Positions 1-64,000 of a stretch of 64,000 nucleotides of DNA are shown here, one piece after another. Source of the stretch: a bacterium (lineage in GTDB: Bacteria; Electryoneota; RPQS01); assembly GCA_016721565.1 (NCBI GenBank), contig JADKHW010000006.1, positions 31,286 through 95,285 of the forward strand, written 5' to 3'. Positions within the stretch are counted from its first letter, which is position 1. Each line of letters starts with the position of its first letter. The notes beneath the pieces are model-generated. The model saw nothing but the letters and a program-made list of their open reading frames with translations. It did no database searches and was not told the DNA's origin. The position numbers and the translations under genes are program-made.

Positions 1-1
1 G

Positions 2-793
2 TACCTGTCAGGTACACTGCGCACGCTAGTGGATATCAATCTGCTGTCTATCGATCAAGCAGCTTATTCCGAGTACATGCTGTCGCTCTCTGTGCCGTCC
101 TGTCTCTACATCGTTTCATCCAATCAGCTTAAGGGCTCGGTAATTCTCGAAGTGTCACCGCAATTCTCGCTTTTGGTTGTGGATCGGTTGTTAGGCGGAC
201 TTGGCACCCGACAAGAGATCATGCGCGAAATGACGATCATTGAACAGACGATTCTTCGCCGCGTCATTGAGTCCGGCTTATCCTCGCTCTCGGATGCGTG
301 GCGCACGGTGCATCCAATGTCATTGTATGTCGAATCATACGAAGCAAATCCGCAGTTCGTGCAGATTGCGCCAGCGTCTGAATCTGCGGTCGTAATTTCG
401 TGTGAAATTGTCATTCGGGATTTCACATATCCGATGAATCTGTGTTTTCCCTACTTTGTGCTCGAACCGTTGTTGGGCAATCTGTCCACTGGCTGGGCAA
501 ACATGACGACGAAACAGATTCATCCCGCAGAGAAAAATGAACTAATTGAACGTGTTCGTTTGAGCAAGTTGCCTGTGCGCGCTCAACTAGGTTCAACTAC
601 GATAACCATGCACGATTACCTATCGCTAAAGTTAGGGGACGTCGTGTTGCTCGATCAAAGAGTGGAAGACCCCGTTAAAGTGTGGGTAGATAGAAAAGTG
701 AAGTTCTGGGCAGAGCCTGGCAACTCAAAGTACCAACAAGCTATTCGCATAACGCGAGTTATTTCTGATCAAGAGGAGATAGTCCATGAGTGA
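2..793 (+). CDS. fliM: Flagellar motor switch protein FliM (5' partial; the frame is open to the window edge and the annotated GTG at 29 is not the true start)
   Basis: Frame open from position 2. CheC-like middle domain (VSPQFSLLVVDRLLGG) and C-terminal SpoA-like region. Followed by fliN with an 8-nt overlap. Confidence 0.85.
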   Translation, partial: YLSGTLRTLVDINLLSIDQAAYSEYMLSLSVPSCLYIVSSNQLKGSVILEVSPQFSLLVVDRLLGGLGTRQEIMREMTIIEQTILRRVIESGLSSLSDAWRTVHPMSLYVESYEANPQFVQIAPASESAVVISCEIVIRDFTYPMNLCFPYFVLEPLLGNLSTGWANMTTKQIHPAEKNELIERVRLSKLPVRAQLGSTTITMHDYLSLKLGDVVLLDQRVEDPVKVWVDRKVKFWAEPGNSKYQQAIRITRVISDQEEIVHE

Positions 794-1661
794 GACTTTT
801 CGTATTCCCGTAACCGAAGACTCGCGAATTCGTGCGGAAAAGCAGTTCGCGCTGCAGCTCTCGAAGAATCTCGGATCATATATCGAGCGACAGCTTGAAG
901 TTTCCGTAGACGGGCCGTATGCTTTTGATTTCAAGGAAGTCAAAGCTCTATTGCCCGGCGAAGTTGTTGCCTGCAGCGTTAGTACTGTGGATTTGTCAAT
1001 AGGACGAACGCAGTTCTTGATGAGCAAGCAAGTTGCAGCCGTTATCGCAGATCTTCTCAATATGGGCGATGGCTCGGCGCAATTTGTTGCTGAAGAGCAT
1101 CTTGAAACAGTGCGTGACTTGTTCAAAGAAACAGTTGGAGCATACTTCAGCGAAATTGGCAAGGGCGGCGGACCTCATCACATCGCAGAAGAAGCTCGCG
1201 CAGTTGTCATGGACATCTCACCGTCGGACTTTGTCGGCTCGTGGACTGTCAGTGTCTTGAACGCTGGACCCGATCCGGCACTCACGATTGTAAAGATAAC
1301 CAGTAACGAGCTGATAGATGCACTCTTCCCGCCAAAGAACTTGCCGAAGAAAAGCGCGAGCGGGAACGAGGGTGTTGAGCTTATTGATCCGATGCTCAAA
1401 AAAGAGATGAGCCTCGTGATGGATATTGAGCTACCTATCTCGATTGAGCTTGGCCGCACGCACATGTTGATTCGAGATATTGTCAAGCTATCCCCCGGTT
1501 CTGTGGTAGAATTGGACAAGCTCTCCGGTGAACCGGTTGACTTGTATGTGAACAGTAAGCGCTTTGCACGCGGCGAGGTCGTTGTTATTGAAGAGAACTT
1601 CGCGGTGCGCATTACTGAGTTGATTAACCCTGAAGAACGTTTCGCGAGCAGCAAGAACTAA
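786..1661 (+). CDS. fliN: Flagellar motor switch protein FliN/FliY (SpoA domain with N-terminal extension)
   Basis: C-terminal SpoA motif ELGRTHMLIRDIVKLSPGSVVELDKLSGEPVDLYVNSKRFARGEVVVIEENFAVRITE. Position after fliM. Confidence 0.85.
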   Translation: MSETFRIPVTEDSRIRAEKQFALQLSKNLGSYIERQLEVSVDGPYAFDFKEVKALLPGEVVACSVSTVDLSIGRTQFLMSKQVAAVIADLLNMGDGSAQFVAEEHLETVRDLFKETVGAYFSEIGKGGGPHHIAEEARAVVMDISPSDFVGSWTVSVLNAGPDPALTIVKITSNELIDALFPPKNLPKKSASGNEGVELIDPMLKKEMSLVMDIELPISIELGRTHMLIRDIVKLSPGSVVELDKLSGEPVDLYVNSKRFARGEVVVIEENFAVRITELINPEERFASSKN

Positions 1662-1663
1662 TA

Positions 1664-2005
1664 ATGGGTGTTGACGTTTTCAAAACCTTCGCGGCGCTGG
1701 CTTTTGTTCTCGGACTCATCTTTGTCCTGGCATGGGCCTATCGTAAATACCTTCCGACCGGTTCGCCGGTTGGCAAGGAGCAAGAGGGTTGGCGCGTGTT
1801 AGGCTCGCGCATGCTAGGCCCGGGCCGTCAGATTATTGTGATAGAAGTTGGGCATAAGCTGCTTTTGGTCGGCTTGACAAAAGAAAACATGAATAGTCTA
1901 ATGGAAATAGATTCTGATGAGGATCGCAAATTGGTGATTGATGCTCTTTCGAGCAAGCCATCCACTTCTTTTGCGGATATCCTGAAAAGGACCAAATCCG
2001 AGTGA
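1664..2005 (+). CDS. fliO: Flagellar biosynthesis protein FliO
   Basis: 113 aa with a single TM (FAALAFVLGLIFVLAWAY). Sits in the conserved position upstream of fliP, with a 4-nt overlap. Confidence 0.7.
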   Translation: MGVDVFKTFAALAFVLGLIFVLAWAYRKYLPTGSPVGKEQEGWRVLGSRMLGPGRQIIVIEVGHKLLLVGLTKENMNSLMEIDSDEDRKLVIDALSSKPSTSFADILKRTKSE

Positions 2006-2646
2006 AGCGTTCATTGATTTTCCTCGGGCTTCTCTTGTTTGCGTCGCAGGTATTTGCACAAGCGCTGCCGACAATCTCATTGCAAGTGGACAGCAGTCCG
2101 GATCCCGCGAAGACTGTGACGACGCTACAAATCGTCGGTTTGATGACGATGTTGGCCCTCGCACCGGCGTTGGTCTTGATGATGACAAGCTTTACGCGCA
2201 TCATCATCGTATTTCACTTCCTGCGGCAGGCGATGGGTGCTGCGCAGGTCCCGCCCGCGCAATTGATGGTGGGATTGGCCCTCATTCTCACGTTTTACAT
2301 TATGTCTCCCGCGATTAATGAGGCCAACACGAAGGGTTTGCAACCTTATATGCGTGGCGAAATTGAACAGAAACAGGCATGGGAATCTGCCTCGAAGCCA
2401 TTTAAAGAATTTATGCTTCGGCAAGTTCGTGAAAAAGACCTTGCACTATTTGCCCAAATGGCGAACGACACCGCGCCTGCAAATCTTTCTGAAATTGGTA
2501 TGTCAGTGCTTCTGCCTGCTTACGTTGTGAGTGAATTGCGGATCGCTTTCCAAATTGGCTTTGTAATTTATCTTCCGTTCCTAATTATAGATATGGTGGT
2601 TTCATCTGTACTGCTCGCAATGGGAATGATGATGCTCCGCCCGTAA
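2002..2646 (+). CDS. fliP: Flagellar export apparatus protein FliP
   Basis: Signal peptide plus the conserved FliP core ([29 protein letters not shown]...[19 protein letters not shown]). Confidence 0.9.
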
Positions 2647-2743
2647 CGGTAAGTTTGCCGTTCAAAATCCTCTTATTTGTGATGGTCGACGGCTGGTATC
2701 TATTGGTTCAATCGCTTGTAAAGAGTTTTCACTAAGGAATGTC

Positions 2744-3013
2744 ATGACACAAGAACTTGCCGCATATCTCACTAGTCAAGCGCTAACTACTGCGTTGATC
2801 GTCAGTGCGCCAATGCTGTTGGCAGGAATGATCGTCGGTATTGCCGTGTCGATTTTTCAAGCGGTGACGCAAATTAATGAAATGACACTGGCCTTTGTGC
2901 CGAAGATTGTCGTTACAGCCCTTGCATTGCTGATCTTTATGCAATGGATGGCGGCTAAACTTGTAGATTTCATGCAGTACATTTTTGCACTTATTCCCAG
3001 TATCGCAAAATGA
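2744..3013 (+). CDS. fliQ: Flagellar export apparatus protein FliQ
   Basis: 89 aa, two TM helices, typical FliQ sequence (AVTQINEMTLAFVPKIVV). Confidence 0.9.
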   Translation: MTQELAAYLTSQALTTALIVSAPMLLAGMIVGIAVSIFQAVTQINEMTLAFVPKIVVTALALLIFMQWMAAKLVDFMQYIFALIPSIAK

Positions 3014-3864
3014 AGTCACGTGAAGAAATTGCTGAAACTCTGCGCGGCATCAAAAACCTGCCAACGTTACCCGACGTTGCCACGAAGGTCTTACAACTAT
3101 CGGAAGATCCCGATGTGTCACAAAAGGACATTGCTGACGCAGTCGAGTGTGATCCGGCGATTGCAACGCGCTTGTTGAAGCTGGTAAACTCGCCGTATTT
3201 TGGCATTCGCGGCACTGTGACGAGCATTCAGCAGTCCTTGGTGTTCTTGGGGGTCTCTAATTTGCGCAATTTGGTGCTCTCTACGAGTGTGATGGATCTC
3301 TTCAGTCAAGATGGTGAAGTAGGTTCATACGCGCGCCGAGGTTTGTGGGTGCACTCGATGGCAACCGCACTCACCGCACGTGAGTTGTCGAGAAAGATGC
3401 GCGTGTCTGACTCTGAAGTTGCGTTTACCGCCGGTCTCATCCATGATGTCGGCAAGGTTGTTCTTGACAAGTATTTTCACGAGGAATTTAAACGCATCGT
3501 TGAATTAATGGATGCGCATAATGCGTCCATGATGGATGCGGAAACGGCCGTGCTCGGAATGAACCATGCTGAAGTTGGCTTATACATGGCTCACATGTGG
3601 TCGCTTCCCGAGGTTTTGGTGGACGCGGTTGGTTGTCATCATGCACCGCGCTCCGCTCGGAAAGATCCACAACTTGCCGCACTGATCGGGTATGCTGATC
3701 ACGTTGTGCGTATGCTCCAACTTGGAAATGGCGGAGGCGAGGCACCAGAGCTTGATGATCAGTTCCAAGCAGCACTGCCATTACCAGATGGAGCTCTTGA
3801 ACAATTCTGCGAAGAAGCGGGCGAGTCGCTTGAAGAGCAGGTCAATTCGCTCGTCGGACTGTAA
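3010..3864 (+). CDS. HDOD-domain protein (HD-related output domain) embedded in the flagellar export operon
   Basis: N-terminal HDOD signature (LPTLPDVATKVLQLSEDPDVSQKDIADAVECDPAIATRLLKLVNSPYFG...) and HD-like motif (GLIHDVGK). ATGA overlap with the fliQ stop. The stop lies 6 nt before fliR. Confidence 0.75.
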   Translation: MKSREEIAETLRGIKNLPTLPDVATKVLQLSEDPDVSQKDIADAVECDPAIATRLLKLVNSPYFGIRGTVTSIQQSLVFLGVSNLRNLVLSTSVMDLFSQDGEVGSYARRGLWVHSMATALTARELSRKMRVSDSEVAFTAGLIHDVGKVVLDKYFHEEFKRIVELMDAHNASMMDAETAVLGMNHAEVGLYMAHMWSLPEVLVDAVGCHHAPRSARKDPQLAALIGYADHVVRMLQLGNGGGEAPELDDQFQAALPLPDGALEQFCEEAGESLEEQVNSLVGL

Positions 3865-3870
3865 GCTTTT

Positions 3871-4653
3871 ATGGAATTGCCGTTCAGTCTCTCCTCGATT
3901 GAGCACTTCGTTCTAATCTTTATTCGCATTGCATCTGCTCTGGCAGTATTGCCGATCTTTCGGCATCGCTCAGTGCCTGCCTCGCTTAAAGCAGGACTTG
4001 CTCTTTCGTTGACATTTCTGATTGCACCGACCATTGCGCCAGCGTCGACGCACCCGAGTGGAACGATTGCCGACTATTTGGTGATGGGGCTCAGCGAGAC
4101 AGTATGCGGGTTGTTGATGGGGTTTGCTGGACAGTTTGTGTTCTATGCTATCGAAATTTGCGGTAGGATTCTAGGTTTGCAATCGGGGCTTTCGATTGTT
4201 GCGACAATTGATCCAAATAGCGAACAGCAGAGCGACGTATTAACGCAAATCTATGAATTGCTTGCAATGCTCGTCTTTCTGTCTCTTGACGGACATTTGA
4301 TGATGCTGCAAGCTCTTCGCTCGAGCTTTGACACAATCGGGATCGGATCTGTTGCAATCGACGGCAAACTTGCGGAGTGGTCGGTAGCGCAAGCCGGAAT
4401 CGTTCTATCGCGAGGTATTCAGTTGGCCGCACCGATGATGGTGACTCTATTCTTGAGCGATGTGGCACTCGGAATTCTTACGCGAGTTGCGCCGACCATG
4501 AACGTCTTTGTTCTTGGGTTTCCGCTTAAAATCGGAATCACACTTCTATTTGCGTCACTAACAGCCAGCACGGTTGCAGCAATCTTCGCATCACAGTACA
4601 GTCAGTTCATGCAAGAGATGCCGACTTTCTTACGGATTCTATCCGGACACTAG
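3871..4653 (+). CDS. fliR: Flagellar export apparatus protein FliR
   Basis: 260-aa polytopic membrane protein in the conserved position. N-terminus FVLIFIRIASALAVLPIF is typical of FliR. Confidence 0.85.
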   Translation: MELPFSLSSIEHFVLIFIRIASALAVLPIFRHRSVPASLKAGLALSLTFLIAPTIAPASTHPSGTIADYLVMGLSETVCGLLMGFAGQFVFYAIEICGRILGLQSGLSIVATIDPNSEQQSDVLTQIYELLAMLVFLSLDGHLMMLQALRSSFDTIGIGSVAIDGKLAEWSVAQAGIVLSRGIQLAAPMMVTLFLSDVALGILTRVAPTMNVFVLGFPLKIGITLLFASLTASTVAAIFASQYSQFMQEMPTFLRILSGH

Positions 4654-4656
4654 CTC

Positions 4657-5727
4657 ATGTTTGATCGCGATTCAAGAACAGAAGCACCATCCCCTCGGCG
4701 GCGCCAACAGGCGCGCGAGAAAGGTTCGGTTGCTCGGTCGCAGGATTTGAACTCGGCGGTTCTCCTACTGGGTGCGGCAATGACGCTATCGTTCATTGGG
4801 GCCGGGATGATTGATGGACTGGGCGAGATTTTGAAATCGCTGATTCGTCAGGCCGGGACGGTGAAATTCGATGACGCGAGTACTGCAATTCTTATTCGCC
4901 GGCAGGTGTTTGCGGTTGCCAAAATCCTCCTGCCATTCCTCCTGACGATCATGATCATCGGAGTGCTGGTCAATGTGACTCAGGTCGGGTTTCACATCTC
5001 TTGGAAGGCTGCCGCGCCAAAGTGGGAACGGCTGAATCCGATTACCGGTTTTCAACGATTCTTTTCTGTTCGCTCTTTGGTTGAGTTAGGTAAGAGTATA
5101 CTCAAACTGCTATTTGTCGGTTTGGCGCTCTATTTCACGCTACAAACTGCTTCATTGCAAACGCCGTGGATGTTCTTCATGCCGACCAATCAGATTATCG
5201 GCGAGATGGGTCGTTTACTTAATGATCTGTTCTTTGCTGCGGCGATGGCGTTGCTTGCGATTGGTTTAGCAGACCTCTTTTATCAGCGATGGGACCACGA
5301 ACAGTCGCTCAAGATGACCAAAGAAGAGGTTAAAGAAGAGGCCAAACAGCAGGAAGGCGATCCCAAGGTCAAAGGCAAGATACGCGAATTGATGATCCGC
5401 TCGTCGCTCAAGCGCATGATGAAGAGTGTGCCCGAGGCGGACGTTGTTATTACTAACCCTGTTCACCTTGCAGTAGCCATTAAATATGACCGCGCACAGA
5501 ATTCGGCTCCAATTGTTGTTGCGAAGGGCGCGCGAAAGGTTGCTGAGCGCATCAAAGAGATTGCCGCCGAGAACGGCGTACCGATAGTTGAGAACAAACC
5601 TCTGGCTCGCGCATTGTTTAAGTCAGTAGACATTGGAATGGAAAGACCAGTTGATTTGTATAAAGCGGTTGCAGAAGTGTTAGCGTACGTGTATCGAATT
5701 AAGAACAAATTCTTCGGAGTGGCATAG
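4657..5727 (+). CDS. flhB: Flagellar export switch protein FlhB
   Basis: N-terminal charged region, 4 TM helices, autocleavage motif NPVH (ITNPVHLAVAIKYD), C-terminal domain. Confidence 0.9.
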   Translation: MFDRDSRTEAPSPRRRQQAREKGSVARSQDLNSAVLLLGAAMTLSFIGAGMIDGLGEILKSLIRQAGTVKFDDASTAILIRRQVFAVAKILLPFLLTIMIIGVLVNVTQVGFHISWKAAAPKWERLNPITGFQRFFSVRSLVELGKSILKLLFVGLALYFTLQTASLQTPWMFFMPTNQIIGEMGRLLNDLFFAAAMALLAIGLADLFYQRWDHEQSLKMTKEEVKEEAKQQEGDPKVKGKIRELMIRSSLKRMMKSVPEADVVITNPVHLAVAIKYDRAQNSAPIVVAKGARKVAERIKEIAAENGVPIVENKPLARALFKSVDIGMERPVDLYKAVAEVLAYVYRIKNKFFGVA

Positions 5728-5733
5728 TCCTAA

Positions 5734-7827
5734 ATGAGCACCGCCGCCGCAACCAATACTGTGAAGAAAGAGGGCAGCAGTACTCTCAGCACTCTGCTCA
5801 AGCAGAGCGACGTTATCATGGCGTTGGCCCTGGTGGCTATTGTCGTTGTGATGATTATTCCGATTCCGCCGTTCTTGCTGGATATCGCGCTGGCTTGTTC
5901 GATTACAATTTCGCTGGCGATCTTATTAACGGCTTTGTATGTCGAAGAGCCGCTTAAGTTTTCCGTATTCCCCGGTTTGTTGCTTGTCGTCACGCTATTC
6001 CGCCTGGCCCTGAACGTTGCCAGTACGCGACTTATTCTTGGCGAAGGTAACGCAGGTTCAATTATTACCGCATTCGGAAACTTCGTTGTCGGGGGAAACT
6101 ACTTTGTCGGTTTGGTGATCTTCATTGTGTTGGTAGTCATCAACTTGATCGTCATCACAAAAGGTTCCGGCCGTATTGCCGAAGTTGCCGCAAGATTTAC
6201 GTTGGACGCTATGCCCGGTAAACAGATGGCCATCGACGCCGATCTCAATCAGGGCATGATAGATGAAGCCGAGGCTCGCAAGCGCCGCGAGAAAATCGCC
6301 CGCGAGGCGGACTTCTACGGAGCGATGGATGGTGCCTCAAAATTTGTGCGCGGAGACGCGGTTGCCGGGTTGCTCATTACTGCAATCAATATCGTCGGCG
6401 GATTTGCGGTCGGTATGATTCAGATGGGCATGTCTTGGCAAGATTCTGCCTCGACGTTCACGATTCTAACTGTTGGTGATGGCTTGGTGGCTCAGATCCC
6501 TGCACTCTTGATTTCGGTTGCGAGTGGTATCATTGTCACGCGCGCCGCGACTCAAGGTAATCTTGGCTCGGATATCGTAGGACAGTTACTTGGTTATCCG
6601 CGTGCATTATTTATCTCGGCAGGCGTGTTAGCGCTGTTCGCATTTACTCCCGGCCTTCCGACCGTACCGTTTCTCGTTTTGGCTGCAGCAACATTTGCCC
6701 TGGCGCGCGTTAGCGAATCAAAGCGAATTGAAGCCGAAAAAGAGCCCGAGAGCAATAAGCCTGCACAACAAAAGCCGCAAGACCGATTGGAAGATTATGT
6801 GCTAGTCGATCCGCTCGAAGTTCAAATTGGGTATGGCTTGATTCCGCTTGTGGAAGGCGGGCCCGGCGGAGATTTGTTGGATCGCATCACTGTTTTGCGT
6901 AAGCAGATGGCCGCCGATACTGGTTTCGTCATTCCACCTGTTCGTATTCGGGACAACACGCAGCTTGCCCCGAACGTTTACATCATTCGCGTTCGTGGCA
7001 GTGAAGCCGCTCGCGGTGAAGTTCGACCGGGTATGATGATGGCCTTGTCTAGCGGGGACGGAAATATGAAGATTGAAGGCATTCCCACACGCGATCCAAG
7101 CTTTGGTTTGCCTGCAATCTGGATTAACCGCGAGCAGAAAGAGCTTGCGCAATCGCGCGGCTACACGGTTGTCGAACCTGCGGCAGTTGTCTCGACGCAT
7201 CTGTCAGAATTGTTGAAAGTCGAAGGTTATCGCTTGATGTCGCGTGAACTTGTGCAAGAGCTGCTGGATGCCGTGAAGCGTACGCATAAGGCAGTCATTG
7301 ATGAGATCATTCCCGGCCAGCTTGGTATTGGACAGGTGCAGAAGGTCTTGCAGAATCTGTTGCGCGAAGGTTTGCCGATTCGTGATATGGGTACCATTCT
7401 CGAAACGCTGGCCGACTATGCACCGATGACTAAAGATCCTGAGTACTTGACGGAAGCCGTGCGTGCTGCCTTGTCTAAAGCCATTGCTGAGAAGTATGAA
7501 GACGAGCCGGGCAGTCTGTCCGCTTTGACAATGGAACCAAAGCTTGAGCAGATGATTTCGGACGGCTTACGAACCGCTGCGAAAGAGGGTTCTGATTTCG
7601 CGTTGCCGACTGCCGTGACTCATAAACTATTGGGCACGCTTAAGCAAATGGGGCAGGGCATGTTGAATCGCGGATTCCAGCCGATTGTCGTGACCGCTCC
7701 CGGTACGCGTACGTTTCTGAAGAAACTGCTTGAAGTAGATCAGCCGAATCTGATAGTGCTCTCGACAGCGGAGCTTCCGCCTTCGACGAGAATTCAGCCG
7801 ATGGGTATTGTGAAGATTGAAGGATAA
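5734..7827 (+). CDS. flhA: Flagellar export gate protein FlhA
   Basis: 697 aa. TM N-domain with FHIPG-like loop region and a large cytoplasmic C-domain. Strong FlhA family resemblance throughout. Confidence 0.95.
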   Translation: MSTAAATNTVKKEGSSTLSTLLKQSDVIMALALVAIVVVMIIPIPPFLLDIALACSITISLAILLTALYVEEPLKFSVFPGLLLVVTLFRLALNVASTRLILGEGNAGSIITAFGNFVVGGNYFVGLVIFIVLVVINLIVITKGSGRIAEVAARFTLDAMPGKQMAIDADLNQGMIDEAEARKRREKIAREADFYGAMDGASKFVRGDAVAGLLITAINIVGGFAVGMIQMGMSWQDSASTFTILTVGDGLVAQIPALLISVASGIIVTRAATQGNLGSDIVGQLLGYPRALFISAGVLALFAFTPGLPTVPFLVLAAATFALARVSESKRIEAEKEPESNKPAQQKPQDRLEDYVLVDPLEVQIGYGLIPLVEGGPGGDLLDRITVLRKQMAADTGFVIPPVRIRDNTQLAPNVYIIRVRGSEAARGEVRPGMMMALSSGDGNMKIEGIPTRDPSFGLPAIWINREQKELAQSRGYTVVEPAAVVSTHLSELLKVEGYRLMSRELVQELLDAVKRTHKAVIDEIIPGQLGIGQVQKVLQNLLREGLPIRDMGTILETLADYAPMTKDPEYLTEAVRAALSKAIAEKYEDEPGSLSALTMEPKLEQMISDGLRTAAKEGSDFALPTAVTHKLLGTLKQMGQGMLNRGFQPIVVTAPGTRTFLKKLLEVDQPNLIVLSTAELPPSTRIQPMGIVKIEG

Positions 7828-7833
7828 CCGACC

Positions 7834-9033
7834 ATGACGACTCGTACATTTACAGGCCGCAATTTCGCCGAAGCCATTTCCAAAGTGAAAAAAGAGCTGG
7901 GCGAAGATGCTGTCATCCTGAAATCTGAGAAGAAAACCAGCGCGAACTCGTTCGGTTTGGGCGGGCGGGCGATCTTCGAAGTGACGGCCGCGGACTCGCG
8001 CGAACTTAAAGCAGACCTTGAAAATGGCACCGAATTTGCCAATGAACTGTCTGTGCAACTTAAAGATGAGACACCGGGGCGTGTACCGCCCAGCCAGAAT
8101 TACGAGATGGCCCTCCTGAGGTCGGAGGTCACCGCACTGCGCGATCAACTGTCAGATATCGTTAAGCACTTTAGGTATAGTAATTTACCTTCCATGCCGG
8201 AGTCCCTATCTCGGTCCCTCACGCAGATGACTGAGGCCGGAATTGAGAAGGAACTGGCAACTGACTTAACCGCTGAGGCACTGGTCCAACTGGGTCCGGA
8301 TGCACTAATGTCGGCGGAAGAGATTTCCACATTTGTTATAGCAAAGATGAGTCGGATTGCCCCTCCGGCGGTCAATCGAGTCGCACCTCGCAACGGCAAG
8401 CCGTTCAAGGTAGCCTTAGTTGGAGCGCCGGGAGCCGGGAAGACCTCGACCTTACAGAAGCTTGCAACAGATCCCGAAGGCTACGGTAAACTGAAGATTG
8501 GTCTTATCTCGCTTGATACGCACCGCATGGCTGCGATTGAGCAGCTCAGGACATTCGCTCGAGTCTCTGGTTTGCCGCTCGAAATTGCATACACTCCCAA
8601 AGATATTCCTGCGGCGATGAACAAGATGGCCGGCGTGCAGATCATTTTGATTGACACTCCGGGATGTTCGCCGGGTGAAGATCAGAGAATGCAGGATCTG
8701 TCTGCACTGCTTGAAGCTTTGGAGCCGGATGAAACTCATTTGCTGCTCAATGCCACCACTCGAGTGCAAGAGCAAGCCGCCGTTGCCCGCCGTTTCCAGC
8801 AGATTGGAATTACGCACTTAAGTTTGACACGTCTTGATGAGAGCCAACAGCCCGGTGCCCTTGTGACCATATCACAAATGGCTAAGAAGCCAATTGCATG
8901 GCTGACCACCGGACAGAAATTCGTAAGCCAAATCGAGCGCTACCGTCCAGACTGGCTCCGTAGCAAGGTATTTGAATCAAGTTATTCTTCACGCGCGTTC
9001 ACGCCGCTGAAATCCACTGCTTCACACGCTTAA
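7834..9033 (+). CDS. flhF: Flagellar SRP-type GTPase FlhF
   Basis: P-loop LVGAPGAGKTSTLQKLA, DTPG (ILIDTPGCSP), SRP54-type GTPase layout. Confidence 0.9.
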   Translation: MTTRTFTGRNFAEAISKVKKELGEDAVILKSEKKTSANSFGLGGRAIFEVTAADSRELKADLENGTEFANELSVQLKDETPGRVPPSQNYEMALLRSEVTALRDQLSDIVKHFRYSNLPSMPESLSRSLTQMTEAGIEKELATDLTAEALVQLGPDALMSAEEISTFVIAKMSRIAPPAVNRVAPRNGKPFKVALVGAPGAGKTSTLQKLATDPEGYGKLKIGLISLDTHRMAAIEQLRTFARVSGLPLEIAYTPKDIPAAMNKMAGVQIILIDTPGCSPGEDQRMQDLSALLEALEPDETHLLLNATTRVQEQAAVARRFQQIGITHLSLTRLDESQQPGALVTISQMAKKPIAWLTTGQKFVSQIERYRPDWLRSKVFESSYSSRAFTPLKSTASHA

Positions 9034-9040
9034 TCCGAAA

Positions 9041-9301
9041 ATGGGTAAGAAGACTACGTCCGCATTGCATGATTTGTTTGTCGCGCTCCGGCGAGTCATT
9101 GTGCTTGTAATAGCGGCGTTCGGACTGGCGATGGGTTGGCGGCTGCCAGTCGTGGGCGCGCGAGTGCTTGTTCTTTGGGGGATGCTTGTCATACTATCGA
9201 ACGCGGCGGAAATTCTCTTTCAGTACCTCAGCCATCGTGCACTGATCCAACAGAGCATGCAAGGCGGAACCGACACCAGCGGAGGAGCGGCGCGCTCCTA
9301 A
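9041..9301 (+). CDS. Small two-TM hypothetical membrane protein (sits where flhG/fleN would normally be)
   Basis: 86-aa ORF with two hydrophobic helices between flhF and fliA. No recognisable domain. Confidence 0.35.
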   Translation: MGKKTTSALHDLFVALRRVIVLVIAAFGLAMGWRLPVVGARVLVLWGMLVILSNAAEILFQYLSHRALIQQSMQGGTDTSGGAARS

Positions 9302-9310
9302 TTTCTCGCG

Positions 9311-10078
9311 ATGAAAGCCATCAATACGGCCGCAAAAAGTTGGGAAGCATACGTTCGCACTCAGAGTCCTGAGTTGCGCGAACAGCTCCTGATGGAGTAT
9401 TTGCCGATGGTGCGCAGATTGGCCACGCGTTTTCTGGGTACGCTGCCCAAAAGCGTTAGGTTGGATGATTTGGTATCTGCCGGAGTGATGGGCCTGCTGG
9501 CCTCGATTGACAATTTTGATCCGACGCTGGGAATCAAGTTTGAGACTTATGCCATGACGCGCATTCGCGGGGCAATGGTAGATAGCCTAAGAGAGTTGGA
9601 TTGGGTTCCGCGTTCAATTCGCCAAAAGGCCCGCAAGCTCGAGCAGGCGGTTGATCAAATCACCCGCAAAGTTGGTCGTTCGCCGGAAGACGCCGAACTG
9701 GCCGAACACTTGGGTTTGAATGTCGAAGAATATCGCGAACTGCTTGACGAAGTGAACGTTGCCGTGCTACTTTCGCTTGACGACACGCTCAAAGGCCAAG
9801 ACGGCAGTGAATCCTACCTTTCTGATTCCACTCCGGATCATACGACTAACGGACAAGACGAACAGCTTGAAGAGCAGGAGGTTCGCGACCTGTTGGTTGA
9901 CGGTCTGCGTGATATGCCCGAGCAAGAACGGCTCGTTGTCGCACTCTATTATTACGAAGAATTAACTCTTAAAGAAATTGGCGAGATTTTAGGACTTACT
10001 GAGTCACGCGTCTCGCAGATACATTCGAAGGCTTTGTTGGTATTGCGTGCGCGGGTCAGAGCGCGCCTGTTAAAGTAG
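9311..10078 (+). CDS. fliA: Flagellar sigma factor sigma-28 (FliA/WhiG)
   Basis: Sigma70 regions 2, 3 and 4 (YAMTRIRGAMVDSLRELDWVPRSIRQ...LTLKEIGEILGLTESRVSQIHSKALLVLR). Confidence 0.9.
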   Translation: MKAINTAAKSWEAYVRTQSPELREQLLMEYLPMVRRLATRFLGTLPKSVRLDDLVSAGVMGLLASIDNFDPTLGIKFETYAMTRIRGAMVDSLRELDWVPRSIRQKARKLEQAVDQITRKVGRSPEDAELAEHLGLNVEEYRELLDEVNVAVLLSLDDTLKGQDGSESYLSDSTPDHTTNGQDEQLEEQEVRDLLVDGLRDMPEQERLVVALYYYEELTLKEIGEILGLTESRVSQIHSKALLVLRARVRARLLK

Positions 10079-10108
10079 AATTTAATCACTGACAGACGGA
10101 GGAAAAGG

Positions 10109-10396
10109 ATGTTCCGACCGATCAACAGTGACGATCATACGCGTTTTCGGCCACCAGCTGAACACGTAAAGCAGACCGAAGCGATCTACCGCGGGCAAAA
10201 GCGCGATTTTTCCTACGAAGTCGAGCAAGTCAAAGAAGAATACAAGGAACACCGCGAGCAGCGCGATGAACCGTTCGGCGAGGATACGTTTGAATCGACC
10301 GCTGAACAGGAACAAAACCTGAAGGACGGCGCAGAAGAGCGCGCCAAGAAGGATCGCACACCGCCCGAATCCGGCCATGTTGACGTTCAAATCTAA
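10109..10396 (+). CDS. Hypothetical small acidic protein
   Basis: 95-aa ORF preceded by a strong RBS (GGAGGAAAAGG). Lys/Glu-rich, no known motif. Confidence 0.4.
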   Translation: MFRPINSDDHTRFRPPAEHVKQTEAIYRGQKRDFSYEVEQVKEEYKEHREQRDEPFGEDTFESTAEQEQNLKDGAEERAKKDRTPPESGHVDVQI

Positions 10397-11660
10397 TTTC
10401 AAATTGTGCTTGCTGATGTTGGCCGTTGGAGTTACTTCGGCTAATGCGGCGTCGCTCCTGTCCGTGCGATTTGGATCGCATCAAGGGTTTGACCGTATGG
10501 TTTGTGAATTGTCAAATGCCACCAAGTATGAAGTGAAACAGGCCGAGAATGGCGTCGTTGAACTTCATCTCGACAACGTTGCTGTGAGTGAAAAATTCTT
10601 TCTGCCCAAACTGCCTCCGCAGATCAAACTGCTGACCAGTGTTGAAGCGTTTCTCGAAGGTGATCACAGCATCGTCATAGAAATTCGCGGAACCGAAGCA
10701 CTGTTTGCCAAGACAACTGAGCTGAAAGGTGCCTCGTGGCGCCTCGCGCTTGATTTGTCCAAACAAAGTGAACAGCCTACCGAGCCTGCGCACGTTGAAC
10801 CGACGACGGCGAAACCTGAAACAACTTCGACGACGAAGCCGCAATTGAAGCATCGCCCCGCGAAGGACGAGCCTGCTCCTTACGTGCCGGGGGACAAACC
10901 GATTGAAACGATTCTTGCCGATAAGCAAGAATCTAAGGAAGAGCCGAAGCTTCTGCACGAAGAGAAGCCTGCCGATGAGCCTGCTGCCCCGAAACACAAG
11001 AAGCCTGCAAAAACGGTGGCAGGGCCACTGCTTACTGCCGATTCGCTGAAAGCGCTTGAGGTACTGGCCGAGTTCTATGATGTGATGGGCGATCAAGATG
11101 CCGCGCGCGAGTATGCTCGTCTCTATCTTGATAAAGTTGACAGCGGCGGATCATTCCCGAAGAAGGAAGCCGAGCAAACGGCGACATGGCCGATTTGGAT
11201 TTTGGTAGCAATCGCGTTTGCCGCAGGTATTGCAGGTGGTATTATTGGGAATCGTTTGCGCATGCCTAAAGGATCCCCGAGCATGCCGAAGTTTAGGTTG
11301 TCGTCGTTAAAGCTTCCCAAGTTTGGAAAGCGTAAAGATAAGGCAGAAGAGCTTTCCGAAGACCTCAACAAACTGGATCGCGCTGTCGCTTCTGAAAAGC
11401 ACAAGACTAATTTGAAACCTCAGCCGAAACAGGCCGCATTCAAAGCTGAAGTCCCTGCCGAAATTGTGAAAGATGCAGAAGAAGATTTCCCGGAAGACAC
11501 AAAAGAAAATCTTGAAACGGATATGAAAGAGTCTCTGATGGACCGCCGCGTGAAGCGCGTTATGGAACTCAACAGTCAAAACCGTTCACTTGCTGATATC
11601 GCCAAAGAGCTTGACATGGGCCAAGATGAAGTTAAGCTAATCATTGATCTGAATTCGTAA
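10377..11660 (+). CDS. Exported/membrane protein with AMIN-like N-terminal domain, Pro/Lys-rich linker and one TM helix
   Basis: Signal peptide, AMIN-like segment (LLSVRFGSHQGFDRMVCELSNATKYEVKQAENGVVELHLDNV), low-complexity KP-rich region, TM helix WPIWILVAIAFAAGIAGGIIG. Confidence 0.5.
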   Translation: MLTFKSNFKLCLLMLAVGVTSANAASLLSVRFGSHQGFDRMVCELSNATKYEVKQAENGVVELHLDNVAVSEKFFLPKLPPQIKLLTSVEAFLEGDHSIVIEIRGTEALFAKTTELKGASWRLALDLSKQSEQPTEPAHVEPTTAKPETTSTTKPQLKHRPAKDEPAPYVPGDKPIETILADKQESKEEPKLLHEEKPADEPAAPKHKKPAKTVAGPLLTADSLKALEVLAEFYDVMGDQDAAREYARLYLDKVDSGGSFPKKEAEQTATWPIWILVAIAFAAGIAGGIIGNRLRMPKGSPSMPKFRLSSLKLPKFGKRKDKAEELSEDLNKLDRAVASEKHKTNLKPQPKQAAFKAEVPAEIVKDAEEDFPEDTKENLETDMKESLMDRRVKRVMELNSQNRSLADIAKELDMGQDEVKLIIDLNS

Positions 11661-11668
11661 GGTTAATC

Positions 11669-11920
11669 GTGCTACATACTCAAGTCCCGTTGCGCGTCGG
11701 CGAAATCGTCACTGCGCGTGTCCGTCGAAAACTGTCTGAAACTCGTGTGATGATTGACCTCAAAGGCCGGATGCTTGTGGCTGATCCTGAGCAAACCGTA
11801 TCAGTTGGAGACCCCATTACTGTCCAAGTTCTTGCAATTTCTCCGCGCATTCGTCTGCGTCTCTTGACCACGCCCCAAACCGCTCCGGCTGGTAGCTTCC
11901 CGCTCGATCTCCGCACCTAA
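11669..11920 (+). CDS. Hypothetical 83-aa protein
   Basis: ORF only. In a flagellar context but with no recognisable motif. Confidence 0.3.
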   Translation: MLHTQVPLRVGEIVTARVRRKLSETRVMIDLKGRMLVADPEQTVSVGDPITVQVLAISPRIRLRLLTTPQTAPAGSFPLDLRT

Positions 11921-12070
11921 ACCTCGTTCTGCCCGCCTTTTTTGCCTACGGCAGTTTGTGCCTGAGTACCCCGCTTCCTCTGTCAATTTTCTCCAACATC
12001 TTTCTTTGTAAGTTGTTATATAATAGCATCTTTGAAATGTTCGCATTTTGCATGAACATGCTATAGCGTC

Positions 12071-12086
12071 TGGCACCATCCTTGCA
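12071..12086 (+). promoter_or_regulatory. sigma54 (RpoN) -24/-12 promoter upstream of flgF
   Basis: TGGCAC-CATCC-TTGCA is an exact match to the TGGCAC-N5-TTGCW consensus. It lies 30 nt upstream of the flgF ATG in a 195-bp intergenic region. Confidence 0.65.
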
Positions 12087-12115
12087 GAGATATTGCTCCG
12101 GATACTATAACCTCT

Positions 12116-12838
12116 ATGATCAAAGGCATCTACAACTCCGGAGCGGCCATGCGTGCAGGTACCCTGCGCCAGGACGTGACCGCCAACAATCTGGCCAACG
12201 CTTCGACTGTCGGCTTTAAGCAAGAACGCTTCGTTCTCGAGCAAAAAGTCGATGGCAAGAACGTCGGAGATTCGCGCAATCTGCTTGAGGCTGTAAAAGC
12301 ATCGAGCTACGTGAATTTCAGCTCTGGGCCGCTCGAATCCACAGAGGCACCGCTCGACTTTGCATTGCAGGGTCCGGGCTTTTTCACGCTCGCGGACGAT
12401 GAAGGCACCTATTACACACGCAATGGCAGATTTGATCGCAACTCTGACGGCATGCTGGTCGATGCGCAGGGTCGTCGTCTGCAAGGCGTTGGCGGCGACA
12501 TCACACTTCCGCCCGGAATTGTAACCCTTACCGATGACGGCAACATTAGCGTCGACGGCATGACCATCGACAAACTGCGCGTAGTTGAATTCACCGACAC
12601 GGGTGCGTTGGTCAAAAAAGGAGACAGCCTGTTCACCGATCCCAACAGCGCAGCAGGAGAGCAGCAAGTTCTGCGCACTAGCGTCGCGCAAGGATTTCTT
12701 GAACAATCCAACGTCGATGCCGTGCGCGAGATGATTGAAATGATTACCAACTCCCGCACCTACGAAGCAAGTTCCCGACTCATGTCGGCGCAAGACCAAA
12801 CCCTGAACCACGTTGTTAACGACATTGGCCGAGTCTAA
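12116..12838 (+). CDS. flgF: Flagellar basal-body rod protein FlgF
   Basis: N-terminal rod motif (TANNLANASTVGFK) and C-terminal flg_bbr_C-like region. 240 aa. Confidence 0.8.
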   Translation: MIKGIYNSGAAMRAGTLRQDVTANNLANASTVGFKQERFVLEQKVDGKNVGDSRNLLEAVKASSYVNFSSGPLESTEAPLDFALQGPGFFTLADDEGTYYTRNGRFDRNSDGMLVDAQGRRLQGVGGDITLPPGIVTLTDDGNISVDGMTIDKLRVVEFTDTGALVKKGDSLFTDPNSAAGEQQVLRTSVAQGFLEQSNVDAVREMIEMITNSRTYEASSRLMSAQDQTLNHVVNDIGRV

Positions 12839-12850
12839 AGGTAACACTCC

Positions 12851-13636
12851 ATGATCAAAGCACTCTACACGTCCGCTTCCGGTATGCAGGCACAGCAACG
12901 AAATCTCGACAACACGGCGAGCAACATTGCCAATGCCAACACGACCGGTTATAAGCGCAGCCGCATCGAGTTTCAGGATCTCATTTACGAAAATATCCGC
13001 ATTCCGTCCGCGACGGATCAAGGCACAACGCTGCCTGTTCCATTGCAAATTGGTGGCGGTACGCGCGTGGTTGCCAGTGTCAAGAATTTTGAAACCGGTG
13101 CTCCACAAGAGACCGGCAACCCACTCGACCTGATGATCCGCGGCGACGGTTTCTTTCAGGTACTGATGCCGAATGGCGTTGTTGGTTTCACGCGCGACGG
13201 TGCATGGAAGATGACAGCTGAAGGTCAATTTGTGAATGCACAAGGTCTGCCGATGGAGCCGCCGATCAATATCCCGACCGATGCGTCGTCTGTCATGATT
13301 TCGCCCGAAGGCAAAGTTTCCGTCATGACGCAGGGCAACAGCACGCCGTCGGAAATTGGGCAGATTGAACTCGTGCGCTTCGTGAATCCCGCAGGCCTAT
13401 TGAATGACGGTGGTAATGTGTACACGCAAACGGTATCTTCCGGTGATCCGCTGTCGGCAACGCCGGGTTCCAACGGCACCGGCACAGTTGAGCAAGGATA
13501 TCTTGAAGCCTCGAACGTGAAGATCGTCAATGAAATGATCAATCTTATTACGGCACAGCGCGGTTATGAATTGAACTCACGCGCCATTCGCACCGCCGAT
13601 GATATGATCAGCATTGCAACACAATTGAAGCGGTAA
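12851..13636 (+). CDS. flgG: Flagellar basal-body distal rod protein FlgG
   Basis: MIKALYTSASGMQAQQRNLDNTASNIANANTTGYKR...GYLEASNVKIVNEMINLITAQRGYELNSRAI. Canonical FlgG. Confidence 0.9.
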   Translation: MIKALYTSASGMQAQQRNLDNTASNIANANTTGYKRSRIEFQDLIYENIRIPSATDQGTTLPVPLQIGGGTRVVASVKNFETGAPQETGNPLDLMIRGDGFFQVLMPNGVVGFTRDGAWKMTAEGQFVNAQGLPMEPPINIPTDASSVMISPEGKVSVMTQGNSTPSEIGQIELVRFVNPAGLLNDGGNVYTQTVSSGDPLSATPGSNGTGTVEQGYLEASNVKIVNEMINLITAQRGYELNSRAIRTADDMISIATQLKR

Positions 13637-14307
13637 TGAGACTCGGGCTGTTACTTTCGTTTAGCCTGTTAACCACGATGAGCAACGCGCAGAATTATCC
13701 CACGCTTGAAAAGATAATAGCCGCTACGTGGGTGCCGCATCACGTCACTTGCAAATGGGAACCAATGTTCGGTGACCCGGCCGCTCTTGACAAACTGAAA
13801 GACGTCGAAGTTGTCGGCGAGCTTGATGATTTTGCCAGCGGTCTCTTGACCTTGACTCTCAAAGGCTTAGACGAAAAGGGTGGAGCGCATTGCTTGACGC
13901 TTAAGGGCCGAGCGCGCATATTCAGGCAGGCTTACAGCGTGGCTTCACGAGTGAAAATCGGTAAAGAAATCAAATTAGCAATGTTGACGTCGCTCACTTG
14001 TGAGTGGAGCAACTTACGCGCAATGGCCCTGCTTGATGCTGGCGCAATCGTAGGCAAATACGCTGTGAGGCCGCTTGTGCCGGGCCGTGTAATACTGGCT
14101 AGTGACGTTCGCCCTAAGACTCTCGTGCGCAGCGGTGAACCCGTGACCATCTACTATGAGCAGGGTGGAGTGACTGTGAAAGTTGAAGGCGTGGCCATGA
14201 AAGACGGCGGAATCGGAGAGACGATTCCCGTGCGCGTGCCTGAAGTGGAGAAGAACAGACTTGAAGGAGTCATACAAAATGATGCGACGCTGCGTTGGAT
14301 TCCTTAG
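13636..14307 (+). CDS. flgA: Flagellar P-ring assembly chaperone FlgA
   Basis: Signal peptide and C-terminal SAF domain (GETIPVRV). TAATG overlap with flgG. Confidence 0.75.
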   Translation: MRLGLLLSFSLLTTMSNAQNYPTLEKIIAATWVPHHVTCKWEPMFGDPAALDKLKDVEVVGELDDFASGLLTLTLKGLDEKGGAHCLTLKGRARIFRQAYSVASRVKIGKEIKLAMLTSLTCEWSNLRAMALLDAGAIVGKYAVRPLVPGRVILASDVRPKTLVRSGEPVTIYYEQGGVTVKVEGVAMKDGGIGETIPVRVPEVEKNRLEGVIQNDATLRWIP

Positions 14308-14860
14308 CTTAATCGCGCTGCCGCTGATTCTGCAAGCCTCGGGCGTAACCAAGCGGGGCATTGCGCCATCGTTGTACAGCGATTGCATCGCGCGCAATGT
14401 CGGCGATCAGCTCACAGTTTTGATTATCGAAAATTCGCTCGCCTCTGCGTCGGCTCGCACGAATACCAAAGGCGAATATGATGCCGAAGTCACCGCAGGC
14501 GGTACGGGTGCGCTTGATTTTATTCCGCTGTTGTCCGGATCAGGATCAACCAAGAGCGAACACAAGGGCACCGGCACCACGACACGCCAAGGTACACTGC
14601 GTGCGAGCGTTGTCAGCCGCGTTATTGAAGTTCTGCCGAATGGTGACTTGCGCATTGAAGGCGAGAAGTCGATCATCATCAACGGCGAAAAACAGTTGAC
14701 CATTCTGTCGGGAACGGTTCGACAAAAGGATATCACTCCGCAGAACACAATTACCTCCGACTTGATTGGTGACGCCGAAATCTCATACAAGGGTAAAGGC
14801 GTGCTAGCCAATACAGAGCGCCCGGGAATTATTGCGCGCATATTCGATTGGATCTTCTAA
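14261..14860 (+). CDS. flgH: Flagellar L-ring protein FlgH (alternative start 14279)
   Basis: FlgH family core (GDQLTVLIIENSLASASARTNTKG...LRIEGEKSIIINGEKQLTILSGTVRQKDI). Confidence 0.85.
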   Translation: MKESYKMMRRCVGFLSLIALPLILQASGVTKRGIAPSLYSDCIARNVGDQLTVLIIENSLASASARTNTKGEYDAEVTAGGTGALDFIPLLSGSGSTKSEHKGTGTTTRQGTLRASVVSRVIEVLPNGDLRIEGEKSIIINGEKQLTILSGTVRQKDITPQNTITSDLIGDAEISYKGKGVLANTERPGIIARIFDWIF

Positions 14861-15948
14861 TGAGATACAGCGCCCTCACGATACTCCTATCAGCTTGCAC
14901 TGTATTCGCTGGTGTTCGAGTTGGTGATTTGACCAACTATCCAAACAGTACCCCCGTGACGCTTACCGGATACGGTTTGATTGTCGGGCTTGCCGGAACA
15001 GGCGACGGCAGCAAATCCACATTCACTCCGCAGACGTTTGCGAGCATGCTCAAGCAGTTTGGCATTGAAGTCGCTCCCGGCGACCTCAAGTTGAAGAATG
15101 TCGCTGCTGTGATGGTTTCCTGTGAAATGCCTGCAGGCGCAAGACGTGGCTCGCGGATTGACGCGCTTGTTTCGTCGCTTGGTGACGCGACGAGTCTGCA
15201 AGGAGGAACACTTCTGCGAACGGTGTTGAATGATCCGTGGAACAACCCGATTGCTGAAGTGCAAGGCCCTATTTCAATCGGCGGCTTTAATTTTGAAACG
15301 GGCGGATCGCGCGTCTCGCGTAACCATTCAGTTGCAGGTCGTATCCCCGGAGGTACTGTGTTATTCGAAGACGGGCCAGAGCTTCCCGCACCTGCCGATA
15401 GCTTCATGCTTGTTTTGGAACAACCGGATTTGCGGATGGCGGTTAACGTGACAAAAGCGATCAACGCGCTTTACGTAGGTTCGGCTCGCACCGAAGATCC
15501 GTCATCGGTTATCGTGAGCGTTCCCGCGATGTTTGAGTCACAAAGTGATCGCCTCGAGTTTCAATCGATCATCGAAGACGTCGAAGTGGAGCCTGCGGGG
15601 ACGGACAAAATTGTCATCAACGAGCGCACAGGCACGATTGTCGTCGGAACCGCTGTCTCACTCTTGCCAACTGCCATCGCGCACGGAAATTTGACCGTCG
15701 AAATCACCGAGCGCCCCGTGATTAGTCAACCGAATGCGTTCGGGCAGGGCCAGACAATTGTTGAAAAGCAAAGTACGATCACCGTCGAAAATGCGGGCGA
15801 AGGACTAAAAGAAGTTGCCGGAGCCGCATCAGCTGGTGATGTCGCGCGCATGCTCAATTCGCTCGGAGTTACTCCTCGCGATATGATCGCCATTTTTCAA
15901 GGACTCAAAGCCGCAGGCGCCCTGCGCGCAGAATTGGTCATAATCTAA
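14848..15948 (+). CDS. flgI: Flagellar P-ring protein FlgI
   Basis: Signal peptide and conserved LTGYGLIVGLAGTGDG motif. 366 aa. Confidence 0.9.
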   Translation: MDLLMRYSALTILLSACTVFAGVRVGDLTNYPNSTPVTLTGYGLIVGLAGTGDGSKSTFTPQTFASMLKQFGIEVAPGDLKLKNVAAVMVSCEMPAGARRGSRIDALVSSLGDATSLQGGTLLRTVLNDPWNNPIAEVQGPISIGGFNFETGGSRVSRNHSVAGRIPGGTVLFEDGPELPAPADSFMLVLEQPDLRMAVNVTKAINALYVGSARTEDPSSVIVSVPAMFESQSDRLEFQSIIEDVEVEPAGTDKIVINERTGTIVVGTAVSLLPTAIAHGNLTVEITERPVISQPNAFGQGQTIVEKQSTITVENAGEGLKEVAGAASAGDVARMLNSLGVTPRDMIAIFQGLKAAGALRAELVII

Positions 15949-16244
15949 TGAAGATCACTCCGCACAACAACTTTCTTCCCATTGTTAAGATGAAAGACAA
16001 GTCAAACACTCCCGAAGCGCTCAAAGATGCTGCGGAAGGATTTGAAACATTGTTAACGCACCAAATGGTAGAGGAACTGCAAAAGGGCCTCGAAGGCGAA
16101 TCTATGTTTGGCGGCGGAGTTGAAGGAAACACAATCGGAGCAATGGCGGAATGGGAACTTGCGTCCCAGTTGTCAAAATCGCTCGACTTTGGAATTTTGC
16201 AGCAATTGCAGGCGTCCATCGACGCTGAGAAGGGAGACAAATGA
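15948..16244 (+). CDS. flgJ: FlgJ-like rod-binding protein (N-terminal domain only, no muramidase)
   Basis: 98-aa Rod-binding domain pattern (AAEGFETLLTHQMVEELQKG). ATGA overlap with flgI. Confidence 0.6.
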   Translation: MKITPHNNFLPIVKMKDKSNTPEALKDAAEGFETLLTHQMVEELQKGLEGESMFGGGVEGNTIGAMAEWELASQLSKSLDFGILQQLQASIDAEKGDK

Positions 16245-16603
16245 GTCCTGAAGCTCATGACTTTGTGCGCGAACTTGGCGTACTGAAAATTCACATTCAG
16301 CACCTTGAACAAATGTTGCGCAAGAATGAACTGTCCGGCATCGAGGGCGAATCCGCCGAGGTTGAGACGACGCTTGTACGTTTGCTTCGTGCACAACGCG
16401 CTCTGCCGCGCAACGAGCAACAGCAAATGCGCCGCCGATTCGTCGCGCTGCGCCAAGATGCCCTTCGCACCCTCGAAATCTCGCGCCGAATTCTTGATGA
16501 GAGTCTGCGCGCAACCGTTGAGCTAATCGAGACGATTGAAGCCAGCAGCAACTACGACGGACGGCGAGGCGGCCGCTCCATAATGATAGACCGAAAGGCC
16601 TAA
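16241..16603 (+). CDS. Putative FlgN-like export chaperone (or other small helical flagellar protein)
   Basis: 120-aa helical protein immediately upstream of flgK. Assignment is by position and composition only. Confidence 0.35.
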   Translation: MSPEAHDFVRELGVLKIHIQHLEQMLRKNELSGIEGESAEVETTLVRLLRAQRALPRNEQQQMRRRFVALRQDALRTLEISRRILDESLRATVELIETIEASSNYDGRRGGRSIMIDRKA

Positions 16604-16606
16604 TGC

Positions 16607-17986
16607 ATGAGCACACTGTCAAATATCCTTGAACAAGGACGCCGCGCGATCCAAGTGCAGCAGCTTGCCATGCAGGTAATTGGACACAACACGTCCAATG
16701 CTGGCACGGTAGGCTATTCGCGCCGTCGCATTGATTTGGGAACCGCGCCTCCGGGAGCTACCGGAGAGTGGGGCGTAGGCGCCGGCGTGGACATCAACGA
16801 TCTCTCTCGCGTCCGTGATCGCTTGCTCGATCAGCAGATTCGCAGTGGTACGACCGTTTCCTCGTACTGGAGTTCGCGCGAAGACCAGCTTGGTCGTATT
16901 GAAGAGTCATTCAATGCGCTCGGTGACAATAATCTTGGGTCCCTTATGGATAAGTTTTGGCAGGGGTGGCAAGATCTTGCTAATGATCCTGAAAGCATGG
17001 CGCCGCGCTATCAAATGCGTGATCGAGCGAGTGCGTTGGTCGGCGGACTTAAGCGTGTCTATGGCGATCTTCAAGGCCAAATTCAGGAGGTCAATCAGCG
17101 TATCGCAGCTGGCGCAGAGCAAGTCAACGAACTTACTTCCGGGATCGCTGAATTAAATGTGCAAATCGTTGCGGGCGAATTAGGGGGTATGGAGGCCTCT
17201 GACCTTAGAGACTCACGCGACCTGATGGTTGAGCAACTTGCTGGTCTCATGGACATTTCCGTGCAAGAGCAGACGGACGGCACTATCCATGTCTACAGCG
17301 GCGGCAACATAATTGTGCAGCGCGACGTCGCAGTTCCGTTGCGCATCGATCAAGTGGAGACCGATCCGAAGAGCCACGTTGTTTTGACTCTGGGAAGTAC
17401 TTCTTCATCATGGAAACCAGCCGGCGGTGAACTTGGTGCGCTCTTTGAACAACGCGATGTTGAATTGCCGAAGGTCATGGCAGAAATGGATCGCTTCGCT
17501 AGTGAATTCAGTGAAGCAGTCAACGCAATTCATGTGCAAGGCTGGGGCTTAAATGGTTCGCAAGCCCAAGAGTTTTTTGCATCGAACGTTCAAGGCGTAA
17601 ATGACCTTGCAATCTCAAATATGATTATCGAGGACGCAGGACGTATCGCCGCATCGGCGAGTGAAAATGCGCCCGGAGATAACTCGCTCGCGTTGGCAAT
17701 AGCAGGCATCCAGAACCAAACAACGAATTCTGGATACTCAGTTGATGAAATGCTTCGTAACATTCAACTTGAGGCTGGAAGTCGCAGATCGTCAGCAATT
17801 CAACAACGTGATGTCGAAGCGGCAGTGCTGGACAATGCAACCAACCGCCGATTTGCAATCAGCGGTGTAAGCTTGGACGAAGAAATGGCGCGCCTCCTTG
17901 AAACACAAAAGGCCTACGAAGCGGCCGCCAAGATCGTACAGACCGTGGACGAAATGATGCAAACTGTACTCAACATGAAGCAGTAA
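16607..17986 (+). CDS. flgK: Flagellar hook-associated protein 1 FlgK
   Basis: N-terminal flg_bb_rod motif (QQLAMQVIGHNTSNAGTVGYSRR) and C-terminal helical region. 459 aa. Confidence 0.85.
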   Translation: MSTLSNILEQGRRAIQVQQLAMQVIGHNTSNAGTVGYSRRRIDLGTAPPGATGEWGVGAGVDINDLSRVRDRLLDQQIRSGTTVSSYWSSREDQLGRIEESFNALGDNNLGSLMDKFWQGWQDLANDPESMAPRYQMRDRASALVGGLKRVYGDLQGQIQEVNQRIAAGAEQVNELTSGIAELNVQIVAGELGGMEASDLRDSRDLMVEQLAGLMDISVQEQTDGTIHVYSGGNIIVQRDVAVPLRIDQVETDPKSHVVLTLGSTSSSWKPAGGELGALFEQRDVELPKVMAEMDRFASEFSEAVNAIHVQGWGLNGSQAQEFFASNVQGVNDLAISNMIIEDAGRIAASASENAPGDNSLALAIAGIQNQTTNSGYSVDEMLRNIQLEAGSRRSSAIQQRDVEAAVLDNATNRRFAISGVSLDEEMARLLETQKAYEAAAKIVQTVDEMMQTVLNMKQ

Positions 17987-17987
17987 T

Positions 17988-18938
17988 ATGCGAGTATCTC
18001 ATCTTCAACAGCATCAGAGTTTTGTGCGCGACGTGGAACAACGTCTGTACAACATGACGCGCATCCAGCAAGAATTGGGCACTGGCAAGCGCATCGAGCA
18101 GCCGTCGGAAGACGTCAATTCGGCAGCGCAAGCTCTCAGTGCTCGATCTCAGCTCGAATCTATTGCGCAGTATCAACGAAACATCGAAAACGGCCAAGGA
18201 TTTGTTTCCGCAGCCGATTCAAAACTGACCTCAATCATTGACTTAGTCAATGAAATCGATGCGCTCGCGCTTTCTGCGGACAACGACCATGTTACTCCAG
18301 AAGATAGGAACTTTGCCGCGCAAGAGATGAATCAGAAGCTTGAATCACTGATGGAATACGCTAACGCTCAATTTGGTGACCGTTATCTATTCGGTGGGCA
18401 TGGAACGACTTCCGCCCCGTTTAACGAAACTCGCGACGCAAACGGGCAAATTACTGATGTTGGCGCAGCGTCCCAGTCAATTGAAGGTCGCATCTATCGC
18501 ATGATCGATGATAAAGAGAACGTCGCTATCAATGTCACCGGCGACCGATTGTTCCAGCCCATCGGTGAAGACAATACCTCAAGTGATCTGTTCTACGTTG
18601 TAAAGAGTTTACGGGACACGATTGCAAACAATAACACACCACCCGAAGGTCAGGAAGATACACTCAGCACGGATGTCTTGCGCGAGAACCTCGACGCAAT
18701 TCGCAACAGAATTGTTGAACAGCAAACTTATGTTGGGTCACTGGGTCAAAGGCTTACAAACAAGCTAAGTGAACTTAAGGCAACCGAAATTGATTGGACG
18801 GATCGTTTGGAAGAGGCGCAAGGTTCGGAGATGACGGATCTCGTCAGCAGATTATCGGTGGAAGAGGGAGTCTACAACGCCCTCGTTGCAATTCAATCAC
18901 GTGTACTTAACCGTTCACTCATAGACTATTTGGGTTAA
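17988..18938 (+). CDS. flgL: Flagellar hook-associated protein 3 FlgL
   Basis: Flagellin-like N- and C-termini ([19 protein letters not shown]). 316 aa. Position after flgK. Confidence 0.8.
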
Positions 18939-18939
18939 G

Positions 18940-19986
18940 ATGTCTAAGCGCGCACTAATCACCGGAATTACCGGACAAGATGGCAGCTACCTTGCCGAAC
19001 TCTTGCTTGACAAAGGCTACGCCGTCTTCGGAATGGTGCGCCGTTCGAGTACCGAAAATTTTGCACGCATTGAGCATCTGCGCGAGCAATTGCAGCTTGT
19101 GCAAGGAGACTTACTCGATGCAAATTCGCTGGAAAAGGCCCTCAAGGCTTCACAGCCGGATGAAATTTACAACTTGGCTGCGCAGAGCTTCGTGCCCGCT
19201 TCGTGGACACAGCCGATTCTGACGGGCGAGTTCACCGCCTTAGGCGTTGCACGCTTATTGGAGGCGATGCGCACTGTTTGCCCCGAAGCGCGATTCTATC
19301 AGGCTTCGTCATCAGAGATGTTCGGAAAAGTGCTCGAAGTTCCGCAAAGCGAAACAACACCGTTCTATCCTCGTAGCCCTTACGGTGTCGCAAAAGTTTA
19401 TGGACACTATATTACTGTGAACATGCGCGAGTCGTACAATCTTTTTGCCGTAAACGGCATCCTGTTCAATCATGAGTCGCCGCGCCGCGGCCTTGAATTT
19501 GTAACGCGCAAAGTCACGAGATCCGTTGCTGCGATCAAGCTTGGGTTGCAGAAGCATCTGGAGCTGGGCAATCTCGATGCGCGTCGTGATTGGGGTTTTG
19601 CGGGTGACTATGTCGATGCGATGTGGCGCATGCTTCAGCAAAGCATGCCCGATGATTTCGTGGTTGCGACCGGCGTGACACACAGTGTTCGAGAATTCGT
19701 CGATGCGGCGTTCGCAACTGTTGATCTTGATCCTGAAGCGCACATCCGGATTCGTGCAGATCTAATTCGCCCGGCCGAAGTTGATCTTTTAGTTGGTGAC
19801 CCAAGCAAGGCGAAGCGAGATTTGAACTGGGCTCCCAAGATTGATTTTCACGGCTTGGTTGAGATGATGGTCCGTGCTGACTTTGACGACCTTTCGGCAC
19901 AAGATCGCAATGCGCTTCCGGCCCAAGTTTCAGTGGCGCGCCGTCAAGTTGCTCGTAATCTAAAATTTAGAAAAGCAAAAGTGTAA
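18940..19986 (+). CDS. gmd: GDP-mannose 4,6-dehydratase
   Basis: [35 protein letters not shown]...NFARIEHL plus [10 protein letters not shown] catalytic YxxxK. Canonical Gmd. Confidence 0.9.
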
Positions 19987-19993
19987 CCGAGAC

Positions 19994-22663
19994 TTGGAAT
20001 CGTTCGCACACACTTTGAACCAACTGGCCGACGAAGTTCAGGCTAATCCTGATCGCTTTGAGAATTCACAGCGACTTTGGGCGCGCTTTTATAACGAGGC
20101 AGCGTTTTCACCCAGCATTCAAGCCGAGTTTGAATTGATTCGTCTTAGTGTGCCTGCGCAATTCATCTTAGCAGGATGGTACGGCTACTTTGATCAACGC
20201 GCTAAAGAACTTCTAGACCGATCTGATCTTTGCGACCTCGATTCTTCGAGTCTGCTTGAACTTCACAATATCAAGCGGCGATGTGCGGCCTTCGACGGGA
20301 CTTTCCGGGCACCTGCAACGCAAACCCGCAGGGCAATTCGACTGAACACATCTGCACTGACTATTGGTGTTGATCTTCGCCCGCTTTCAATTCCATCAAG
20401 CCGTAATCGAGGCATTGGGCGTTACCTTATCAACACGCTCCCGCGTCTTATCGCAAGAGCAGGGCGACACAAATTCGTGTTGTTGACCGAACCGGGCGAA
20501 AAGCGAGATGAGGAGCTACTCAGTCTCTTCAGCCGTAATGATCTCATATTTCGCGACTTTTCGCTTGGTTGCGATCACGATCTCGATTTATTCCTGCTTT
20601 CTGATCCCACTCCTATGCTGACAGGGAAGCGGCTTGCCGACCTGCCGGTTACACAATGCGCGTGGATGTCTATTGTGTACGATTTTATTCCGCTCGAGTA
20701 TCCCGAGCTTTACCTGCGTGGAAGCGACCAACTTATTGATGAATATCTTGGCAACTTTGAACTCATTGCTGAGAGGTGTCAGGCAGTATTCCCGATATCG
20801 CGTTACGTTGCAAATCAATGCGAGGTTTTGTTGAACTTTGCGTCGGAACGTGTCATTCCTATCTTTGGCGGAGTTGATGAGAGTTTCTTTGAAGTATCTT
20901 CAGCTTCAACGCTGCGTGAGTATCCGGAACCTTACTTCCTATATGTTGGCGGCGCTGACGCGCGCAAGAACCTTGCCGGATTGGTCAAAGCATTTGCAGT
21001 GGCAAGCTCCGAAATGCCTGCGGAGTGGAAGCTTGTCTTGGTTGGAGAAATGAACTCTGACAAGACGGCCAAGATGCTGCGCGATATGCATCTCGAAAAC
21101 TACATCGGTCGAGTTGTTGGCCTTGGCGGAATCGATGATGCGCGGCTACGCGGTCTGTACGCTAATGCATTGGCAACGGTATTTGTTTCCCATAGTGAAG
21201 GATTGGGTCTTCCCGCGCTCGAAGCAATGGCAACAGGTTGCCCTGTCATTGCGTCGAAGACAACAGCTTTAGGCGAGACTGTTGGTTCAACCGGCATTCT
21301 TGTTGATCCGGCATCAACTACCGAAATTGCGCAAGGCATGCTTCGGATTGCGAAGGATTCGTCACTGCGCAACGATCTTGCAGTTCGCGGTCCCTTGCAT
21401 GCGCGCAAGTGGTGCTGGGATGATGTTTCTGCCTGCCTGCTAAACGGCATTGAGAAGTTTGCGTGCCGAGAAGTTCACTCTGTGTCGCGCAAACGTCGCA
21501 TGCGGGTTGCCATGATGAATCGCGAAAACGTGTGGAGTGCGCTGGGTGGCGACAGCCGCATCATGCTGCAAATGCAAGAGGCTGCCGCGCTTGCAGATGT
21601 CGAAGTGTATTTCCCATCTTCTCTCGATCAGGCATCGACAGCGGACTTAATTCACTTCGTGAACATGACGTTGCCCGCTCCGCTTAAGGATGCGACAAAC
21701 TTCTCGCAGCAGCGCAATATCCCGCTGTTGGTAACGACGCTCTATGAAGACTGGCCGCAATATCTGAATGCGTCCCATCAAGCGTTTAGTATTTACCGCG
21801 CGTTTATGGCTGGTCAGAGTTCACATTTGAGCATGGTAACCGCTCTTGATAATTTGCGGGCGTCACAGCCAGCACCTCAATTAGACGTGGCGGAGAGTTT
21901 GAAGCACGCAACTCTACTTTTAGCTTGTGCAGAGTCTGAAGCAATGCGACTACAGCAAGACTATCCTTATCTCGAAGACCGCATTCTTGTCGTTCCATTC
22001 GAAGTTAACATCCCATTGCCGACCGTGCAGCGAATGAACGATTCCCTTCGAAACGCATTGGGTTTTGACGAATTCGTGCTATGCATTGGCCGTCTCGAAA
22101 CTCGAAAGAACCAACTTGCCCTGCTGACCGCACTCCATGACGTTGATATCCCAATTGTGTTCGCCTCAGGTAGCTACACTCCGCAGCCCGTTTACTCGCA
22201 AGCTGTGAGAGCGTGGCGCCGCAAAGCGCCTGTGAAGTTTGTGGATCGCATGCCGTGGCACCTTATGTCAGCGCTGATTCGAAGCGCATCCGCGCATGTT
22301 TTACCAAGTTTCTACGAGCTGCCAGGGCTGGTGCACCTTGAATGTGCAGCTGCGGGAATTCCCATTGTTGCAGGCGAGTGGGGTGCAATCTCTGACTATT
22401 TGCCGAGATCAGTGTTCCATGCATGCGACCCACTCAATCTTGAGTCAATTCGTTTGGCGACGCTAAATGCACTCAACGCTCCGCTTGCTCCGTCGGCCGC
22501 TGACATTGCAATGAGTTATACACGGGAGCGTTTAGCAAGCTGTTTGATAAACAGTTATGAGCGCGCACTCATAGAATCAGCGCAAAATGTAAATCGCAGT
22601 AAGCAATACGTATATAGGCCACTTAGGCCGGAAGCCACCGGAGGAATCCATGCCGCTGTCTAG
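19994..22663 (+). CDS. Large glycosyltransferase with two GT4 (GT-B, family 1-like) modules
   Basis: First module: YVGGADARKNLAGLVKAF ... EGLGLPALEAMATGCPVIAS. Second module: CIGRLETRKNQLALLTAL ... ECAAAGIPIV. Confidence 0.75.
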   Translation: MESFAHTLNQLADEVQANPDRFENSQRLWARFYNEAAFSPSIQAEFELIRLSVPAQFILAGWYGYFDQRAKELLDRSDLCDLDSSSLLELHNIKRRCAAFDGTFRAPATQTRRAIRLNTSALTIGVDLRPLSIPSSRNRGIGRYLINTLPRLIARAGRHKFVLLTEPGEKRDEELLSLFSRNDLIFRDFSLGCDHDLDLFLLSDPTPMLTGKRLADLPVTQCAWMSIVYDFIPLEYPELYLRGSDQLIDEYLGNFELIAERCQAVFPISRYVANQCEVLLNFASERVIPIFGGVDESFFEVSSASTLREYPEPYFLYVGGADARKNLAGLVKAFAVASSEMPAEWKLVLVGEMNSDKTAKMLRDMHLENYIGRVVGLGGIDDARLRGLYANALATVFVSHSEGLGLPALEAMATGCPVIASKTTALGETVGSTGILVDPASTTEIAQGMLRIAKDSSLRNDLAVRGPLHARKWCWDDVSACLLNGIEKFACREVHSVSRKRRMRVAMMNRENVWSALGGDSRIMLQMQEAAALADVEVYFPSSLDQASTADLIHFVNMTLPAPLKDATNFSQQRNIPLLVTTLYEDWPQYLNASHQAFSIYRAFMAGQSSHLSMVTALDNLRASQPAPQLDVAESLKHATLLLACAESEAMRLQQDYPYLEDRILVVPFEVNIPLPTVQRMNDSLRNALGFDEFVLCIGRLETRKNQLALLTALHDVDIPIVFASGSYTPQPVYSQAVRAWRRKAPVKFVDRMPWHLMSALIRSASAHVLPSFYELPGLVHLECAAAGIPIVAGEWGAISDYLPRSVFHACDPLNLESIRLATLNALNAPLAPSAADIAMSYTRERLASCLINSYERALIESAQNVNRSKQYVYRPLRPEATGGIHAAV

Positions 22664-24200
22664 TACATCTTCACAAAAAGACGTCTCGATCATCATTCCT
22701 GTTTTTAACCGCTGCGACTTGACTGAGCGCTGCTTAGAGTCAATTGCGCGTAGTGCGAGCCACGCAAGCTACGAAGTCATTGTTGTGGATAATGCTTCCA
22801 CGGACAGGACCGCAGAATTGCTGGCCGACATTGATGGAGATATTACTGTAATCACGAATAAGACCAATGAAGGGTTTGCCTCCGCGTGCAATCGAGGTGC
22901 CCGTCTCGCTAACGGCGAGTATCTTTTGTTTCTAAACAACGATACCGAAGTCGCGGACGATTTCCTCGATAAGTTGATTCACGCCGCCGAGCAAACATCC
23001 AGTGCCGGTGCTGTGGGTTGCAAGCTGCTGTTCCCTGACGGCAAGACTCAACATGCAGGCATCGCATTCAACGAGGAAAACACTCCTTATCACATCTTTC
23101 ATGGATTTCCTGCGGATCATCCTGCGGTGAACACTTCGCGCGAAATGGCTGCGGTCACTGCGGCATGCATGTTGATAAAGCACGCGACATTTGAGTCCGC
23201 AGGTAGATTCGATACGTCATATCGCAATGGATTTGAGGATGTTGATTTATGCTTAAAGCTCAAGCAAAGGGGCTACAAGAACATCTATTGTGCTGACTGT
23301 GAAATCACACATCACGAAGAATCCAGCGAAGGTCGAAAGGTGCACGATGCCGAAAATATGCTACTCTTCGCGACGCGTTGGGGCGGCACTTCACTTCAAG
23401 ATGACGAGAAATACCTTGCTGCATATGGTCTGACCATTCGCTGGGGAAAGAATGGTGGCCGCTATGAAAACGTTGCGCCAACCACCACAACGGATACCTC
23501 TTTGGAGTCACTTGACGGTCAAACTCTGCTCGATCTCGCACAGAAGAAATACCTTGAAGGCAAGCATGACGAAGCAGCTCAAGTATTGAACCGAATTGTC
23601 GCCAAGCATTTGACAATTGGCAAAGACGACGAATTTGAAACGTGGCAACTTCTTGGCAATTGCATGGCGCGTCTGAACCGCGCAGAAGATGCTGAAAAAG
23701 CCTACTTGCAGGCGGCTGAAGCGAATATGGAATCCGAGCGTCCCTTCTTGGGTTTGGGTTCTGTCGCCATGCTGCAAGAAAACTGGACTGCCGCTCAATA
23801 CGGGTTCCTGGCAGCTTTGTCGCGCAACCCGAACACGATGCGCGCCGAGTTTGGTCTTGGGATCAGCCTTGCCGCGCGCAATCAGCATGAGAATGCGGTC
23901 AAGCATTTCAAGCGTGTGGTGTCACAAGACCCACGCAACAGCGAAGCTGTGTTCTATCTGTATCGTTCAGCGATGGAGACCTCGCAGCCGCAAGTGGCTA
24001 TTGCCGCGCTGTCACAATATCTCGAGAATTGCCCCGAAGATGTTGATTTCTGGTTCCACCTGTCCGGAGCATTATGGAAAGCTGAGTCGCTCGACGACGC
24101 GATCGACGTCTGCAAGAAAGTACTCGAAATGAACCCACAGCATGTCGACGCTCAGAGCACGTTGCGTTACATGGAACAACGTGTTGCCGCAACGGTCTAA
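22650..24200 (+). CDS. GT2-family glycosyltransferase with C-terminal TPR repeats
   Basis: VSIIIPVFNRCDLTERCLESI...EVIVVDNASTD, DxD-like FLNNDTEV, then TPR-like helical repeats. Confidence 0.8.
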   Translation: MPLSSTSSQKDVSIIIPVFNRCDLTERCLESIARSASHASYEVIVVDNASTDRTAELLADIDGDITVITNKTNEGFASACNRGARLANGEYLLFLNNDTEVADDFLDKLIHAAEQTSSAGAVGCKLLFPDGKTQHAGIAFNEENTPYHIFHGFPADHPAVNTSREMAAVTAACMLIKHATFESAGRFDTSYRNGFEDVDLCLKLKQRGYKNIYCADCEITHHEESSEGRKVHDAENMLLFATRWGGTSLQDDEKYLAAYGLTIRWGKNGGRYENVAPTTTTDTSLESLDGQTLLDLAQKKYLEGKHDEAAQVLNRIVAKHLTIGKDDEFETWQLLGNCMARLNRAEDAEKAYLQAAEANMESERPFLGLGSVAMLQENWTAAQYGFLAALSRNPNTMRAEFGLGISLAARNQHENAVKHFKRVVSQDPRNSEAVFYLYRSAMETSQPQVAIAALSQYLENCPEDVDFWFHLSGALWKAESLDDAIDVCKKVLEMNPQHVDAQSTLRYMEQRVAATV

Positions 24201-26958
24201 AATACTCGTTATTCAATGGGCACGATTGGGCGATTTGTTCCATTCGCGTCCACTTTGTGCATTCGCGTTGCGAGAGTATTGTCCCGCAGACGTGACTCTT
24301 TGCTGTGATGAACGCTATGAGTCTGTCGTTCGCGAGTTCCCAGAAGTCGATGACGTGCTGCCCGTGAACCTTGGCAACTTCACTGCTCAACTTAGAACAG
24401 ATGCATCGTTGCCAGAAGCCCTTGCGGATCTGGTCGATCTCCAGCACCTCTTGCAATCCTATGACGTCGTTATCAATCTGACAAATCACGCGTCAGCAAT
24501 TCAGTTTGCGCAAACGGTGGATGCATCGATAAAACTTGGTTACGGTTTTGACTCAACGGGTGCTCTCGGTGAATTTGAGAAAGCAGTCCAAAACAAGCAA
24601 TCTCGCAAACATGTCGCGACCATTTGGGCGTCCTTAATTACCGCAAACTCCGACCTTGTTCCGCTTATGACCGTTGGAACCGATGTCACAATGCAAGCGG
24701 AGCGGATGGTTGCAATTGTGTGTGACGCTGGAAGTAAAGAACGCAGTTTGTCGGCTGAGACAATCGAGCAAATAATCGAGACTGTGTGCAAGCGTGGTGT
24801 AACAAATGTTGTATTGTTAGGCTCGACCACGTTTCCTCCAATTACAAAACACTCATGTGTTACAGATATGCGAGGCTTGACTTCACTTTTCGAGCTGAGA
24901 ACATTGTTAGGCAATGCTGAATTCGTAATAGGCCCCGACACTGGCGCGCTTCACTTTGCAGCCGCACTCGGAAAGCAAGTTCTTGGAATCTACCTTGACG
25001 GTGCATCACCTGACGTTACCGGGCCGCTTACCTCAATGGCTCATTCAGTTGTTGCGGCCGTTCAAGACGAAGTATTTCAAAGCGATTTGCGTTCAACCAT
25101 GAGTGATTGGCTTGACAGTGCTTCAACTCGACTACAATTGGCGCCGGCTATTTCGCATGCGAGTCATTGCCCATTGTCAATAGTCATCGCCGAGTATGGC
25201 CAAACACATTACACGGACAAGCTGCTTAAATGCTTAGAGGCCTGTACGTTGCCTGTCGGCAGTGAGATTATCGTAATGAGCAGTCGTCTTGACAAATTCG
25301 ATTTGCAGATGGCTATGGCTCGACACAATATTATTAAAGATGCGACAGGTAAGAAACGAAGTTTTGCTGAAGTCTGCAACCGCGGGGCTCTGCTTGCACG
25401 CGGTGAGTGGCTGCTGTTTCTTAACGATGACTGTGAAATCGAGACTTCTTCATTCGCTACTCTTTGGAAATCTCGCGCAACCAACACCGTTGTCGGTCCC
25501 ATTCTAAGAAACTGGGATGGAACAATTCAATCCGCAGGGTTTTCCTATGATGGAAACGAAGTACGTGAAGTGTGTCCTACTGGCCTCAATTCAAAAGGCA
25601 CGATTCACGGTGTTAGTGCCGCAGCGATGCTCGTTAGTCGAAATGCGTTCTATTTTCTGGGTGGATTCGACACAGGTTTTCAAAATGGCTACGAAGATGT
25701 CGATCTATGCCTGCGTGCTCAGATGTGTGGACTTTCTATAAAGGTCGCTGGTTGTAATGTTACACATTTCAAGGGTTCATCTCCAGAGCGTTTTCAGTGT
25801 GACAATGAGAATCTCAATCGCCTGAATCAGAGGTGGCGCGCAAAGAAGTTGCGCAAGAATGAATCATCGCAGCTTTCACAATCTGCAACTCCATTGGTGA
25901 TTTTCTCGGATGAGTTGCAGGAAAGTGCTGGAGCGTTGTTGAGATGGGTTGATCCACTAAAGCGCTGCGGACTACGTTTGGGCAAGGATTTTAGCTGGCT
26001 GAATACCGCTAATACCGACGAAGGGTCGGCGCGAGTTGCACTCCAAAATGCGTTGGCAGTCATCGTGTTTCGCGCAGTGTCAAATGACTCATTACGCGCG
26101 CTGATCCTGAACTGGCAAGCGGAGCATAGCGGACCGCTTTGCTACGACTGTGACGATCTCCTGATCGGAAGATTCCCGAAAGGATCGCCCCGGGAGCAGG
26201 CGCGGCGAGCATATGAAAACGGAGTTTGCGAAATAGTGGCACATGCCGACATTGTGACGGTGCCTAACAAGTATCTGCTTGAACAGTTTGCCGGAACTCC
26301 GGCAATGCAAATTGTGATCAACACTGTGCCGTTGCAAATCCACCTTGCCACATGCGCCAAACGGCACGCTTTCAAAGAGTTTCGCATAGGTTATGCCGGT
26401 AGCAGAGTACACCAGACTGATTTTGCATTTGTCGCACCTGCACTTGAACAACTACTCGATGCCGATGAGTCAATTAAATTTTATTGGTGGGGCGCGCATC
26501 CCGCAGGATTGAGCAATCATCCACAAGTACGCAGAGGCGGCGATTGGCTATCGGACTATTCGTCGCACGTTCGCCGGATTCAAAATGCAAATATCGATTT
26601 GTGGATTGCACCACTTGGCGATGCTCCCCACAATTCAATGCGAAGCGCAATCAAGGCATTCGAGTACATCGGCTGTGGCGCTCCTTGCCTCTTCTCTAAC
26701 GTAGATCCGTTTCGACGTGAACTTGGCTCCGTTACTCCTCATTTACTTGTTGAAAACACAACGGATGCCTGGTCAGAAGCCATTGAGCATTGGCGTACCG
26801 CGGATGAGCTGTCGACATACCACTCCGAATTGGCAAGCGCGCGCGTGCTAATCGCGCAATTGTCGCAAGATAGAACATCTTATCGTCAGTTCATAAAAAT
26901 GTTGCGGCAACATTCACCTTCATACCTGAAGCGCACACGCGGCGAACTTGTTGTATGA
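24142..26958 (+). CDS. Multidomain glycosyltransferase (GT9 heptosyltransferase-like N-domain + GT2 + C-terminal GT-like domain)
   Basis: N-terminal ILVIQWARLGDLFHSRPL (GT9 signature). Middle EVCNRGALLARGEWLLFLNDDCEIE ... YEDVDLCLRA (GT2). 938 aa. Confidence 0.7.
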   Translation: MSTLRARCVTWNNVLPQRSKILVIQWARLGDLFHSRPLCAFALREYCPADVTLCCDERYESVVREFPEVDDVLPVNLGNFTAQLRTDASLPEALADLVDLQHLLQSYDVVINLTNHASAIQFAQTVDASIKLGYGFDSTGALGEFEKAVQNKQSRKHVATIWASLITANSDLVPLMTVGTDVTMQAERMVAIVCDAGSKERSLSAETIEQIIETVCKRGVTNVVLLGSTTFPPITKHSCVTDMRGLTSLFELRTLLGNAEFVIGPDTGALHFAAALGKQVLGIYLDGASPDVTGPLTSMAHSVVAAVQDEVFQSDLRSTMSDWLDSASTRLQLAPAISHASHCPLSIVIAEYGQTHYTDKLLKCLEACTLPVGSEIIVMSSRLDKFDLQMAMARHNIIKDATGKKRSFAEVCNRGALLARGEWLLFLNDDCEIETSSFATLWKSRATNTVVGPILRNWDGTIQSAGFSYDGNEVREVCPTGLNSKGTIHGVSAAAMLVSRNAFYFLGGFDTGFQNGYEDVDLCLRAQMCGLSIKVAGCNVTHFKGSSPERFQCDNENLNRLNQRWRAKKLRKNESSQLSQSATPLVIFSDELQESAGALLRWVDPLKRCGLRLGKDFSWLNTANTDEGSARVALQNALAVIVFRAVSNDSLRALILNWQAEHSGPLCYDCDDLLIGRFPKGSPREQARRAYENGVCEIVAHADIVTVPNKYLLEQFAGTPAMQIVINTVPLQIHLATCAKRHAFKEFRIGYAGSRVHQTDFAFVAPALEQLLDADESIKFYWWGAHPAGLSNHPQVRRGGDWLSDYSSHVRRIQNANIDLWIAPLGDAPHNSMRSAIKAFEYIGCGAPCLFSNVDPFRRELGSVTPHLLVENTTDAWSEAIEHWRTADELSTYHSELASARVLIAQLSQDRTSYRQFIKMLRQHSPSYLKRTRGELVV

Positions 26959-28124
26959 CAAATCGCTTTACGACACGCACAACGCCGTCTGGCCATGTAA
27001 CTGCTTTACACAACTGCGGAACATTGATTCATAGTGCACAAGACCCGCTTGCCGAAGCTGAGGCAATTGCATCGTTGCTTGCGCCTGAAGAGCATGAGTT
27101 GTTTGTAGTAATCGGTAATGGACTTGGATACCTGAGTAGAGCATTGAGCCGACGCAGCCTTAAGTGTGTAACTATTGAGCTATTCGCGGATCTTTTCGAA
27201 CTATCCTTGGAAACTAATTGCAATGCGGCAGACAAACTCTGTGGGAACAGCGAAGAGTTGATGACTATTTTAGGTCAATACGGTTACGGAGCCAACATTG
27301 TTATACTACCGTACATCATGTCGCTTCGTTCAGAACTTTCGAATGACTTGCGATCACTTGTCGAAGAGCTTCAAGTAACGCTACAATCCCAGCGCGTTTA
27401 CAAGTGTATGATTGACCGAAATATTGAGACAAATCGGGCGCAGTTCTCAATGCTGGAAAGGCTGTATATACAAGAGCAGCAATCCTGCAAACTCGCAATT
27501 GCAGTTGGCTCCGGCCCAACGCTTGATGCATGCATGCAGATTCTTGCAGAGAGGCGCGATGAATTGCTACTCGTTGCAGCTTCCGGTGCGGTTCCAGTTC
27601 TTAGCAAGAACGGAATTCGTCCGGACTGGATCGTGGCAATGGAGGCGCGCAACAGCATTGTAACCGATTTAGAAATGGCTGATCACGCAAGCAAGGTGCT
27701 GGTCTTTCCTTGGACGCACCCATCTGTGCTAAACGATGATTGCCTCACACTTGTCGCTGCAAACGAGTCCGACGGCATTTGTACAAGCGGAGGTTCAACA
27801 GGCCTGGCCGCGACAGACTTTGTCTCAATGCTAACGCCTGGCGCAATTTTCATGATAGGCATGGACATGTGTGATAGCCAAGGTGAGTACTCCGCAGGAG
27901 TTGCGCGCACAACTGCAAATGGCACAATCGGTGCATCGAAATTCAACATCATGCGCGCGGCCGCGAGTCGCTGGGCGTGTTTGCAGGACAAACGAGTATA
28001 TCACATGGTAATGCCGGGCGGTGCACAAATAAGTGGTGCGCATAAGTTGTATCCAATGGAACTTGCAACGGCTTTGCAACGCGAAAGTAATGAAATTCCT
28101 GAACACTTGGAAGCACACGTATGA
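26955..28124 (+). CDS. Hypothetical protein, possibly DUF115/Maf-like flagellin-glycan modification protein
   Basis: 389-aa ORF inside the glycosylation island. Rossmann-like VIGNGLGYL. No firm family call from sequence alone. Confidence 0.35.
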   Translation: MTNRFTTRTTPSGHVTALHNCGTLIHSAQDPLAEAEAIASLLAPEEHELFVVIGNGLGYLSRALSRRSLKCVTIELFADLFELSLETNCNAADKLCGNSEELMTILGQYGYGANIVILPYIMSLRSELSNDLRSLVEELQVTLQSQRVYKCMIDRNIETNRAQFSMLERLYIQEQQSCKLAIAVGSGPTLDACMQILAERRDELLLVAASGAVPVLSKNGIRPDWIVAMEARNSIVTDLEMADHASKVLVFPWTHPSVLNDDCLTLVAANESDGICTSGGSTGLAATDFVSMLTPGAIFMIGMDMCDSQGEYSAGVARTTANGTIGASKFNIMRAAASRWACLQDKRVYHMVMPGGAQISGAHKLYPMELATALQRESNEIPEHLEAHV

Positions 28125-29425
28125 TTTCATTACGCAAAAATTCTATTGATACGGCCACGCCGCAGCTCAAAATTGTTGTCCCAACACCGCTTTACGGCGG
28201 TAGTTTGCCCATCGCGTATCATGCGGCGGACGCATTTATCGAGCTTGGCCATACGTGCGACGTACTCCGATTAGACGAGCAGCACTCGCTTTTTGAATCA
28301 TTGGGTACGGATGTTGAGGATAATGCGGGCAAAAGGTTAAAGAGTCGTTTTGCGGAGCTGCTTGCGGATTATGTCGTTGAGCGTGCCATTCAAACTAAAG
28401 CTGACTTGGTCTGGTACACCGCGCAATCACCGGTGTCTATCGCTTCGCTGAGAAGATTACACGATGCCGGTATCAAGGCAACATTGTGGTTCGTAGAGGA
28501 CGTGCGAAGATTTGATTACTGGAAGCATATCGTACGCGAGTTTGATCTTGTGTTTTCAATTCAGGTTGGCCCGGCCGCTGATGCGATCCGCCAAGCTGGT
28601 GCTCGTCAAGTCGTCTATTTGCCCATGGCGGCAAACGTCGCCATTCACCGGCCCATGATGCTCTCGCACGAGCATCAGCAGCGCTACGGATCGCAAGTCT
28701 CGTTTGTCGGAGCAGGCTATCCTAACCGCGTAGCGCTCTTTACCGAGCTTGAATTGGCCAATCTTAAGTTGTGGGGAAATGATTGGCCAAGTGCCTGGAC
28801 GGAACGCTTGCAGGAGTCCGGTCGCAGAGTCTCAACGGAAGAGACTGCGGTGATCTACAACGCTTCTGCGATCAACCTAAACATTCACAGCGCTGTCAGC
28901 GGTAATGTTTTAGAGTGTGGTGATTTTGTAAATCCTCGAACGTTTGAGATTGCCGCATGCGGAGGCTTTCAGATTGTCAATCGCCAATCACCACTATGTG
29001 ACCTGTTTGGCGAATCGGAACTCTGCATTGTTGACGATGAAGCTGAGCTTAAGAGTGCATTAACACATTTCACCAGCAACCAGCGCGCTCGCAATAAGAT
29101 GGCAGAAGCCTCGAGGTTACGAGTCATGCGCGAGCACACCTATGTGCATCGAATGAAAACCGCGCTCAATTATGTGTTTCATTCGACTATCCAGGCACCG
29201 AGGATGGCTGCTGTTGCGACGATGGCAGATCTGAAGGTCGCCGCGCACGGCGATCAGGATATGCAGAAGTTCCTCGCGCAATTTACGGACACTGAGCCGG
29301 CGACTCTGCAAAAGCTTGTCGACAAAGTGTCCAAGGATCAGCATACCCTGTCGCGCGCGGAACTGATCGTCATGCTCATGCACGAGTTTCGCAATTGGGG
29401 AGTCGAAAAAGGTGTTATTCAATGA
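28121..29425 (+). CDS. CgeB-like glycosyltransferase (DUF3880 + GT1-like C-domain)
   Basis: YLPMAANVAIHRP ... YPNRVALFTELELANLKLWG ... FEIAACGGFQIVNRQSP. This resembles the spore-maturation CgeB family. Confidence 0.6.
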   Translation: MISLRKNSIDTATPQLKIVVPTPLYGGSLPIAYHAADAFIELGHTCDVLRLDEQHSLFESLGTDVEDNAGKRLKSRFAELLADYVVERAIQTKADLVWYTAQSPVSIASLRRLHDAGIKATLWFVEDVRRFDYWKHIVREFDLVFSIQVGPAADAIRQAGARQVVYLPMAANVAIHRPMMLSHEHQQRYGSQVSFVGAGYPNRVALFTELELANLKLWGNDWPSAWTERLQESGRRVSTEETAVIYNASAINLNIHSAVSGNVLECGDFVNPRTFEIAACGGFQIVNRQSPLCDLFGESELCIVDDEAELKSALTHFTSNQRARNKMAEASRLRVMREHTYVHRMKTALNYVFHSTIQAPRMAAVATMADLKVAAHGDQDMQKFLAQFTDTEPATLQKLVDKVSKDQHTLSRAELIVMLMHEFRNWGVEKGVIQ

Positions 29426-30981
29426 GTCGTCGGGCTTTGGTCATCGCCGTCACCAGACTTGGCGATATCATCCAAACCGAGCCGATGGTTCGTGCGTTGA
29501 AAGCTGAGGGGCGCTTTGATAAAGCAACGGTTCTTGTCGAACGATCTTTCGCCGACATCGCAGGTAGAATAACTAGCGCTGATGAACTGAAGTGCATTGA
29601 CTTTGAAGCCATTCTTGGTCGACTTGACCGATCCTGTGCCGCGCTTCCTATGCGAGAATATCTTGCGCTTGCTGATTGGCTTCTGCGCAACAGTTTCGAT
29701 ACTGTATATAACGTCACGCACTCGAGGCCGTCGATGATGCTGGCTGCATTGGCAAGTCATGAAACACAAGGTGTGACGCTCGACCAACAAGGGATGCAGG
29801 TTGTCAATAATCGCTGGCTTCAGTACTTCTTCGCGACAAATTTGGCGCGTCCGTGGTGTTCTTTCAATTTGGTTGACATTTATGTCAATGCCGTTGACCC
29901 ATTAGTCGCACAGTCAGAACGCAAACCCCAATTGGTTTCAGGCGGCGCGCGTGACAAGAGAACTTTGAAATTCAATGATGGAGAGGTGTTGCTTCATGTT
30001 GGAGCCTCTAAGTCTGACAAGCAGTGGCCTCTTGAGAAGTTTGTTGTGCTGAGTCAATATTTGCTTGACCGTGGTTTGAGTGTGACACTACTCGGCGGTG
30101 GAAAGTCCGAGGCGATCAGCCGTGCATTTCCTGCGCACAAGAACTTCCAGGACTTGCTCGGAATGACGTCCATTGGTGACTTGTTTGACCTTTGTCAAAA
30201 CGCAAGCCTTTTGGTGTCTGCTGACTCCGGTCCCGTTCACGTTGCTGCCGCGTGTGACCTGCCAATCATCGCCATTGAAGGCGGATCGGCGCACGGCTTT
30301 GAGACGGCGCCTTATAAGGTAGGTTCAATCGTCATTCAGCCCCACCTTGACAGAGTGATGTCCCGCAGACCGACCAAGCATGCAACCTCTGCTTCTTCTG
30401 ATTTGGTTAGCGTGGAAACAGTCATTTCGGCGATTGACTTCTTAGCGGGTGGATCGGATCAAATCACTTCATCGCCGCAGTGCACGGTTTATGAAACGAT
30501 AAACGGTGAAAATGTACCTGGATTAGATTTGCGTGCAATTAGCGGAAGCAATTCAGAGTACGAAGAGTGGCAGCAGAGGCTGAGACGATTCTGGTGGCGC
30601 GTTGGCGGAGGCCACTCGTCCTGCAATAGTCAACCAGCCAACGACTTGACATCCTGCGCTATGGCTTCGGCAAAGGCAGCAAGACTCATTTCGCAAGCCG
30701 GAAACAATTTCACGTCGCTTGAAGAAAGTGCTGCAAGTTTGAGCGCAACGGAGCACTCCCTAACTAAAATGATTGAAGCTTATCCACCGCTGCATCACTT
30801 GAACTTTTTTCTGCAAATTGCGCGCTCAAGTGTTCATGGAGAATTGCCGCATGAACAGGCTCAAGAACTTGAAAAGCTCTACGATGATGTCGCGGAGGCA
30901 GCAGCCGAGTTGGAGCTAACTCCGAGTCATCGATCAGTTAAGAAACAGTATAATTCAAATAGTGAGAAGGTACCAGCATGA
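29395..30981 (+). CDS. GT9-family (ADP-heptose heptosyltransferase-like) glycosyltransferase with C-terminal extension
   Basis: RRALVIAVTRLGDIIQTEPMVRALK ... LLHVGASKSDKQWPLEKFVVL ... DSGPVHVAAACDLPIIAIEG. Strong GT9 pattern. Confidence 0.75.
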   Translation: MGSRKRCYSMSRRALVIAVTRLGDIIQTEPMVRALKAEGRFDKATVLVERSFADIAGRITSADELKCIDFEAILGRLDRSCAALPMREYLALADWLLRNSFDTVYNVTHSRPSMMLAALASHETQGVTLDQQGMQVVNNRWLQYFFATNLARPWCSFNLVDIYVNAVDPLVAQSERKPQLVSGGARDKRTLKFNDGEVLLHVGASKSDKQWPLEKFVVLSQYLLDRGLSVTLLGGGKSEAISRAFPAHKNFQDLLGMTSIGDLFDLCQNASLLVSADSGPVHVAAACDLPIIAIEGGSAHGFETAPYKVGSIVIQPHLDRVMSRRPTKHATSASSDLVSVETVISAIDFLAGGSDQITSSPQCTVYETINGENVPGLDLRAISGSNSEYEEWQQRLRRFWWRVGGGHSSCNSQPANDLTSCAMASAKAARLISQAGNNFTSLEESAASLSATEHSLTKMIEAYPPLHHLNFFLQIARSSVHGELPHEQAQELEKLYDDVAEAAAELELTPSHRSVKKQYNSNSEKVPA

Positions 30982-31592
30982 AGATATTCATGAACGGTCT
31001 AGAACTTGGCCGGGAGGCAACCGGTGAAATGGAAGTGGGGCAGGTCTTGTCCGAGATCCAGAGTGAAATCCATGCCGGTGGGAAAATTCTGCTTGGCGCA
31101 AGCATTGACGGTGTCGCGATCGAAAAAGGCTTTCGTCGTCGCCGTCAACTCGCAACGCCGGTGACCCGAGTCAATAAACTTGAGTTGATGATTCAAGATC
31201 CCGAGGCAGTTTCGGAGCAAATCTTAAAGGACTCTCTGCAAATCTATCGGCAACTTCAACATGAGGTACCTGTTCTGGCGACTCGCTTTCGTATGGGCGA
31301 TGAGTTCACCGCAAATCAGCAACTCGCGGACGTGTTAGATCGTCTCACGCTGTCGCTAAAAGGTTCCTCAATGGCGCTAAAACAGCGGCCCTTAAATTCA
31401 AATTTACAAGGAAGATTGAACCAAGCAGGCGGCGAATTGATGCCTGTTCTGGATCGCGTATTGGCCGCTCAAACTGCCGGAGATTACACCGCTTTGGCCG
31501 ACCAGCTTGAATACAAACTTCCAACAGCGCTTAAGAATTGTTTCGACTGCATGTTGCAAGCAACTGAAACTCAAACTGTAGCCCCGAGATAA
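30978..31592 (+). CDS. Hypothetical protein (last gene of glycosylation block)
   Basis: 204-aa ORF, no recognisable motif. Confidence 0.4.
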   Translation: MKIFMNGLELGREATGEMEVGQVLSEIQSEIHAGGKILLGASIDGVAIEKGFRRRRQLATPVTRVNKLELMIQDPEAVSEQILKDSLQIYRQLQHEVPVLATRFRMGDEFTANQQLADVLDRLTLSLKGSSMALKQRPLNSNLQGRLNQAGGELMPVLDRVLAAQTAGDYTALADQLEYKLPTALKNCFDCMLQATETQTVAPR

Positions 31593-31609
31593 TGGACCCA
31601 TGTCGCAAA

Positions 31610-31637
31610 TTAAAGCTTTGCGGTGAGTATTCCGATA
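31610..31637 (+). promoter_or_regulatory. sigma28 (FliA) promoter upstream of MerR-like gene/flagellin 1
   Basis: TAAA-N16-TCCGATAA against the consensus TAAA-N15-GCCGATAA. It sits about 40 nt upstream of the 31678 ATG. Confidence 0.55.
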
Positions 31638-31677
31638 ACCAGAGTGTAAGGAATCTGAATCATCTGGAGTACTTGAC

Positions 31678-32052
31678 ATGAAGCATGAAGAAATCTTGAC
31701 CGTGCCCCGCGCACGGTCTCCAAAGGCACCAAAGCTATACTCAATCGGGCAGGTTCACGCCATCACCGGTATTCCCAAGCCGACAATCCGTTACTGGGAA
31801 AAAGAGTTTGAAAGCTATTTGGAACCGCTGCGCACAACTGGCAATCAACGTCGCTACGACGACAAGTCCATTGCAGATCTGGAAAAGATCAACTATCTGG
31901 TGAAGGTTCAGGGCTACACCCTGGACGGCGCGAAGCGCAAACTTGAACTGCTGCGCAAAGTTGACGTTGAACGTCAGCACAGCAACGACCCGATGGCGGA
32001 ACTGGCCCGCGCAATGTCAGACTATCTACTTAAGAAGTTGTCCCGCGATTAG
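31678..32052 (+). CDS. MerR-family HTH transcriptional regulator
   Basis: YSIGQVHAITGIPKPTIRYWEKEF is the typical MerR N-terminal HTH. 124 aa. Confidence 0.7.
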   Translation: MKHEEILTVPRARSPKAPKLYSIGQVHAITGIPKPTIRYWEKEFESYLEPLRTTGNQRRYDDKSIADLEKINYLVKVQGYTLDGAKRKLELLRKVDVERQHSNDPMAELARAMSDYLLKKLSRD

Positions 32053-32081
32053 CGGGTGAATCCTAATATCACGGGAGTAAC

Positions 32082-32981
32082 ATGAGTACACGCATAAATC
32101 ACAACCTGCTATCCCTCGGCGCTCAGCGCTCGGTGTGGACGGCACAGAACGACCTCGATTCGGCCGTTCAGCGATTGTCCAGCGGACTTCGCATCAACTA
32201 CGCGTGGGATGATCCCACCGGACTCGGAATCAGCGAGCGCCTTCGTTCCTCGATCTCAGGCATGGTCGAAGCCGAGAAGAACGCGAACTACAACATCAAT
32301 ATGATGCAGACTGCCGAAGGCGCACTGGCCGTCATTGATGAAAAGTTAATTCGCATGCGAGCCATCGCTATTCAAGCTGCTAACGGCGTCTTAACAACAT
32401 TGGATCGTCAAGTCGCGAACGTCGAATTCCAACAGCTCAAGAGCGAAATGGACCGTATCGCGCACACAGCGAACTATAATGGTTATCGCTTGCTGGATGG
32501 TTCGCGCTCAGCCGAAACGATGAGTACCGACCCAACTTTGGCGCTCGGCTATAATGCAGTCACAACTGCTGCTGATTCCGGATCAATTAAGTTTCACATT
32601 GGTGAAAACAACAATGTCGGCCAAGATTTCTACTACATCAATATCGCCGGGATGACGGCCTCCGATCTGGGTGTAGCAGGTCTCGATGTCTCGAATACAG
32701 CATCAGCGCAGGACTCAATTGAAACATTGATCGCAGCTATCAACTCGAAGGACACGACCCGTACGTTCTTGGGTTCAATGGTCAGCCGCCTTCAAAACAC
32801 AATCTTGAATCTTAAGATTCAGCGCGAAAACGCCACTGCCTCTGAATCGCAAATTCGTGATGCCGATTTTGCCGAAGAAATGTCAAACTTCACGCGTTCG
32901 CAAATCTTGATGCAAACCGGCGTCTCAATGCTTGGTCAGGCCAATCAGATTCCGAACATCGTTGCACAATTGGTTGGATAA
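32082..32981 (+). CDS. fliC: Flagellin (copy 1, 299 aa)
   Basis: Flagellin N-terminus (MSTRINHNLLSL...RLSSGLRINYAWDDPTGLGISERL) and C-terminus (FTRSQILMQTGVSMLGQANQIPNIVAQLV). Confidence 0.9.
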   Translation: MSTRINHNLLSLGAQRSVWTAQNDLDSAVQRLSSGLRINYAWDDPTGLGISERLRSSISGMVEAEKNANYNINMMQTAEGALAVIDEKLIRMRAIAIQAANGVLTTLDRQVANVEFQQLKSEMDRIAHTANYNGYRLLDGSRSAETMSTDPTLALGYNAVTTAADSGSIKFHIGENNNVGQDFYYINIAGMTASDLGVAGLDVSNTASAQDSIETLIAAINSKDTTRTFLGSMVSRLQNTILNLKIQRENATASESQIRDADFAEEMSNFTRSQILMQTGVSMLGQANQIPNIVAQLVG

Positions 32982-32987
32982 TCTTGA

Positions 32988-33356
32988 ATGAGTGATTTTT
33001 CGGAACAGCCTACTACCAATCTTAGACAGTCATCGGACGATCTGCCGGGGAAACTCCGGCAGATCTCCGATGCTCTCTGGGATGCAGCGCAACGCAAAGA
33101 CCTGAACGAGGTCAATGCGCTGCTCGACAACCGCCAGGAGATTCTGGAACTGTTAGCCGATGTCAAGCCGCTCGACGCTCGCCAGCGCCGGGAACTCATG
33201 GCGATTCAGGCCGCTGATAAATACTTAATGCGGCAGTTAGACAACGAACTTGCTTGGTTGGATCGCCGTCTAAAGGGTGTCAATCTGCGTCGTTCTGCTG
33301 CTACAGGATACCGAGCTAACGGCCCACGCAAAACTCACATGACGAGAACCGGTTAA
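32988..33356 (+). CDS. Hypothetical small helical protein (FlaG/FliT-like by position)
   Basis: 122-aa ORF between flagellin 1 and the amidotransferase. No diagnostic motif. Confidence 0.3.
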   Translation: MSDFSEQPTTNLRQSSDDLPGKLRQISDALWDAAQRKDLNEVNALLDNRQEILELLADVKPLDARQRRELMAIQAADKYLMRQLDNELAWLDRRLKGVNLRRSAATGYRANGPRKTHMTRTG

Positions 33357-33360
33357 TAGA

Positions 33361-35109
33361 ATGTGCGGCTCAGTTGCCCTTATTAAAGAGCGCACCGAGC
33401 TTGAAGCAACCGTTCGTTCCGCGTTAAGACTTCTTGAGTCTCGCGGACCGGACGGTTCCGGCGTTTCTGTTACTTCGGTTGGTGCGCTCGGGCATTGCAG
33501 ACTTTCCCTTCGTGATTTCGCCGGAGGATCACAGCCGCTCGCCCTTGCTGATGGCAGGACCCTGGCATATGTCGGCGAACTATACAACGATGTTAAGCTG
33601 CGGCAGATTCTCCAACTTAGCGGCTGGTCCCCGCAAAACGCCAGTGATACTGAAGTCCTTGCCAAAGCAATTGAGCAGTGGGGTGACGAGGTCTGGACTA
33701 AACTTGAGGCGATGTTCGCCGTTATGCTGTTGTCGGCAGACGGAACCACGCTGAAGCTTGTGCGCGATCGTTTCGGTGTCAAACCGATTTTCTACGGTAG
33801 AAATGAACAGAGTGTAGTTGCCGCAAGTCAACCTGCAGCATTGGTTGAACTTGGTTACGGCGCTGCGGCATCACGTGAGGCCATCGTTCATTTCTTGACA
33901 ACGTCTCAAGTTTGCTTCCACGGTCAAACTCTGTTTGCCGATATGAAAATTGCTCCGCAAGGAGCAACTACAACTTTAAGTTTAGAGTCTGCTAACCAGA
34001 CTCGTTGGGCAAAAGATTTCAATTTTGAAACGCCCGAAGCTTCCGAACTGAACCCGCCTAAGCTCACCTATCTACTGGGTGAAGCAGTTTACCGCCAAAG
34101 TCAGGCAGACTTCCCTGTCGGCGTGTTTTTGTCCGGCGGTGTCGATAGCTCGATACTCGCTGCATTGTTGGCACTTTCGAAGAAACAGCCGATTCGCACG
34201 TTTGCCGTAGCTTTTGACGGAGACACGGAAGATCTCGAATATGCGCGCCTCGTTGCCGCGCACGTTCGTTCTATTCATACGGAGAAGGTTGTTTCCCCAT
34301 CTGAGTTTTTCTCAGGCATGCGCGAATTGACCTTGCAGCGTGCCCTACCGGTTTCGTTGCCCAATGAAGTTCTGATCTACAAGCTGTCACAGACTGCAAA
34401 ATCAAGTGTCAAGGCTGTTCTGTCCGGCGAGGGAGCCGATGAACTATTCGGCGGCTATCAAAAGTTGCACGCGAGGTTGCAAAGTAGCAACACTCCGCAA
34501 ACGGACATGTTCAAACTGTATCGTGCCTCCACGTCATGGTTCACACATGCCGACCTCTTTGAGTCACTTGTCGACTGTTCGGCAGTCTCAACCGCGAAAG
34601 AGTTGGACCAGACAGAACTGCAAAAGCTCGTTTCCGGAATTCCGCGAGAACATGTCGTGCGCTCTCTTCTATTAAAGGACCATTTTGCGCACCTCCTGCT
34701 TCGGCTTGACGGCGCGGCGATGGCCGGCTCAATTGAGGGTCGTGTGCCGTTTACGGATAGTGACGTGGTGCAATATGCTTTGGGTTTGAGCAATGCACAG
34801 CTTGCTCCGACCTTCGGTTTAGAGAAACCCGTGCTCAGAAAAGCCTGTATGGGTCTGTTACCTGAAGAGGTTTTGCGTCGTCCAAAACGAGCCTTTCATG
34901 CCTCTTTCAACATCATCTTTGAATCTGAAGCGGGTCAACAAGAATTATTTTCTGCTCTTCGTCAACCATTGATTGCTAAACTCTTCAATCAAGAAAAGCT
35001 TGAGCGGATTTTAATCGATGATCGCGAAACCCAAGTGTTTCACAGAACTTGGCTCATTTGTTCTTTAGGTATGTGGAGTGAACTCTGCCGGGTCAGCGAG
35101 ATTAGCTGA
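33361..35109 (+). CDS. Asparagine synthase-family (glutamine-hydrolysing) amidotransferase, likely flagellin-glycan amidation
   Basis: N-terminal MCG (Cys2 nucleophile of class II GATase). PP-loop FLSGGVDSSILAALL. 582 aa. Confidence 0.8.
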   Translation: MCGSVALIKERTELEATVRSALRLLESRGPDGSGVSVTSVGALGHCRLSLRDFAGGSQPLALADGRTLAYVGELYNDVKLRQILQLSGWSPQNASDTEVLAKAIEQWGDEVWTKLEAMFAVMLLSADGTTLKLVRDRFGVKPIFYGRNEQSVVAASQPAALVELGYGAAASREAIVHFLTTSQVCFHGQTLFADMKIAPQGATTTLSLESANQTRWAKDFNFETPEASELNPPKLTYLLGEAVYRQSQADFPVGVFLSGGVDSSILAALLALSKKQPIRTFAVAFDGDTEDLEYARLVAAHVRSIHTEKVVSPSEFFSGMRELTLQRALPVSLPNEVLIYKLSQTAKSSVKAVLSGEGADELFGGYQKLHARLQSSNTPQTDMFKLYRASTSWFTHADLFESLVDCSAVSTAKELDQTELQKLVSGIPREHVVRSLLLKDHFAHLLLRLDGAAMAGSIEGRVPFTDSDVVQYALGLSNAQLAPTFGLEKPVLRKACMGLLPEEVLRRPKRAFHASFNIIFESEAGQQELFSALRQPLIAKLFNQEKLERILIDDRETQVFHRTWLICSLGMWSELCRVSEIS

Positions 35110-35134
35110 CCCTAACCTCATAGCCGAGGGGAAT

Positions 35135-35161
35135 TTAAGTTCGTTACTGGGTCGCCGATAA
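35135..35161 (+). promoter_or_regulatory. sigma28 (FliA) promoter upstream of flagellin 2
   Basis: TTAA-N15-GCCGATAA, with a perfect -10 element, about 90 nt upstream of the ATG at 35249. Confidence 0.6.
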
Positions 35162-35248
35162 TTCTGGTGAACCGCGCCAAAAGGGTGCGAATAATTCATT
35201 AGAGCTTAACGGTCACTTTCCAGTAAAGCTCCCTCGGAGGAGGAACGC

Positions 35249-36148
35249 ATGAGTACACGTATCAACCACAATCTGCTGTCCCTGACTTCACAACGGTCAG
35301 TATGGACAGCACAGAACGACCTGGACAAGGCGGTTCAACGACTTTCCAGCGGTCTGCGCATCAACTACGCGTGGGATGATCCCACGGGTCTTGGCATCAG
35401 CGAGCGCCTTCGCTCTTCGATCGTCGGTATGGTCGAAGCAGAGAAGAACGCATCGTACAATGTCAATATGCTGCAGACGGCGGAAGGCGCACTGGCTGTC
35501 ATTGACGAAAAACTGGTCCGTATGCGCGCTATCGCCGTACAGGCCTCGAACGGAATTTTAACGACTCTCGACCGTCAGGTTGCGAATGTTGAATTCCAAC
35601 AGTTGAAGTCTGAAGCGGACCGTATCGCAAAGACCGCCAATTACAACGGCTATAAGCTGTTAGACGGTTCGCACGCTGCGGCAACTGCCAACTCAGATCC
35701 GACCCTTGCACTCGGCAACAATGCCGTTATCACGGCAAGCGACGGTGCCGCGATCAAGTTCCACATCGGTGAGACCAACAACGCCGGTCAGGACTACTAT
35801 TATGTGAATCTGGGTGGCATGACGGCGTCGGATCTGAACATCGCTAGCCTGAATGTCTCAGATACGGCTTCTTCGCAGGCCGCAATCGACACACTGATCG
35901 CAGCAATCAATTCGAAAGACACGGAGCGTACGTTCATCGGTTCGATGGTCGAACGCCTGCAGAACACGATTCTGAATCTCAAGATTCAGCGTGAAAACGC
36001 GACGGCTTCGGAATCGCAAATCCGCGATGCCGACTTCGCTGAAGAAATGTCGAACTTCACTCGCTCGCAGATCCTTATGCAGACGGGTGTCTCGATGCTT
36101 TCAACGGCAAACGGACTGCCGAATATCGTCGCACAACTCGTCGGCTAA
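35249..36148 (+). CDS. fliC: Flagellin (copy 2, 299 aa; about 85% identical to copy 1)
   Basis: Same N- and C-terminal flagellin motifs as copy 1. Differences are scattered through the central region. Confidence 0.9.
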   Translation: MSTRINHNLLSLTSQRSVWTAQNDLDKAVQRLSSGLRINYAWDDPTGLGISERLRSSIVGMVEAEKNASYNVNMLQTAEGALAVIDEKLVRMRAIAVQASNGILTTLDRQVANVEFQQLKSEADRIAKTANYNGYKLLDGSHAAATANSDPTLALGNNAVITASDGAAIKFHIGETNNAGQDYYYVNLGGMTASDLNIASLNVSDTASSQAAIDTLIAAINSKDTERTFIGSMVERLQNTILNLKIQRENATASESQIRDADFAEEMSNFTRSQILMQTGVSMLSTANGLPNIVAQLVG

Positions 36149-36182
36149 TCGGAAGAAATTCTCCCCGATATCGTTCAGGTCG

Positions 36183-36233
36183 CTCCGCGCTATAAACCGC
36201 GCGGGCGACCGGGCGGAGAACCTTCTGAGAAGG
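36183..36233 (+). terminator. Possible stem-loops (attenuator/terminator) between flagellin 2 and fliD
   Basis: CTCCGCGC...GCGCGG...GGCGGAG nested hairpin followed by CCTTCTGAGAAGG hairpin. No strong T-tract. Confidence 0.3.
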
Positions 36234-36262
36234 CCTTAGCCCAAGAATGATAGGGAGGAGTT

Positions 36263-38173
36263 ATGTCGCAAGGTGCAACCACGGTTTCGGGACTTGTATC
36301 GGGAATCGATTGGGATTCTACGATCAAGCAGCTTATGCAAATCGAGAGGCGTAGAGTAACTCTCTACGAAGATCGAAAAAGCGAAAACGAAACCAAGCTC
36401 AATCTGTGGGCTCAGATCCAAGGCAAGATCGCCGGGCTGCAAGGCGCCGCGCAAAATCTTGACAGACGATCCGAATTTGTGGTCAAATCGGCTTCCTCCT
36501 CCGATTCGTCCGTTGTCACGGTCCAGGCGTCGTCAAGTGCTCCGCGGGGTTCGCATTCCGTAGAAGTTCTTGCCCTTGCCAAAGCCCACAGTATAGCGGC
36601 ACAAGGCTTTGACGACAAGAATAGTACCGGCGTCGGTGATAGTGGTGGTGATTTCGTCATCCAAATTGGTGATGAAACCATCACGATCGCCGACGCCGAT
36701 TTATCTTCCGCGACGACCCTTGATCAACTGAGGAACTTGATCAATAATTCTGCCGACAATGACGATCTCGTCACGGCGTCGATTTTGGATGACGGTTCTG
36801 ATTCCGGCCGCTTTCGCCTTGTGCTAACGGCGAATAATCCCGGACTTGACAACAGAATCTCATTCCTCACGAATCCCACCACGCTTAACTTCTCGATGAA
36901 AGTGGTTGATGACGCTGAAACAGGAGCAGGGTGGACAGGAACGTCTGCACTGACGTCGGGAGGAACGTACACAGGTACAGCAAACAAGAGTTTTGTGTTT
37001 ACTGTTGCAACAGGTGGAACAGTTGGTACGACCAACGGCATTCAGCTTGATTGGACAGATAGCGCAGGGAACAGCGGCTCTTTGACACTCAACGCCGCAG
37101 ATGTCGGCGTCGCGAAAACCATCGCCGAAGGTGTTACCATGACTTTCGGGGCGGGAACGCTGGTAGCCGGGGATAATTTTTCAACAGATGTCTTCGTCCC
37201 GACACTAACAGCGGCACAGGATGCCAACGCGCTTGTCGATGGTATCTACGTCACGCAATCGTCGAACACACTTGAGAATTTCATCGACGGCGTAACGCTC
37301 AATTTGCTGTCAGTTGACATAGGAAACCCGGTGGAGATAACCATCGGTGACGACAAAGAGGCCATGAAAGGCAAGATTCGCGGCTTCGTGGACGCTTATA
37401 ATTCGGTGATGCAAGACCTGTCAACGTTTTCCTCATACGATGAAGAGAACAAGACTGCGGCTCCACTTCTTGGTGACGGATTTTTGTCATCAATTCGTAG
37501 CGAACTTGCGGCAATTGTATCACAGCAAGTCAGCAAGCTGCCCTCGGGTAACGACCTGACTCACCTTGCCGACGTCGGCATCTTGTCTGCTTCGCGCGGT
37601 CTATTGACGATTAATGAAGAAGATCTTTCTAACGCCTTAGACGACCGCTTTGAAGAAGTTGTTAGTCTCTTCAGCCAATCGTTTGAAAGCGTCGATAACA
37701 AGATCAGTCTCGTTACGACAAACGAAAAAACTCAAGGTGGCGAGTATTCGCTCGTATTAAACTACGGAGCGACCGGAGTGCCGACTTCTGCGACGATTAA
37801 CGGCCAAGCCGCAACAGTTGATGGGTTGCTTATCCGTGGTGCTGAAGGAACATCCGTCGAAGGAATTGTGCTGAGCTTCACGTCACCAGGCACCGGCCCC
37901 GGAACTGTTAACACGACTTTCCGTCTTGGCAAAGGTATAACCGAAATGGTCGCAGCAGCCGCGGCGGACATTACAGACCTTGACTCAGGCTCGATTCACT
38001 ATGCCCAGCAGAATCTTGAGACGCAAAACGAAAATCTGGATCGTCAGATAGCATCTTGGGAAAAACGCTTGACCACGATTGAAGAGGGACTCCGCCGTCA
38101 GTATTCGACGCTCGAAACTACACTTTCAAAAATGAGAAACCAGAGCAATTATCTTGCTGGAGTATTAGGATAA
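36263..38173 (+). CDS. fliD: Flagellar filament cap protein FliD
   Basis: N-terminal FliD motif (ISGLVSGIDWDSTIKQLMQIERRRV) and C-terminal FliD_C helices. 636 aa. Confidence 0.85.
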   Translation: MSQGATTVSGLVSGIDWDSTIKQLMQIERRRVTLYEDRKSENETKLNLWAQIQGKIAGLQGAAQNLDRRSEFVVKSASSSDSSVVTVQASSSAPRGSHSVEVLALAKAHSIAAQGFDDKNSTGVGDSGGDFVIQIGDETITIADADLSSATTLDQLRNLINNSADNDDLVTASILDDGSDSGRFRLVLTANNPGLDNRISFLTNPTTLNFSMKVVDDAETGAGWTGTSALTSGGTYTGTANKSFVFTVATGGTVGTTNGIQLDWTDSAGNSGSLTLNAADVGVAKTIAEGVTMTFGAGTLVAGDNFSTDVFVPTLTAAQDANALVDGIYVTQSSNTLENFIDGVTLNLLSVDIGNPVEITIGDDKEAMKGKIRGFVDAYNSVMQDLSTFSSYDEENKTAAPLLGDGFLSSIRSELAAIVSQQVSKLPSGNDLTHLADVGILSASRGLLTINEEDLSNALDDRFEEVVSLFSQSFESVDNKISLVTTNEKTQGGEYSLVLNYGATGVPTSATINGQAATVDGLLIRGAEGTSVEGIVLSFTSPGTGPGTVNTTFRLGKGITEMVAAAAADITDLDSGSIHYAQQNLETQNENLDRQIASWEKRLTTIEEGLRRQYSTLETTLSKMRNQSNYLAGVLG

Positions 38174-38174
38174 T

Positions 38175-38594
38175 ATGAAAGTCGCTCCCAACTTTTCTAC
38201 TTACCGCGCGATGGACGCGGCTTGCAGCACGCCGCAATTGGTCTTGATGCTGTGCGACGGCGCAATTCGCTACACCCGCGAAGCCGCTGAACATATGCAC
38301 GCTAATCGTTGGTCCGAAAAAGGACAGGCTATTGAGTCTGCCATCGAGTGCATCGGCGAACTCCGCAAGACGCTTAATCTATCCGAGAGCACCGAAATTG
38401 TCCGCCAACTCGACAAGACCTACAGTTTTCTGTCAACCAAGTTGATGATCGGCAATACTCGCCGCGATATTTCCCAGCTCCACCAAGTTGCAGATTCGCT
38501 TGCCCAAATCCGCTCCGGTTGGGCAGAGTTGTTTGACAAGCTGAAAGCCCAAGGCGCACTGCCGACGGCTGAATTTACTGCCGCAAGCCTCTAA
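38175..38594 (+). CDS. fliS: Flagellin-specific chaperone FliS
   Basis: 139-aa four-helix pattern (LVLMLCDGAIRYTREAAEHM). Position after fliD. Confidence 0.8.
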   Translation: MKVAPNFSTYRAMDAACSTPQLVLMLCDGAIRYTREAAEHMHANRWSEKGQAIESAIECIGELRKTLNLSESTEIVRQLDKTYSFLSTKLMIGNTRRDISQLHQVADSLAQIRSGWAELFDKLKAQGALPTAEFTAASL

Positions 38595-38601
38595 GTCAGC
38601 G

Positions 38602-38617
38602 TGGCACAGCAGTTGCT
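38602..38617 (+). promoter_or_regulatory. sigma54 (RpoN) promoter upstream of flgM
   Basis: TGGCAC-AGCAG-TTGCT matches TGGCAC-N5-TTGCW. It lies about 40 nt upstream of the 38657 ATG. Confidence 0.6.
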
Positions 38618-38656
38618 TAACGATTTGACATAACATCTAAGAAGGATGAATTTGCC

Positions 38657-38962
38657 ATGCGCGTAGAATCGCAACGGCCATATGGCCTCCCAAATCTCCT
38701 GCAGGAAGCCAAAGAGGCAGGCGCTGAAAAGGTCTCAAAGGCCCCAGAAAAGGCTGTCAACTCGTCAGGTGATCAGTTTGAACTCTCTGCGGAACAAAAG
38801 GTTACACAGGACCTTCTCGCTGTTTCCCGTGAAACGACGGGATCTTTCAGCTTGACTCCCGAGCGCACAGCAGACATCCGTAGCCGAATTTCGAGTGGGT
38901 ATTACTTGACCCCCAAGGCGGCAGAAGAGACCGCTGAAGCCCTAACAAGCTTCCATAGTTAG
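38657..38962 (+). CDS. flgM: Anti-sigma-28 factor FlgM
   Basis: 101 aa. C-terminal FlgM signature (RTADIRSRISSGYYLTPKAAEETAEAL). Confidence 0.7.
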   Translation: MRVESQRPYGLPNLLQEAKEAGAEKVSKAPEKAVNSSGDQFELSAEQKVTQDLLAVSRETTGSFSLTPERTADIRSRISSGYYLTPKAAEETAEALTSFHS

Positions 38963-39053
38963 CGATTCATCCGAATCTCTAACAGTTACAGCTTTCCTTT
39001 AAGTTGTAAGTCTAATTTTTACAGTGGTACTAAGTTTGACCACGACATGTAAG

Positions 39054-39085
39054 TGCCTCTGGAGCAAGCTCCAAGAGGCATTTTT
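39054..39085 (+). terminator. Rho-independent terminator after flgM
   Basis: GCCTCTGGAG-CAAGC-TCCAAGAGGC stem with a single bulge, followed by TTTTT. Confidence 0.7.
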
Positions 39086-39155
39086 CATGGTACGGAAGTT
39101 GCCCTTATTTTCGATGCTTGATTCCCTTGATTACTAACCGTTTGGATTCCGCAAC

Positions 39156-40004
39156 TTGCTGATTAGTCCGCTGCCACCGCCGCGCGTCTTGATTATCGAC
39201 GACGACCCGGACATTTCCAGTGTCCTTGTCGCGGCACTCGAGGCCGTTGGCTGCACGGTAACATCTGAGACCAATTCAGCTAAGGCTGAAGCGGCCTGCG
39301 TTGCTGCACATCCGGAACTCGTGTTAGTGGACATGATGATGCCCGGACGATCTGGAATCGAACTGCTTGCCCCGTTGCATGAGATTGCGCCAGACGCGAT
39401 TATCTGCATCATGACAGGCATGGGCGATCCGGCTTTGCTGCAGCGCTCTTTGAGATCCGGCGCATGGAACGTACTCTGTAAGCCATACTCACTCTCAGAC
39501 CTTGCCGAACTGATTGACATGAGTTTGCGCCTTTCCGCTTCATTGCGTGAAGAAGCGGGAGCAGGGTATGTAACCAAAGAATCCGAGTGGGAGTTTTCCG
39601 GTGATCATAGACCCTCGTCTGCGGATCTTGCAAGGCTGATTGCCATTGCAGCGGAAACGGGTAATGATCCCGATGTATCATATCGCAAGCTACCATTGCT
39701 CGCGCAAGAACTCTTGGACAACGCGTTCGAGCACGGCACGCATGGCGATGCCGGTATTCACTACGGCTCAAAACTAAAAACAGCACCTGAGTCTCTGGAA
39801 CTTACTGTCTGGGATGACGGGCCGGGATTTGACGGCAAGACCAAGATTCGACAAATGCAGCACTCGACTCCCTGCGGGAAAATGTCCGGGCTGCAATTGG
39901 TGTCAGCGTTGGCGGATGAAATACGATTTAACAAGCAACCAAACTCGATTACCGTGATCTGGCACAGCAAGCTACTTGCAAAGCACGAGGGAGAAAACTC
40001 GTGA
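39156..40004 (+). CDS. Receiver domain fused to GHKL ATPase (HATPase_c_2/anti-sigma-kinase-like) domain
   Basis: REC: VLIIDDDPDISS...LVLVDMMMPGRSG. C-terminal QELLDNAFEHGTHGD...VWDDGPGFDG (N-box and G1 box). Confidence 0.7.
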   Translation: MLISPLPPPRVLIIDDDPDISSVLVAALEAVGCTVTSETNSAKAEAACVAAHPELVLVDMMMPGRSGIELLAPLHEIAPDAIICIMTGMGDPALLQRSLRSGAWNVLCKPYSLSDLAELIDMSLRLSASLREEAGAGYVTKESEWEFSGDHRPSSADLARLIAIAAETGNDPDVSYRKLPLLAQELLDNAFEHGTHGDAGIHYGSKLKTAPESLELTVWDDGPGFDGKTKIRQMQHSTPCGKMSGLQLVSALADEIRFNKQPNSITVIWHSKLLAKHEGENS

Positions 40005-41545
40005 ACCGTTCCATGTTACGAGTCCCTAATCCGAATCGCTCCGGCGGTCTTGCGCACATACTCGTAGTAGTTCCAGATGATGCCATTCGCGCGCACATCT
40101 CGTTGGCACTTTCGGATATTGACGGCATTGAAGTTCACTACGTTGCCAGTGCGCACGATGCGATTAGGCAGATTCAACAGAGTGTTCCGGCCGCCATCTT
40201 AGCCGATGTGTCGCTGCCGGATTTGGATGGATTCAAACTCTGCAAGCTACTTCGAGTTCCGTTAGTTTCGCGCTCTGAGCAGATTCCGGTTATCCTCATT
40301 TCAAGCGCTTATCGCGATGTACTGGCCGAGCATGTCGCGCGCAAAGCGCACGCGTTCGCATTTTTGAAATTGCCCGGTGAAGCCGATTTGATTGAACGAA
40401 CGATCGAACTCGCGTTACATCGCTTGTTACCCAACGCGCATGATCACCAAGTTCTTGGCCACAAGGGCAATGTGCAAATTATTTGCAGTGACGATGCCTT
40501 TGGGCATACGATATCGACTGCGCTCGAATTAGATGGCTGGCGTTGTGAACGACAGCGCAATGTTGAGGACATGGCCGCAGGTTGGAAAGCTAACGCCACT
40601 CAAGTTGCGTTTGTTGAAATACCCGCGCGCGGTTCAATTAAATGGCCCGAAGGCCTGAACACTGCGTCCTATGATCATCCCGTAATCGTCGCAATGATCC
40701 GCAGACCGGACGCGGAGCGTGTGATTGAATTGATGGAGTATGGTGTTGACGAGTATTTGGTTATCCCATGTGACCCTTCCAGCATTGTAGATGCTTGTCG
40801 AGAAGCCCGGGTCAAGTACAACTTCCGCAGTATGTACAATGAGTTTGATTCGCAGATGGTAAAACTGAAATCAATCTCGGCTTATCTCGAACTGGTCATC
40901 AATAATTCGCATGAAGCAATCTTTACGTGTGACCCTTCAGGCGTTGTAAAACTGTGGAACAAAGGCGCTGAGCGTGTCTATGGCTTTTCAGCAGAAGAGA
41001 TTATTGGGAAAAACGTGGATGATCATCTCGATCCGCCGGGCTTTACGCGCAAGTCGCCCAGCGTGATGCGACTTTTGCAGCAGCGAGGCTCGTTGATGGA
41101 TCCAGAAGTCCAGCGCCTACGAAAGTCAGGCGAGGAGTTCCCTGTTTCCGCTACATACACACTACTGAAAGATATCCACGGAGAAATGCTCGGCTTCTCG
41201 GTAATTGAGCGCGACGTGACGCCAATCAAGCAGCTTGAAAACGAGAAAATCAAGTCGGCAAGACTGCGGGCAATTACGCAGACCGCCGTGACGGCTAACG
41301 ATCACATTAATACACCGCTCGGCATTATTCTCGGCTACGCGCAATTTCTGGAACTCAAACTCGTCGGAGCGGATCAGCAGGATCGCGCCGCCTTGGAAGT
41401 CATCCAGCAGCAAGTCCACAAGATCAAGGGAATCATGAACAAGCTCAAACTTATCAGCGATCCAATCGTGAAGAACTACTCGATTGAAGGCGTTACGATG
41501 CTTGACTTGTCTAAGTCCCAACTTTCGAACGAAACAACAATCTAA
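40001..41545 (+). CDS. Multidomain signalling protein: REC + degenerate REC + PAS + C-terminal HisKA-like helix, no ATPase domain
   Basis: ILVVVPDD...ILADVSLPDLDG (REC). PAS IFTCDPSGVVKLWNKGAERVYGFSAEEIIG. HisKA-like NDHINTPLGIILGYAQFL. The ORF ends without a HATPase domain. Confidence 0.7.
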   Translation: MNRSMLRVPNPNRSGGLAHILVVVPDDAIRAHISLALSDIDGIEVHYVASAHDAIRQIQQSVPAAILADVSLPDLDGFKLCKLLRVPLVSRSEQIPVILISSAYRDVLAEHVARKAHAFAFLKLPGEADLIERTIELALHRLLPNAHDHQVLGHKGNVQIICSDDAFGHTISTALELDGWRCERQRNVEDMAAGWKANATQVAFVEIPARGSIKWPEGLNTASYDHPVIVAMIRRPDAERVIELMEYGVDEYLVIPCDPSSIVDACREARVKYNFRSMYNEFDSQMVKLKSISAYLELVINNSHEAIFTCDPSGVVKLWNKGAERVYGFSAEEIIGKNVDDHLDPPGFTRKSPSVMRLLQQRGSLMDPEVQRLRKSGEEFPVSATYTLLKDIHGEMLGFSVIERDVTPIKQLENEKIKSARLRAITQTAVTANDHINTPLGIILGYAQFLELKLVGADQQDRAALEVIQQQVHKIKGIMNKLKLISDPIVKNYSIEGVTMLDLSKSQLSNETTI

Positions 41546-41569
41546 TCATATCATCGCCGCGAGGCTCTA

Positions 41570-41935
41570 ATGGAAACACTGAAAAAGAAAGTTCTTGTCG
41601 TAGATGATGACGAAGTCATCCGTGATCTCCTGATCAACTTTTTGAAGTTCTCAGGGTATGAAGGAATCGGCGCACCCAATGGCCAAAAGGCCCTTGAACT
41701 CGTAATTGCCGATGCTCCTGACATGATCATCACGGACATTCATATGCCGCTCATGAACGGCTTCCAGCTATTGCGAGCCGTCAAGCGCGTGAACCCTGAC
41801 TTGCCCGTCGTCTTCATCACCGGTTTTGCCCATTTCCGCAGGTTCTTTGCGGATAAGACGGCAAGAGCCGACGGATTCCTTGAGAAACCGTTCTCACTCG
41901 AGTCTATCGACGGTTTGGTCAAAAAGTACCTCTAA
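41570..41935 (+). CDS. CheY-like single-domain response regulator
   Basis: KVLVVDDDEVIRDLL...MIITDIHMPLMNGFQLL...VVFITGFA. 121 aa. Confidence 0.85.
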   Translation: METLKKKVLVVDDDEVIRDLLINFLKFSGYEGIGAPNGQKALELVIADAPDMIITDIHMPLMNGFQLLRAVKRVNPDLPVVFITGFAHFRRFFADKTARADGFLEKPFSLESIDGLVKKYL

Positions 41936-41985
41936 ATTCTGAGGCGCTTGACTTTCATGGTCGGCTAAACTATCTTCGATAGAAT

Positions 41986-43932
41986 ATGTCTGACCGCGAA
42001 GTCCTGATTGTTGATGATGATGCGTCGGCCCGCGAGGCCCTGGCGGCCGTGCTCCATGAGCACGGCTTTGCCGTGCATCAGACCGCCGACGGGCAAGAGG
42101 CCCTGAAAACCCTCAATAAGCATCGCAATATTCGGGTGCTCTTGACGGATGTGCGGCTGCCGGGAATGAATGGAATTGAGCTGTTGGCCAAGGTTCGCGT
42201 CGCCGATCCCGGCGTGCACGTTATTCTGGTGACGGCCTTTGCACAACGGAATCTCGCCTTACGTGCCTTGAAGCACGGTGCCGCCGATTTCCTGCCAAAA
42301 CCCGTTGACGCGGCGACGCTCATGCGCGTTGTTGAACGCTCTTTCTATAGGTCGCGACTCGATAAGCTTGCGGCCATCGGTAAAGAAGCGCTGGGCAAAC
42401 TGAAAAGCCGGGCGATTCTATGTTCACGCGATGGAACAGTTCTGTCCGTAGCCACAGACGTGGCCATGCTCTTAGGTTCTGACAGGGCATTGCTTACGGG
42501 AAAGAAGCTGTGGCAGATAACAGGCTGGTCGGAACTCAAAGACTTATTTGAGCGCGACATCACGGGACCCGTCGTCATTCCAAGAGACGATTTTTCGGTA
42601 CAGATTCAACGGCTCGAACTCGATCCCGAGAGTGATCAAGTCGTGCTGGTCATTACGGATATTACAAGCCTCCGGCAAATTCAGCGCGACCTGCTGGCCG
42701 TTACACAAGACATTGAAGCTCGCGTTTCCGAGCGCACGCGGTTTCTAAGCGAAGAAATAGAATTCAGCGACCGCCTGCTGGACACGGCGGACGTGCTGAT
42801 TGCTTATGTAAATCCCGACGGTAGGCTGGAACGCTGGAATAAGTTCGCTGCCGATCTAACGGGTCTATCCTTTGAAGAAGCCAGCAACCAGATATCCGAT
42901 TTCTATAGAGATCGCAACTCAGCGCTCGCAGAGATATTCGATCCCTACTGGGAACAAGAGATCACGTCACGCGTCGCACCGTTCCCCGGACCAGATGGAA
43001 CACTGAGGTTGCTAACGTGGAGCGCCAGACGATTCCGCGAGGCGCCCGGTCGCTTTGGCCGCCTGATTATCGGGATGGATGTTACCGAGCAGAAACAGCT
43101 TGAATCCACTTTACAGCATTACAACGCCTATTTGGAAGACATGGTTCGCCAGAGGTCGCGTGAGTTGAAAACCAAGAATGCACAACTGATTCATACGGCA
43201 CGACTCGCCTCGCTCGGCGAAATGGTCGGCTCGATCGCGCATGAAATGAAGCAGCCGCTCAACGTCATTGCGATTACGTCAGACCTGATCAAGCTTCTGC
43301 GCAGGAACGGCAAGCTCAACGACGAGCTGCTCGAAAATAATCTTGAAAAGATCCGCGCAACCGTCGAGCGCATGGCCGATACGATTAACCATCTGCGCGG
43401 CTTCACGCATGTGGATTCGACCACGTTCACGCGCTTAACCATGCATGAAGTGGTTGTTGGCGCAATTACTTTGGTCGGGGAACAAATTCGCCAGGAAGAT
43501 ATCGAGATCAAAGTGAATCTGCCGCTTGAAACCGATACGTTTCGTGGCGACAGGAATCAGATTGAACAGGTACTCATCAATTTGCTGGTTAATGCGCGCG
43601 ATGCAATCCTTGATGCCGGAAACCAAATCTCAAATGAGCAGCGCGTAATTGAGATCCGTAGTCCCGAAATCGAAAGCCCGAATTGGCTAGGAATTGAAGT
43701 TGCCGACTCGGGAACGGGTATGGCGTCCGATGTCGTGCAGCATATCTTTGAGCCGTTTTACACGACCAAAGACTCCTCGCGCGGCACCGGGCTTGGCCTT
43801 TCGATATGTTTGAACATCGTCCGCGCGCATGGCGGCGACATTGAAGTTGAATCATCACCGGGGGAAGGCAGCATCTTCCGCTTGCTCTTACCGGTTGACT
43901 TGGAAGCGGAACTTTCTCAGGAACGGCGTTGA
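41986..43932 (+). CDS. Hybrid sensor histidine kinase (N-terminal REC + PAS + HisKA + HATPase_c)
   Basis: REC (VLIVDDDASAREAL...LLTDVRLPGMNG). H-box SIAHEMKQPLNVI. G-boxes VADSGTGM ... GTGLGLSI. Confidence 0.85.
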   Translation: MSDREVLIVDDDASAREALAAVLHEHGFAVHQTADGQEALKTLNKHRNIRVLLTDVRLPGMNGIELLAKVRVADPGVHVILVTAFAQRNLALRALKHGAADFLPKPVDAATLMRVVERSFYRSRLDKLAAIGKEALGKLKSRAILCSRDGTVLSVATDVAMLLGSDRALLTGKKLWQITGWSELKDLFERDITGPVVIPRDDFSVQIQRLELDPESDQVVLVITDITSLRQIQRDLLAVTQDIEARVSERTRFLSEEIEFSDRLLDTADVLIAYVNPDGRLERWNKFAADLTGLSFEEASNQISDFYRDRNSALAEIFDPYWEQEITSRVAPFPGPDGTLRLLTWSARRFREAPGRFGRLIIGMDVTEQKQLESTLQHYNAYLEDMVRQRSRELKTKNAQLIHTARLASLGEMVGSIAHEMKQPLNVIAITSDLIKLLRRNGKLNDELLENNLEKIRATVERMADTINHLRGFTHVDSTTFTRLTMHEVVVGAITLVGEQIRQEDIEIKVNLPLETDTFRGDRNQIEQVLINLLVNARDAILDAGNQISNEQRVIEIRSPEIESPNWLGIEVADSGTGMASDVVQHIFEPFYTTKDSSRGTGLGLSICLNIVRAHGGDIEVESSPGEGSIFRLLLPVDLEAELSQERR

Positions 43933-43970
43933 TAACGGATGAACAGTTGAGTCGTTGAACGGGAGGAAAC

Positions 43971-44570
43971 GTGACGTCAGAACTCGGTTGGTTAGATAGT
44001 TGGGATCGCGGAGTGTTCGGGATGGTGAATCAGGTGTTCACCAGCTCGTTTTTTGATGCGATTATGCCTGCCCTCTCAGATCCCAAAATGTGGATGATCC
44101 CGCTTGGTCTATTGTGGATTGTCTTCTTCTTTCGCACTTCGCGCAAAGGCCGCATCGTCGCACTTTGCTGCTTCGTCGTGGTTGCCGCAACCGATCAGCT
44201 CGCGGCAACGGTTATCAAACCCGCCGTCGCTCGTGTCAGGCCCTGCAATGTGATTCCCCAGACTCACTACTACGATGCCGACCAAGACAAGTGGATTTAC
44301 ACGGACAAGTTCGCAATGACGACCTACAAGTCGTCTTACAGCTTTCCGTCTAACCATGCGGCTAACATGGCTGGGCAAGCAGTGTACTGGAGCTACTTCT
44401 ATCCGCAAATCAGCCCGGTGTTAATTGCCAGTGCGCTTGTAGTTGGCTACAGCCGTATCTATCTTGGCTATCACTATCCGTCTGACGTTGCCGCAGGTTA
44501 TATGCTTGGAATCTTCATTGCGCTCATCGTTGCATGGCCGCTTAGAGTGTGGGTCCTGCCCGACGAATAG
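43971..44570 (+). CDS. PAP2-family phosphatase (PgpB/undecaprenyl-diphosphatase-like)
   Basis: PAP2 motifs KxxxxxxRP (KPAVARVRP), PSNH (YSFPSNHAAN), SRxxxxxHxxxD (SRIYLGYHYPSDV). Confidence 0.8.
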   Translation: MTSELGWLDSWDRGVFGMVNQVFTSSFFDAIMPALSDPKMWMIPLGLLWIVFFFRTSRKGRIVALCCFVVVAATDQLAATVIKPAVARVRPCNVIPQTHYYDADQDKWIYTDKFAMTTYKSSYSFPSNHAANMAGQAVYWSYFYPQISPVLIASALVVGYSRIYLGYHYPSDVAAGYMLGIFIALIVAWPLRVWVLPDE

Positions 44571-44590
44571 AGAGCGATTATTAGACAAAA

Positions 44591-44631
44591 CAAAAAAAAG
44601 CCCTGCTTCATTACGAAGCAGGGCTTTCAAT
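44591..44631. terminator. Bidirectional rho-independent terminator between convergent genes
   Basis: A-run, then GCCCTGCTTC-ATTAC-GAAGCAGGGC perfect 10-bp stem, then TTTC. Confidence 0.8.
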
Positions 44632-44646
44632 TTCAAATCTAATTGT

Positions 44647-45099
44647 CTATCGGAACATCGCCTTGATCGAACCCCATGTTTGCTGAACAGCGGAGAAGCT
44701 CAAAGAGACTTCAACCGGCGCCGTATAGCTTTGTGAGCCATCAAGATTCAGTAGTTTCAAACGATAGAAGAACGTCCGCTCGCGTTCAACGTCAAGCGGG
44801 CTTTCATCTGTAAAGGAATACTCCGAAAACGAACCGCGTGCGTCAATCTGTCCGACTGGGAAGTAGTAGCTTCCGTCCGCCGAACGCTCGACAACAAACT
44901 TCTCGAAGCTGATCTCTTGACCCGTGCGCCATTCCAGACGTGCGTGATCACCCAACGGGTAAACGGTTAGGCTCAAAATCTCCACTCCGGCCCAAACCGA
45001 AGAGGCTGCGGCTGCTGTCAGAACTAAGGTGGCGATCCAGCGCTTCAAGATGTGCGTCCTATTGGTTTTCAATTCAATGTAAAATAGCCAACCCCTCAT
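44647..45099 (-). CDS. Hypothetical exported protein
   Basis: 150-aa ORF with N-terminal signal-like segment (WIATLVLTAAAASSVWA). The upstream start codon is uncertain. Confidence 0.45.
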   Translation of the reverse strand: MRGWLFYIELKTNRTHILKRWIATLVLTAAAASSVWAGVEILSLTVYPLGDHARLEWRTGQEISFEKFVVERSADGSYYFPVGQIDARGSFSEYSFTDESPLDVERERTFFYRLKLLNLDGSQSYTAPVEVSLSFSAVQQTWGSIKAMFR

Positions 45100-45274
45100 T
45101 GAGAGTCAAGGACTCTGCAACCAAGTCACATTTCACATAACTCGCTGCAAACCTCTTAAAGTCTTTATACCAAATACTTTAGAGCTATTCCAAGGACAAG
45201 GGGGCAAGAATCCGAGGCATTCATCACAAGAAAGCAAATGGGGGGCCGTCCAACACAATCGACCCTTCCAGTAG

Positions 45275-45661
45275 CTAACCTATTAATTTACCAATAATAA
45301 AACCGATGATAATCCCAATAATCAGCACAGCCGTGAGGATCCGTGACTGCACAACAGACGAACCGTGCCCCCGTCCGGCCAGTACAATGGAAAGAAAGTA
45401 ACCGGCTCCGTTCACCAGCCACACCAAAGGGATGGCCAGAGCTTTTGCCAAAAGAGGCCCAAGCCACGGAATTAAAGCAAGCAAGCCCAGAAACCCGGCG
45501 AAAGCCTGTGTAAAAATTCCAACCAAAGTCGCGATAGCGGCCACAATCGAGGCATCAAAGCCTGCGACCAAACCAATGATGATAATCAACAACACAATCG
45601 CCAGACCAATCATTGTCCGGCGGTAAGTTGCCCAAAATACTGCAAAACTGGGGATGTACAT
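45275..45661 (-). CDS. Hypothetical integral membrane protein (4 TM)
   Basis: 128 aa and strongly hydrophobic (LAIVLLIIIIGLVAGF...). Confidence 0.5.
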   Translation of the reverse strand: MYIPSFAVFWATYRRTMIGLAIVLLIIIIGLVAGFDASIVAAIATLVGIFTQAFAGFLGLLALIPWLGPLLAKALAIPLVWLVNGAGYFLSIVLAGRGHGSSVVQSRILTAVLIIGIIIGFIIGKLIG

Positions 45662-45836
45662 CTACTCTTATTCGCAAAGGTTCAGCTCAAAATAAACCGT
45701 TCTCGCGCGCGAATGTCAAGTGAAATCGCAACATCCGCGTCGCGCACGCGAAACCGTACCGAAACAAGAGTTTGCATCAAATATTTTTGCTGAAGCGGTT
45801 GCCCAACCCTATAAGAGTTTGTATATTATCAGACCT

Positions 45837-46610
45837 ATGCACCTTGTGCCGTCCGAGCAAGTCACTCTCCAAGCACCTGTCTATTTCGTCTCCGACGCTC
45901 ATTTGGGTGCCGAGCCGGAACCTGTAGCTTCTACTCAATTGGAGCGGATGCTTGCGCTTATTCAGAAAGTTAGACGCGAGAACGGTTCGCTGATCATCAA
46001 CGGCGATTTGTTTGATTTCTGGTATGAATGGCAAACAGTCATTCCTAAGCGCTTCTTCAAAATCCTGCGCGCCCTTCAGGAAGCTACCGAAACGGGCACG
46101 CGAATTCATCTGCTTGCGGGCAATCACGATTTTCGTTTGCGCGGGTTTCTGGAATCCGAAATCGGATTGGTGACACATCAAGATGCACTCACCGTGCAGA
46201 TTGCGAATCACAAAGTGTTCGTTTTTCACGGTGACGGATTACTGGCAGGCGATCATGGCTACCGTTTATTGAAAAAAGTGCTGCGAAGTCCGATGGCACA
46301 GCGATTGTTCTTGTGGTTACATCCCGACCTCGGAATGTGGTTGGCTCGCGGGACGTCTCAGCAAAGCCGCAATGCCACCAAAGGCAATCCTACCGAAGAC
46401 GAAGACTATATTCGTTTTGCAACTGAAATTCTCAAAGGTGATTCGGATGGTGTTGTGTTAGGGCACGCGCACCGGCCGATGGAACTCGCACTCGAAGGCG
46501 GGACCTACATCAATCTTGGCGACTGGATTTATCATTACACCTATGCGGTTCACGACGGAGAGCGTTTGGCCTTGCTGAAGTGGGCAGAGTCTGAAGGAGT
46601 GGGCAAGTGA
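45837..46610 (+). CDS. LpxH-like calcineurin-type metallophosphoesterase (UDP-2,3-diacylglucosamine hydrolase family)
   Basis: VYFVSDAHLG ... INGDLFDFWYEW ... LLAGNHDF ... FVFHGDG motifs. The annotated ORF start at 45720 is probably spurious. The ATG at 45837 precedes the first conserved motif. Confidence 0.7.
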   Translation: MHLVPSEQVTLQAPVYFVSDAHLGAEPEPVASTQLERMLALIQKVRRENGSLIINGDLFDFWYEWQTVIPKRFFKILRALQEATETGTRIHLLAGNHDFRLRGFLESEIGLVTHQDALTVQIANHKVFVFHGDGLLAGDHGYRLLKKVLRSPMAQRLFLWLHPDLGMWLARGTSQQSRNATKGNPTEDEDYIRFATEILKGDSDGVVLGHAHRPMELALEGGTYINLGDWIYHYTYAVHDGERLALLKWAESEGVGK

Positions 46611-48760
46611 CACGACAGCGCGGCGGTGTGGGCAAACCTCTGCTGGTCATCCTTGCGGTGTTTGTGGCAATCCTCATTGCTTCTTGGTCGTTCGTGGCCT
46701 CCCTGAAGCAGGGACTGCCGTCCGTTGAAGAGCTTGAGAACATCAATCCAGCTCTGGCTACGAAGATTCTCGACCGCAACGGCGTCTTAATCAAGGAGCT
46801 TTACACTCAGCGCCGCTCGTACGTCCCACTGAACGAAATGCCGCCTGTGGTGATTCAGGCTTTTCTGGCAACGGAAGATCACAAGTTCTATGAGCATTGG
46901 GGCATGCGGCCCTTAGCGCTTGCTACGGCCGTTGCCAAAGCTGTTTTGACCTTTGACTTGCATCCGCGCGGTGCGTCAACGATCACACAGCAGCTCGCCA
47001 AAAATCTCTACTTCGATCCACAGCGCAAGGTTACTCGTAAATTACGAGAGCTGTTGACCGCTATTGAAATTGAGCGCTATTACTCCAAGGATGAAATCTT
47101 GGAGATGTATTTAACGCAAACTTACTTTGGCGCGGGAGCATACGGTGTTGGCGCAGCTGCGGCAACCTACTTCTCAAAATCGGTTTCCGAACTGACAGTC
47201 AATGAAGCGGCGACGCTTGCGGCGATTCCCAAATCTCCAACGCGCTACAACCCGCTTCAGAATCCGCAGAACACTCTTGTGCGTCGAAATCTTGTTTTTG
47301 GCCGCATGGAAGATGTCGGGTTCATCACGAAGGCCGAACGTGACAGTTTGATCGACACTCCGTTGCCCCTGCATCCGTCGTCGGATCGCACGCAAGAGGG
47401 AGTCGCTCCGTATTTCACAGAGAATGTTCGCCAAGAGCTGAATCTGCTCGGCAAACGGCACGACTTCGATCCCTATCAAGACGGCCTGACCGTTTACACC
47501 ACGCTCGATGCGCGGTTGCAAGAGTGTGCAGAGAACGCAGTTGCCAAGGTCTTGCCTGAGTTGCAGGACAAGGTCAACGAGATTCACAAGATCACAAATG
47601 TGAAGCTGCGGCTGAAGGAGATGTATCCGGATTCGAATACAGCTGCCATCCGCAGACTCGCAGGTAACAAGCACATTGCCGATTCCATTGCGACAGCGGA
47701 GCTTCCGGTCCAAATCGCGTTCATCGCTCTCGATCCGGCAACGGGTCACATCTTGGCAATGATCGGCGGGCGCAACTTTGAAATGAGTAAATTCAACCGC
47801 GCCACGCAGGCGGTTCGTCAGCCCGGTTCGTGCTTCAAGCCGTTTGTCTATGCATCGGCAATCGACAAGGGTATGCCGATATCTGAGAAGGTCGCGAATG
47901 AAGAGATCGTCGTCACGCTTGACAACGGTGATCTTTGGGCGCCGAAGAACTTCTCGGATGAATATGGCGGCGTTGTAGACTTACGCCAAGCTCTTTCGAA
48001 ATCGCTAAACGTGGTCAGCGTGCGCTTGATTCGTGAGCACACGACTCCGCGCGATGTGGCCACACTCGCCAAAGGGTGCGGTATCACGACTAAGCTTGAT
48101 CCCTATGACGCGCTGGCGTTGGGTGCTTCAGGTGTGATTCCGTTGGACATCGTGGGAGCCTATCAGGTCTTTCAAACGCTTGGGGTCTGGTCCAAGCCGA
48201 TTGCCGTTACGGGACTTGACGATCAATTCGGTCAAACGATTGAGCAGTTCCGCAATGAACGCAAAGTCGTAATGTCTGAAGAGACTGCTTTTCTCGTGCA
48301 GAGTTTGATGCGATCCGTCAGTGATCATGGTACGGCGGCATCGCTGCGCTCGAAGTACAATTTCCAAATTCCGACTGCCGGTAAAACCGGAACCACGAAT
48401 GATAACACCGACGCGTGGTTCGTTGGTTTTACACCGCACTTGCTGGCCGGAGTTTGGGTAGGATTGGATGATCCGTCAAAGTCGCTCGGTCGAGGTCAAG
48501 AAGGCGGCAAGGCCGCGTTGCCGATCTGGGCGGAGTTTATGCTTGCGGCGTATGAAGTCATGGACTATCCGACTTCCGAGTTTCGCATCCCCAAAGGCAT
48601 CACCACAGCGGACATTTGTATTGAGTCCGGTCAGCTTGCGACATCAGGCTGTAATGACATTCGCACCGAGTACTTTGCCGCCAAGTCGGAGTTGCCTGAG
48701 CCTTGCACGCTGCACGGAGCGTTTCGTACTCCGCGTGGCAGAAAACAAAGTTTGTTCTAA
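46607..48760 (+). CDS. mrcA: Class A penicillin-binding protein 1A (glycosyltransferase GT51 + transpeptidase)
   Basis: GT51 motifs EDHKFYEHWG, RGASTITQQLAKNL. Transpeptidase SCFKPF (SxxK), SLN (SxN), KTGT. Confidence 0.9.
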   Translation: MTRQRGGVGKPLLVILAVFVAILIASWSFVASLKQGLPSVEELENINPALATKILDRNGVLIKELYTQRRSYVPLNEMPPVVIQAFLATEDHKFYEHWGMRPLALATAVAKAVLTFDLHPRGASTITQQLAKNLYFDPQRKVTRKLRELLTAIEIERYYSKDEILEMYLTQTYFGAGAYGVGAAAATYFSKSVSELTVNEAATLAAIPKSPTRYNPLQNPQNTLVRRNLVFGRMEDVGFITKAERDSLIDTPLPLHPSSDRTQEGVAPYFTENVRQELNLLGKRHDFDPYQDGLTVYTTLDARLQECAENAVAKVLPELQDKVNEIHKITNVKLRLKEMYPDSNTAAIRRLAGNKHIADSIATAELPVQIAFIALDPATGHILAMIGGRNFEMSKFNRATQAVRQPGSCFKPFVYASAIDKGMPISEKVANEEIVVTLDNGDLWAPKNFSDEYGGVVDLRQALSKSLNVVSVRLIREHTTPRDVATLAKGCGITTKLDPYDALALGASGVIPLDIVGAYQVFQTLGVWSKPIAVTGLDDQFGQTIEQFRNERKVVMSEETAFLVQSLMRSVSDHGTAASLRSKYNFQIPTAGKTGTTNDNTDAWFVGFTPHLLAGVWVGLDDPSKSLGRGQEGGKAALPIWAEFMLAAYEVMDYPTSEFRIPKGITTADICIESGQLATSGCNDIRTEYFAAKSELPEPCTLHGAFRTPRGRKQSLF

Positions 48761-48766
48761 ATCAAT

Positions 48767-49972
48767 TTGTTCGATAAACTGTTTCGGGAGAACAGTTCCA
48801 TGCCAGCTTCACATTCCTATCAGCGCGGCGGGATTACGCTGTGGGCCACGGTCATCGTTGTCTTAGTCATCGTTGGCGCGTTAGCCTTCCATTTTATATC
48901 TCGAATGGAACCTGCCGAGGTGCGCTCGTTCCAAGAGTTGGTCAATCGTGTCGAGAAGATCAACACGCAGATCTCCGAGCGCGAACAGCAGATTTCCGGA
49001 TTGGTTTCGCGTTACAACACCTCACATCCCGGCAACGAGATTGACACGACGGGTATGTCGGCGATGGGCCTGACTGAAGAGCAGTCACAACTGCTTGCCA
49101 ACCGCGTGGCCCAGGAGAAGGACCTCTCGTATCGAGGTTTGCTGCAAGAGGTGATCGACGTCTCGGGTGAGATGGAGAAGCTGAAGCAAGAGCTTGGCGA
49201 AGTCAAATCGCGTCTCCGTCCTCCGATTGTGGCACAGAAGGGCGACTCGCATTTGGGTGTGTGCTTGAAGTTCTTGACCGAAGACATCGGGATGAACGAA
49301 GAGGACGCACTTAAGATGATCGAGAAGGAAGCGCTTGTTCCTGAGCTTCTGCCCGGCTTTGAGGTTTGGAACTACTTTGGTGAAGGTGTGTTTGGAACGT
49401 TCGTGACGCAAGGTCAGGCGAAGATTACGCCGAATGAACTCTCGCGCGCGACGAAGCGCAAGATTGACGCTGAGCGGAACACGCTAATTCAGGAGCGCAA
49501 TCAGAAGCAGTCGGAAGTCGAGGATCTTGAAGCGCGCAAGGCTGAATTGCAGCAGCAGATTCAATCGCTTGAAGAAGAGCGCGCGTCGATGATGACGCAG
49601 GTGACAATGATGGCGAGCACGAATGACAGCTTGTCGTCGGAACTCAATTCGCTTAAATATCATGTCGGCACATTCCGCGATCTGGAGAAGGCGGGTGCGA
49701 TTCGCAAGCCTGCGCTGGGCAAGTGGAACACGGGTGACATTGAAGCTGTTCAGCACACGGGTTCGCTGGATTTGCGCAAGGACACGCGGATTGTGATTAA
49801 CGCGTCGTCGCTTGGATTGGAAAAAGTTGACCGGATTTTGTTGTTCCCGCGCTACTACAGTGAAGAGGGGGATTACAAGGTTGAGCTGTCGGCTGATCGC
49901 AAGTCGGCTACGGTTATTTTTGTGAAGCCTGCCAAGTTCAATCTGGCGCGCTTAGTGATTGCAGTAGGCTAA
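48767..49972 (+). CDS. Hypothetical membrane-anchored coiled-coil protein (alternative start 48800)
   Basis: N-terminal TM (ITLWATVIVVLVIVGALAF) followed by long heptad-like segments. Confidence 0.5.
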   Translation: MFDKLFRENSSMPASHSYQRGGITLWATVIVVLVIVGALAFHFISRMEPAEVRSFQELVNRVEKINTQISEREQQISGLVSRYNTSHPGNEIDTTGMSAMGLTEEQSQLLANRVAQEKDLSYRGLLQEVIDVSGEMEKLKQELGEVKSRLRPPIVAQKGDSHLGVCLKFLTEDIGMNEEDALKMIEKEALVPELLPGFEVWNYFGEGVFGTFVTQGQAKITPNELSRATKRKIDAERNTLIQERNQKQSEVEDLEARKAELQQQIQSLEEERASMMTQVTMMASTNDSLSSELNSLKYHVGTFRDLEKAGAIRKPALGKWNTGDIEAVQHTGSLDLRKDTRIVINASSLGLEKVDRILLFPRYYSEEGDYKVELSADRKSATVIFVKPAKFNLARLVIAVG

Positions 49973-49975
49973 ACG

Positions 49976-50012
49976 CCAGCGTGGACGCTGGACCGCTTGT
50001 TAAGCGGGTTTT
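49976..50012 (+). terminator. Tandem hairpins / rho-independent terminator
   Basis: CCAGCG-TGGA-CGCTGG, then CCGCTT-GTT-AAGCGG followed by GTTTTG. Confidence 0.6.
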
Positions 50013-50326
50013 GCGCTGACGCGGCCTCAACGATTGTTTGGGGTCGCGTTTTTTTGTGGGGATTTTGGAGAGGCGAAGAGGGGTTGTAAGGGGTTGTTTC
50101 TGTGTAAAACGCTAATAATTGTCGGAACAGGAGTTGAGGATAAACAAGAGGTTAACTTTCGGGGGTGCACCTTTTTTCACGAAGTGTTATCTCGTTGATT
50201 TTGTTCATACCCTAATATACGATAATTTGAACGGATGGTCAAGTGATATTTTTGTTTTATTGAATTTAGTAAACTCTTGAGATGACTTGAGTTGTGTGAA
50301 AAATGAGGGTTGGGGAGGCATTTCTC

Positions 50327-50372
50327 GGATTTCGGCGGGGAACCGCTTCGCTAAATCCCCGCTCGGCGGAAA
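50327..50372. repeat. Hairpin-containing repeat element, copy A (GCGGGGA-N-TCCCCGC core)
   Basis: TTTCGGCGGGGAACCGCTTCGCTAAATCCCCGCTCGGCGG. Copy B at 52288-52342 carries a 13-nt hairpin insertion. Confidence 0.7.
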
Positions 50373-50479
50373 TGAGGCAAGGCCAAGGTCGATTTGTTAC
50401 CACCCCTTTATCCCCCCAGAGGACTGGGGGGAAATCAGAAAGCACTTGCGGAAGTGGTGGGGTGGGTGTAGATTGGGGT

Positions 50480-52282
50480 ATGAAGTGCGATTTTCTTCAG
50501 ACGCGAATTCTATCTGTATTCAATCTCTTGAAGCGGGTGGGGTTCGCGGTTTTGTTGTTGGGGGGAGCGGCGCAGTCCCAGCCACAGATTGACTGGAGGG
50601 AAGCTCGCATGATTGATGCTGACGTGTATTGGCACTTTCACAATATTGCAGTTTCCGGTGATACATTATTATTTGTTAAGTTCAATGAAGCTGGGCGGCC
50701 CGTTACCTGTTTTAGCTACGACAATGGATTAACTCATGGTGACTGGATCGAACATGGTGTAGATGAGGACAGAGCCTATAATACAGTTATAAGCACATCG
50801 GCGAATTGGTCCTATGTCTTCTGGGAAGACGATTTTCCATCAACGATGAGAGCAGAGGCAAGTTCAAATGCTGGATCGACGTGGCAGCCGCAAATTGAGC
50901 ATACAGGCGCGTGGCCACTAGCTGCATCAACTTCAGCCAGCACAACCGTCTTAGTGTACTCTGCGAGTTCGTCAGGTGCCGCTGTGGTAAAGGCACGTTG
51001 GGCGATTGACGGAACAAACTGGGGAACATCCCAAACGGTCGATACATTCAGGACTGAAATGGATGGCAATGATGTTACGCTGACGGCTACCCATACGTTG
51101 ATATCAGCTATTGAAGTGAATACAAACATGTATGACGACCGGATTCATGTTGCTCGTGGATCTAGGACTGGCATACCTTGGACACAATTTGAAGTGATGC
51201 CTAACCAGCCGTACGCTCAAGTCGTTCGAAGGGTTAGCCTAGCATCCGATACTACTTCGGAAAATGTTGTACTTGCGAGTGTTTGGGAAAGAGGTGTCTC
51301 AGGATTCGGAGATGCGGACGTATTTGTTACGCACAGCCCGGACGGGGGCGAGAGTTGGGAAACACCGCAACAGCTCACGGAAGGAGCTCCTATTTCTTGG
51401 GCTTCCTATGATGACATAAAAGCTTTCTGCAAAGGAAATCTGTATGGATTGGCTTGGAGCTATGATACTGCTGATGACATCGAGGATTGGAGTCTGAACT
51501 TCAGATATTCAGCTAATCACGGCAGATTTTGGTACCCTGCGCAGGAAATTAACTCGTTTGTGCGCGGAACCAGAATTACAACAGGACAATTTGTTGGGAG
51601 TGAAGTACGTGTCTATTGGGACGTGGCGCTTGACTCAAACTTCACAGAATTTTCTTTGCGAACAGTCTCGGGGCTTCTCACACCTGACACATTATCTCCA
51701 GAACTTGAGAACCTCTGGAATCTTCCTGAAATTGTATCCTCCGACACTACACTCGAGTTAAGTGTACTGGCAACGGACGACGACTCGCTGTGGAGCGTTG
51801 AGTTTGTGGCATATCTACAGGGCGCTCCAGAAGTGTCTTCAATAGTTGTGCTTGAGCACTTATCCTCTTCGCAGTTTGAAGGGTTTTGGACGGTTCCAGC
51901 TGACACGGCGATGTGGGTTTGCTTCTATCGTGCAGAAGATTTGTGGGAGAATGTGGCGACAACCTTGCCAGAGACGTTATTTGTTGGTACGATTCAAGCT
52001 GGTGGTAGTACTCCAACGATTGTGAATAAATTTTCACTTTCTGCATTTCCTAACCCATTCAACTCGACGCTTTCGATTTCGTTGGATGTGCCGTTGCATC
52101 GGGATGTGACGCTTGGGTTGTATGATTTGTTGGGGAGAGAGGTGGATGTGGTTTATCGGGGGAGACTCTCGTCTTCTACTGTTTCTTATGTTGCGCCTGC
52201 GGCGATGGCGAGTGGGGTTTATTTTTTGAGGGCGAGTGCGAATTCGCAATCTGTTTTGGGGAAAGTGGTTTTGTTGAAATAG
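50480..52282 (+). CDS. Secreted BNR/sialidase-like repeat protein with T9SS C-terminal sorting domain
   Basis: Signal peptide MKCDFLQTRILSVFNLLKRVGFAVLLLGGAAQSQ. BNR-like SxDxGxxW (HSPDGGESWETP, SNAGSTWQP). C-terminal Por_Secre_tail-like FPNPFNSTLSISL...GVYFLRA...KVVLLK. The true start is 50480, not 50303. Confidence 0.75.
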   Translation: MKCDFLQTRILSVFNLLKRVGFAVLLLGGAAQSQPQIDWREARMIDADVYWHFHNIAVSGDTLLFVKFNEAGRPVTCFSYDNGLTHGDWIEHGVDEDRAYNTVISTSANWSYVFWEDDFPSTMRAEASSNAGSTWQPQIEHTGAWPLAASTSASTTVLVYSASSSGAAVVKARWAIDGTNWGTSQTVDTFRTEMDGNDVTLTATHTLISAIEVNTNMYDDRIHVARGSRTGIPWTQFEVMPNQPYAQVVRRVSLASDTTSENVVLASVWERGVSGFGDADVFVTHSPDGGESWETPQQLTEGAPISWASYDDIKAFCKGNLYGLAWSYDTADDIEDWSLNFRYSANHGRFWYPAQEINSFVRGTRITTGQFVGSEVRVYWDVALDSNFTEFSLRTVSGLLTPDTLSPELENLWNLPEIVSSDTTLELSVLATDDDSLWSVEFVAYLQGAPEVSSIVVLEHLSSSQFEGFWTVPADTAMWVCFYRAEDLWENVATTLPETLFVGTIQAGGSTPTIVNKFSLSAFPNPFNSTLSISLDVPLHRDVTLGLYDLLGREVDVVYRGRLSSSTVSYVAPAAMASGVYFLRASANSQSVLGKVVLLK

Positions 52283-52287
52283 CGGAT

Positions 52288-52342
52288 TCCGGCGGGGAAC
52301 CGCTACGTGCTTTTCAAGCACTTCGCTTAATCCCCGCTCGGC
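52288..52342. repeat. Hairpin-containing repeat element, copy B
   Basis: TTCCGGCGGGGAACCGCTACG[TGCTTTTCAAGCA]CTTCGCTTAATCCCCGCTCGGCG, immediately after the T9SS gene stop. Confidence 0.7.
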
Positions 52343-52379
52343 GAGCATGCAGAAGCAGAGGGGTCCTTCACCCGCGGCG

Positions 52380-52660
52380 GGTTCAGGATGACAATGTGGC
52401 TTGGAATCTCGGTGGGCGGGGCAGGTGAAGACACCTGCCGCCGCGACGCTTAGCAGGGTAACCTCCTTTTACGAGATCCTTCCAGGATGACAATGCGATT
52501 TTACGTTGATGAATGCGCTGGACATTTTCGTGGTGTCTGGGTAGGTCCCTTCGCTTTGCTGCGGGATGACAATAGGGTTTGAAATCTCGATTTTGCTATA
52601 CGCGGGCGGCACGCCTGCCGCCCCTACAACGGGCATGCAGAATTAATGTTGGCGGGCCAA
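52380..52660. repeat. Degenerate tandem repeats (GGATGACAAT units at 52386, 52485, 52564) with multiple GC-rich hairpins
   Basis: Three roughly 80-100-bp units sharing GGATGACAAT...GAAATCTCG...GGGCGG..CCTGCCGCC. Hairpins GGCAGGTG/CACCTGCC and GGCGGG/CCCGCC. Confidence 0.6.
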
Positions 52661-52699
52661 GACCCGCCACTACAATTTTTTGTGATATGGGTGAATAAT

Positions 52700-52728
52700 A
52701 AAAGAGACCGCTTGCGCGGTCTCTTTTG
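52700..52728. terminator. Bidirectional rho-independent terminator downstream of the minus-strand permease gene
   Basis: AAA-AGAGACCGC-TTGC-GCGGTCTCT-TTTG. Confidence 0.75.
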
Positions 52729-52729
52729 T

Positions 52730-53866
52730 TTATCCGAATAGGCCTTGGCCGGATCTTCGTTGTCGCCACCATAGGTAGAGTGCGACTAAGGCGAAGAGGA
52801 CGTTGGGCGCCCACATTGCTGAGGCGGGAGTGACTGTGCCGCGATCGGCAAGGTCTTCACCGGCGATTAGGAAGACCCAATAGATTAAGAAGAAGGCCAT
52901 GCTGTAGCCTGCGGAGACGCCGATGCCTGATCTGCGCACCATTTGACCTAAGAGTCCGCCGAGTGCGGCGAAGATTAAGCAGGCTGCGGGGATGGAAAAC
53001 TTTTTATGAATTTCGACCCACAACCGCGAGATATTTTTGGCGTTCTTGTTAGCGTCGTTGCTCTTGTAGTTTTCGATGCGCTGCATCAATTGCGTGACAT
53101 CCATTTCACGGTCGCCGCGCCAATCGGTGCTTGTGCGTCTGAGCGACATGTCCGGTGCGTGAATGCGGAAGATGGCGCTCTGGAAAGCAATTCTATGATG
53201 CTCGCCCGGGCGGGCGCGGTCTGAGCGTAATATCTCGCCATCGTTCAAAGTGAACTCGAAACCTTCAAACCACTCTTCATATTTCAGTTTTCCGCGATCT
53301 GCAATCACCGTTCCGCCGAAACGCGGGTCGTCGTCTTCGTAAACCACGACGTTGTGAATTTCGGAAGTCTCGTTATCCACTTTTTGAGCGTAGAGCACAT
53401 GGCCCGGAATATCGGAGAGAAATACACCGGGTTCCAAAATCATGGCGGGTTTCAGGCGCTTGATGTCTGTTTGAAGTTGACGCGAGCGATAGTTGAGGTC
53501 GGGCAGAACGTTGTTATTGAAATAGGCCAAGCCAACTGCTGAAATCAAACCGAATAGAATTGCGGGCAAGAGCATCTGCCACGGGCCGACGCCTGAGGAG
53601 CGCAAGGCGGTGACTTCATTATCTGAGGACAATCTTCCGTAGGCCGACAAGACGGCGACCAACACGGCCATCGGTACGGCGAGCGCAATCATCCACGCCA
53701 AGTTCAGCGCGAAGAACTCGACTACCGTCATAACCGGAAGTCCCTTGCCCACAATCCGGCCCAGCATAGTGAAGACCAGATTCAGGACAAACAGGAAAAC
53801 GATCAGCGACAGGCTGAAGATGAAAGGGGGGATGAACTCCCGGGTCAGGTAGCGGAAGAGAGTCAT
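52730..53866 (-). CDS. LptF/LptG-family (YjgP/YjgQ) permease
   Basis: MTLFRYLTREFIPPFIFSLSLIVFLFVLNLV is the typical LptF/G N-terminus. 6-TM layout with periplasmic beta-jellyroll. 378 aa. Confidence 0.8.
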   Translation of the reverse strand: MTLFRYLTREFIPPFIFSLSLIVFLFVLNLVFTMLGRIVGKGLPVMTVVEFFALNLAWMIALAVPMAVLVAVLSAYGRLSSDNEVTALRSSGVGPWQMLLPAILFGLISAVGLAYFNNNVLPDLNYRSRQLQTDIKRLKPAMILEPGVFLSDIPGHVLYAQKVDNETSEIHNVVVYEDDDPRFGGTVIADRGKLKYEEWFEGFEFTLNDGEILRSDRARPGEHHRIAFQSAIFRIHAPDMSLRRTSTDWRGDREMDVTQLMQRIENYKSNDANKNAKNISRLWVEIHKKFSIPAACLIFAALGGLLGQMVRRSGIGVSAGYSMAFFLIYWVFLIAGEDLADRGTVTPASAMWAPNVLFALVALYLWWRQRRSGQGLFG

Positions 53867-53984
53867 TTGGGGGCGGAATTTGTTCGCAAGTTAATAAAAT
53901 TGAAGAACATTTCCCACAACCCCGCTTGCTTTTTCCCATAAATCGGATATACTTGCTGATTCGGGGACGGATTGCCCTCCGCCC

Positions 53985-54067
53985 GGAGGACTAGTCTAAT
54001 TGGTAAGGCAACGGTCTTGAAAACCGTCGGGCGAAAGCCTTTGGGAGTTCGAGTCTCCCGTCCTCCG
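53985..54067 (+). tRNA. tRNA-Ser (anticodon UGA), class II with long variable arm
   Basis: Acceptor GGAGGAC/GTCCTCC. Anticodon stem ACGGT-CTTGAAA-ACCGT is near-identical to the E. coli tRNA-Ser(UGA) arm. Variable arm GGGCGAAAGCC. T-arm GGGAG-TTCGAGT-CTCCC. Confidence 0.8.
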
Positions 54068-54101
54068 CAAGTATTATAGAAAACAGCATTTTGGGGTTCC
54101 T

Positions 54102-54614
54102 ATGCGGAAGGTTGTGCTGTTTGCGGCCTCCAGTCTGGACGGCTTTATTGCCAGACCTGACGGAGCTATTGACTGGCTCTTTCAGGATGGTGACTACGGT
54201 TTTTCAGAGTTCATGGAGACTGTCGATTCTGTCGTGCTGGGCCGCAAGACCTACGAGGTCGCCAAAGCGCTGGGAGACGATTCCCTGACGGCTGGGGAGC
54301 ATTGGATTGTCAGCCGCAATCCGGACAAGCACGCCGGAGGCAAGGCGCGCTTCGGGACTTTGGATCAGGTTGGCGATTGGCTGAGATCATCGGTGTCCGA
54401 AAAAGCGGTTTGGCTGATCGGCGGAGGTGAATTGACTGCGGCATTTTTGGATCGCGGTTGGCTGAACGAAATTGTGCTGGCGATTCATCCGCGTTTGTTG
54501 GGCATGGGGATTGGCATCAGTCCGAATCTGCTGAACGACGCTGTGCTGACTTATCGCAAGCATAAGGTCTTTGACAATGGATTGATACAAGTTTGGTACG
54601 ATGTGGCTCGCTGA
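54102..54614 (+). CDS. Dihydrofolate reductase-family protein (RibD C-terminal domain type)
   Basis: MRKVVLFAASSLDGFIARPDGAIDWL...VVLGRKTYE is the typical RibD_C/YwjB-like pattern. 170 aa. Confidence 0.75.
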   Translation: MRKVVLFAASSLDGFIARPDGAIDWLFQDGDYGFSEFMETVDSVVLGRKTYEVAKALGDDSLTAGEHWIVSRNPDKHAGGKARFGTLDQVGDWLRSSVSEKAVWLIGGGELTAAFLDRGWLNEIVLAIHPRLLGMGIGISPNLLNDAVLTYRKHKVFDNGLIQVWYDVAR

Positions 54615-54632
54615 GGCCACCAAAGAATTTCA

Positions 54633-54722
<90 letters not shown>

Positions 54723-54844
54723 ATTGCGCACAAGTACTTGATTATAGTGCTTGTGCGTTTGATATTTTGGAGTGAAGTGCCAAGTATGTGCCAAGTGTTC
54801 TAAGTGGCCGGCACGCCCAAAATAGACCTAAAGGCCAAATCAAA

Positions 54845-55970
54845 ATGAAAAGACCAGACACGCCGAATGTGCGTTCCCGAAAGAATCCAAGCGGTGAACG
54901 CGTGTACTTCGTCGACTACTTCGACTTTGAAAAGAACAAGCGAGTACGCGAAGTCGTTGGTCCGCGAAAGGCTGAAGCAGATCGTCGGGCAGCCGAAATC
55001 TATCAGCAACGAAAGGATGAGTACTTAGGCGTTGCCGTGCCGACGGCCAATGACATTACCCTGGGCGAGCTTATCGACGCATTCTTCCGTAGCAAAGTAG
55101 GTCGCGTTGCGCCTTCAACAATCAAGCGGTATAGAATTCATGCAGCGCACTTAGTTGCCTTTGTCAACAAGAATTTCCCCAAAGTCAAGAACATTCGAGC
55201 GATTCGCAAGGTCTACATCGAGGAACTTTTTGAAGCTTTGCGACGGCAAGCAATGGAGCCCAAGACCCTAAACGCACAACTTCAATTTGTGAAGGCAATC
55301 TTCATCTTCGCCGAACACGAAGGGTATCTTACTGAAAGCCCTGCGAAACGAATCAAACCGTTTCGCGAGACCAAGCAATCCCAAGCAGTGCCATACTGGT
55401 CGAAAATCGAAGTTGTTTCGATTCTTGCGGAAGTGAAACAGGGTGGAGGACGCCTATGAATTCTTGTATCACACGGGGCTGCGTAAGGGCGAACTTTCCA
55501 ATCTCACTTGGGATGATGTTGACCTTGATCACGACCCTCCTTCAATTGCCATTCAAGCAAAAGATGATTGGACAACGAAAACCTTGAAGCGGCGAATCGT
55601 TCCGCTGAATACAAGAGCAGCGGAGATAATCAAACGTCAGGCTCGAAGCAAAAAACACAACTACGTTTTCAAAGCTCCAGAAGGTGGGCAAATCCACCCA
55701 GATAAGATTTATCGCGAACTGAAACGCGCACTGGCTGTCTTGAATCTCGAAGGTGATGTTCACCAGTGGCGACACACATTTGCATCCCATCTTGTGATGA
55801 GTGGAGTTGATATCGCTACGGTCTCCAAACTATTAGGGCATCATTCCATCGAAAAAAGCCATGAAATACCCCCTCTTGCTCCTGGACCACTTGGCGGCGG
55901 GTGTGAGATCACTTGGCGCAAAGGGAAAGAGTGGGGGACGACGCAAACTTTACATCATTTTATGCCTTGA
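54845..55970 (+). pseudogene. Tyrosine recombinase/phage integrase, disrupted by a frameshift near 55443-55459 and a probable second one in an A6 run near 55853
   Basis: N-terminal SAM-like/core-binding domain ORF (54845..55459) and catalytic-domain ORF (55443..55970) are in different frames. The catalytic ORF has R..HxxR (HQWRHTFASHL) and LLGHHSIEK, but the terminal Tyr motif is out of frame. Deleting one A restores ...MKY...LDHL. Confidence 0.7.
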
Positions 55971-55986
55971 TTCTGGCATAAGAAAT

Positions 55987-56018
55987 TAAAGAAGCAAGAG
56001 CTCTGCATTGTGCAGGGC
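55987..56018 (+). terminator. Rho-independent terminator after integrase
   Basis: AAGAGCTCTGCA-TTG-TGCAGGGCTCTT followed by TTCGTTT. Confidence 0.65.
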
Positions 56019-56050
56019 TCTTTTCGTTTCCACCCCCCAAAGGAGTTCCC

Positions 56051-56263
56051 ATGAAAGTCAAAGTCCTCTGCCTTGGCCGCTCGGCCAAGGAAATCAACGT
56101 CAGTGACGGTACGACCGTCGAACAAGCCATCGCGGAATGCGGATTCCCGAAGGATTCGAGCTATACCCGGCACCTGAACGGCAGCCCGTGTTTTGACACG
56201 GATATTCTGGTCGACAACGCCGTGTTGACGTTGGTGCCACAAGTGAAAGGCGGGGGTTGTTAG
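56051..56263 (+). CDS. Ubiquitin-like beta-grasp protein (ThiS/MoaD-like) ending in GGG-C
   Basis: 70 aa. MKVKVL...HLNGSPCFDTDILVDNAVLTLVPQVKGGGC. RBS AAAGGAG 6 nt upstream. The C-terminal Gly-Gly is followed by a single Cys, as in precursor Ubls trimmed by JAB peptidases. Confidence 0.75.
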   Translation: MKVKVLCLGRSAKEINVSDGTTVEQAIAECGFPKDSSYTRHLNGSPCFDTDILVDNAVLTLVPQVKGGGC

Positions 56264-56346
56264 ACAGCGTTCCTGACTGTCTACCAATTAAGGGAGGGCT
56301 GCGGTTCAAGTAACCGTGGCCCTCTCTTTCCTCCGGAGGAACGCTT

Positions 56347-56415
56347 ATGATTGAACAACAAATCCGCACGTTGTGCCGATTCTATGAACAGAAATGGCAT
56401 GTGCCGATTACATAA
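56347..56415 (+). CDS. Leader mini-ORF (22 aa, MIEQQIRTLCRFYEQKWHVPIT) with strong RBS, overlapping the E2 start via TAATG
   Basis: GGAGGA sits 6 nt upstream of the ATG. Its stop TAA overlaps ATG 56415 of the downstream gene. No RBS precedes any candidate start of the E2 gene itself. Confidence 0.4.
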   Translation: MIEQQIRTLCRFYEQKWHVPIT

Positions 56416-57455
56416 TGACACAAGACATGGACCTGCTTTGTTGGCACGAAGTTGGGATTGCTGTCCGTACTCATACGGATCCTGATTCAGCATTCTCAAA
56501 GAATGTCTCAGGTGATCCGCTTGTGATGGAATCAGTGCTTGTCGGCAAGGTTTCACCGACTTGGATTGTGCTGTACGGTGCGCCTCGTGTCGATGTGACT
56601 TCGAACATCCTTGACGCACATCTTCCACGTATGTGCCGGACGTTTAGAGAACGTCAAAGGGAGACATTGATCGACACGATGCAAACTGTGGCTGCCGAAC
56701 GGAAGCATGAACTTGCAATCTCGCTTAGAGATGACCGATACGAACTCGAACGACTTTGCATGCAGGTGATGACTCTATCACGCAAAGTCGAAGGAGACCG
56801 TGAGATACTGAACATGTTCAGCAGGGCACCGGAATTCATCAAAGCGAAGGCGACGCGGACATTCGTGGAAATGATGCGACTGGTTCCCAGTTGTTATTCG
56901 CATATCAACGTCGTCGAGAAGTCTGTGCTTGCCGAGACGTATCCGATCACACTGGAACACGATGGTGGAAGTTACAACTTCGAACCTTATGTGGTTGAAG
57001 TGGACTTGGACAAGGGCAAAGTGTTGATCAGCGGCGGAACCGAATGCAACGGTTACATACATCCGCATGTCACGGATGATCCTAACAACATTTGTTGGGG
57101 TAACATCGGACATCTTGTATCTCGACTGACTGGTGAACTTGACTTGCATGGACTGCTCCAACTTGTTCATCAGTTTCTGCATAGCTACAATAGTTCAGAT
57201 CCGTTTCAAAAGATCGAGAAGTGGGATCCCGATTGGGTTGAAGACGAAGATGACAATGATTCATACTGTTCGTGGTGTGATGATTACGGCCACGATGTTT
57301 CAGAATGTGACTATTGCAGTTGGTGTGAACACTGTGATCAGTACGACGAACACAGTGAAGAGAACTGCCCAAACCGTCCCAAAGATGAAGATGAAGACGA
57401 AGGAGAGGAGGAAGCCGATGCAGAACTTGCAGAGGACACCGCGACAGCCGGTTGA
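56415..57455 (+). CDS. E2-like (UBC-fold) ubiquitin-conjugating enzyme homolog with N-terminal extension and C-terminal CxxC-rich acidic tail (alternative start 56394)
   Basis: UBC-like core: beta-strands (YPITLEHDGGSYNFEPYVVEVDLDKGKVLI), HPN-like motif with catalytic Cys (YIHPHVTDDPNNICWGNIGHL), following helix (LHGLLQLVHQFLHSY). Tail: CSWCDDYGHDVSECDYCSWCEHC...C then DEDEDEGEEE. Confidence 0.65.
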   Translation: MTQDMDLLCWHEVGIAVRTHTDPDSAFSKNVSGDPLVMESVLVGKVSPTWIVLYGAPRVDVTSNILDAHLPRMCRTFRERQRETLIDTMQTVAAERKHELAISLRDDRYELERLCMQVMTLSRKVEGDREILNMFSRAPEFIKAKATRTFVEMMRLVPSCYSHINVVEKSVLAETYPITLEHDGGSYNFEPYVVEVDLDKGKVLISGGTECNGYIHPHVTDDPNNICWGNIGHLVSRLTGELDLHGLLQLVHQFLHSYNSSDPFQKIEKWDPDWVEDEDDNDSYCSWCDDYGHDVSECDYCSWCEHCDQYDEHSEENCPNRPKDEDEDEGEEEADAELAEDTATAG

Positions 57456-58131
57456 TGCTGGTGTGAAGATTCAAGTCGAGGCCGAGGCTATGCAGAAGCT
57501 ATGGCTGTGGACTGATTTTGCGAGAGGTGAGGTTAGTTGCCTCGGACTCGTGGATGAAGTTGTTAGCACGGACACTGGTCGCACGACGGCGTTGATTGTC
57601 ACCGACTTCTTTCTGGTAAAGCAGGATTGCACTTCCGACGAAACCGATATGGATGTTGCGGATGTTGCCAGATTGATATCCGAACTGGAAGCGAAGGGAA
57701 TTGACTCGCGTAAGCTTCGTTGCTGGGCACACTCGCATGCGACGATGAGCGTATTCTGGTCAGGTCAGGATGAATCATGTATCAGTGGACTTGCCAATGC
57801 TGAGTGGCTACTCAGCTTGGTCGTGAATAAACGTCGTGACACACAGATGCGCCTTGACCAGTTCCATCCCAGTCATATGTACATTCCTGATGTCGTGTGG
57901 GAAGTGAAATATCCACTGGTGGACGGCCTCGCAGAAGCATGCTTTGATGAGTTCAAGGCCAAAGTCCACGAAGGTACTTTCATGCCAAGAACACGCGATG
58001 TTGTCAGTGGAAGAGATCGTCTTTGGAATGAGCTGGACCATGCGAGGGAACGAGGTGCTTTGACAATGGATGACCTTGATGACGAATTGAATTGGCTGGG
58101 GATTGAACGTGACGACTTTGAACCATATTAG
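57418..58131 (+). CDS. JAB/MPN (JAMM) metalloprotease, predicted Ubl-processing/deconjugating peptidase
   Basis: JAMM motif HSHATMSVFWSGQD (HxHx7Sx2D) with upstream Glu (GEVSCLGLV). RBS GAAGGAGAGGAGG precedes ATG 57418. Overlaps the E2 3' end by 38 nt. Confidence 0.8.
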   Translation: MQNLQRTPRQPVDAGVKIQVEAEAMQKLWLWTDFARGEVSCLGLVDEVVSTDTGRTTALIVTDFFLVKQDCTSDETDMDVADVARLISELEAKGIDSRKLRCWAHSHATMSVFWSGQDESCISGLANAEWLLSLVVNKRRDTQMRLDQFHPSHMYIPDVVWEVKYPLVDGLAEACFDEFKAKVHEGTFMPRTRDVVSGRDRLWNELDHARERGALTMDDLDDELNWLGIERDDFEPY

Positions 58132-58139
58132 GAGACCAC

Positions 58140-58788
58140 ATGAACGACATGCGATTCTTACGTCAAAAAGATGTTGTCGATACCGAGAAGCTTGCGAACC
58201 TGCAAGTAACGTTGATCGGTCTGGGGAGCATTGGGAGCGTCACTGGTCTGTATCTTGCCAAGATGGGCGTGGTCAAATTGACCACCTTCGATTCAGACAT
58301 CGTCGATGTCCACAATGTCAGCAATCAGGCTTATGGGATGTCTGATGTTGGATTGCTGAAGACTGATGCATTTGCAACGCTTGTCGAGAACCAAACTGGA
58401 GTGCTTCCAAACACCGTAGGTCTACAGTATGATGGTCGACAGCTTTCCGGTGTCGTGATTTCTGCGTTGATTCCATGAGTCTCGTAAAACGATCTGGAAA
58501 TCTATACGAGAACAGCCAAGCGTCAGGTTGTATGTTGACGCACGCATGGGTCTTGAAACACTGGTTGTCCACGCAGTGAGACCACAACTCCTAATCGACA
58601 GACTGAAGTATTCACAATCAATTGTACCTGACGACCAAGCTCTGCAAGAACCATGCACGGCACGAACGATTTGTTACACGCCTTTGATGGCCGCGGTTGT
58701 TTGCAATCTTGTGAAACGGTTTATCAATCAGGAAGTACTGCCAAGCCAAGTCACTCTTGATCTTGCAACATTCACTTTGATGGCCTGA
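58140..58788 (+). CDS. E1-like (ThiF/MoeB-type) adenylyltransferase, interrupted by a +1 frameshift around 58470-58478
   Basis: Frame 0 (58140..58478): Rossmann VTLIGLGSIGSVTGLYLAKMGVVKLTTFDSDIVDVHNVSNQ (GxGxxG plus D...N.Q). Frame +1 opens at 58471 and continues to 58788 with ThiF-like C-terminal segments (YVDARMG..., EPCTARTICYTPLMAAVVCNLVKRFI). Confidence 0.65.
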
Positions 58789-58901
58789 GCGGAATTATCA
58801 GTGGAATCCCCGAAAAACTCGTGAAGTCATAAGACCGGCAAGCCACTGACCGTGATATAAAGGGATTTGTGAATAAGCGGATCCGCTGAGGCAGGTTACA
58901 A

Positions 58902-59306
58902 ATGGAATTCACGCCCACCGAAGAGGTGTCTGCCAAACTGACGCCTGCTGAGATAATTGTGCAAGACCAGCCAGGCCGGTTGCTTCTTCCTGCACATGAG
59001 CTTGTTGTGCCGGCAGCGCCCGTCACCTTTTGTCACGCAGCAAGGGATAACATCATGCCCACTTTTCAATTCACGACACACGAACGTTGGGATCATGTTG
59101 TAGAGTATTCTGTTAATGCGCCAACTCTCGAAACCGCTGTTCGAATGGCAGTGACGGGAAAAGTGACATATACCAGTGCAGAATATCAAGAGGGTAATCC
59201 AGTTCAAGAAGTTTTGTCCATTCTTGAGGTGATTAATCACGACAACAAAGAGGTAATCAACAATGAAAAGAAGCTGAAGAAACTGCTTGACAACTCCGTT
59301 GGCTGA
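58902..59306 (+). CDS. Hypothetical 134-aa protein (last gene of the Ubl operon block)
   Basis: ORF followed by a strong terminator. No recognisable motif. Confidence 0.4.
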   Translation: MEFTPTEEVSAKLTPAEIIVQDQPGRLLLPAHELVVPAAPVTFCHAARDNIMPTFQFTTHERWDHVVEYSVNAPTLETAVRMAVTGKVTYTSAEYQEGNPVQEVLSILEVINHDNKEVINNEKKLKKLLDNSVG

Positions 59307-59312
59307 TAATAC

Positions 59313-59338
59313 AAAGATAGGGGGGAACCCCTATCTTT
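59313..59338 (+). terminator. Rho-independent terminator
   Basis: AAGATAGGGG-GGAA-CCCCTATCTT-TT perfect 10-bp stem. Confidence 0.8.
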
Positions 59339-59624
59339 TAGCCTTTTCTGGACATATTTGTCGACTTTATAAGCCTCTATTGGTGGTTGCTATTGATAAA
59401 CATGGAAGAACGATGTAAATTAAGTATGGGCAAGTTAACCGACCTCAACTGATTGAATTACTGGCATTTGTTCATGACGCGACCCGAACTGACTGTAGAA
59501 GAATTTACGCACTACACAAAATGAAATCCTAACCATGAATCTCTTGACTAAGTCAAGTCGAAATCCTTTCTTGTTCTCAGGTCTTGTGAATCTGACGCGC
59601 ACACTTAGCTTGGAGACCACGAAT

Positions 59625-60887
59625 ATGACGCGAATTCTATCTGTATTCAATCTTTTGAAGCGGGTGGGGTTCGCGGTTTTGGTACTGGGGGTGACAAATG
59701 GGCACTCGCAATCATGGGAGCTCATGGATGAATTACCTGAACGTTCGGAAGTTGAGTGCATTACAATTGATGCCCAGACGGGAAGCATATTTGCAGGCAC
59801 GGCTCGAATTTTTGGTTTTCCGGAATGTGGAGGAATTTACAAGTATAATCAAATAGATGGAATTTGGGAATATAAGCAGTTTAGAGAAACAACAATAAGT
59901 AATATCCTCAGACTCCAGAATGACCATACATATATTTATGCATGCACAGAAGAGGGATTAGCACGGTCCAATGACGACGGTGAATCATGGCAGCTTTTTG
60001 ACGATCATCCGGGAAATTCTTCAAACATAGCTATGTCTCCCAACGATAGTACCCTATGGGCAGTTGGTCTTTCTCCTGTGGAGTCGACACGGCTCTATTT
60101 AGTTAGAGACGGCATTGAGTGGGAGCTTATTGATTCATCGCTTCCATGGACTGGTGGTCTCGGTTTTTCAAGTACGGATTCGACAATTCTCTACATGGCC
60201 ACAAACAACTTTTGCTATCGCCTCAATCTACAAACGAGAGTAAGGGAGCAGATTTTCCCATGGAATTTTTATGGCTACAGAACATTATACTTGTCACACG
60301 AAGAGCCTAATGTCTTTTTCTTAGAGCTTCATTCGATCTTCCGTTATGACGAAGAGACTTCCTTGTATGATTCGGTCTTCTTTCCAGCGGGCAGTGGACG
60401 TGCCAACAGATGGGCGATCTCTTCATCGGAAGAAATAACCGTCGCAGCCGATAGCATGCTACTTGAAATCAACAGCGATTTGACTTCTGTTGACATTCTT
60501 ACGCCGCCTGAACTCGGATTAGGCGGAAGTGCAATTGGGATCGATACTGTCACAGGCATACGGTATGTAGCAGTTGAAAACAGAATTTATGTCGAATTGC
60601 CAACGGCTGTCGACAATATAGGTCGGCCTGAAGAATTCCCTCTTTCTGTCTTCCCCAATCCCTTCAATTCGAGTATATCTATTTCCCTCCGCATTGCTCC
60701 ATATCAAAGAACGACTTTGTCATTATATGACATACTAGGCCGTGAAGTGGACGTCTTTCATCTCGGACGAATTAATCGCGAGACAATTCATTACACAGCT
60801 CCTTCATCATTAGCAAATGGCATCTATTTCATTCGAGTAGAGATTGGGGAGTGGCACGCGCTACAAAAGGTCATCTTGTTGAAGTGA
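59625..60887 (+). CDS. Secreted beta-propeller-like protein with T9SS C-terminal sorting domain (paralog family of 50480..52282)
   Basis: Signal peptide MTRILSVFNLLKRVGFAVLVLGV is nearly identical to that of the first T9SS protein. C-terminal FPNPFNSSISISL...GIYFIRV...KVILLK. The true start is 59625, not 59535. Confidence 0.75.
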   Translation: MTRILSVFNLLKRVGFAVLVLGVTNGHSQSWELMDELPERSEVECITIDAQTGSIFAGTARIFGFPECGGIYKYNQIDGIWEYKQFRETTISNILRLQNDHTYIYACTEEGLARSNDDGESWQLFDDHPGNSSNIAMSPNDSTLWAVGLSPVESTRLYLVRDGIEWELIDSSLPWTGGLGFSSTDSTILYMATNNFCYRLNLQTRVREQIFPWNFYGYRTLYLSHEEPNVFFLELHSIFRYDEETSLYDSVFFPAGSGRANRWAISSSEEITVAADSMLLEINSDLTSVDILTPPELGLGGSAIGIDTVTGIRYVAVENRIYVELPTAVDNIGRPEEFPLSVFPNPFNSSISISLRIAPYQRTTLSLYDILGREVDVFHLGRINRETIHYTAPSSLANGIYFIRVEIGEWHALQKVILLK

Positions 60888-60994
60888 CTTGCGGTGGGCT
60901 TGCCAATTGGTTGATTGATTTCTTAGGTTAACGATACTCTCTGTCAAGACGCGCAATTCAAATATCTGCACACCATTCGAACAGGAGGCTGCAA

Positions 60995-62437
60995 ATGCTA
61001 CCGCGCAAGTTCTGCACCATTTCTATTACCGCCGTTGTCTTTCTCTGTCTATTATGGTCTTTTGGATTCGTGATTGCAAGTACGAATGTCCAAAGTGGTG
61101 TTTGGAAGGGCATACCAGTTGAATTTAGGAAAGGGGAAGCGTTACTCGTCACAGAGGATGAAGAAATTTGGACTGATCTTACGACACTGCGCACCACATT
61201 GTCAGTCACGACGCCTGATTCGACAACAGGAGGTGGTTATTTTATGATTCAATTTCCTGAAACGTCTAATGTGCTAAACATTTGCACTCAGTTTGAATCT
61301 GCAAATGGCGTAATCGCATGCATTCCGAGTCTTCGTATGCGCAAAGCATCGAATGATGCACACTTTGAGTATCAATGGAACATGTACAATGATGGAAGTC
61401 TTTATGCGGAAACTGAAGGTCATGACATCATGTTGGATGAAGCGCATGCAATATCTCGAGGTAACAGTGATGTCAAACTTGTTATTATTGATTCGGGCGT
61501 GCCTTGGGATTTTGATCTTGATCAACCGACTCATCTTGACCTAAACAACGATAATTTCCCCGAACATATTACTCGGGCAACGGAATTCCCAGAGGGTTTC
61601 ATTAACCCCTCTGACGTAGAGGGGCATGGAACTCAGGTGGCCGGCATTGCACTTGGGGAGGCTGACAACAATTATGGAATTGCTGGGGTATGTCCAGAGT
61701 GCAATGGGGTAGTTTATAAAGTGTGGAATAGTGATGAATCAGACAATTTTCTTGCACCTACTATGATGGGGATGTGGCGAGCTGCAAATTTAGAAGGCGA
61801 AGGGGACGATTATGACGATCCAACGGTAATATTGGTACCTTCGACACTCTTTACTCAAGGAATTGAAGGTGATCTTGATGCCTTGCGAGCCCTTGAAAAC
61901 TTGCTCAAGGACCTCGTTTATAGAAATCATAACAATCAGTGGCCTGATTATTCGACAAGAAATCTCTTCATATTCCCAACAGGCAACGAGAATCTTCATT
62001 ATGTTCCATATCCGGCAAGATTTGCGAGTTATGATAGAATTGAGAGTGGGGTCATTTCCGTAGGCGCGACAAACATATTTGATAATCGGTGGTGGGTTAA
62101 TGACGGCATTGGTTCAAATTATTGGGGAAGTAACGTTACGTTGTCAGCTCCAGGCGGAGGTGCAACGGAACCAGGGTGCGAGCCCGGAATTCTATCCAGT
62201 GATATCGTTAGTAGTAGGCAACATTCATGCTATTGGGGACTGCTGCAAGGTCCACATTCCGATTTTCTTTCGAACAAAGGTACTTCTATTGCGGCTGCCC
62301 ATGTTGCGGGGTTGGCTGGCCTAGTGTGGTCACTGAGTCCTAACCTAACAAACTGGCAGGTCAAGAACTACATGGTTGCCGGAGTAGATGCCATTGCGGA
62401 TGAAATGGGCGAAGGACGCGAGGTTGGTGCAGGGTGA
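60995..62437 (+). CDS. Subtilisin-like serine protease (peptidase S8) with signal peptide; ends at an in-frame TGA inside a conserved motif
   Basis: Catalytic triad motifs D (IIDSGV), H (GHGTQVAGIA), S (GTSIAAAHVAGLAGLV). The stop interrupts the G-x-G-(x)-I-N-A subtilase motif (EVGAG*INAFK). Confidence 0.8.
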   Translation: MLPRKFCTISITAVVFLCLLWSFGFVIASTNVQSGVWKGIPVEFRKGEALLVTEDEEIWTDLTTLRTTLSVTTPDSTTGGGYFMIQFPETSNVLNICTQFESANGVIACIPSLRMRKASNDAHFEYQWNMYNDGSLYAETEGHDIMLDEAHAISRGNSDVKLVIIDSGVPWDFDLDQPTHLDLNNDNFPEHITRATEFPEGFINPSDVEGHGTQVAGIALGEADNNYGIAGVCPECNGVVYKVWNSDESDNFLAPTMMGMWRAANLEGEGDDYDDPTVILVPSTLFTQGIEGDLDALRALENLLKDLVYRNHNNQWPDYSTRNLFIFPTGNENLHYVPYPARFASYDRIESGVISVGATNIFDNRWWVNDGIGSNYWGSNVTLSAPGGGATEPGCEPGILSSDIVSSRQHSCYWGLLQGPHSDFLSNKGTSIAAAHVAGLAGLVWSLSPNLTNWQVKNYMVAGVDAIADEMGEGREVGAG

Positions 62438-64000
62438 ATCAATGCGTTCAAAACATTGCTGCGGGTCCCCGTAGAGAAAAGGCTCCAAAGGGATCTCACG
62501 ATCAGGAAGAGTCCCTATCAAGGCGATTCTCCATATCAGTTGGACCGCGGAGACCTTGTGGTCCCTCCATTAGTCACCTTAACGATTGAGGCTGGTGTCT
62601 CCATCAATTTGCATCTTTCAGCGATTAGAGTTGAGCCAGGCGGTCGACTAGTTATCCTTGGTGAAGAAGGAAACGAAGTTGTGCTTCGTGGTTATTACCA
62701 AGATCAAATTCACGAGGGTGAGAGTGGTTGGACTGGCATAATTGCAGACGATGCGTCGTTAAGCATAAGTCACTGTGTGATCGAACGCGCAGAAAATGGA
62801 ATCGTACTTGGTGGTTCAAGCAATTTGCGGATGGATAACTCTCGCATAGTTAGTTCATACACGAATGGCTTGCGAGTATTGTCTGGAAGCCGCGCCACAT
62901 TGACGGATTGTGACGTACTTTTCAGTGCTGGAAGTGGTATTGATGCCCGCAATGCAGCTTTGGTTTCTTTGGAGCGCTGTGAAATTTCACATAACAATAC
63001 CCAAGGACAGTTGTTCAGTGGCGGCATCTTTGCGTTTTTTACTAACCAGTTAATGATCGAATGCTGTGAAATCACTGATAATGTCGGCGCAGGTATATAC
63101 GGATGGTGGTCGAACATTAGACTCACCCCAACTTCTGGAAATCCTACAATTGGTGGCCCAGGATATAGCGATTTCTCGGGCAACTCGTATATAAACGGAC
63201 AGTGCTTATTCAGGAGCTGTAGCGTACAAATGGAAGGCGGAAGAAACCGCTTTGGTGCTCCTCCTGCAGCACCGGAAGGTTGGTATTACCTCGAATTTGC
63301 TGATCATCCCGCTGTCATTGAACCTGTTAACTTGAATGGCAATCACTGGAGTATTACAGAGCCTGGGGAGGAGAACTGGATACTTGACCACATCCTTGCA
63401 ACCTCCCTTGACATTGTTCAAGATGGATTTGACTATGAGACCTCCTGGGATCTCTGCGACAACTCGACAATGCCGACCCTTTCTGTTTGCGATTCAGTTT
63501 GGGATACGGCAATTTTCAAGTTAGCACAAGACAGTTTCGAAACTGCATCAGTTCAGTTCAAAAACGTTTTGACTTCGGGTGATCAATGCGTCTTAAAGCC
63601 ACTTTCGCCACGTGTGATTGTGTCAAGTGAAAAATCTGCAGGTACTACGTACGGCGATATTGTGGATTACCTAACAGCGCGTGAAGACACAACAACCGAT
63701 TACGCCCTCAAATTCTCCCTAGCGCAAGCATCGGCAGAAGCAAAAGGCTATGATGGCGAGTTCACAGAGGCGATTTCAGAACTTGACTCGCTTGCGACAG
63801 ATTCTTACACTTCAATTTCTGATTCTGTCTCTTGTCTTACTTCCATAGCTAGCCTCGAGTTCTTACAGGCCATGAGAACTTTAACAAGTGCGGAAAGTGT
63901 TATGATGGCTGTGGATACTTTACAGTCTGCTCTCGATAACCTAACGTCATTCTTGGTCGGCGACGAAGTTTTCGCGCCGACACTGGAGCTTACGCCGCCT
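62438..64000 (+). CDS. Right-handed parallel beta-helix repeat region (3' partial), in frame with and probably originally contiguous with the S8 protease
   Basis: Same frame as 60995..62437, with no stop through to the window end. Repeats such as NGIVLGGSSNLRMDNSRIVSSYTNGLRVLSGSRATLTDCDVLFSAGSGIDARNAALVSLERCEISHNNTQGQ. The opposite-strand ORFs here are low-complexity antisense artefacts. Confidence 0.6.
   Translation, partial: MNAFKTLLRVPVEKRLQRDLTIRKSPYQGDSPYQLDRGDLVVPPLVTLTIEAGVSINLHLSAIRVEPGGRLVILGEEGNEVVLRGYYQDQIHEGESGWTGIIADDASLSISHCVIERAENGIVLGGSSNLRMDNSRIVSSYTNGLRVLSGSRATLTDCDVLFSAGSGIDARNAALVSLERCEISHNNTQGQLFSGGIFAFFTNQLMIECCEITDNVGAGIYGWWSNIRLTPTSGNPTIGGPGYSDFSGNSYINGQCLFRSCSVQMEGGRNRFGAPPAAPEGWYYLEFADHPAVIEPVNLNGNHWSITEPGEENWILDHILATSLDIVQDGFDYETSWDLCDNSTMPTLSVCDSVWDTAIFKLAQDSFETASVQFKNVLTSGDQCVLKPLSPRVIVSSEKSAGTTYGDIVDYLTAREDTTTDYALKFSLAQASAEAKGYDGEFTEAISELDSLATDSYTSISDSVSCLTSIASLEFLQAMRTLTSAESVMMAVDTLQSALDNLTSFLVGDEVFAPTLELTPP

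What the first reader, a model, noticed from the sequence alone, without database searches (positions are those of the whole stretch)
58440..58540. E1-like gene is split by a +1 frameshift between the Rossmann half and the C-terminal half
Frame 0 ends ...GRQLSGVVISALIP* at 58478. Frame +1 is open from 58471 and continues with E1-like sequence (HESRKTIWKSIREQPSVRLYVDARMGLETLVVHAV...EPCTARTICYTPLMAAVVCNLV) to 58788. Joined, the product would be a roughly 210-aa minimal E1. The possible explanations are a sequencing/assembly error, real pseudogenisation of the system, or programmed frameshifting. Either way it determines whether the Ubl system can function.
Basis: seen in the sequence. Interest (0 to 1): 0.5.

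Follow-up and report, generated by a model that had tools for sequence, protein, structure and literature searches.

The report
Broken E1 gene, two one-base deletions
A small ubiquitin-activating-type (E1) gene in a bacterial ubiquitin-like operon is broken by two single-base deletions 14 bases apart, which is either an assembly error or a very recent knock-out and is not programmed frameshifting.

Summary
ORF 58140..58478 (112 aa, ThiF Rossmann half) stops at TGA, and another frame, open from 58471 to 58788, carries the rest of the same protein.

The lesion is not one +1 shift. Compared with a near-identical sister contig and 10 intact homologous loci, the window lacks one T after 58465 and one T after 58479. 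The 14 nt between them still encode VDSMS, including the invariant Asp111, in the third frame.

More than 200 homologues are contiguous 217-220 aa proteins. A single +1 shift would give a product lacking V110, D111, S112 and M113. Programmed frameshifting and a natural split gene are therefore rejected.

The gene closes a Ubl-E2-JAMM-E1 operon next to tRNA-Ser and an integrase. The E2 gene also has a 1-nt deletion and the integrase has at least 2 frameshifts. Seventeen core genes checked are intact.

All lesions are small indels. There are no nonsense codons, no changes at 68 conserved E1 columns, and substitutions keep the third-codon-position bias of intact genes. I favour consensus error in a strain-variable island (~55%) over recent real inactivation (~38%). 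Only reads or PCR can decide. This is an ordinary finding.

The parts
54632..54721 (+). tRNA-Ser(GCT), left border of the island
   Evidence: ARAGORN. No direct repeat of its 3' end was found downstream.
54788..55970 (+). Tyrosine integrase gene broken into at least 3 frames
   Evidence: The SAM-like N-terminal domain is in ORF 54788-55459. Phage_integrase profile positions 28-160 of 172 are in ORF 55443-55970. The C-terminal ..MKY..DHLAAGV.. is in a third frame. The catalytic R, HxxR, H and Y are all still encoded.
56051..56263 (+). Ubl gene (70 aa, ends ..QVKGGGC), intact
   Evidence: 96% identical to the Ubl of intact locus L002. Weak ThiS match.
56347..57455 (+). E2-like gene with a 1-nt deletion after about 56411 that puts its first 22 codons out of frame
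57418..58131 (+). JAMM-type peptidase gene (237 aa), intact
   Evidence: One tblastn segment covers residues 1-238. E38, H105-S-H107, S115 and D118 are invariant (HxHx7SxxD). Block 57961-58080 is 96.7% identical to the metagenome contig L031, from another sample.
58140..58478 (+). E1 gene, 5' part as written (112-aa ORF, Rossmann half, stops at TGA 58476-58478)
   Evidence: Pfam ThiF E=1.8e-13. Translation.
58465..58466 (+). Deletion 1: one T missing between these two bases (GCtGTT)
   Evidence: DNA alignments with L001, L002, L003 and 8 further loci.
58466..58479 (+). 14 nt encoding V-D-S-M-S (invariant Asp111 codon GAT at 58469-58471), readable only in the third frame
   Evidence: Read directly from the sequence. 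Alignments. Repair test.
58479..58480 (+). Deletion 2: one T missing between these two bases (GAGtTCT)
58480..58788 (+). E1 gene, 3' part (SRKTIW...TLMA*), in the +1 frame relative to the 5' part. It carries the invariant DARMGLET motif and C173.
58692..58697 (+). Site of an in-frame loss of one codon (MAA-VVC; the family has MAAS/MAAA)
   Evidence: There is no gap at this column in 65 homologues.
58789..59055 (+). Right edge of the strain-variable cassette. From about 59040-59055 onwards the sequence is nearly identical to the sister contig.

Best explanation
The locus is an ordinary, normally contiguous 217-aa E1 (ThiF-type adenylation enzyme) gene. It is the last gene of a Ubl-E2-JAMM-E1 operon carried in a strain-variable island next to tRNA-Ser and an integrase.

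In this sequence the gene carries two single-T deletions 14 nt apart, after 58465 and after 58479. They put the catalytic Asp motif (VDSMS) out of frame and shift the 3' half into another frame. As written, no functional E1 can be made.

Shown: the anatomy of the lesion, the contiguity of the family, and the loss of invariant residues under any single shift.

Inferred: the two deletions, the 1-nt deletion in the E2 gene and the integrase frameshifts are most likely indel-type consensus errors of the assembly. They would arise in a region where strains of the population carry different alleles, rather than as mutations in the cell.
For: 1. The lesion is two 1-nt deletions relative to the sister contig L001 and 10 intact loci.
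2. There are 228 homologues. Nearly all of the 120 listed are 217-220 aa with 100% coverage. Of 95 fetched loci, 69 give one full-length in-frame match. Besides the window, only L001 (fetched a second time as L016) and L012 are frameshifted.
3. After the two Ts are put back, the protein deviates at 0 of 68 columns that are at least 95% conserved.
4. Every lesion in the island is a small indel, with at least 5 frameshifts in about 4 kb. There are no nonsense codons, and all catalytic residues of the integrase, E2, JAMM and E1 genes are still encoded.
5. Seventeen core genes of the window cover their Pfam profiles end to end.
6. Substitutions between the window and L001 cassettes are third-position biased (41/17/128, ratio 0.45). 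This is the same as intact-intact pairs (0.32-0.52) and unlike true relics of this gene (0.63-0.93, with stop codons). Few neutral substitutions therefore accompany at least 12 frameshifting indels across the two assemblies, which is not a natural mutation spectrum.
7. In the 58321-58680 block the two assemblies differ by about 6 substitutions but 3 indels. Two deletions 14 nt apart in an otherwise pristine gene are improbable as independent mutations.
8. The flank differs at a G6/G5 homopolymer. Related genomes are MAGs, and several have megabase contigs.
Against: - The frameshifts are confined to the island. A uniform error rate would have broken many of the core genes, so an island-specific cause such as low or mixed coverage has to be assumed and cannot be checked without reads.
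- Part of the mosaic structure is certainly real. The window's JAMM block 57961-58080 matches a contig from a different metagenome sample at 96.7%.
- Neither deleted T lies in a long homopolymer. One is in CTG and one in TT.
- The 3-nt codon loss at about 58694 is not a typical base-calling error.
- Real decay does occur in this family: 3'-half relics with stop codons, and a 4-nt insertion in L012.
- The sequencing platform of the window is unknown.
Confidence: 0.55

Rival explanations
1. Genuine recent pseudogenisation. The island was acquired at tRNA-Ser and is no longer maintained. Its integrase, E2 and E1 genes have each picked up small deletions in the cell, so the Ubl system is dead in this strain.
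For: - Lesions are restricted to the island while core genes are intact.
- The sister contig carries the same cassette at the same site with other, more numerous frameshifts.
- The operon is a swappable cassette with several alleles in a conserved context and several copies per genome. Dead relics of E1 occur elsewhere, as expected for fast-turnover accessory or defence genes.
- The unique codon loss at about 58694 suggests damage beyond simple miscalls.
Against: - There are no nonsense mutations and no change at any conserved column.
- The codon-position pattern is indistinguishable from intact genes. True relics of the same gene show relaxed constraint.
- The ratio of indels to neutral substitutions is far above what bacterial mutation normally gives.
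- Two independent deletions 14 nt apart are unlikely.
- Flanks are 99.8% identical while the cassette is 91.7% identical, so in-situ decay cannot explain the divergence.
Confidence: 0.38
2. A scar of recombination at a recurrent mid-gene breakpoint. Codons of about 106-127 of this E1 family would be a preferred crossover or insertion point during cassette exchange, and the window's deletions were left by an imprecise event there.
For: - L012 has an independent 4-nt insertion directly after the Asp111 codon.
- Six 3'-half relics start at codons 106, 109, 118, 119, 125 and 127. Two of them lie just downstream of full E1 genes.
Against: - Window and L001 are near-identical for over 100 nt on both sides of the lesion, so no allele switch occurs there.
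- The pile-up of relic starts just upstream of codon 131 can be a detection bias of the DARMGL search pattern.
- The N-half versus C-half identity asymmetry of L012 is normal for distant members, so L012 is not a chimera.
Confidence: 0.05
3. Programmed +1 ribosomal frameshifting at CCA-U-GAG, or a naturally split two-chain E1.
For: An in-frame TGA lies at the point where the other frame opens, as in prfB-type sites.
Against: - The break is not conserved. Homologues and the sister strain are in frame.
- No Shine-Dalgarno-like stimulator and no known shift-prone codon are present.
- The +1 product lacks invariant V110, D111, S112 and M113.
- The break sits between strand 105-108 and helix 113-123 of the Rossmann core.
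- The 3' half has no plausible start codon with a ribosome-binding site.
Confidence: 0.02

Closest known systems
BilABCD (bacterial ISG15-like) ubiquitination operons, Type I and II (PMC10557695)
   Same: - The gene order is the same: Ubl, E2, JAB/JAMM peptidase, E1.
- The Ubl ends in glycines followed by one extra residue for trimming.
- The E2 has a conserved Cys.
- The operon occurs in variable or mobile regions.
   Different: - Type II BilD is a multidomain E1 (inactive plus active adenylation domains plus a Cys domain). Here E1 is a single 217-aa adenylation domain.
- The E2 here keeps a canonical HPH..C motif and carries an N-terminal alpha/beta domain, a long coiled coil and a Cys/His-rich tail.
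- No PADLOC model hits the E2 or the JAMM protein.
ThiF / MoeB / UBA5-type homodimeric adenylation enzymes (PF00899)
   Same: - GxGxxG Rossmann motif and the Asp motif after strand 4.
- Best fold matches are UBA5, ThiF and MoeB.
- Small single-domain size.
   Different: - The C-terminal half is too diverged for sequence profiles.
- The operon partners are an E2 and a JAMM peptidase, not sulfur-transfer enzymes.
Caldiarchaeum-type E1/E2/RING/Rpn11 operon (PMC5654768, PMC3082918)
   Same: - Separate Ubl, E1, canonical-looking E2 and Rpn11-like JAMM genes in one operon.
- The only JAMM-family PDB match of the JAMM profile, itself not significant, is the Caldiarchaeum Rpn11-like protein (E about 1).
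   Different: - There is no separate small RING gene. A Cys/His-rich tail is fused to the E2 instead, and its fold was not tested.
- The hosts are bacterial (Calditrichota / KSB1-type MAGs).
Bub (6E/DUF6527) operons and Cap2/Cap3 of Type II CBASS (PMC11601596)
   Same: - E1-type adenylation domain plus E2 fold plus JAMM chemistry.
- Cap2 E1-E2 models are the PADLOC hits of the N-terminal half.
   Different: - There are no E1-E2, Ubl-E2 or JAB-E1 fusions, no DUF6527 protease and no CD-NTase.
- The E2 has Cys, not Ser. The E1 has an invariant Cys173 in the presumed crossover loop.

Membership tests
ThiF/MoeB/E1 adenylation domain (PF00899) | N-terminal Rossmann fold with a GxGxxG nucleotide-binding loop | tested here: met
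   GLGSIGS at residues 27-33. Pfam ThiF E=1.8e-13 on the 112-aa ORF. PDB profile hits to UBA5, Cap2, ThiF and MoeB.
ThiF/MoeB/E1 adenylation domain (PF00899) | Conserved Asp after strand 4 (Mg-ATP site), in frame with the rest of the domain | tested here: not met
   The GAT codon at 58469-58471 is present but lies in the 14-nt out-of-frame segment. It is met only after both Ts are restored. D111 is invariant in 65 homologues.
ThiF/MoeB/E1 adenylation domain (PF00899) | One contiguous adenylation domain spanning both halves | tested here: met
   Met for the family: 217-220 aa proteins. The AlphaFold model (pLDDT 74) aligns to ThiF over 167 columns and to MoeB over 144 columns at 2.6 A. The window copy is interrupted.
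BilABCD operons | Gene order Ubl-E2-JAB-E1 | tested here: met
   56051-56263, 56347-57455, 57418-58131 and 58140-58788. The order is as given in PMC10557695.
BilABCD operons | Multidomain E1 (IAD + AAD + Cys domain) as in Type II BilD | tested here: not met
   The family is 217-220 aa with a single domain.
BilABCD operons | Sequence-profile match of the E2 and the DUB to known defence-system models | tested here: not met
   PADLOC gives 0 families for the E2-like and JAMM proteins. E1 hits only Cap2 E1-E2 models among the 25 shown.
BilABCD operons | Anti-phage activity and Ubl-target conjugation | not testable with these tools
   Needs experiments.
Programmed +1 frameshift genes (prfB type) | Frameshift site conserved among orthologues | tested here: not met
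   Of 95 loci, 69 have a single in-frame match. The sister strain is in frame at this site.
Programmed +1 frameshift genes (prfB type) | The shifted product is the functional protein | tested here: not met
   The +1 product lacks invariant V110, D111, S112 and M113.
UBC/E2 fold (for the 362-aa partner) | UBC fold with a catalytic Cys after an HPN-like motif | tested here: met
JAMM/JAB metallopeptidase (for the 238-aa partner) | E...HxHx7SxxD motif | tested here: met
   E38, H105, H107, S115 and D118 are invariant in 10 orthologues. Profile matches to Pfam and PDB are not significant, so fold membership rests on the motif and the operon context.
Bub (6E) operons | DUF6527 protease BubE, Ser-type E2, fused Ubl-E2 or JAB-E1 | tested here: not met
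   The genes are separate, the E2 has Cys, and there is no additional conserved gene. Definition from PMC11601596.

The most novel reading that the evidence does not exclude
The middle of this E1 gene (codons about 106-127, around the Asp111 motif) is a recurrent breakpoint of the family. Lesions arose independently there in the window and in L012, and six 3'-half relics begin there, two of them directly behind intact E1 genes. If this is not a detection bias, it would point to a cassette-exchange mechanism that cuts or recombines inside E1 and leaves the old 3' half behind. The window's paired deletions would then be a scar of such an event.
Probability: 0.06. Interest if true: 0.45.

Novelty: new member of a known kind. 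Interest (0 to 1): 0.18.

Why it matters
For annotation: the two ORFs should be one E1 (pseudo)gene, and the operon should not be scored as a working Ubl system from this sequence alone. The E2 gene is also hit.

For biology, little changes. A frameshifted accessory gene in a metagenome-type assembly is common.

The useful by-products are:
- a clean description of an unannotated Ubl-E2-JAMM-minimal-E1 operon family in Calditrichota/KSB1-type bacteria, whose E2 and JAMM proteins have no Pfam family;
- a simple test (indel-only lesions, intact conserved columns, unchanged codon-position bias) that separates probable consensus errors from true relics of the same gene.

Tried and rejected
- Looked for the window's own assembly. 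The exact products of the N-terminal E1 ORF, the JAMM gene and the Ubl gene are not on record. The S8 peptidase finds only the sister contig. The genome-contig scan returns no copy of the window.
- Searched metagenome contigs for the junction with or without the two Ts: no hit.
- Looked for an att repeat of the tRNA-Ser 3' end: none. Direct repeats in 53800-60000 are only chance-sized.
- Tested whether overlapping core ORF pairs were split genes: they are separate complete genes.
- Thought the window's JAMM gene carried a compensated -1/-2 frameshift relative to L001. Rejected: that block is 96.7% identical to the intact allele of L031, so it is a genuine allele.
- Thought L012 was a chimera of two E1 lineages joined at the lesion. 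Rejected: a more conserved C-terminal half is normal in distant members.
- Promoter and terminator scans were no better than shuffles.
- Composition shows only a mild GC drop in the island.

Full report
**1. Observation**

The ORF 58140..58478 encodes 112 aa ending ..GRQLSGVVISALIP and stops at TGA 58476-58478. A second frame is open from 58471 and reads FHESRKTIWKSIREQPSVRLYVDARMGLETL... up to the stop at 58786-58788.

The first piece is a ThiF-type Rossmann half (Pfam PF00899, E=1.8e-13). The second piece has no Pfam or PADLOC match on its own. A search with the joined sequence nevertheless finds 228 homologues. Nearly all of the 120 listed are 217-220 aa, cover 100% of the query and are up to 83% identical.

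**2. Anatomy of the break**

The protein alignment shows the family consensus ..VVISAVDSMxSRxxIWKS.. at the junction. The window DNA reads att tct gc|gtt gat tcc atg ag|tct cgt aaa acg. The residues V-D-S-M-S are therefore encoded, but in the third frame.

DNA alignments with the near-identical sister contig L001 (GCA_964269295.1), with L002/L003 and with eight further loci were compared. The window lacks one T after 58465 (GCtGTT) and one T after 58479 (GAGtTCT). All other sequences have bases at both columns.

With both Ts restored, the 217-aa product matches all 68 family columns that are at least 95% conserved. A single +1 shift at CCA-U-GAG gives ..ISALIPESRK.., which lacks invariant V110, D111, S112 and M113.

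In the AlphaFold model of an intact member (pLDDT 74), the lesion lies between strand 105-108 and helix 113-123 of the Rossmann core. The model's best PDB matches are UBA5, ThiF, MoeB, SAE2 and Cap2. The window copy also has a unique in-frame loss of one codon (MAA-VVC, about 58694).

**3. Surroundings**

The intact operon, as seen in L002, is Ubl (70 aa), a 362-aa protein, a 238-aa protein and E1 (218 aa).

- **238-aa protein.** It has an invariant E...HSHx7SxxD JAMM motif, but no significant profile match.

The operon is therefore Ubl-E2-JAMM-E1, the gene order of BilABCD (PMC10557695). It differs from Bil in having a single-domain minimal E1 and a canonical-looking E2.

In the window:
- The Ubl gene (56051-56263) and the JAMM gene (57418-58131) are intact.
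- The E2 gene has a 1-nt deletion after about 56411, which puts its first 22 codons out of frame.
- Upstream lie tRNA-Ser(GCT) (54632-54721) and a tyrosine integrase read in three frames, so it has at least 2 frameshifts.
- Seventeen core genes, including flagellar and glycosyltransferase genes, cover their Pfam profiles end to end.

**4. Comparison with the sister assembly**

L001 matches window 59036-64000 at 99.8%, with 8 substitutions and one G6/G5 homopolymer difference. The cassette 56048-58911 is only 91.7% identical and is mosaic on a 100-300 bp scale. The left flank is unrelated. L001's cassette is even more fragmented, with at least 7 frame changes.

Some of the mosaicism is real. 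The window block 57961-58080 is 96.7% identical to the contig L031, which comes from a different metagenome sample. Contigs L022 and L031 share the downstream flank but carry other operon alleles. The operon is thus a swappable cassette. It is also multi-copy in related genomes.

**5. Real decay or artefact?**

Evidence pointing to an artefact:
- All lesions in the window's island are small indels. There are no nonsense codons, and all catalytic residues are still encoded.
- Window-L001 substitutions by codon position are 41/17/128, so (p1+p2)/p3 = 0.45. Intact-intact pairs give 0.32-0.52. Genuine E1 relics in other loci give 0.63-0.93 and contain stop codons.
- This leaves room for only about 8 neutral substitutions (upper bound about 30) against at least 12 frameshifting indels in the two assemblies. 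Natural bacterial mutation gives roughly ten substitutions per indel (my own knowledge, not tested here).
- In 58321-58680 the two assemblies differ by about 6 substitutions and 3 indels.
- Two independent deletions 14 nt apart in an otherwise pristine gene are unlikely as mutations. They are natural for a local consensus failure.

Evidence pointing to real decay:
- The lesions are confined to the island.
- The deleted Ts are not in long homopolymers.
- The codon loss is atypical for miscalls.
- Real decay occurs in this family.

I put consensus error at about 55%, recent real inactivation at about 38%, a recombination scar at about 5% and programmed or split expression at about 2%. Without reads this cannot be settled.

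**6. Programmed frameshifting**

This is rejected for three reasons. The break is not conserved: of 95 loci, 69 have one in-frame match, and the sister strain is in frame. There is no stimulatory context. The shifted product lacks the invariant Asp motif.

**7. Side observation**

L012, a low-coverage SPAdes-type contig, has a 4-nt insertion directly after the Asp111 codon. Six 3'-half relics of E1 start at codons 106-127, and two of them lie just behind intact E1 genes. This could mark a recurrent breakpoint. However, the search pattern anchored at codons 131-139 biases detection, and L012 is not a chimera.

**8. Verdict**

The feature is ordinary: a disrupted copy of a normally contiguous gene, probably an assembly artefact or at most a very recent pseudogene. 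The operon family itself is an uncharacterised relative of the known bacterial ubiquitination-like systems.

Noticed in passing
L013:479-772, L014:1193-1468, L031:2195-2521, L035:1013-1285, L083:466-786, L084:7765-8055 (also L079, L075): Orphan or extra 3'-half pieces of the E1 gene start at codons 106-127. Two lie 25 and 430 nt behind a full E1. Some carry stop codons, and their codon-position pattern is relaxed (0.63-0.93), so they are decaying relics that point to cassette replacement. The clustering of start points may be a search bias.
   Followed up: partly
L012:496-560: An independent frame break at the same spot as in the window: a 4-nt insertion directly after the Asp111 codon, in a distant homologue on a low-coverage SPAdes-type contig next to a type I restriction-modification methylase gene.
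   Followed up: partly
window 56347-57455 and family alignment A4: The E2-like partner has no Pfam family. Its predicted architecture is unusual: an N-terminal alpha/beta domain, a roughly 95-residue coiled coil, a UBC fold with invariant HPH..C, and a Cys/His-rich tail (CSWCDDYGHD..C..CSWCEHC) that could be a zinc or RING-like module fused to the E2. The tail fold was not tested.
   Followed up: partly
window 54788-55970: The tyrosine integrase next to tRNA-Ser(GCT) is read in three frames, so it has at least 2 frameshifts, yet all catalytic residues are still encoded. No att repeat was found.
   Followed up: partly
window 56048-59055 versus L001, L022, L031: The operon is a strain-variable cassette. 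Flanks are 99.8% identical to the sister contig but the cassette is 91.7% identical and mosaic. The right boundary lies at about 59040-59055, inside ORF 58902-59306. Other contigs share the right flank at about 95% but carry different operon alleles.
   Followed up: yes
L002, L096, L098: The operon is multi-copy in related genomes: three E1 paralogues on one 3.37-Mb contig and two on a 1.9-Mb contig. It repeatedly sits between a sigma-54 activator gene and genes for Por_Secre_tail / beta-helix giant proteins (T9SS cargo). The window shows only the downstream half of this: T9SS-cargo genes lie at 59535-64000, while tRNA-Ser and the integrase lie upstream.
   Followed up: no
window 59320-59325: A G6 run in the window corresponds to G5 in the sister contig. 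It is the only indel in 5 kb of otherwise identical flank, is intergenic and lies in a small hairpin. This is a typical homopolymer-length discrepancy between assemblies.
   Followed up: no
window 1-22700: The core of the window is a flagellar gene cluster (fliM, fliN, fliR, flhB, flhA, flhF, flgA, flgH, flgI, flgK, flgL) followed by a large block of glycosyltransferase genes. All look intact.
   Followed up: partly

What the first reader, a model, noticed from the sequence alone, without database searches (positions are those of the whole stretch)
62420..62450. In-frame TGA inside a conserved subtilase motif joins S8 protease and a beta-helix ORF in one frame
The protease ORF stops at 62435-62437, giving ...EVGAG*INAFKTL. 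That is the position where subtilases carry G-x-G-(R/L/Y)-(I/V)-N-A. The same frame then stays open for more than 1.5 kb, encoding parallel beta-helix repeats, to the window edge. This could be a recent nonsense mutation in a large secreted protease-adhesin (for example CGA to TGA), a sequencing error, or stop-codon readthrough. Genome-wide TGA reassignment is unlikely because TGA terminates fliM (791-793) and the E2 gene (57453-57455) normally. Selenocysteine is unlikely because there is no SECIS-like hairpin immediately downstream.
Basis: seen in the sequence. Interest (0 to 1): 0.55.

Follow-up and report, generated by a model that had tools for sequence, protein, structure and literature searches.

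The report
Nonsense codon splitting a secreted protease gene
A single TGA stop codon sits where relatives have an arginine codon and cuts one very large secreted protease gene into two pieces; this is most likely an ordinary recent gene-inactivating mutation, not a new kind of genetic decoding.

Summary
ORF 60995-62437 is an S8 subtilase of 480 aa. It ends at TGA 62435-62437 inside the C-terminal G-x-G-R-[ILV]-N-A motif, and the same frame stays open to the window edge. In a 99.8%-identical contig from another assembly (L001), the frame runs 1,727 codons further to a T9SS C-terminal sorting domain, giving a 2,208-aa readthrough product.

Among 138 homologs aligned over the stop position, 128 have Arg and none ends there. 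At least 31 continue through the same conserved linker into a beta-helix within one ORF. The 40 codons between the TGA and the publicly annotated GTG start (62558) belong to this conserved linker.

Only the upstream piece has a signal peptide, and only the downstream piece has the sorting domain, so neither piece alone is a complete T9SS cargo. TGA is a normal stop elsewhere in the window. No SECIS-like fold follows the TGA. The same TGA occurs in both assemblies, which makes random error unlikely.

Best reading: a recent Arg (CGA or AGA) to TGA nonsense mutation in a giant T9SS protease/beta-helix surface protein, leaving at most basal leaky readthrough. This is ordinary and of low interest.

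The parts
60995..61081 (+). N-terminal Sec-type signal peptide of the protease ORF (MLPRKFCTISITAVVFLCLLWSFGFVIA|ST). The cleavage site is a guess.
   Evidence: Read directly from the sequence. The maximum Kyte-Doolittle 15-residue window is 2.61, against at most 1.45 for any candidate start of the downstream piece.
61082..61340 (+). N-terminal propeptide-like domain shared with homologs (aa ~30-115)
   Evidence: HMMER stretches covering query residues ~10-250 are aligned in dozens of homologs. The AlphaFold model gives a beta/alpha domain with pLDDT 72-95 over aa 31-113.
61340..62434 (+). S8 subtilase catalytic domain with all catalytic residues intact: D166 (61490-61492), H211 (61625-61627), oxyanion N331 (61985-61987) and S431 (62285-62287)
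   Evidence: Pfam PF00082 at 93 bits, cut-off 21.8. D166, H211 and N331 are invariant and S431 nearly invariant in alignment A2. Foldseek gives subtilisins, deseasin MCP-01 and mirolase as top PDB matches.
62435..62437 (+). In-frame TGA at codon 481, replacing the Arg of G-x-G-R-[ILV]-N-A. It corresponds to Leu266 of subtilisin Carlsberg/DY, 8 residues before the end of the mature enzyme.
   Evidence: R in 128 of 138 homologs; PDB alignment GAGxIN to GKGLIN 263-268 of 274. The TGA is identical in L001.
62438..62557 (+). 40 codons treated as intergenic in the public annotation. They encode the last S8 helix (AFKTLLR) and the conserved linker LTIRKSPY..SPYQL..LVVP.
   Evidence: The consensus in single-ORF homologs is GYGRxNAFKALLRTPxxKxLxxxLTIRKxxYxxxSPYxLxxxLxVPxGxTLTIxxG. 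The model has helix 484-490 with pLDDT 95-97 over 481-500.
62558..64000 (+). Start (GTG) and first 481 codons of the publicly annotated 'right-handed parallel beta-helix repeat-containing protein' (MBL0061254.1, 1,687 aa). It is in the same frame as the protease and runs off the window. In L001 it ends with a FlgD_ig / Por_Secre_tail sorting domain.
   Evidence: The product from this start has no signal peptide. No sigma-70-like promoter or terminator lies on the + strand between 62100 and 63700.

Best explanation
The locus is one ancestral gene for a giant (about 2,208 aa) cell-surface or secreted protein exported by the type IX secretion system (T9SS). Its order is: Sec signal peptide, propeptide-like domain, S8 subtilase, conserved linker, several right-handed beta-helix modules with interspersed domains, then a C-terminal T9SS sorting domain. 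A single-base change turned the conserved Arg codon of the subtilase motif G-x-G-R-I-N-A (CGA or AGA) into TGA. Ribosomes therefore mostly stop after Gly480. The product is a protease that has its signal peptide and catalytic residues but lacks the last helix of the fold, the whole beta-helix stalk and the sorting domain, so it cannot be exported or anchored by the T9SS. The downstream 1,727 codons remain an intact but orphaned reading frame. They have no signal peptide, no nearby ATG, and no promoter detected by a sigma-70 consensus scan, which does not cover other promoter types. That frame is translated only by rare basal UGA readthrough or spurious internal initiation. The absence of any further stops or frameshifts shows the lesion is recent. 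Shown here: the stop, its position, the single-ORF architecture of homologs, Arg as the ancestral residue, normal use of TGA as a stop, and presence of the stop in two assemblies. Inferred: loss of function, the exact ancestral codon, and a low level of readthrough.
For: The stop and the open frame are seen. Arg is found at the site in 128 of 138 homologs, none ends there, and 31 share at least 40 aligned residues beyond it. Single-ORF homologs span the junction, for example P0017 with one HMMER stretch covering query residues 12-879, E=3e-109. A 1,563-aa paralog with S8, beta-helix and sorting domain in one ORF lies 7 kb downstream in L001. In L001 the frame continues to a sorting domain, 2,208 aa in all. 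A distant relative, P0023, is 43% identical over residues 676-2208, so the C-terminal architecture is old and conserved. An AlphaFold model of the joined sequence is continuous and confident across the stop (pLDDT 95-97 at residues 481-500), with helix 484-490 completing the S8 fold. The signal peptide is only on the upstream piece. The first ATG of the downstream frame is 131 codons after the stop, whereas every other same-frame gene pair in the window has an ATG within 1-8 codons, or within 13 where a TTG lies two codons after the stop. TGA is a normal stop in this genome. There is no SECIS-like fold (z = -0.30) and no Rfam hit. The identical TGA occurs in a second assembly whose neighbouring region is only about 92% identical. 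Both CGA (10) and AGA (16) are used in the gene. Nearby genes also look damaged: an integrase and a ThiF/E1 gene are each split by frameshifts.
Against: No reads were available, so allele frequency and base quality at 62435 are unknown. The downstream 5.2 kb carries no second lesion. This fits a very recent mutation, but it also fits continued selection on a translated product. The allele is shared by two genomes with divergent flanks, so it has persisted or spread rather than being purged at once. The truncated protease keeps its catalytic triad and loses only about 8 residues of the canonical S8 fold, so it may retain some activity. 'Pseudogene' may therefore overstate the loss. Only two near-identical sequences exist, which gives no power for a dN/dS test.
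Confidence: 0.7

Rival explanations
1. Assembly or sequencing error: the true codon is CGA or AGA and the gene is intact.
For: The island just upstream differs from L001 by many 1-bp indels, and both assemblies have frameshifted genes there. At least one assembly may therefore be error-prone. The gene is otherwise perfectly intact.
Against: The same TGA is present in two assemblies that differ by 7 substitutions and 2 indels in the shared 5 kb and by about 8% in the adjacent 3 kb, so they are not copies of one consensus. The lesion is a substitution in a non-repetitive context, not a homopolymer indel. NCBI and ENA records both annotate two genes.
Confidence: 0.1
2. Functional gene fission: the 480-aa protease and the beta-helix protein now work as two separate products, with the second made by re-initiation at TTG 62456 or GTG 62558.
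For: The truncated protease keeps its signal peptide, triad and nearly the whole fold. Public annotation calls two genes. The downstream frame is intact. Beta-helix proteins without an S8 domain exist in relatives, for example the 595-aa protein in L003.
Against: The downstream product would carry a T9SS sorting domain but no signal peptide, so it could not reach the periplasm. The S8-less relative has its own signal peptide. The GTG start discards 40 conserved codons, including the last S8 helix. No promoter-like site was found, although the scan covers sigma-70 consensus only. No homolog ends the protease at this site.
Confidence: 0.1
3. Functional or programmed UGA readthrough: a near-cognate tRNA (Trp, or a special tRNA such as a tRNA-Trp with a 4-bp anticodon stem) gives a regulated mixture of a short periplasmic protease and the full-length secreted protein.
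For: Basal UGA readthrough of about 2-4% is documented in E. coli K-12 reporters (PMC10570021). Bacterial tRNA-Trp variants that read UGA have been reported (PMC13092985). The stop is followed by A, which from my own recollection is not a strong termination context. The downstream frame is intact and the allele occurs in two genomes.
Against: The stop is not conserved in the family: all 138 homologs have a sense codon. No stimulatory structure lies downstream. There are no other in-frame TGAs in about 55 genes. Trp at a position that is 93% Arg would be a non-conservative replacement. No tRNA-Trp gene lies in the window, so this could not be inspected.
Confidence: 0.07
4. Selenocysteine insertion, or a genome-wide reassignment of TGA (code 4 Trp, code 25 Gly).
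For: The only support is the in-frame TGA itself.
Against: No SECIS-like hairpin was found: the MFE z-score is -0.30 and 72 of 200 shuffles fold as well. There is no Rfam hit. Homologs have Arg at the site, never Cys, Trp or Gly. TGA ends 7 of 27 long ORFs at natural domain ends. Treating TGA as sense only inflates spurious ORFs.
Confidence: 0.01

Closest known systems
T9SS-secreted subtilases of the Bacteroidota, e.g. mirolase of Tannerella forsythia (PDB 8ehe)
   Same: Both have an S8 catalytic domain with an N-terminal signal peptide and prodomain, and a C-terminal T9SS sorting domain. Mirolase is the second-best Foldseek PDB match (E=2.5e-14) and a phmmer PDB hit.
   Different: This protein is about 2,200 aa, with several beta-helix modules between the protease and the sorting domain. 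It shares only about 21% identity with mirolase. It is interrupted by a stop codon.
Uncharacterised metagenomic S8 + beta-helix + Por_Secre_tail proteins (P0017-P0022, P0024, P0027, P0030, P0041 and others)
   Same: They share the domain order and the conserved linker GYGRxNAFKALLRTP..K.L...LTIRK..Y...SPY.L...L.VP.G.TLTI. Identity is 26-37%.
   Different: They are single uninterrupted ORFs with Arg at the site. The window's copy has TGA there.
Ordinary bacterial pseudogenes created by a single nonsense mutation
   Same: There is one stop at a position that is sense in all relatives. Essential parts end up divided between two pieces. Public annotation lists the two pieces as two genes.
   Different: No secondary decay has occurred yet, and the upstream fragment retains a nearly complete catalytic domain.
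Protease-on-beta-helix-stalk secreted proteins such as SPATE autotransporters (analogy from my own knowledge, not tested here)
   Same: Both have a protease head followed by a long right-handed beta-helix, exported to the cell surface.
   Different: The protease clan differs (S6 versus S8), as does the secretion route (type V versus type IX). No homology is implied.

Membership tests
Peptidase family S8 (subtilases) | Pfam PF00082 match above the gathering score | tested here: met
   93.2 bits against a cut-off of 21.8, profile positions 2-273 of 288.
Peptidase family S8 (subtilases) | Catalytic Asp-His-Ser in that order, plus the oxyanion Asn | tested here: met
   D166, H211, N331 and S431 are present. 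They are invariant or nearly invariant in a 30-sequence alignment.
Peptidase family S8 (subtilases) | Complete subtilisin fold, including the C-terminal helix after G-x-G-x-[ILV]-N | tested here: not met
   The ORF as encoded stops at the residue equivalent to Carlsberg L266. The helix at 484-490 exists only in the readthrough product.
T9SS type A cargo protein | N-terminal Sec signal peptide | tested here: met
   It is present on the upstream ORF only. This rests on a hydrophobicity calculation and inspection, not a dedicated predictor.
T9SS type A cargo protein | C-terminal sorting domain (PF18962 / TIGR04183) on the same polypeptide | tested here: inconclusive
   The end of the gene lies outside the window. 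In L001 the downstream ORF ends ...YQNYPNPFNPSTDIRFDL.... PF18962 scores 22.4 bits, below its cut-off of 27, and FlgD_ig scores 30.7 bits, above its cut-off of 27. The domain is on the same polypeptide as the signal peptide only if the TGA is read through.
Selenoprotein gene | SECIS hairpin immediately 3' of the UGA | tested here: not met
   The fold of 62425-62520 has z = -0.30 against shuffles. There is no Rfam match.
Selenoprotein gene | Cys or Sec at the homologous position in relatives | tested here: not met
   R 128, L 5, K 2, and H, N and E one each. No Cys.
TGA-reassigned genetic code (table 4 or 25) | TGA is not used as a terminator, and in-frame TGAs occur at conserved Trp or Gly positions in many genes | tested here: not met
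   Seven of 27 long ORFs end in TGA at natural domain ends. This is the only split gene of its kind in the window.
Programmed stop-codon readthrough | The stop codon is conserved among orthologs, with constrained sequence downstream | tested here: not met
   Every more distant homolog has a sense codon. Only two 99.8%-identical sequences share the stop.
Programmed stop-codon readthrough | Measured readthrough above background | not testable with these tools
   This needs a reporter assay, proteomics or ribosome profiling.
Nonsense-mutation pseudogene | Stop at a site that is sense in relatives, separating parts that are needed together | tested here: met
   (signal peptide upstream, sorting domain downstream).
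Nonsense-mutation pseudogene | Loss of expression or function, or secondary decay | tested here: inconclusive
   There are no further stops or frameshifts in 1,727 codons. Expression could not be tested.

The most novel reading that the evidence does not exclude
The TGA is maintained and read through at a useful rate by a near-cognate or specialised tRNA. One gene would then yield both a short periplasmic subtilase and a giant T9SS-exported protease/beta-helix surface protein. This would be a natural case of regulated UGA readthrough in a chromosomal bacterial gene.
Probability: 0.06. Interest if true: 0.5.

Novelty: already known. Interest (0 to 1): 0.14.

Why it matters
The main value is for annotation. 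Two public records list this locus as two genes ('S8 family serine peptidase' and 'right-handed parallel beta-helix repeat-containing protein'). It is really one interrupted gene for a roughly 2,200-aa T9SS cargo protein, and 40 conserved codons are annotated as intergenic. The work also documents a poorly described family of giant subtilase/beta-helix surface proteins in an uncultured flagellated bacterium with T9SS cargo genes. If the stop proved to be efficiently read through, it would be a rare natural example of functional UGA readthrough in a bacterial chromosome. Nothing found here points that way.

Tried and rejected
(1) Word-indexed protein searches. The joined query gave only distant S8 hits. 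The downstream 520 aa gave nothing, not even the query's own sequence. This tool could therefore not reveal close intact alleles.
(2) A genome-contig scan with peptide patterns gave only a distant hit at 32% identity, in a MAG titled uncultured Geobacter sp..
(3) Two metagenome-contig scans found nothing. One used peptide patterns. The other used a wobble-degenerate DNA pattern for EGREVGAG-NNN-INAFKT that would accept any codon at the site. No population variant could be recovered.
(4) An exact look-up of the window's own downstream protein, P0013, to obtain DNA beyond 64000 for a dN/dS test returned 'not on record'. Only the 12 amino-acid differences between P0012 and P0013 are known.
(5) L003, the only closer relative of the C-terminal part, has a run of N exactly upstream of the homologous region. 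Its protease/beta-helix junction is therefore unavailable.
(6) P0017's contig could not be fetched because the file was too large.
(7) The selenocysteine and alternative-code readings were considered and rejected.
(8) Minus-strand ORFs overlapping the site (62345-62521 and 62770-63183) were taken as spurious, because the plus-strand frame has homologs throughout.
Full report
**Observation.** The sequence at 62420-62458 reads GAG GTT GGT GCA GGG TGA ATC AAT GCG TTC AAA ACA TTG, which translates to E V G A G * I N A F K T L. ORF 60995-62437 is 480 aa. It matches Pfam Peptidase_S8 at 93 bits, profile positions 2-273 of 288. Translating 60995-64000 in one frame gives 1,002 codons with a single stop, at codon 481. 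The 520 codons after the stop match Pfam Beta_helix and NosD.

**Genetic code.** TGA is an ordinary terminator in this genome.
- Seven of 27 long plus-strand ORFs end in TGA.
- Those checked stop at the natural ends of their domains: FliM/FliMN_C 72/73, Asn_synthase 352/354, HATPase_c 110/111.
- Treating TGA as a sense codon only inflates spurious ORFs.
- All other same-frame neighbouring ORF pairs in the window are normal, tightly packed operon genes. Their ATG lies 1-8 codons after the upstream stop, or 13 codons in the one pair whose first start is a TTG two codons after the stop. At this junction the first ATG is 131 codons downstream.
- The window holds only tRNA-Ser(tga) and tRNA-Ser(gct).

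**Residue expected at the stop.** Distant S8 homologs align across the stop and show G-x-G-R-[ILV]-[ND]-A. A full HMMER scan of 1.84 billion cluster representatives, using the joined sequence, gave 8,874 hits. Of the listed and fetched homologs, 138 align over codon 481.
- The residue there is R in 128, L in 5, K in 2, and H, N and E in one each.
- None ends there.
- 107 continue for at least 150 aa.
- 31 share at least 40 aligned residues beyond the site.

Against solved structures, the site corresponds to Leu266 in GKGLIN of subtilisin Carlsberg/DY. This is 8 residues before the C-terminus of the 274-aa mature enzyme. TGA is one substitution away from CGA or AGA. Both codons are used in this gene, 10 and 16 times.

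**One gene or two?** Many homologs carry the protease and the beta-helix in a single ORF.
- P0017 is 901 aa and aligns in one stretch covering query residues 12-879, E=3e-109. Other examples are P0018-22, P0024, P0027, P0030, P0041, P0092 and P0095.
- Their alignment shows that the sequence immediately after the stop is among the best-conserved stretches around the junction. The consensus is GYGRxNAFKALLRTPxxKxLxxxLTIRKxxYxxxSPYxLxxxLxVPxGxTLTIxxG.
- Many of these proteins end in the T9SS sorting motif NYPNPFNP.
- The public annotation starts the downstream gene at GTG 62558. It therefore labels 40 conserved codons as intergenic.
- An AlphaFold model of the joined residues 1-753 has mean pLDDT 77 and pTM 0.78. 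It is continuous across the stop, with pLDDT 95-97 for residues 481-500. Residues 484-490 form the final helix of the subtilisin fold, and regular beta-helix rungs follow.
- The best PDB fold matches are subtilases, including deseasin MCP-01 and the T9SS protease mirolase.

**Second genome.** An exact look-up of the 480-aa protein found it on ENA GCA_964269295.1, contig CAXWNI010000011.1 (L001). The cluster look-up shows it is also NCBI MBL0061253.1, on a 125-kb contig of a MAG labelled only 'bacterium'. That contig is probably the source of the window.
- L001 is 99.8% identical to window 59036-64000, with 7 substitutions and 2 homopolymer indels. None of these is near the TGA, and only one, a synonymous change, lies inside the two ORFs.
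- L001 is only about 92% identical over 56048-58911 and is unrelated further upstream.
- The two assemblies are therefore not copies of one consensus, yet they share the TGA.
- In L001 the frame runs 1,727 codons past the TGA, giving a readthrough product of 2,208 aa.
- That product has four Beta_helix stretches and a C-terminal FlgD_ig / Por_Secre_tail domain.
- P0023, from a more distant relative (L003), is 43% identical over residues 676-2208. The C-terminal architecture is therefore old.
- A 1,563-aa paralog in L001 carries prodomain, S8, beta-helix and sorting domain in one ORF.

**Functional logic.** T9SS cargo needs a Sec signal peptide to reach the periplasm and a C-terminal sorting domain to cross the outer membrane. 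This is established knowledge of T9SS and was not tested here. In this locus the signal peptide is only on the upstream piece. Its maximum hydropathy is 2.61, against at most 1.45 for any candidate downstream start. The sorting domain is only on the downstream piece.
- The catalytic residues D166, H211, N331 and S431 are intact.
- A sigma-70 consensus scan finds no promoter-like or terminator-like site on the plus strand between the stop and the beta-helix. That scan does not cover other promoter types.
- No structured RNA follows the stop. The fold z-score is -0.30 and there is no Rfam hit.

**Interpretation.** The best explanation (about 0.7) is a real and recent Arg-to-stop mutation in a single giant T9SS protease/beta-helix gene. 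The result is a truncated protease that cannot be exported, plus an orphaned downstream frame that is still intact.

Basal UGA leak could still produce traces of the full-length protein. E. coli K-12 reporters show about 2-4% (PMC10570021).

The neighbourhood fits a decaying variable region.
- GC falls to 0.44-0.475 at 58-64 kb.
- A tyrosine integrase next to tRNA-Ser is split by a frameshift.
- A ThiF/E1-like gene is split in the window, and split differently in L001.
- The closest junction-spanning homolog, P0017, seems to be cut by an IS element.

Rival explanations:
- Assembly error (about 0.1): disfavoured by the second assembly.
- Functional fission into two proteins (about 0.1): disfavoured by the missing signal peptide and the discarded conserved codons.
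- Functional readthrough (about 0.07): the stop is not conserved and no stimulatory element was found. tRNA-Trp variants that read UGA do exist in bacteria (PMC13092985), but no tRNA-Trp gene was available to inspect.
- Selenocysteine or code reassignment (about 0.01).

**Limits.** No reads were available. No DNA was available for the window's contig beyond 64000. No other close relatives turned up in the genome or metagenome collections. The only closer relative of the C-terminal part has a scaffold gap at the junction. Selection on the downstream frame since the mutation could therefore not be measured. All that is known is that the two alleles differ by 12 of 1,687 residues, all in the C-terminal 40% of the protein.

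**Verdict.** It is an ordinary nonsense-interrupted gene. Its main use is to correct the annotation from two genes to one interrupted gene. Interest is low.

Noticed in passing
window 54632-55970: tRNA-Ser(gct) at 54632-54721 is followed by a tyrosine integrase split into two overlapping ORFs in different frames. These are 54788-55459 (Phage_int_SAM_5) and 55443-55970 (Phage_integrase catalytic domain). This looks like a frameshifted integrase of an island inserted at the tRNA gene.
   Followed up: partly
window 56394-58788; L001 5979-7669: This is a ubiquitin-like conjugation-type cluster. The ThiF/E1-like gene is split at 58478/58528. L001 carries a copy that is about 92% identical, with 28 indels and frameshifts at other places. 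Both copies look damaged, or the assemblies are indel-prone here.
   Followed up: partly
window 58000-64000: GC drops to 0.44-0.475, against 0.50-0.54 in most of the window. Arg codon usage in the protease/beta-helix gene is rich in AGA and AGG, while the core genes prefer CGC. This suggests a horizontally acquired or variable region.
   Followed up: no
window 50303-52282, 59535-60887; L001 17042-18487, 18533-21443: There is a cluster of T9SS cargo genes with Por_Secre_tail domains around the locus. It includes a second giant S8/beta-helix paralog of 1,563 aa in L001. The same window also carries a flagellar operon (FliM, FlhA/FHIPEP). The organism therefore has both flagellar genes and T9SS cargo genes. 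NCBI labels it only 'bacterium'.
   Followed up: partly
contig of P0017 (JGI 3300075153, no DNA fetched): The closest single-ORF homolog, P0017 (901 aa), ends in a non-homologous Gly/Ser/Arg-rich tail next to a DUF4096 transposase gene. An rve integrase sits beside another 1,854-aa beta-helix gene on the same contig. This gene family seems to be disrupted by mobile elements in other genomes too.
   Followed up: no
L003 8190-10000: Upstream of the ortholog of the C-terminal part (P0023) lies a 595-aa beta-helix-like ORF with its own signal peptide and no S8 domain. It ends at a 10-N scaffold gap (9884-9893). The N-terminal module of this protein family may be exchangeable, or the scaffold may be misjoined.
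   Followed up: partly
window 19964-31000: A long run of glycosyltransferase genes (GT4, GT9, GT2-like, MptE-like, DUF3880) follows the flagellar genes. It could be a flagellin or surface glycosylation island.
   Followed up: no
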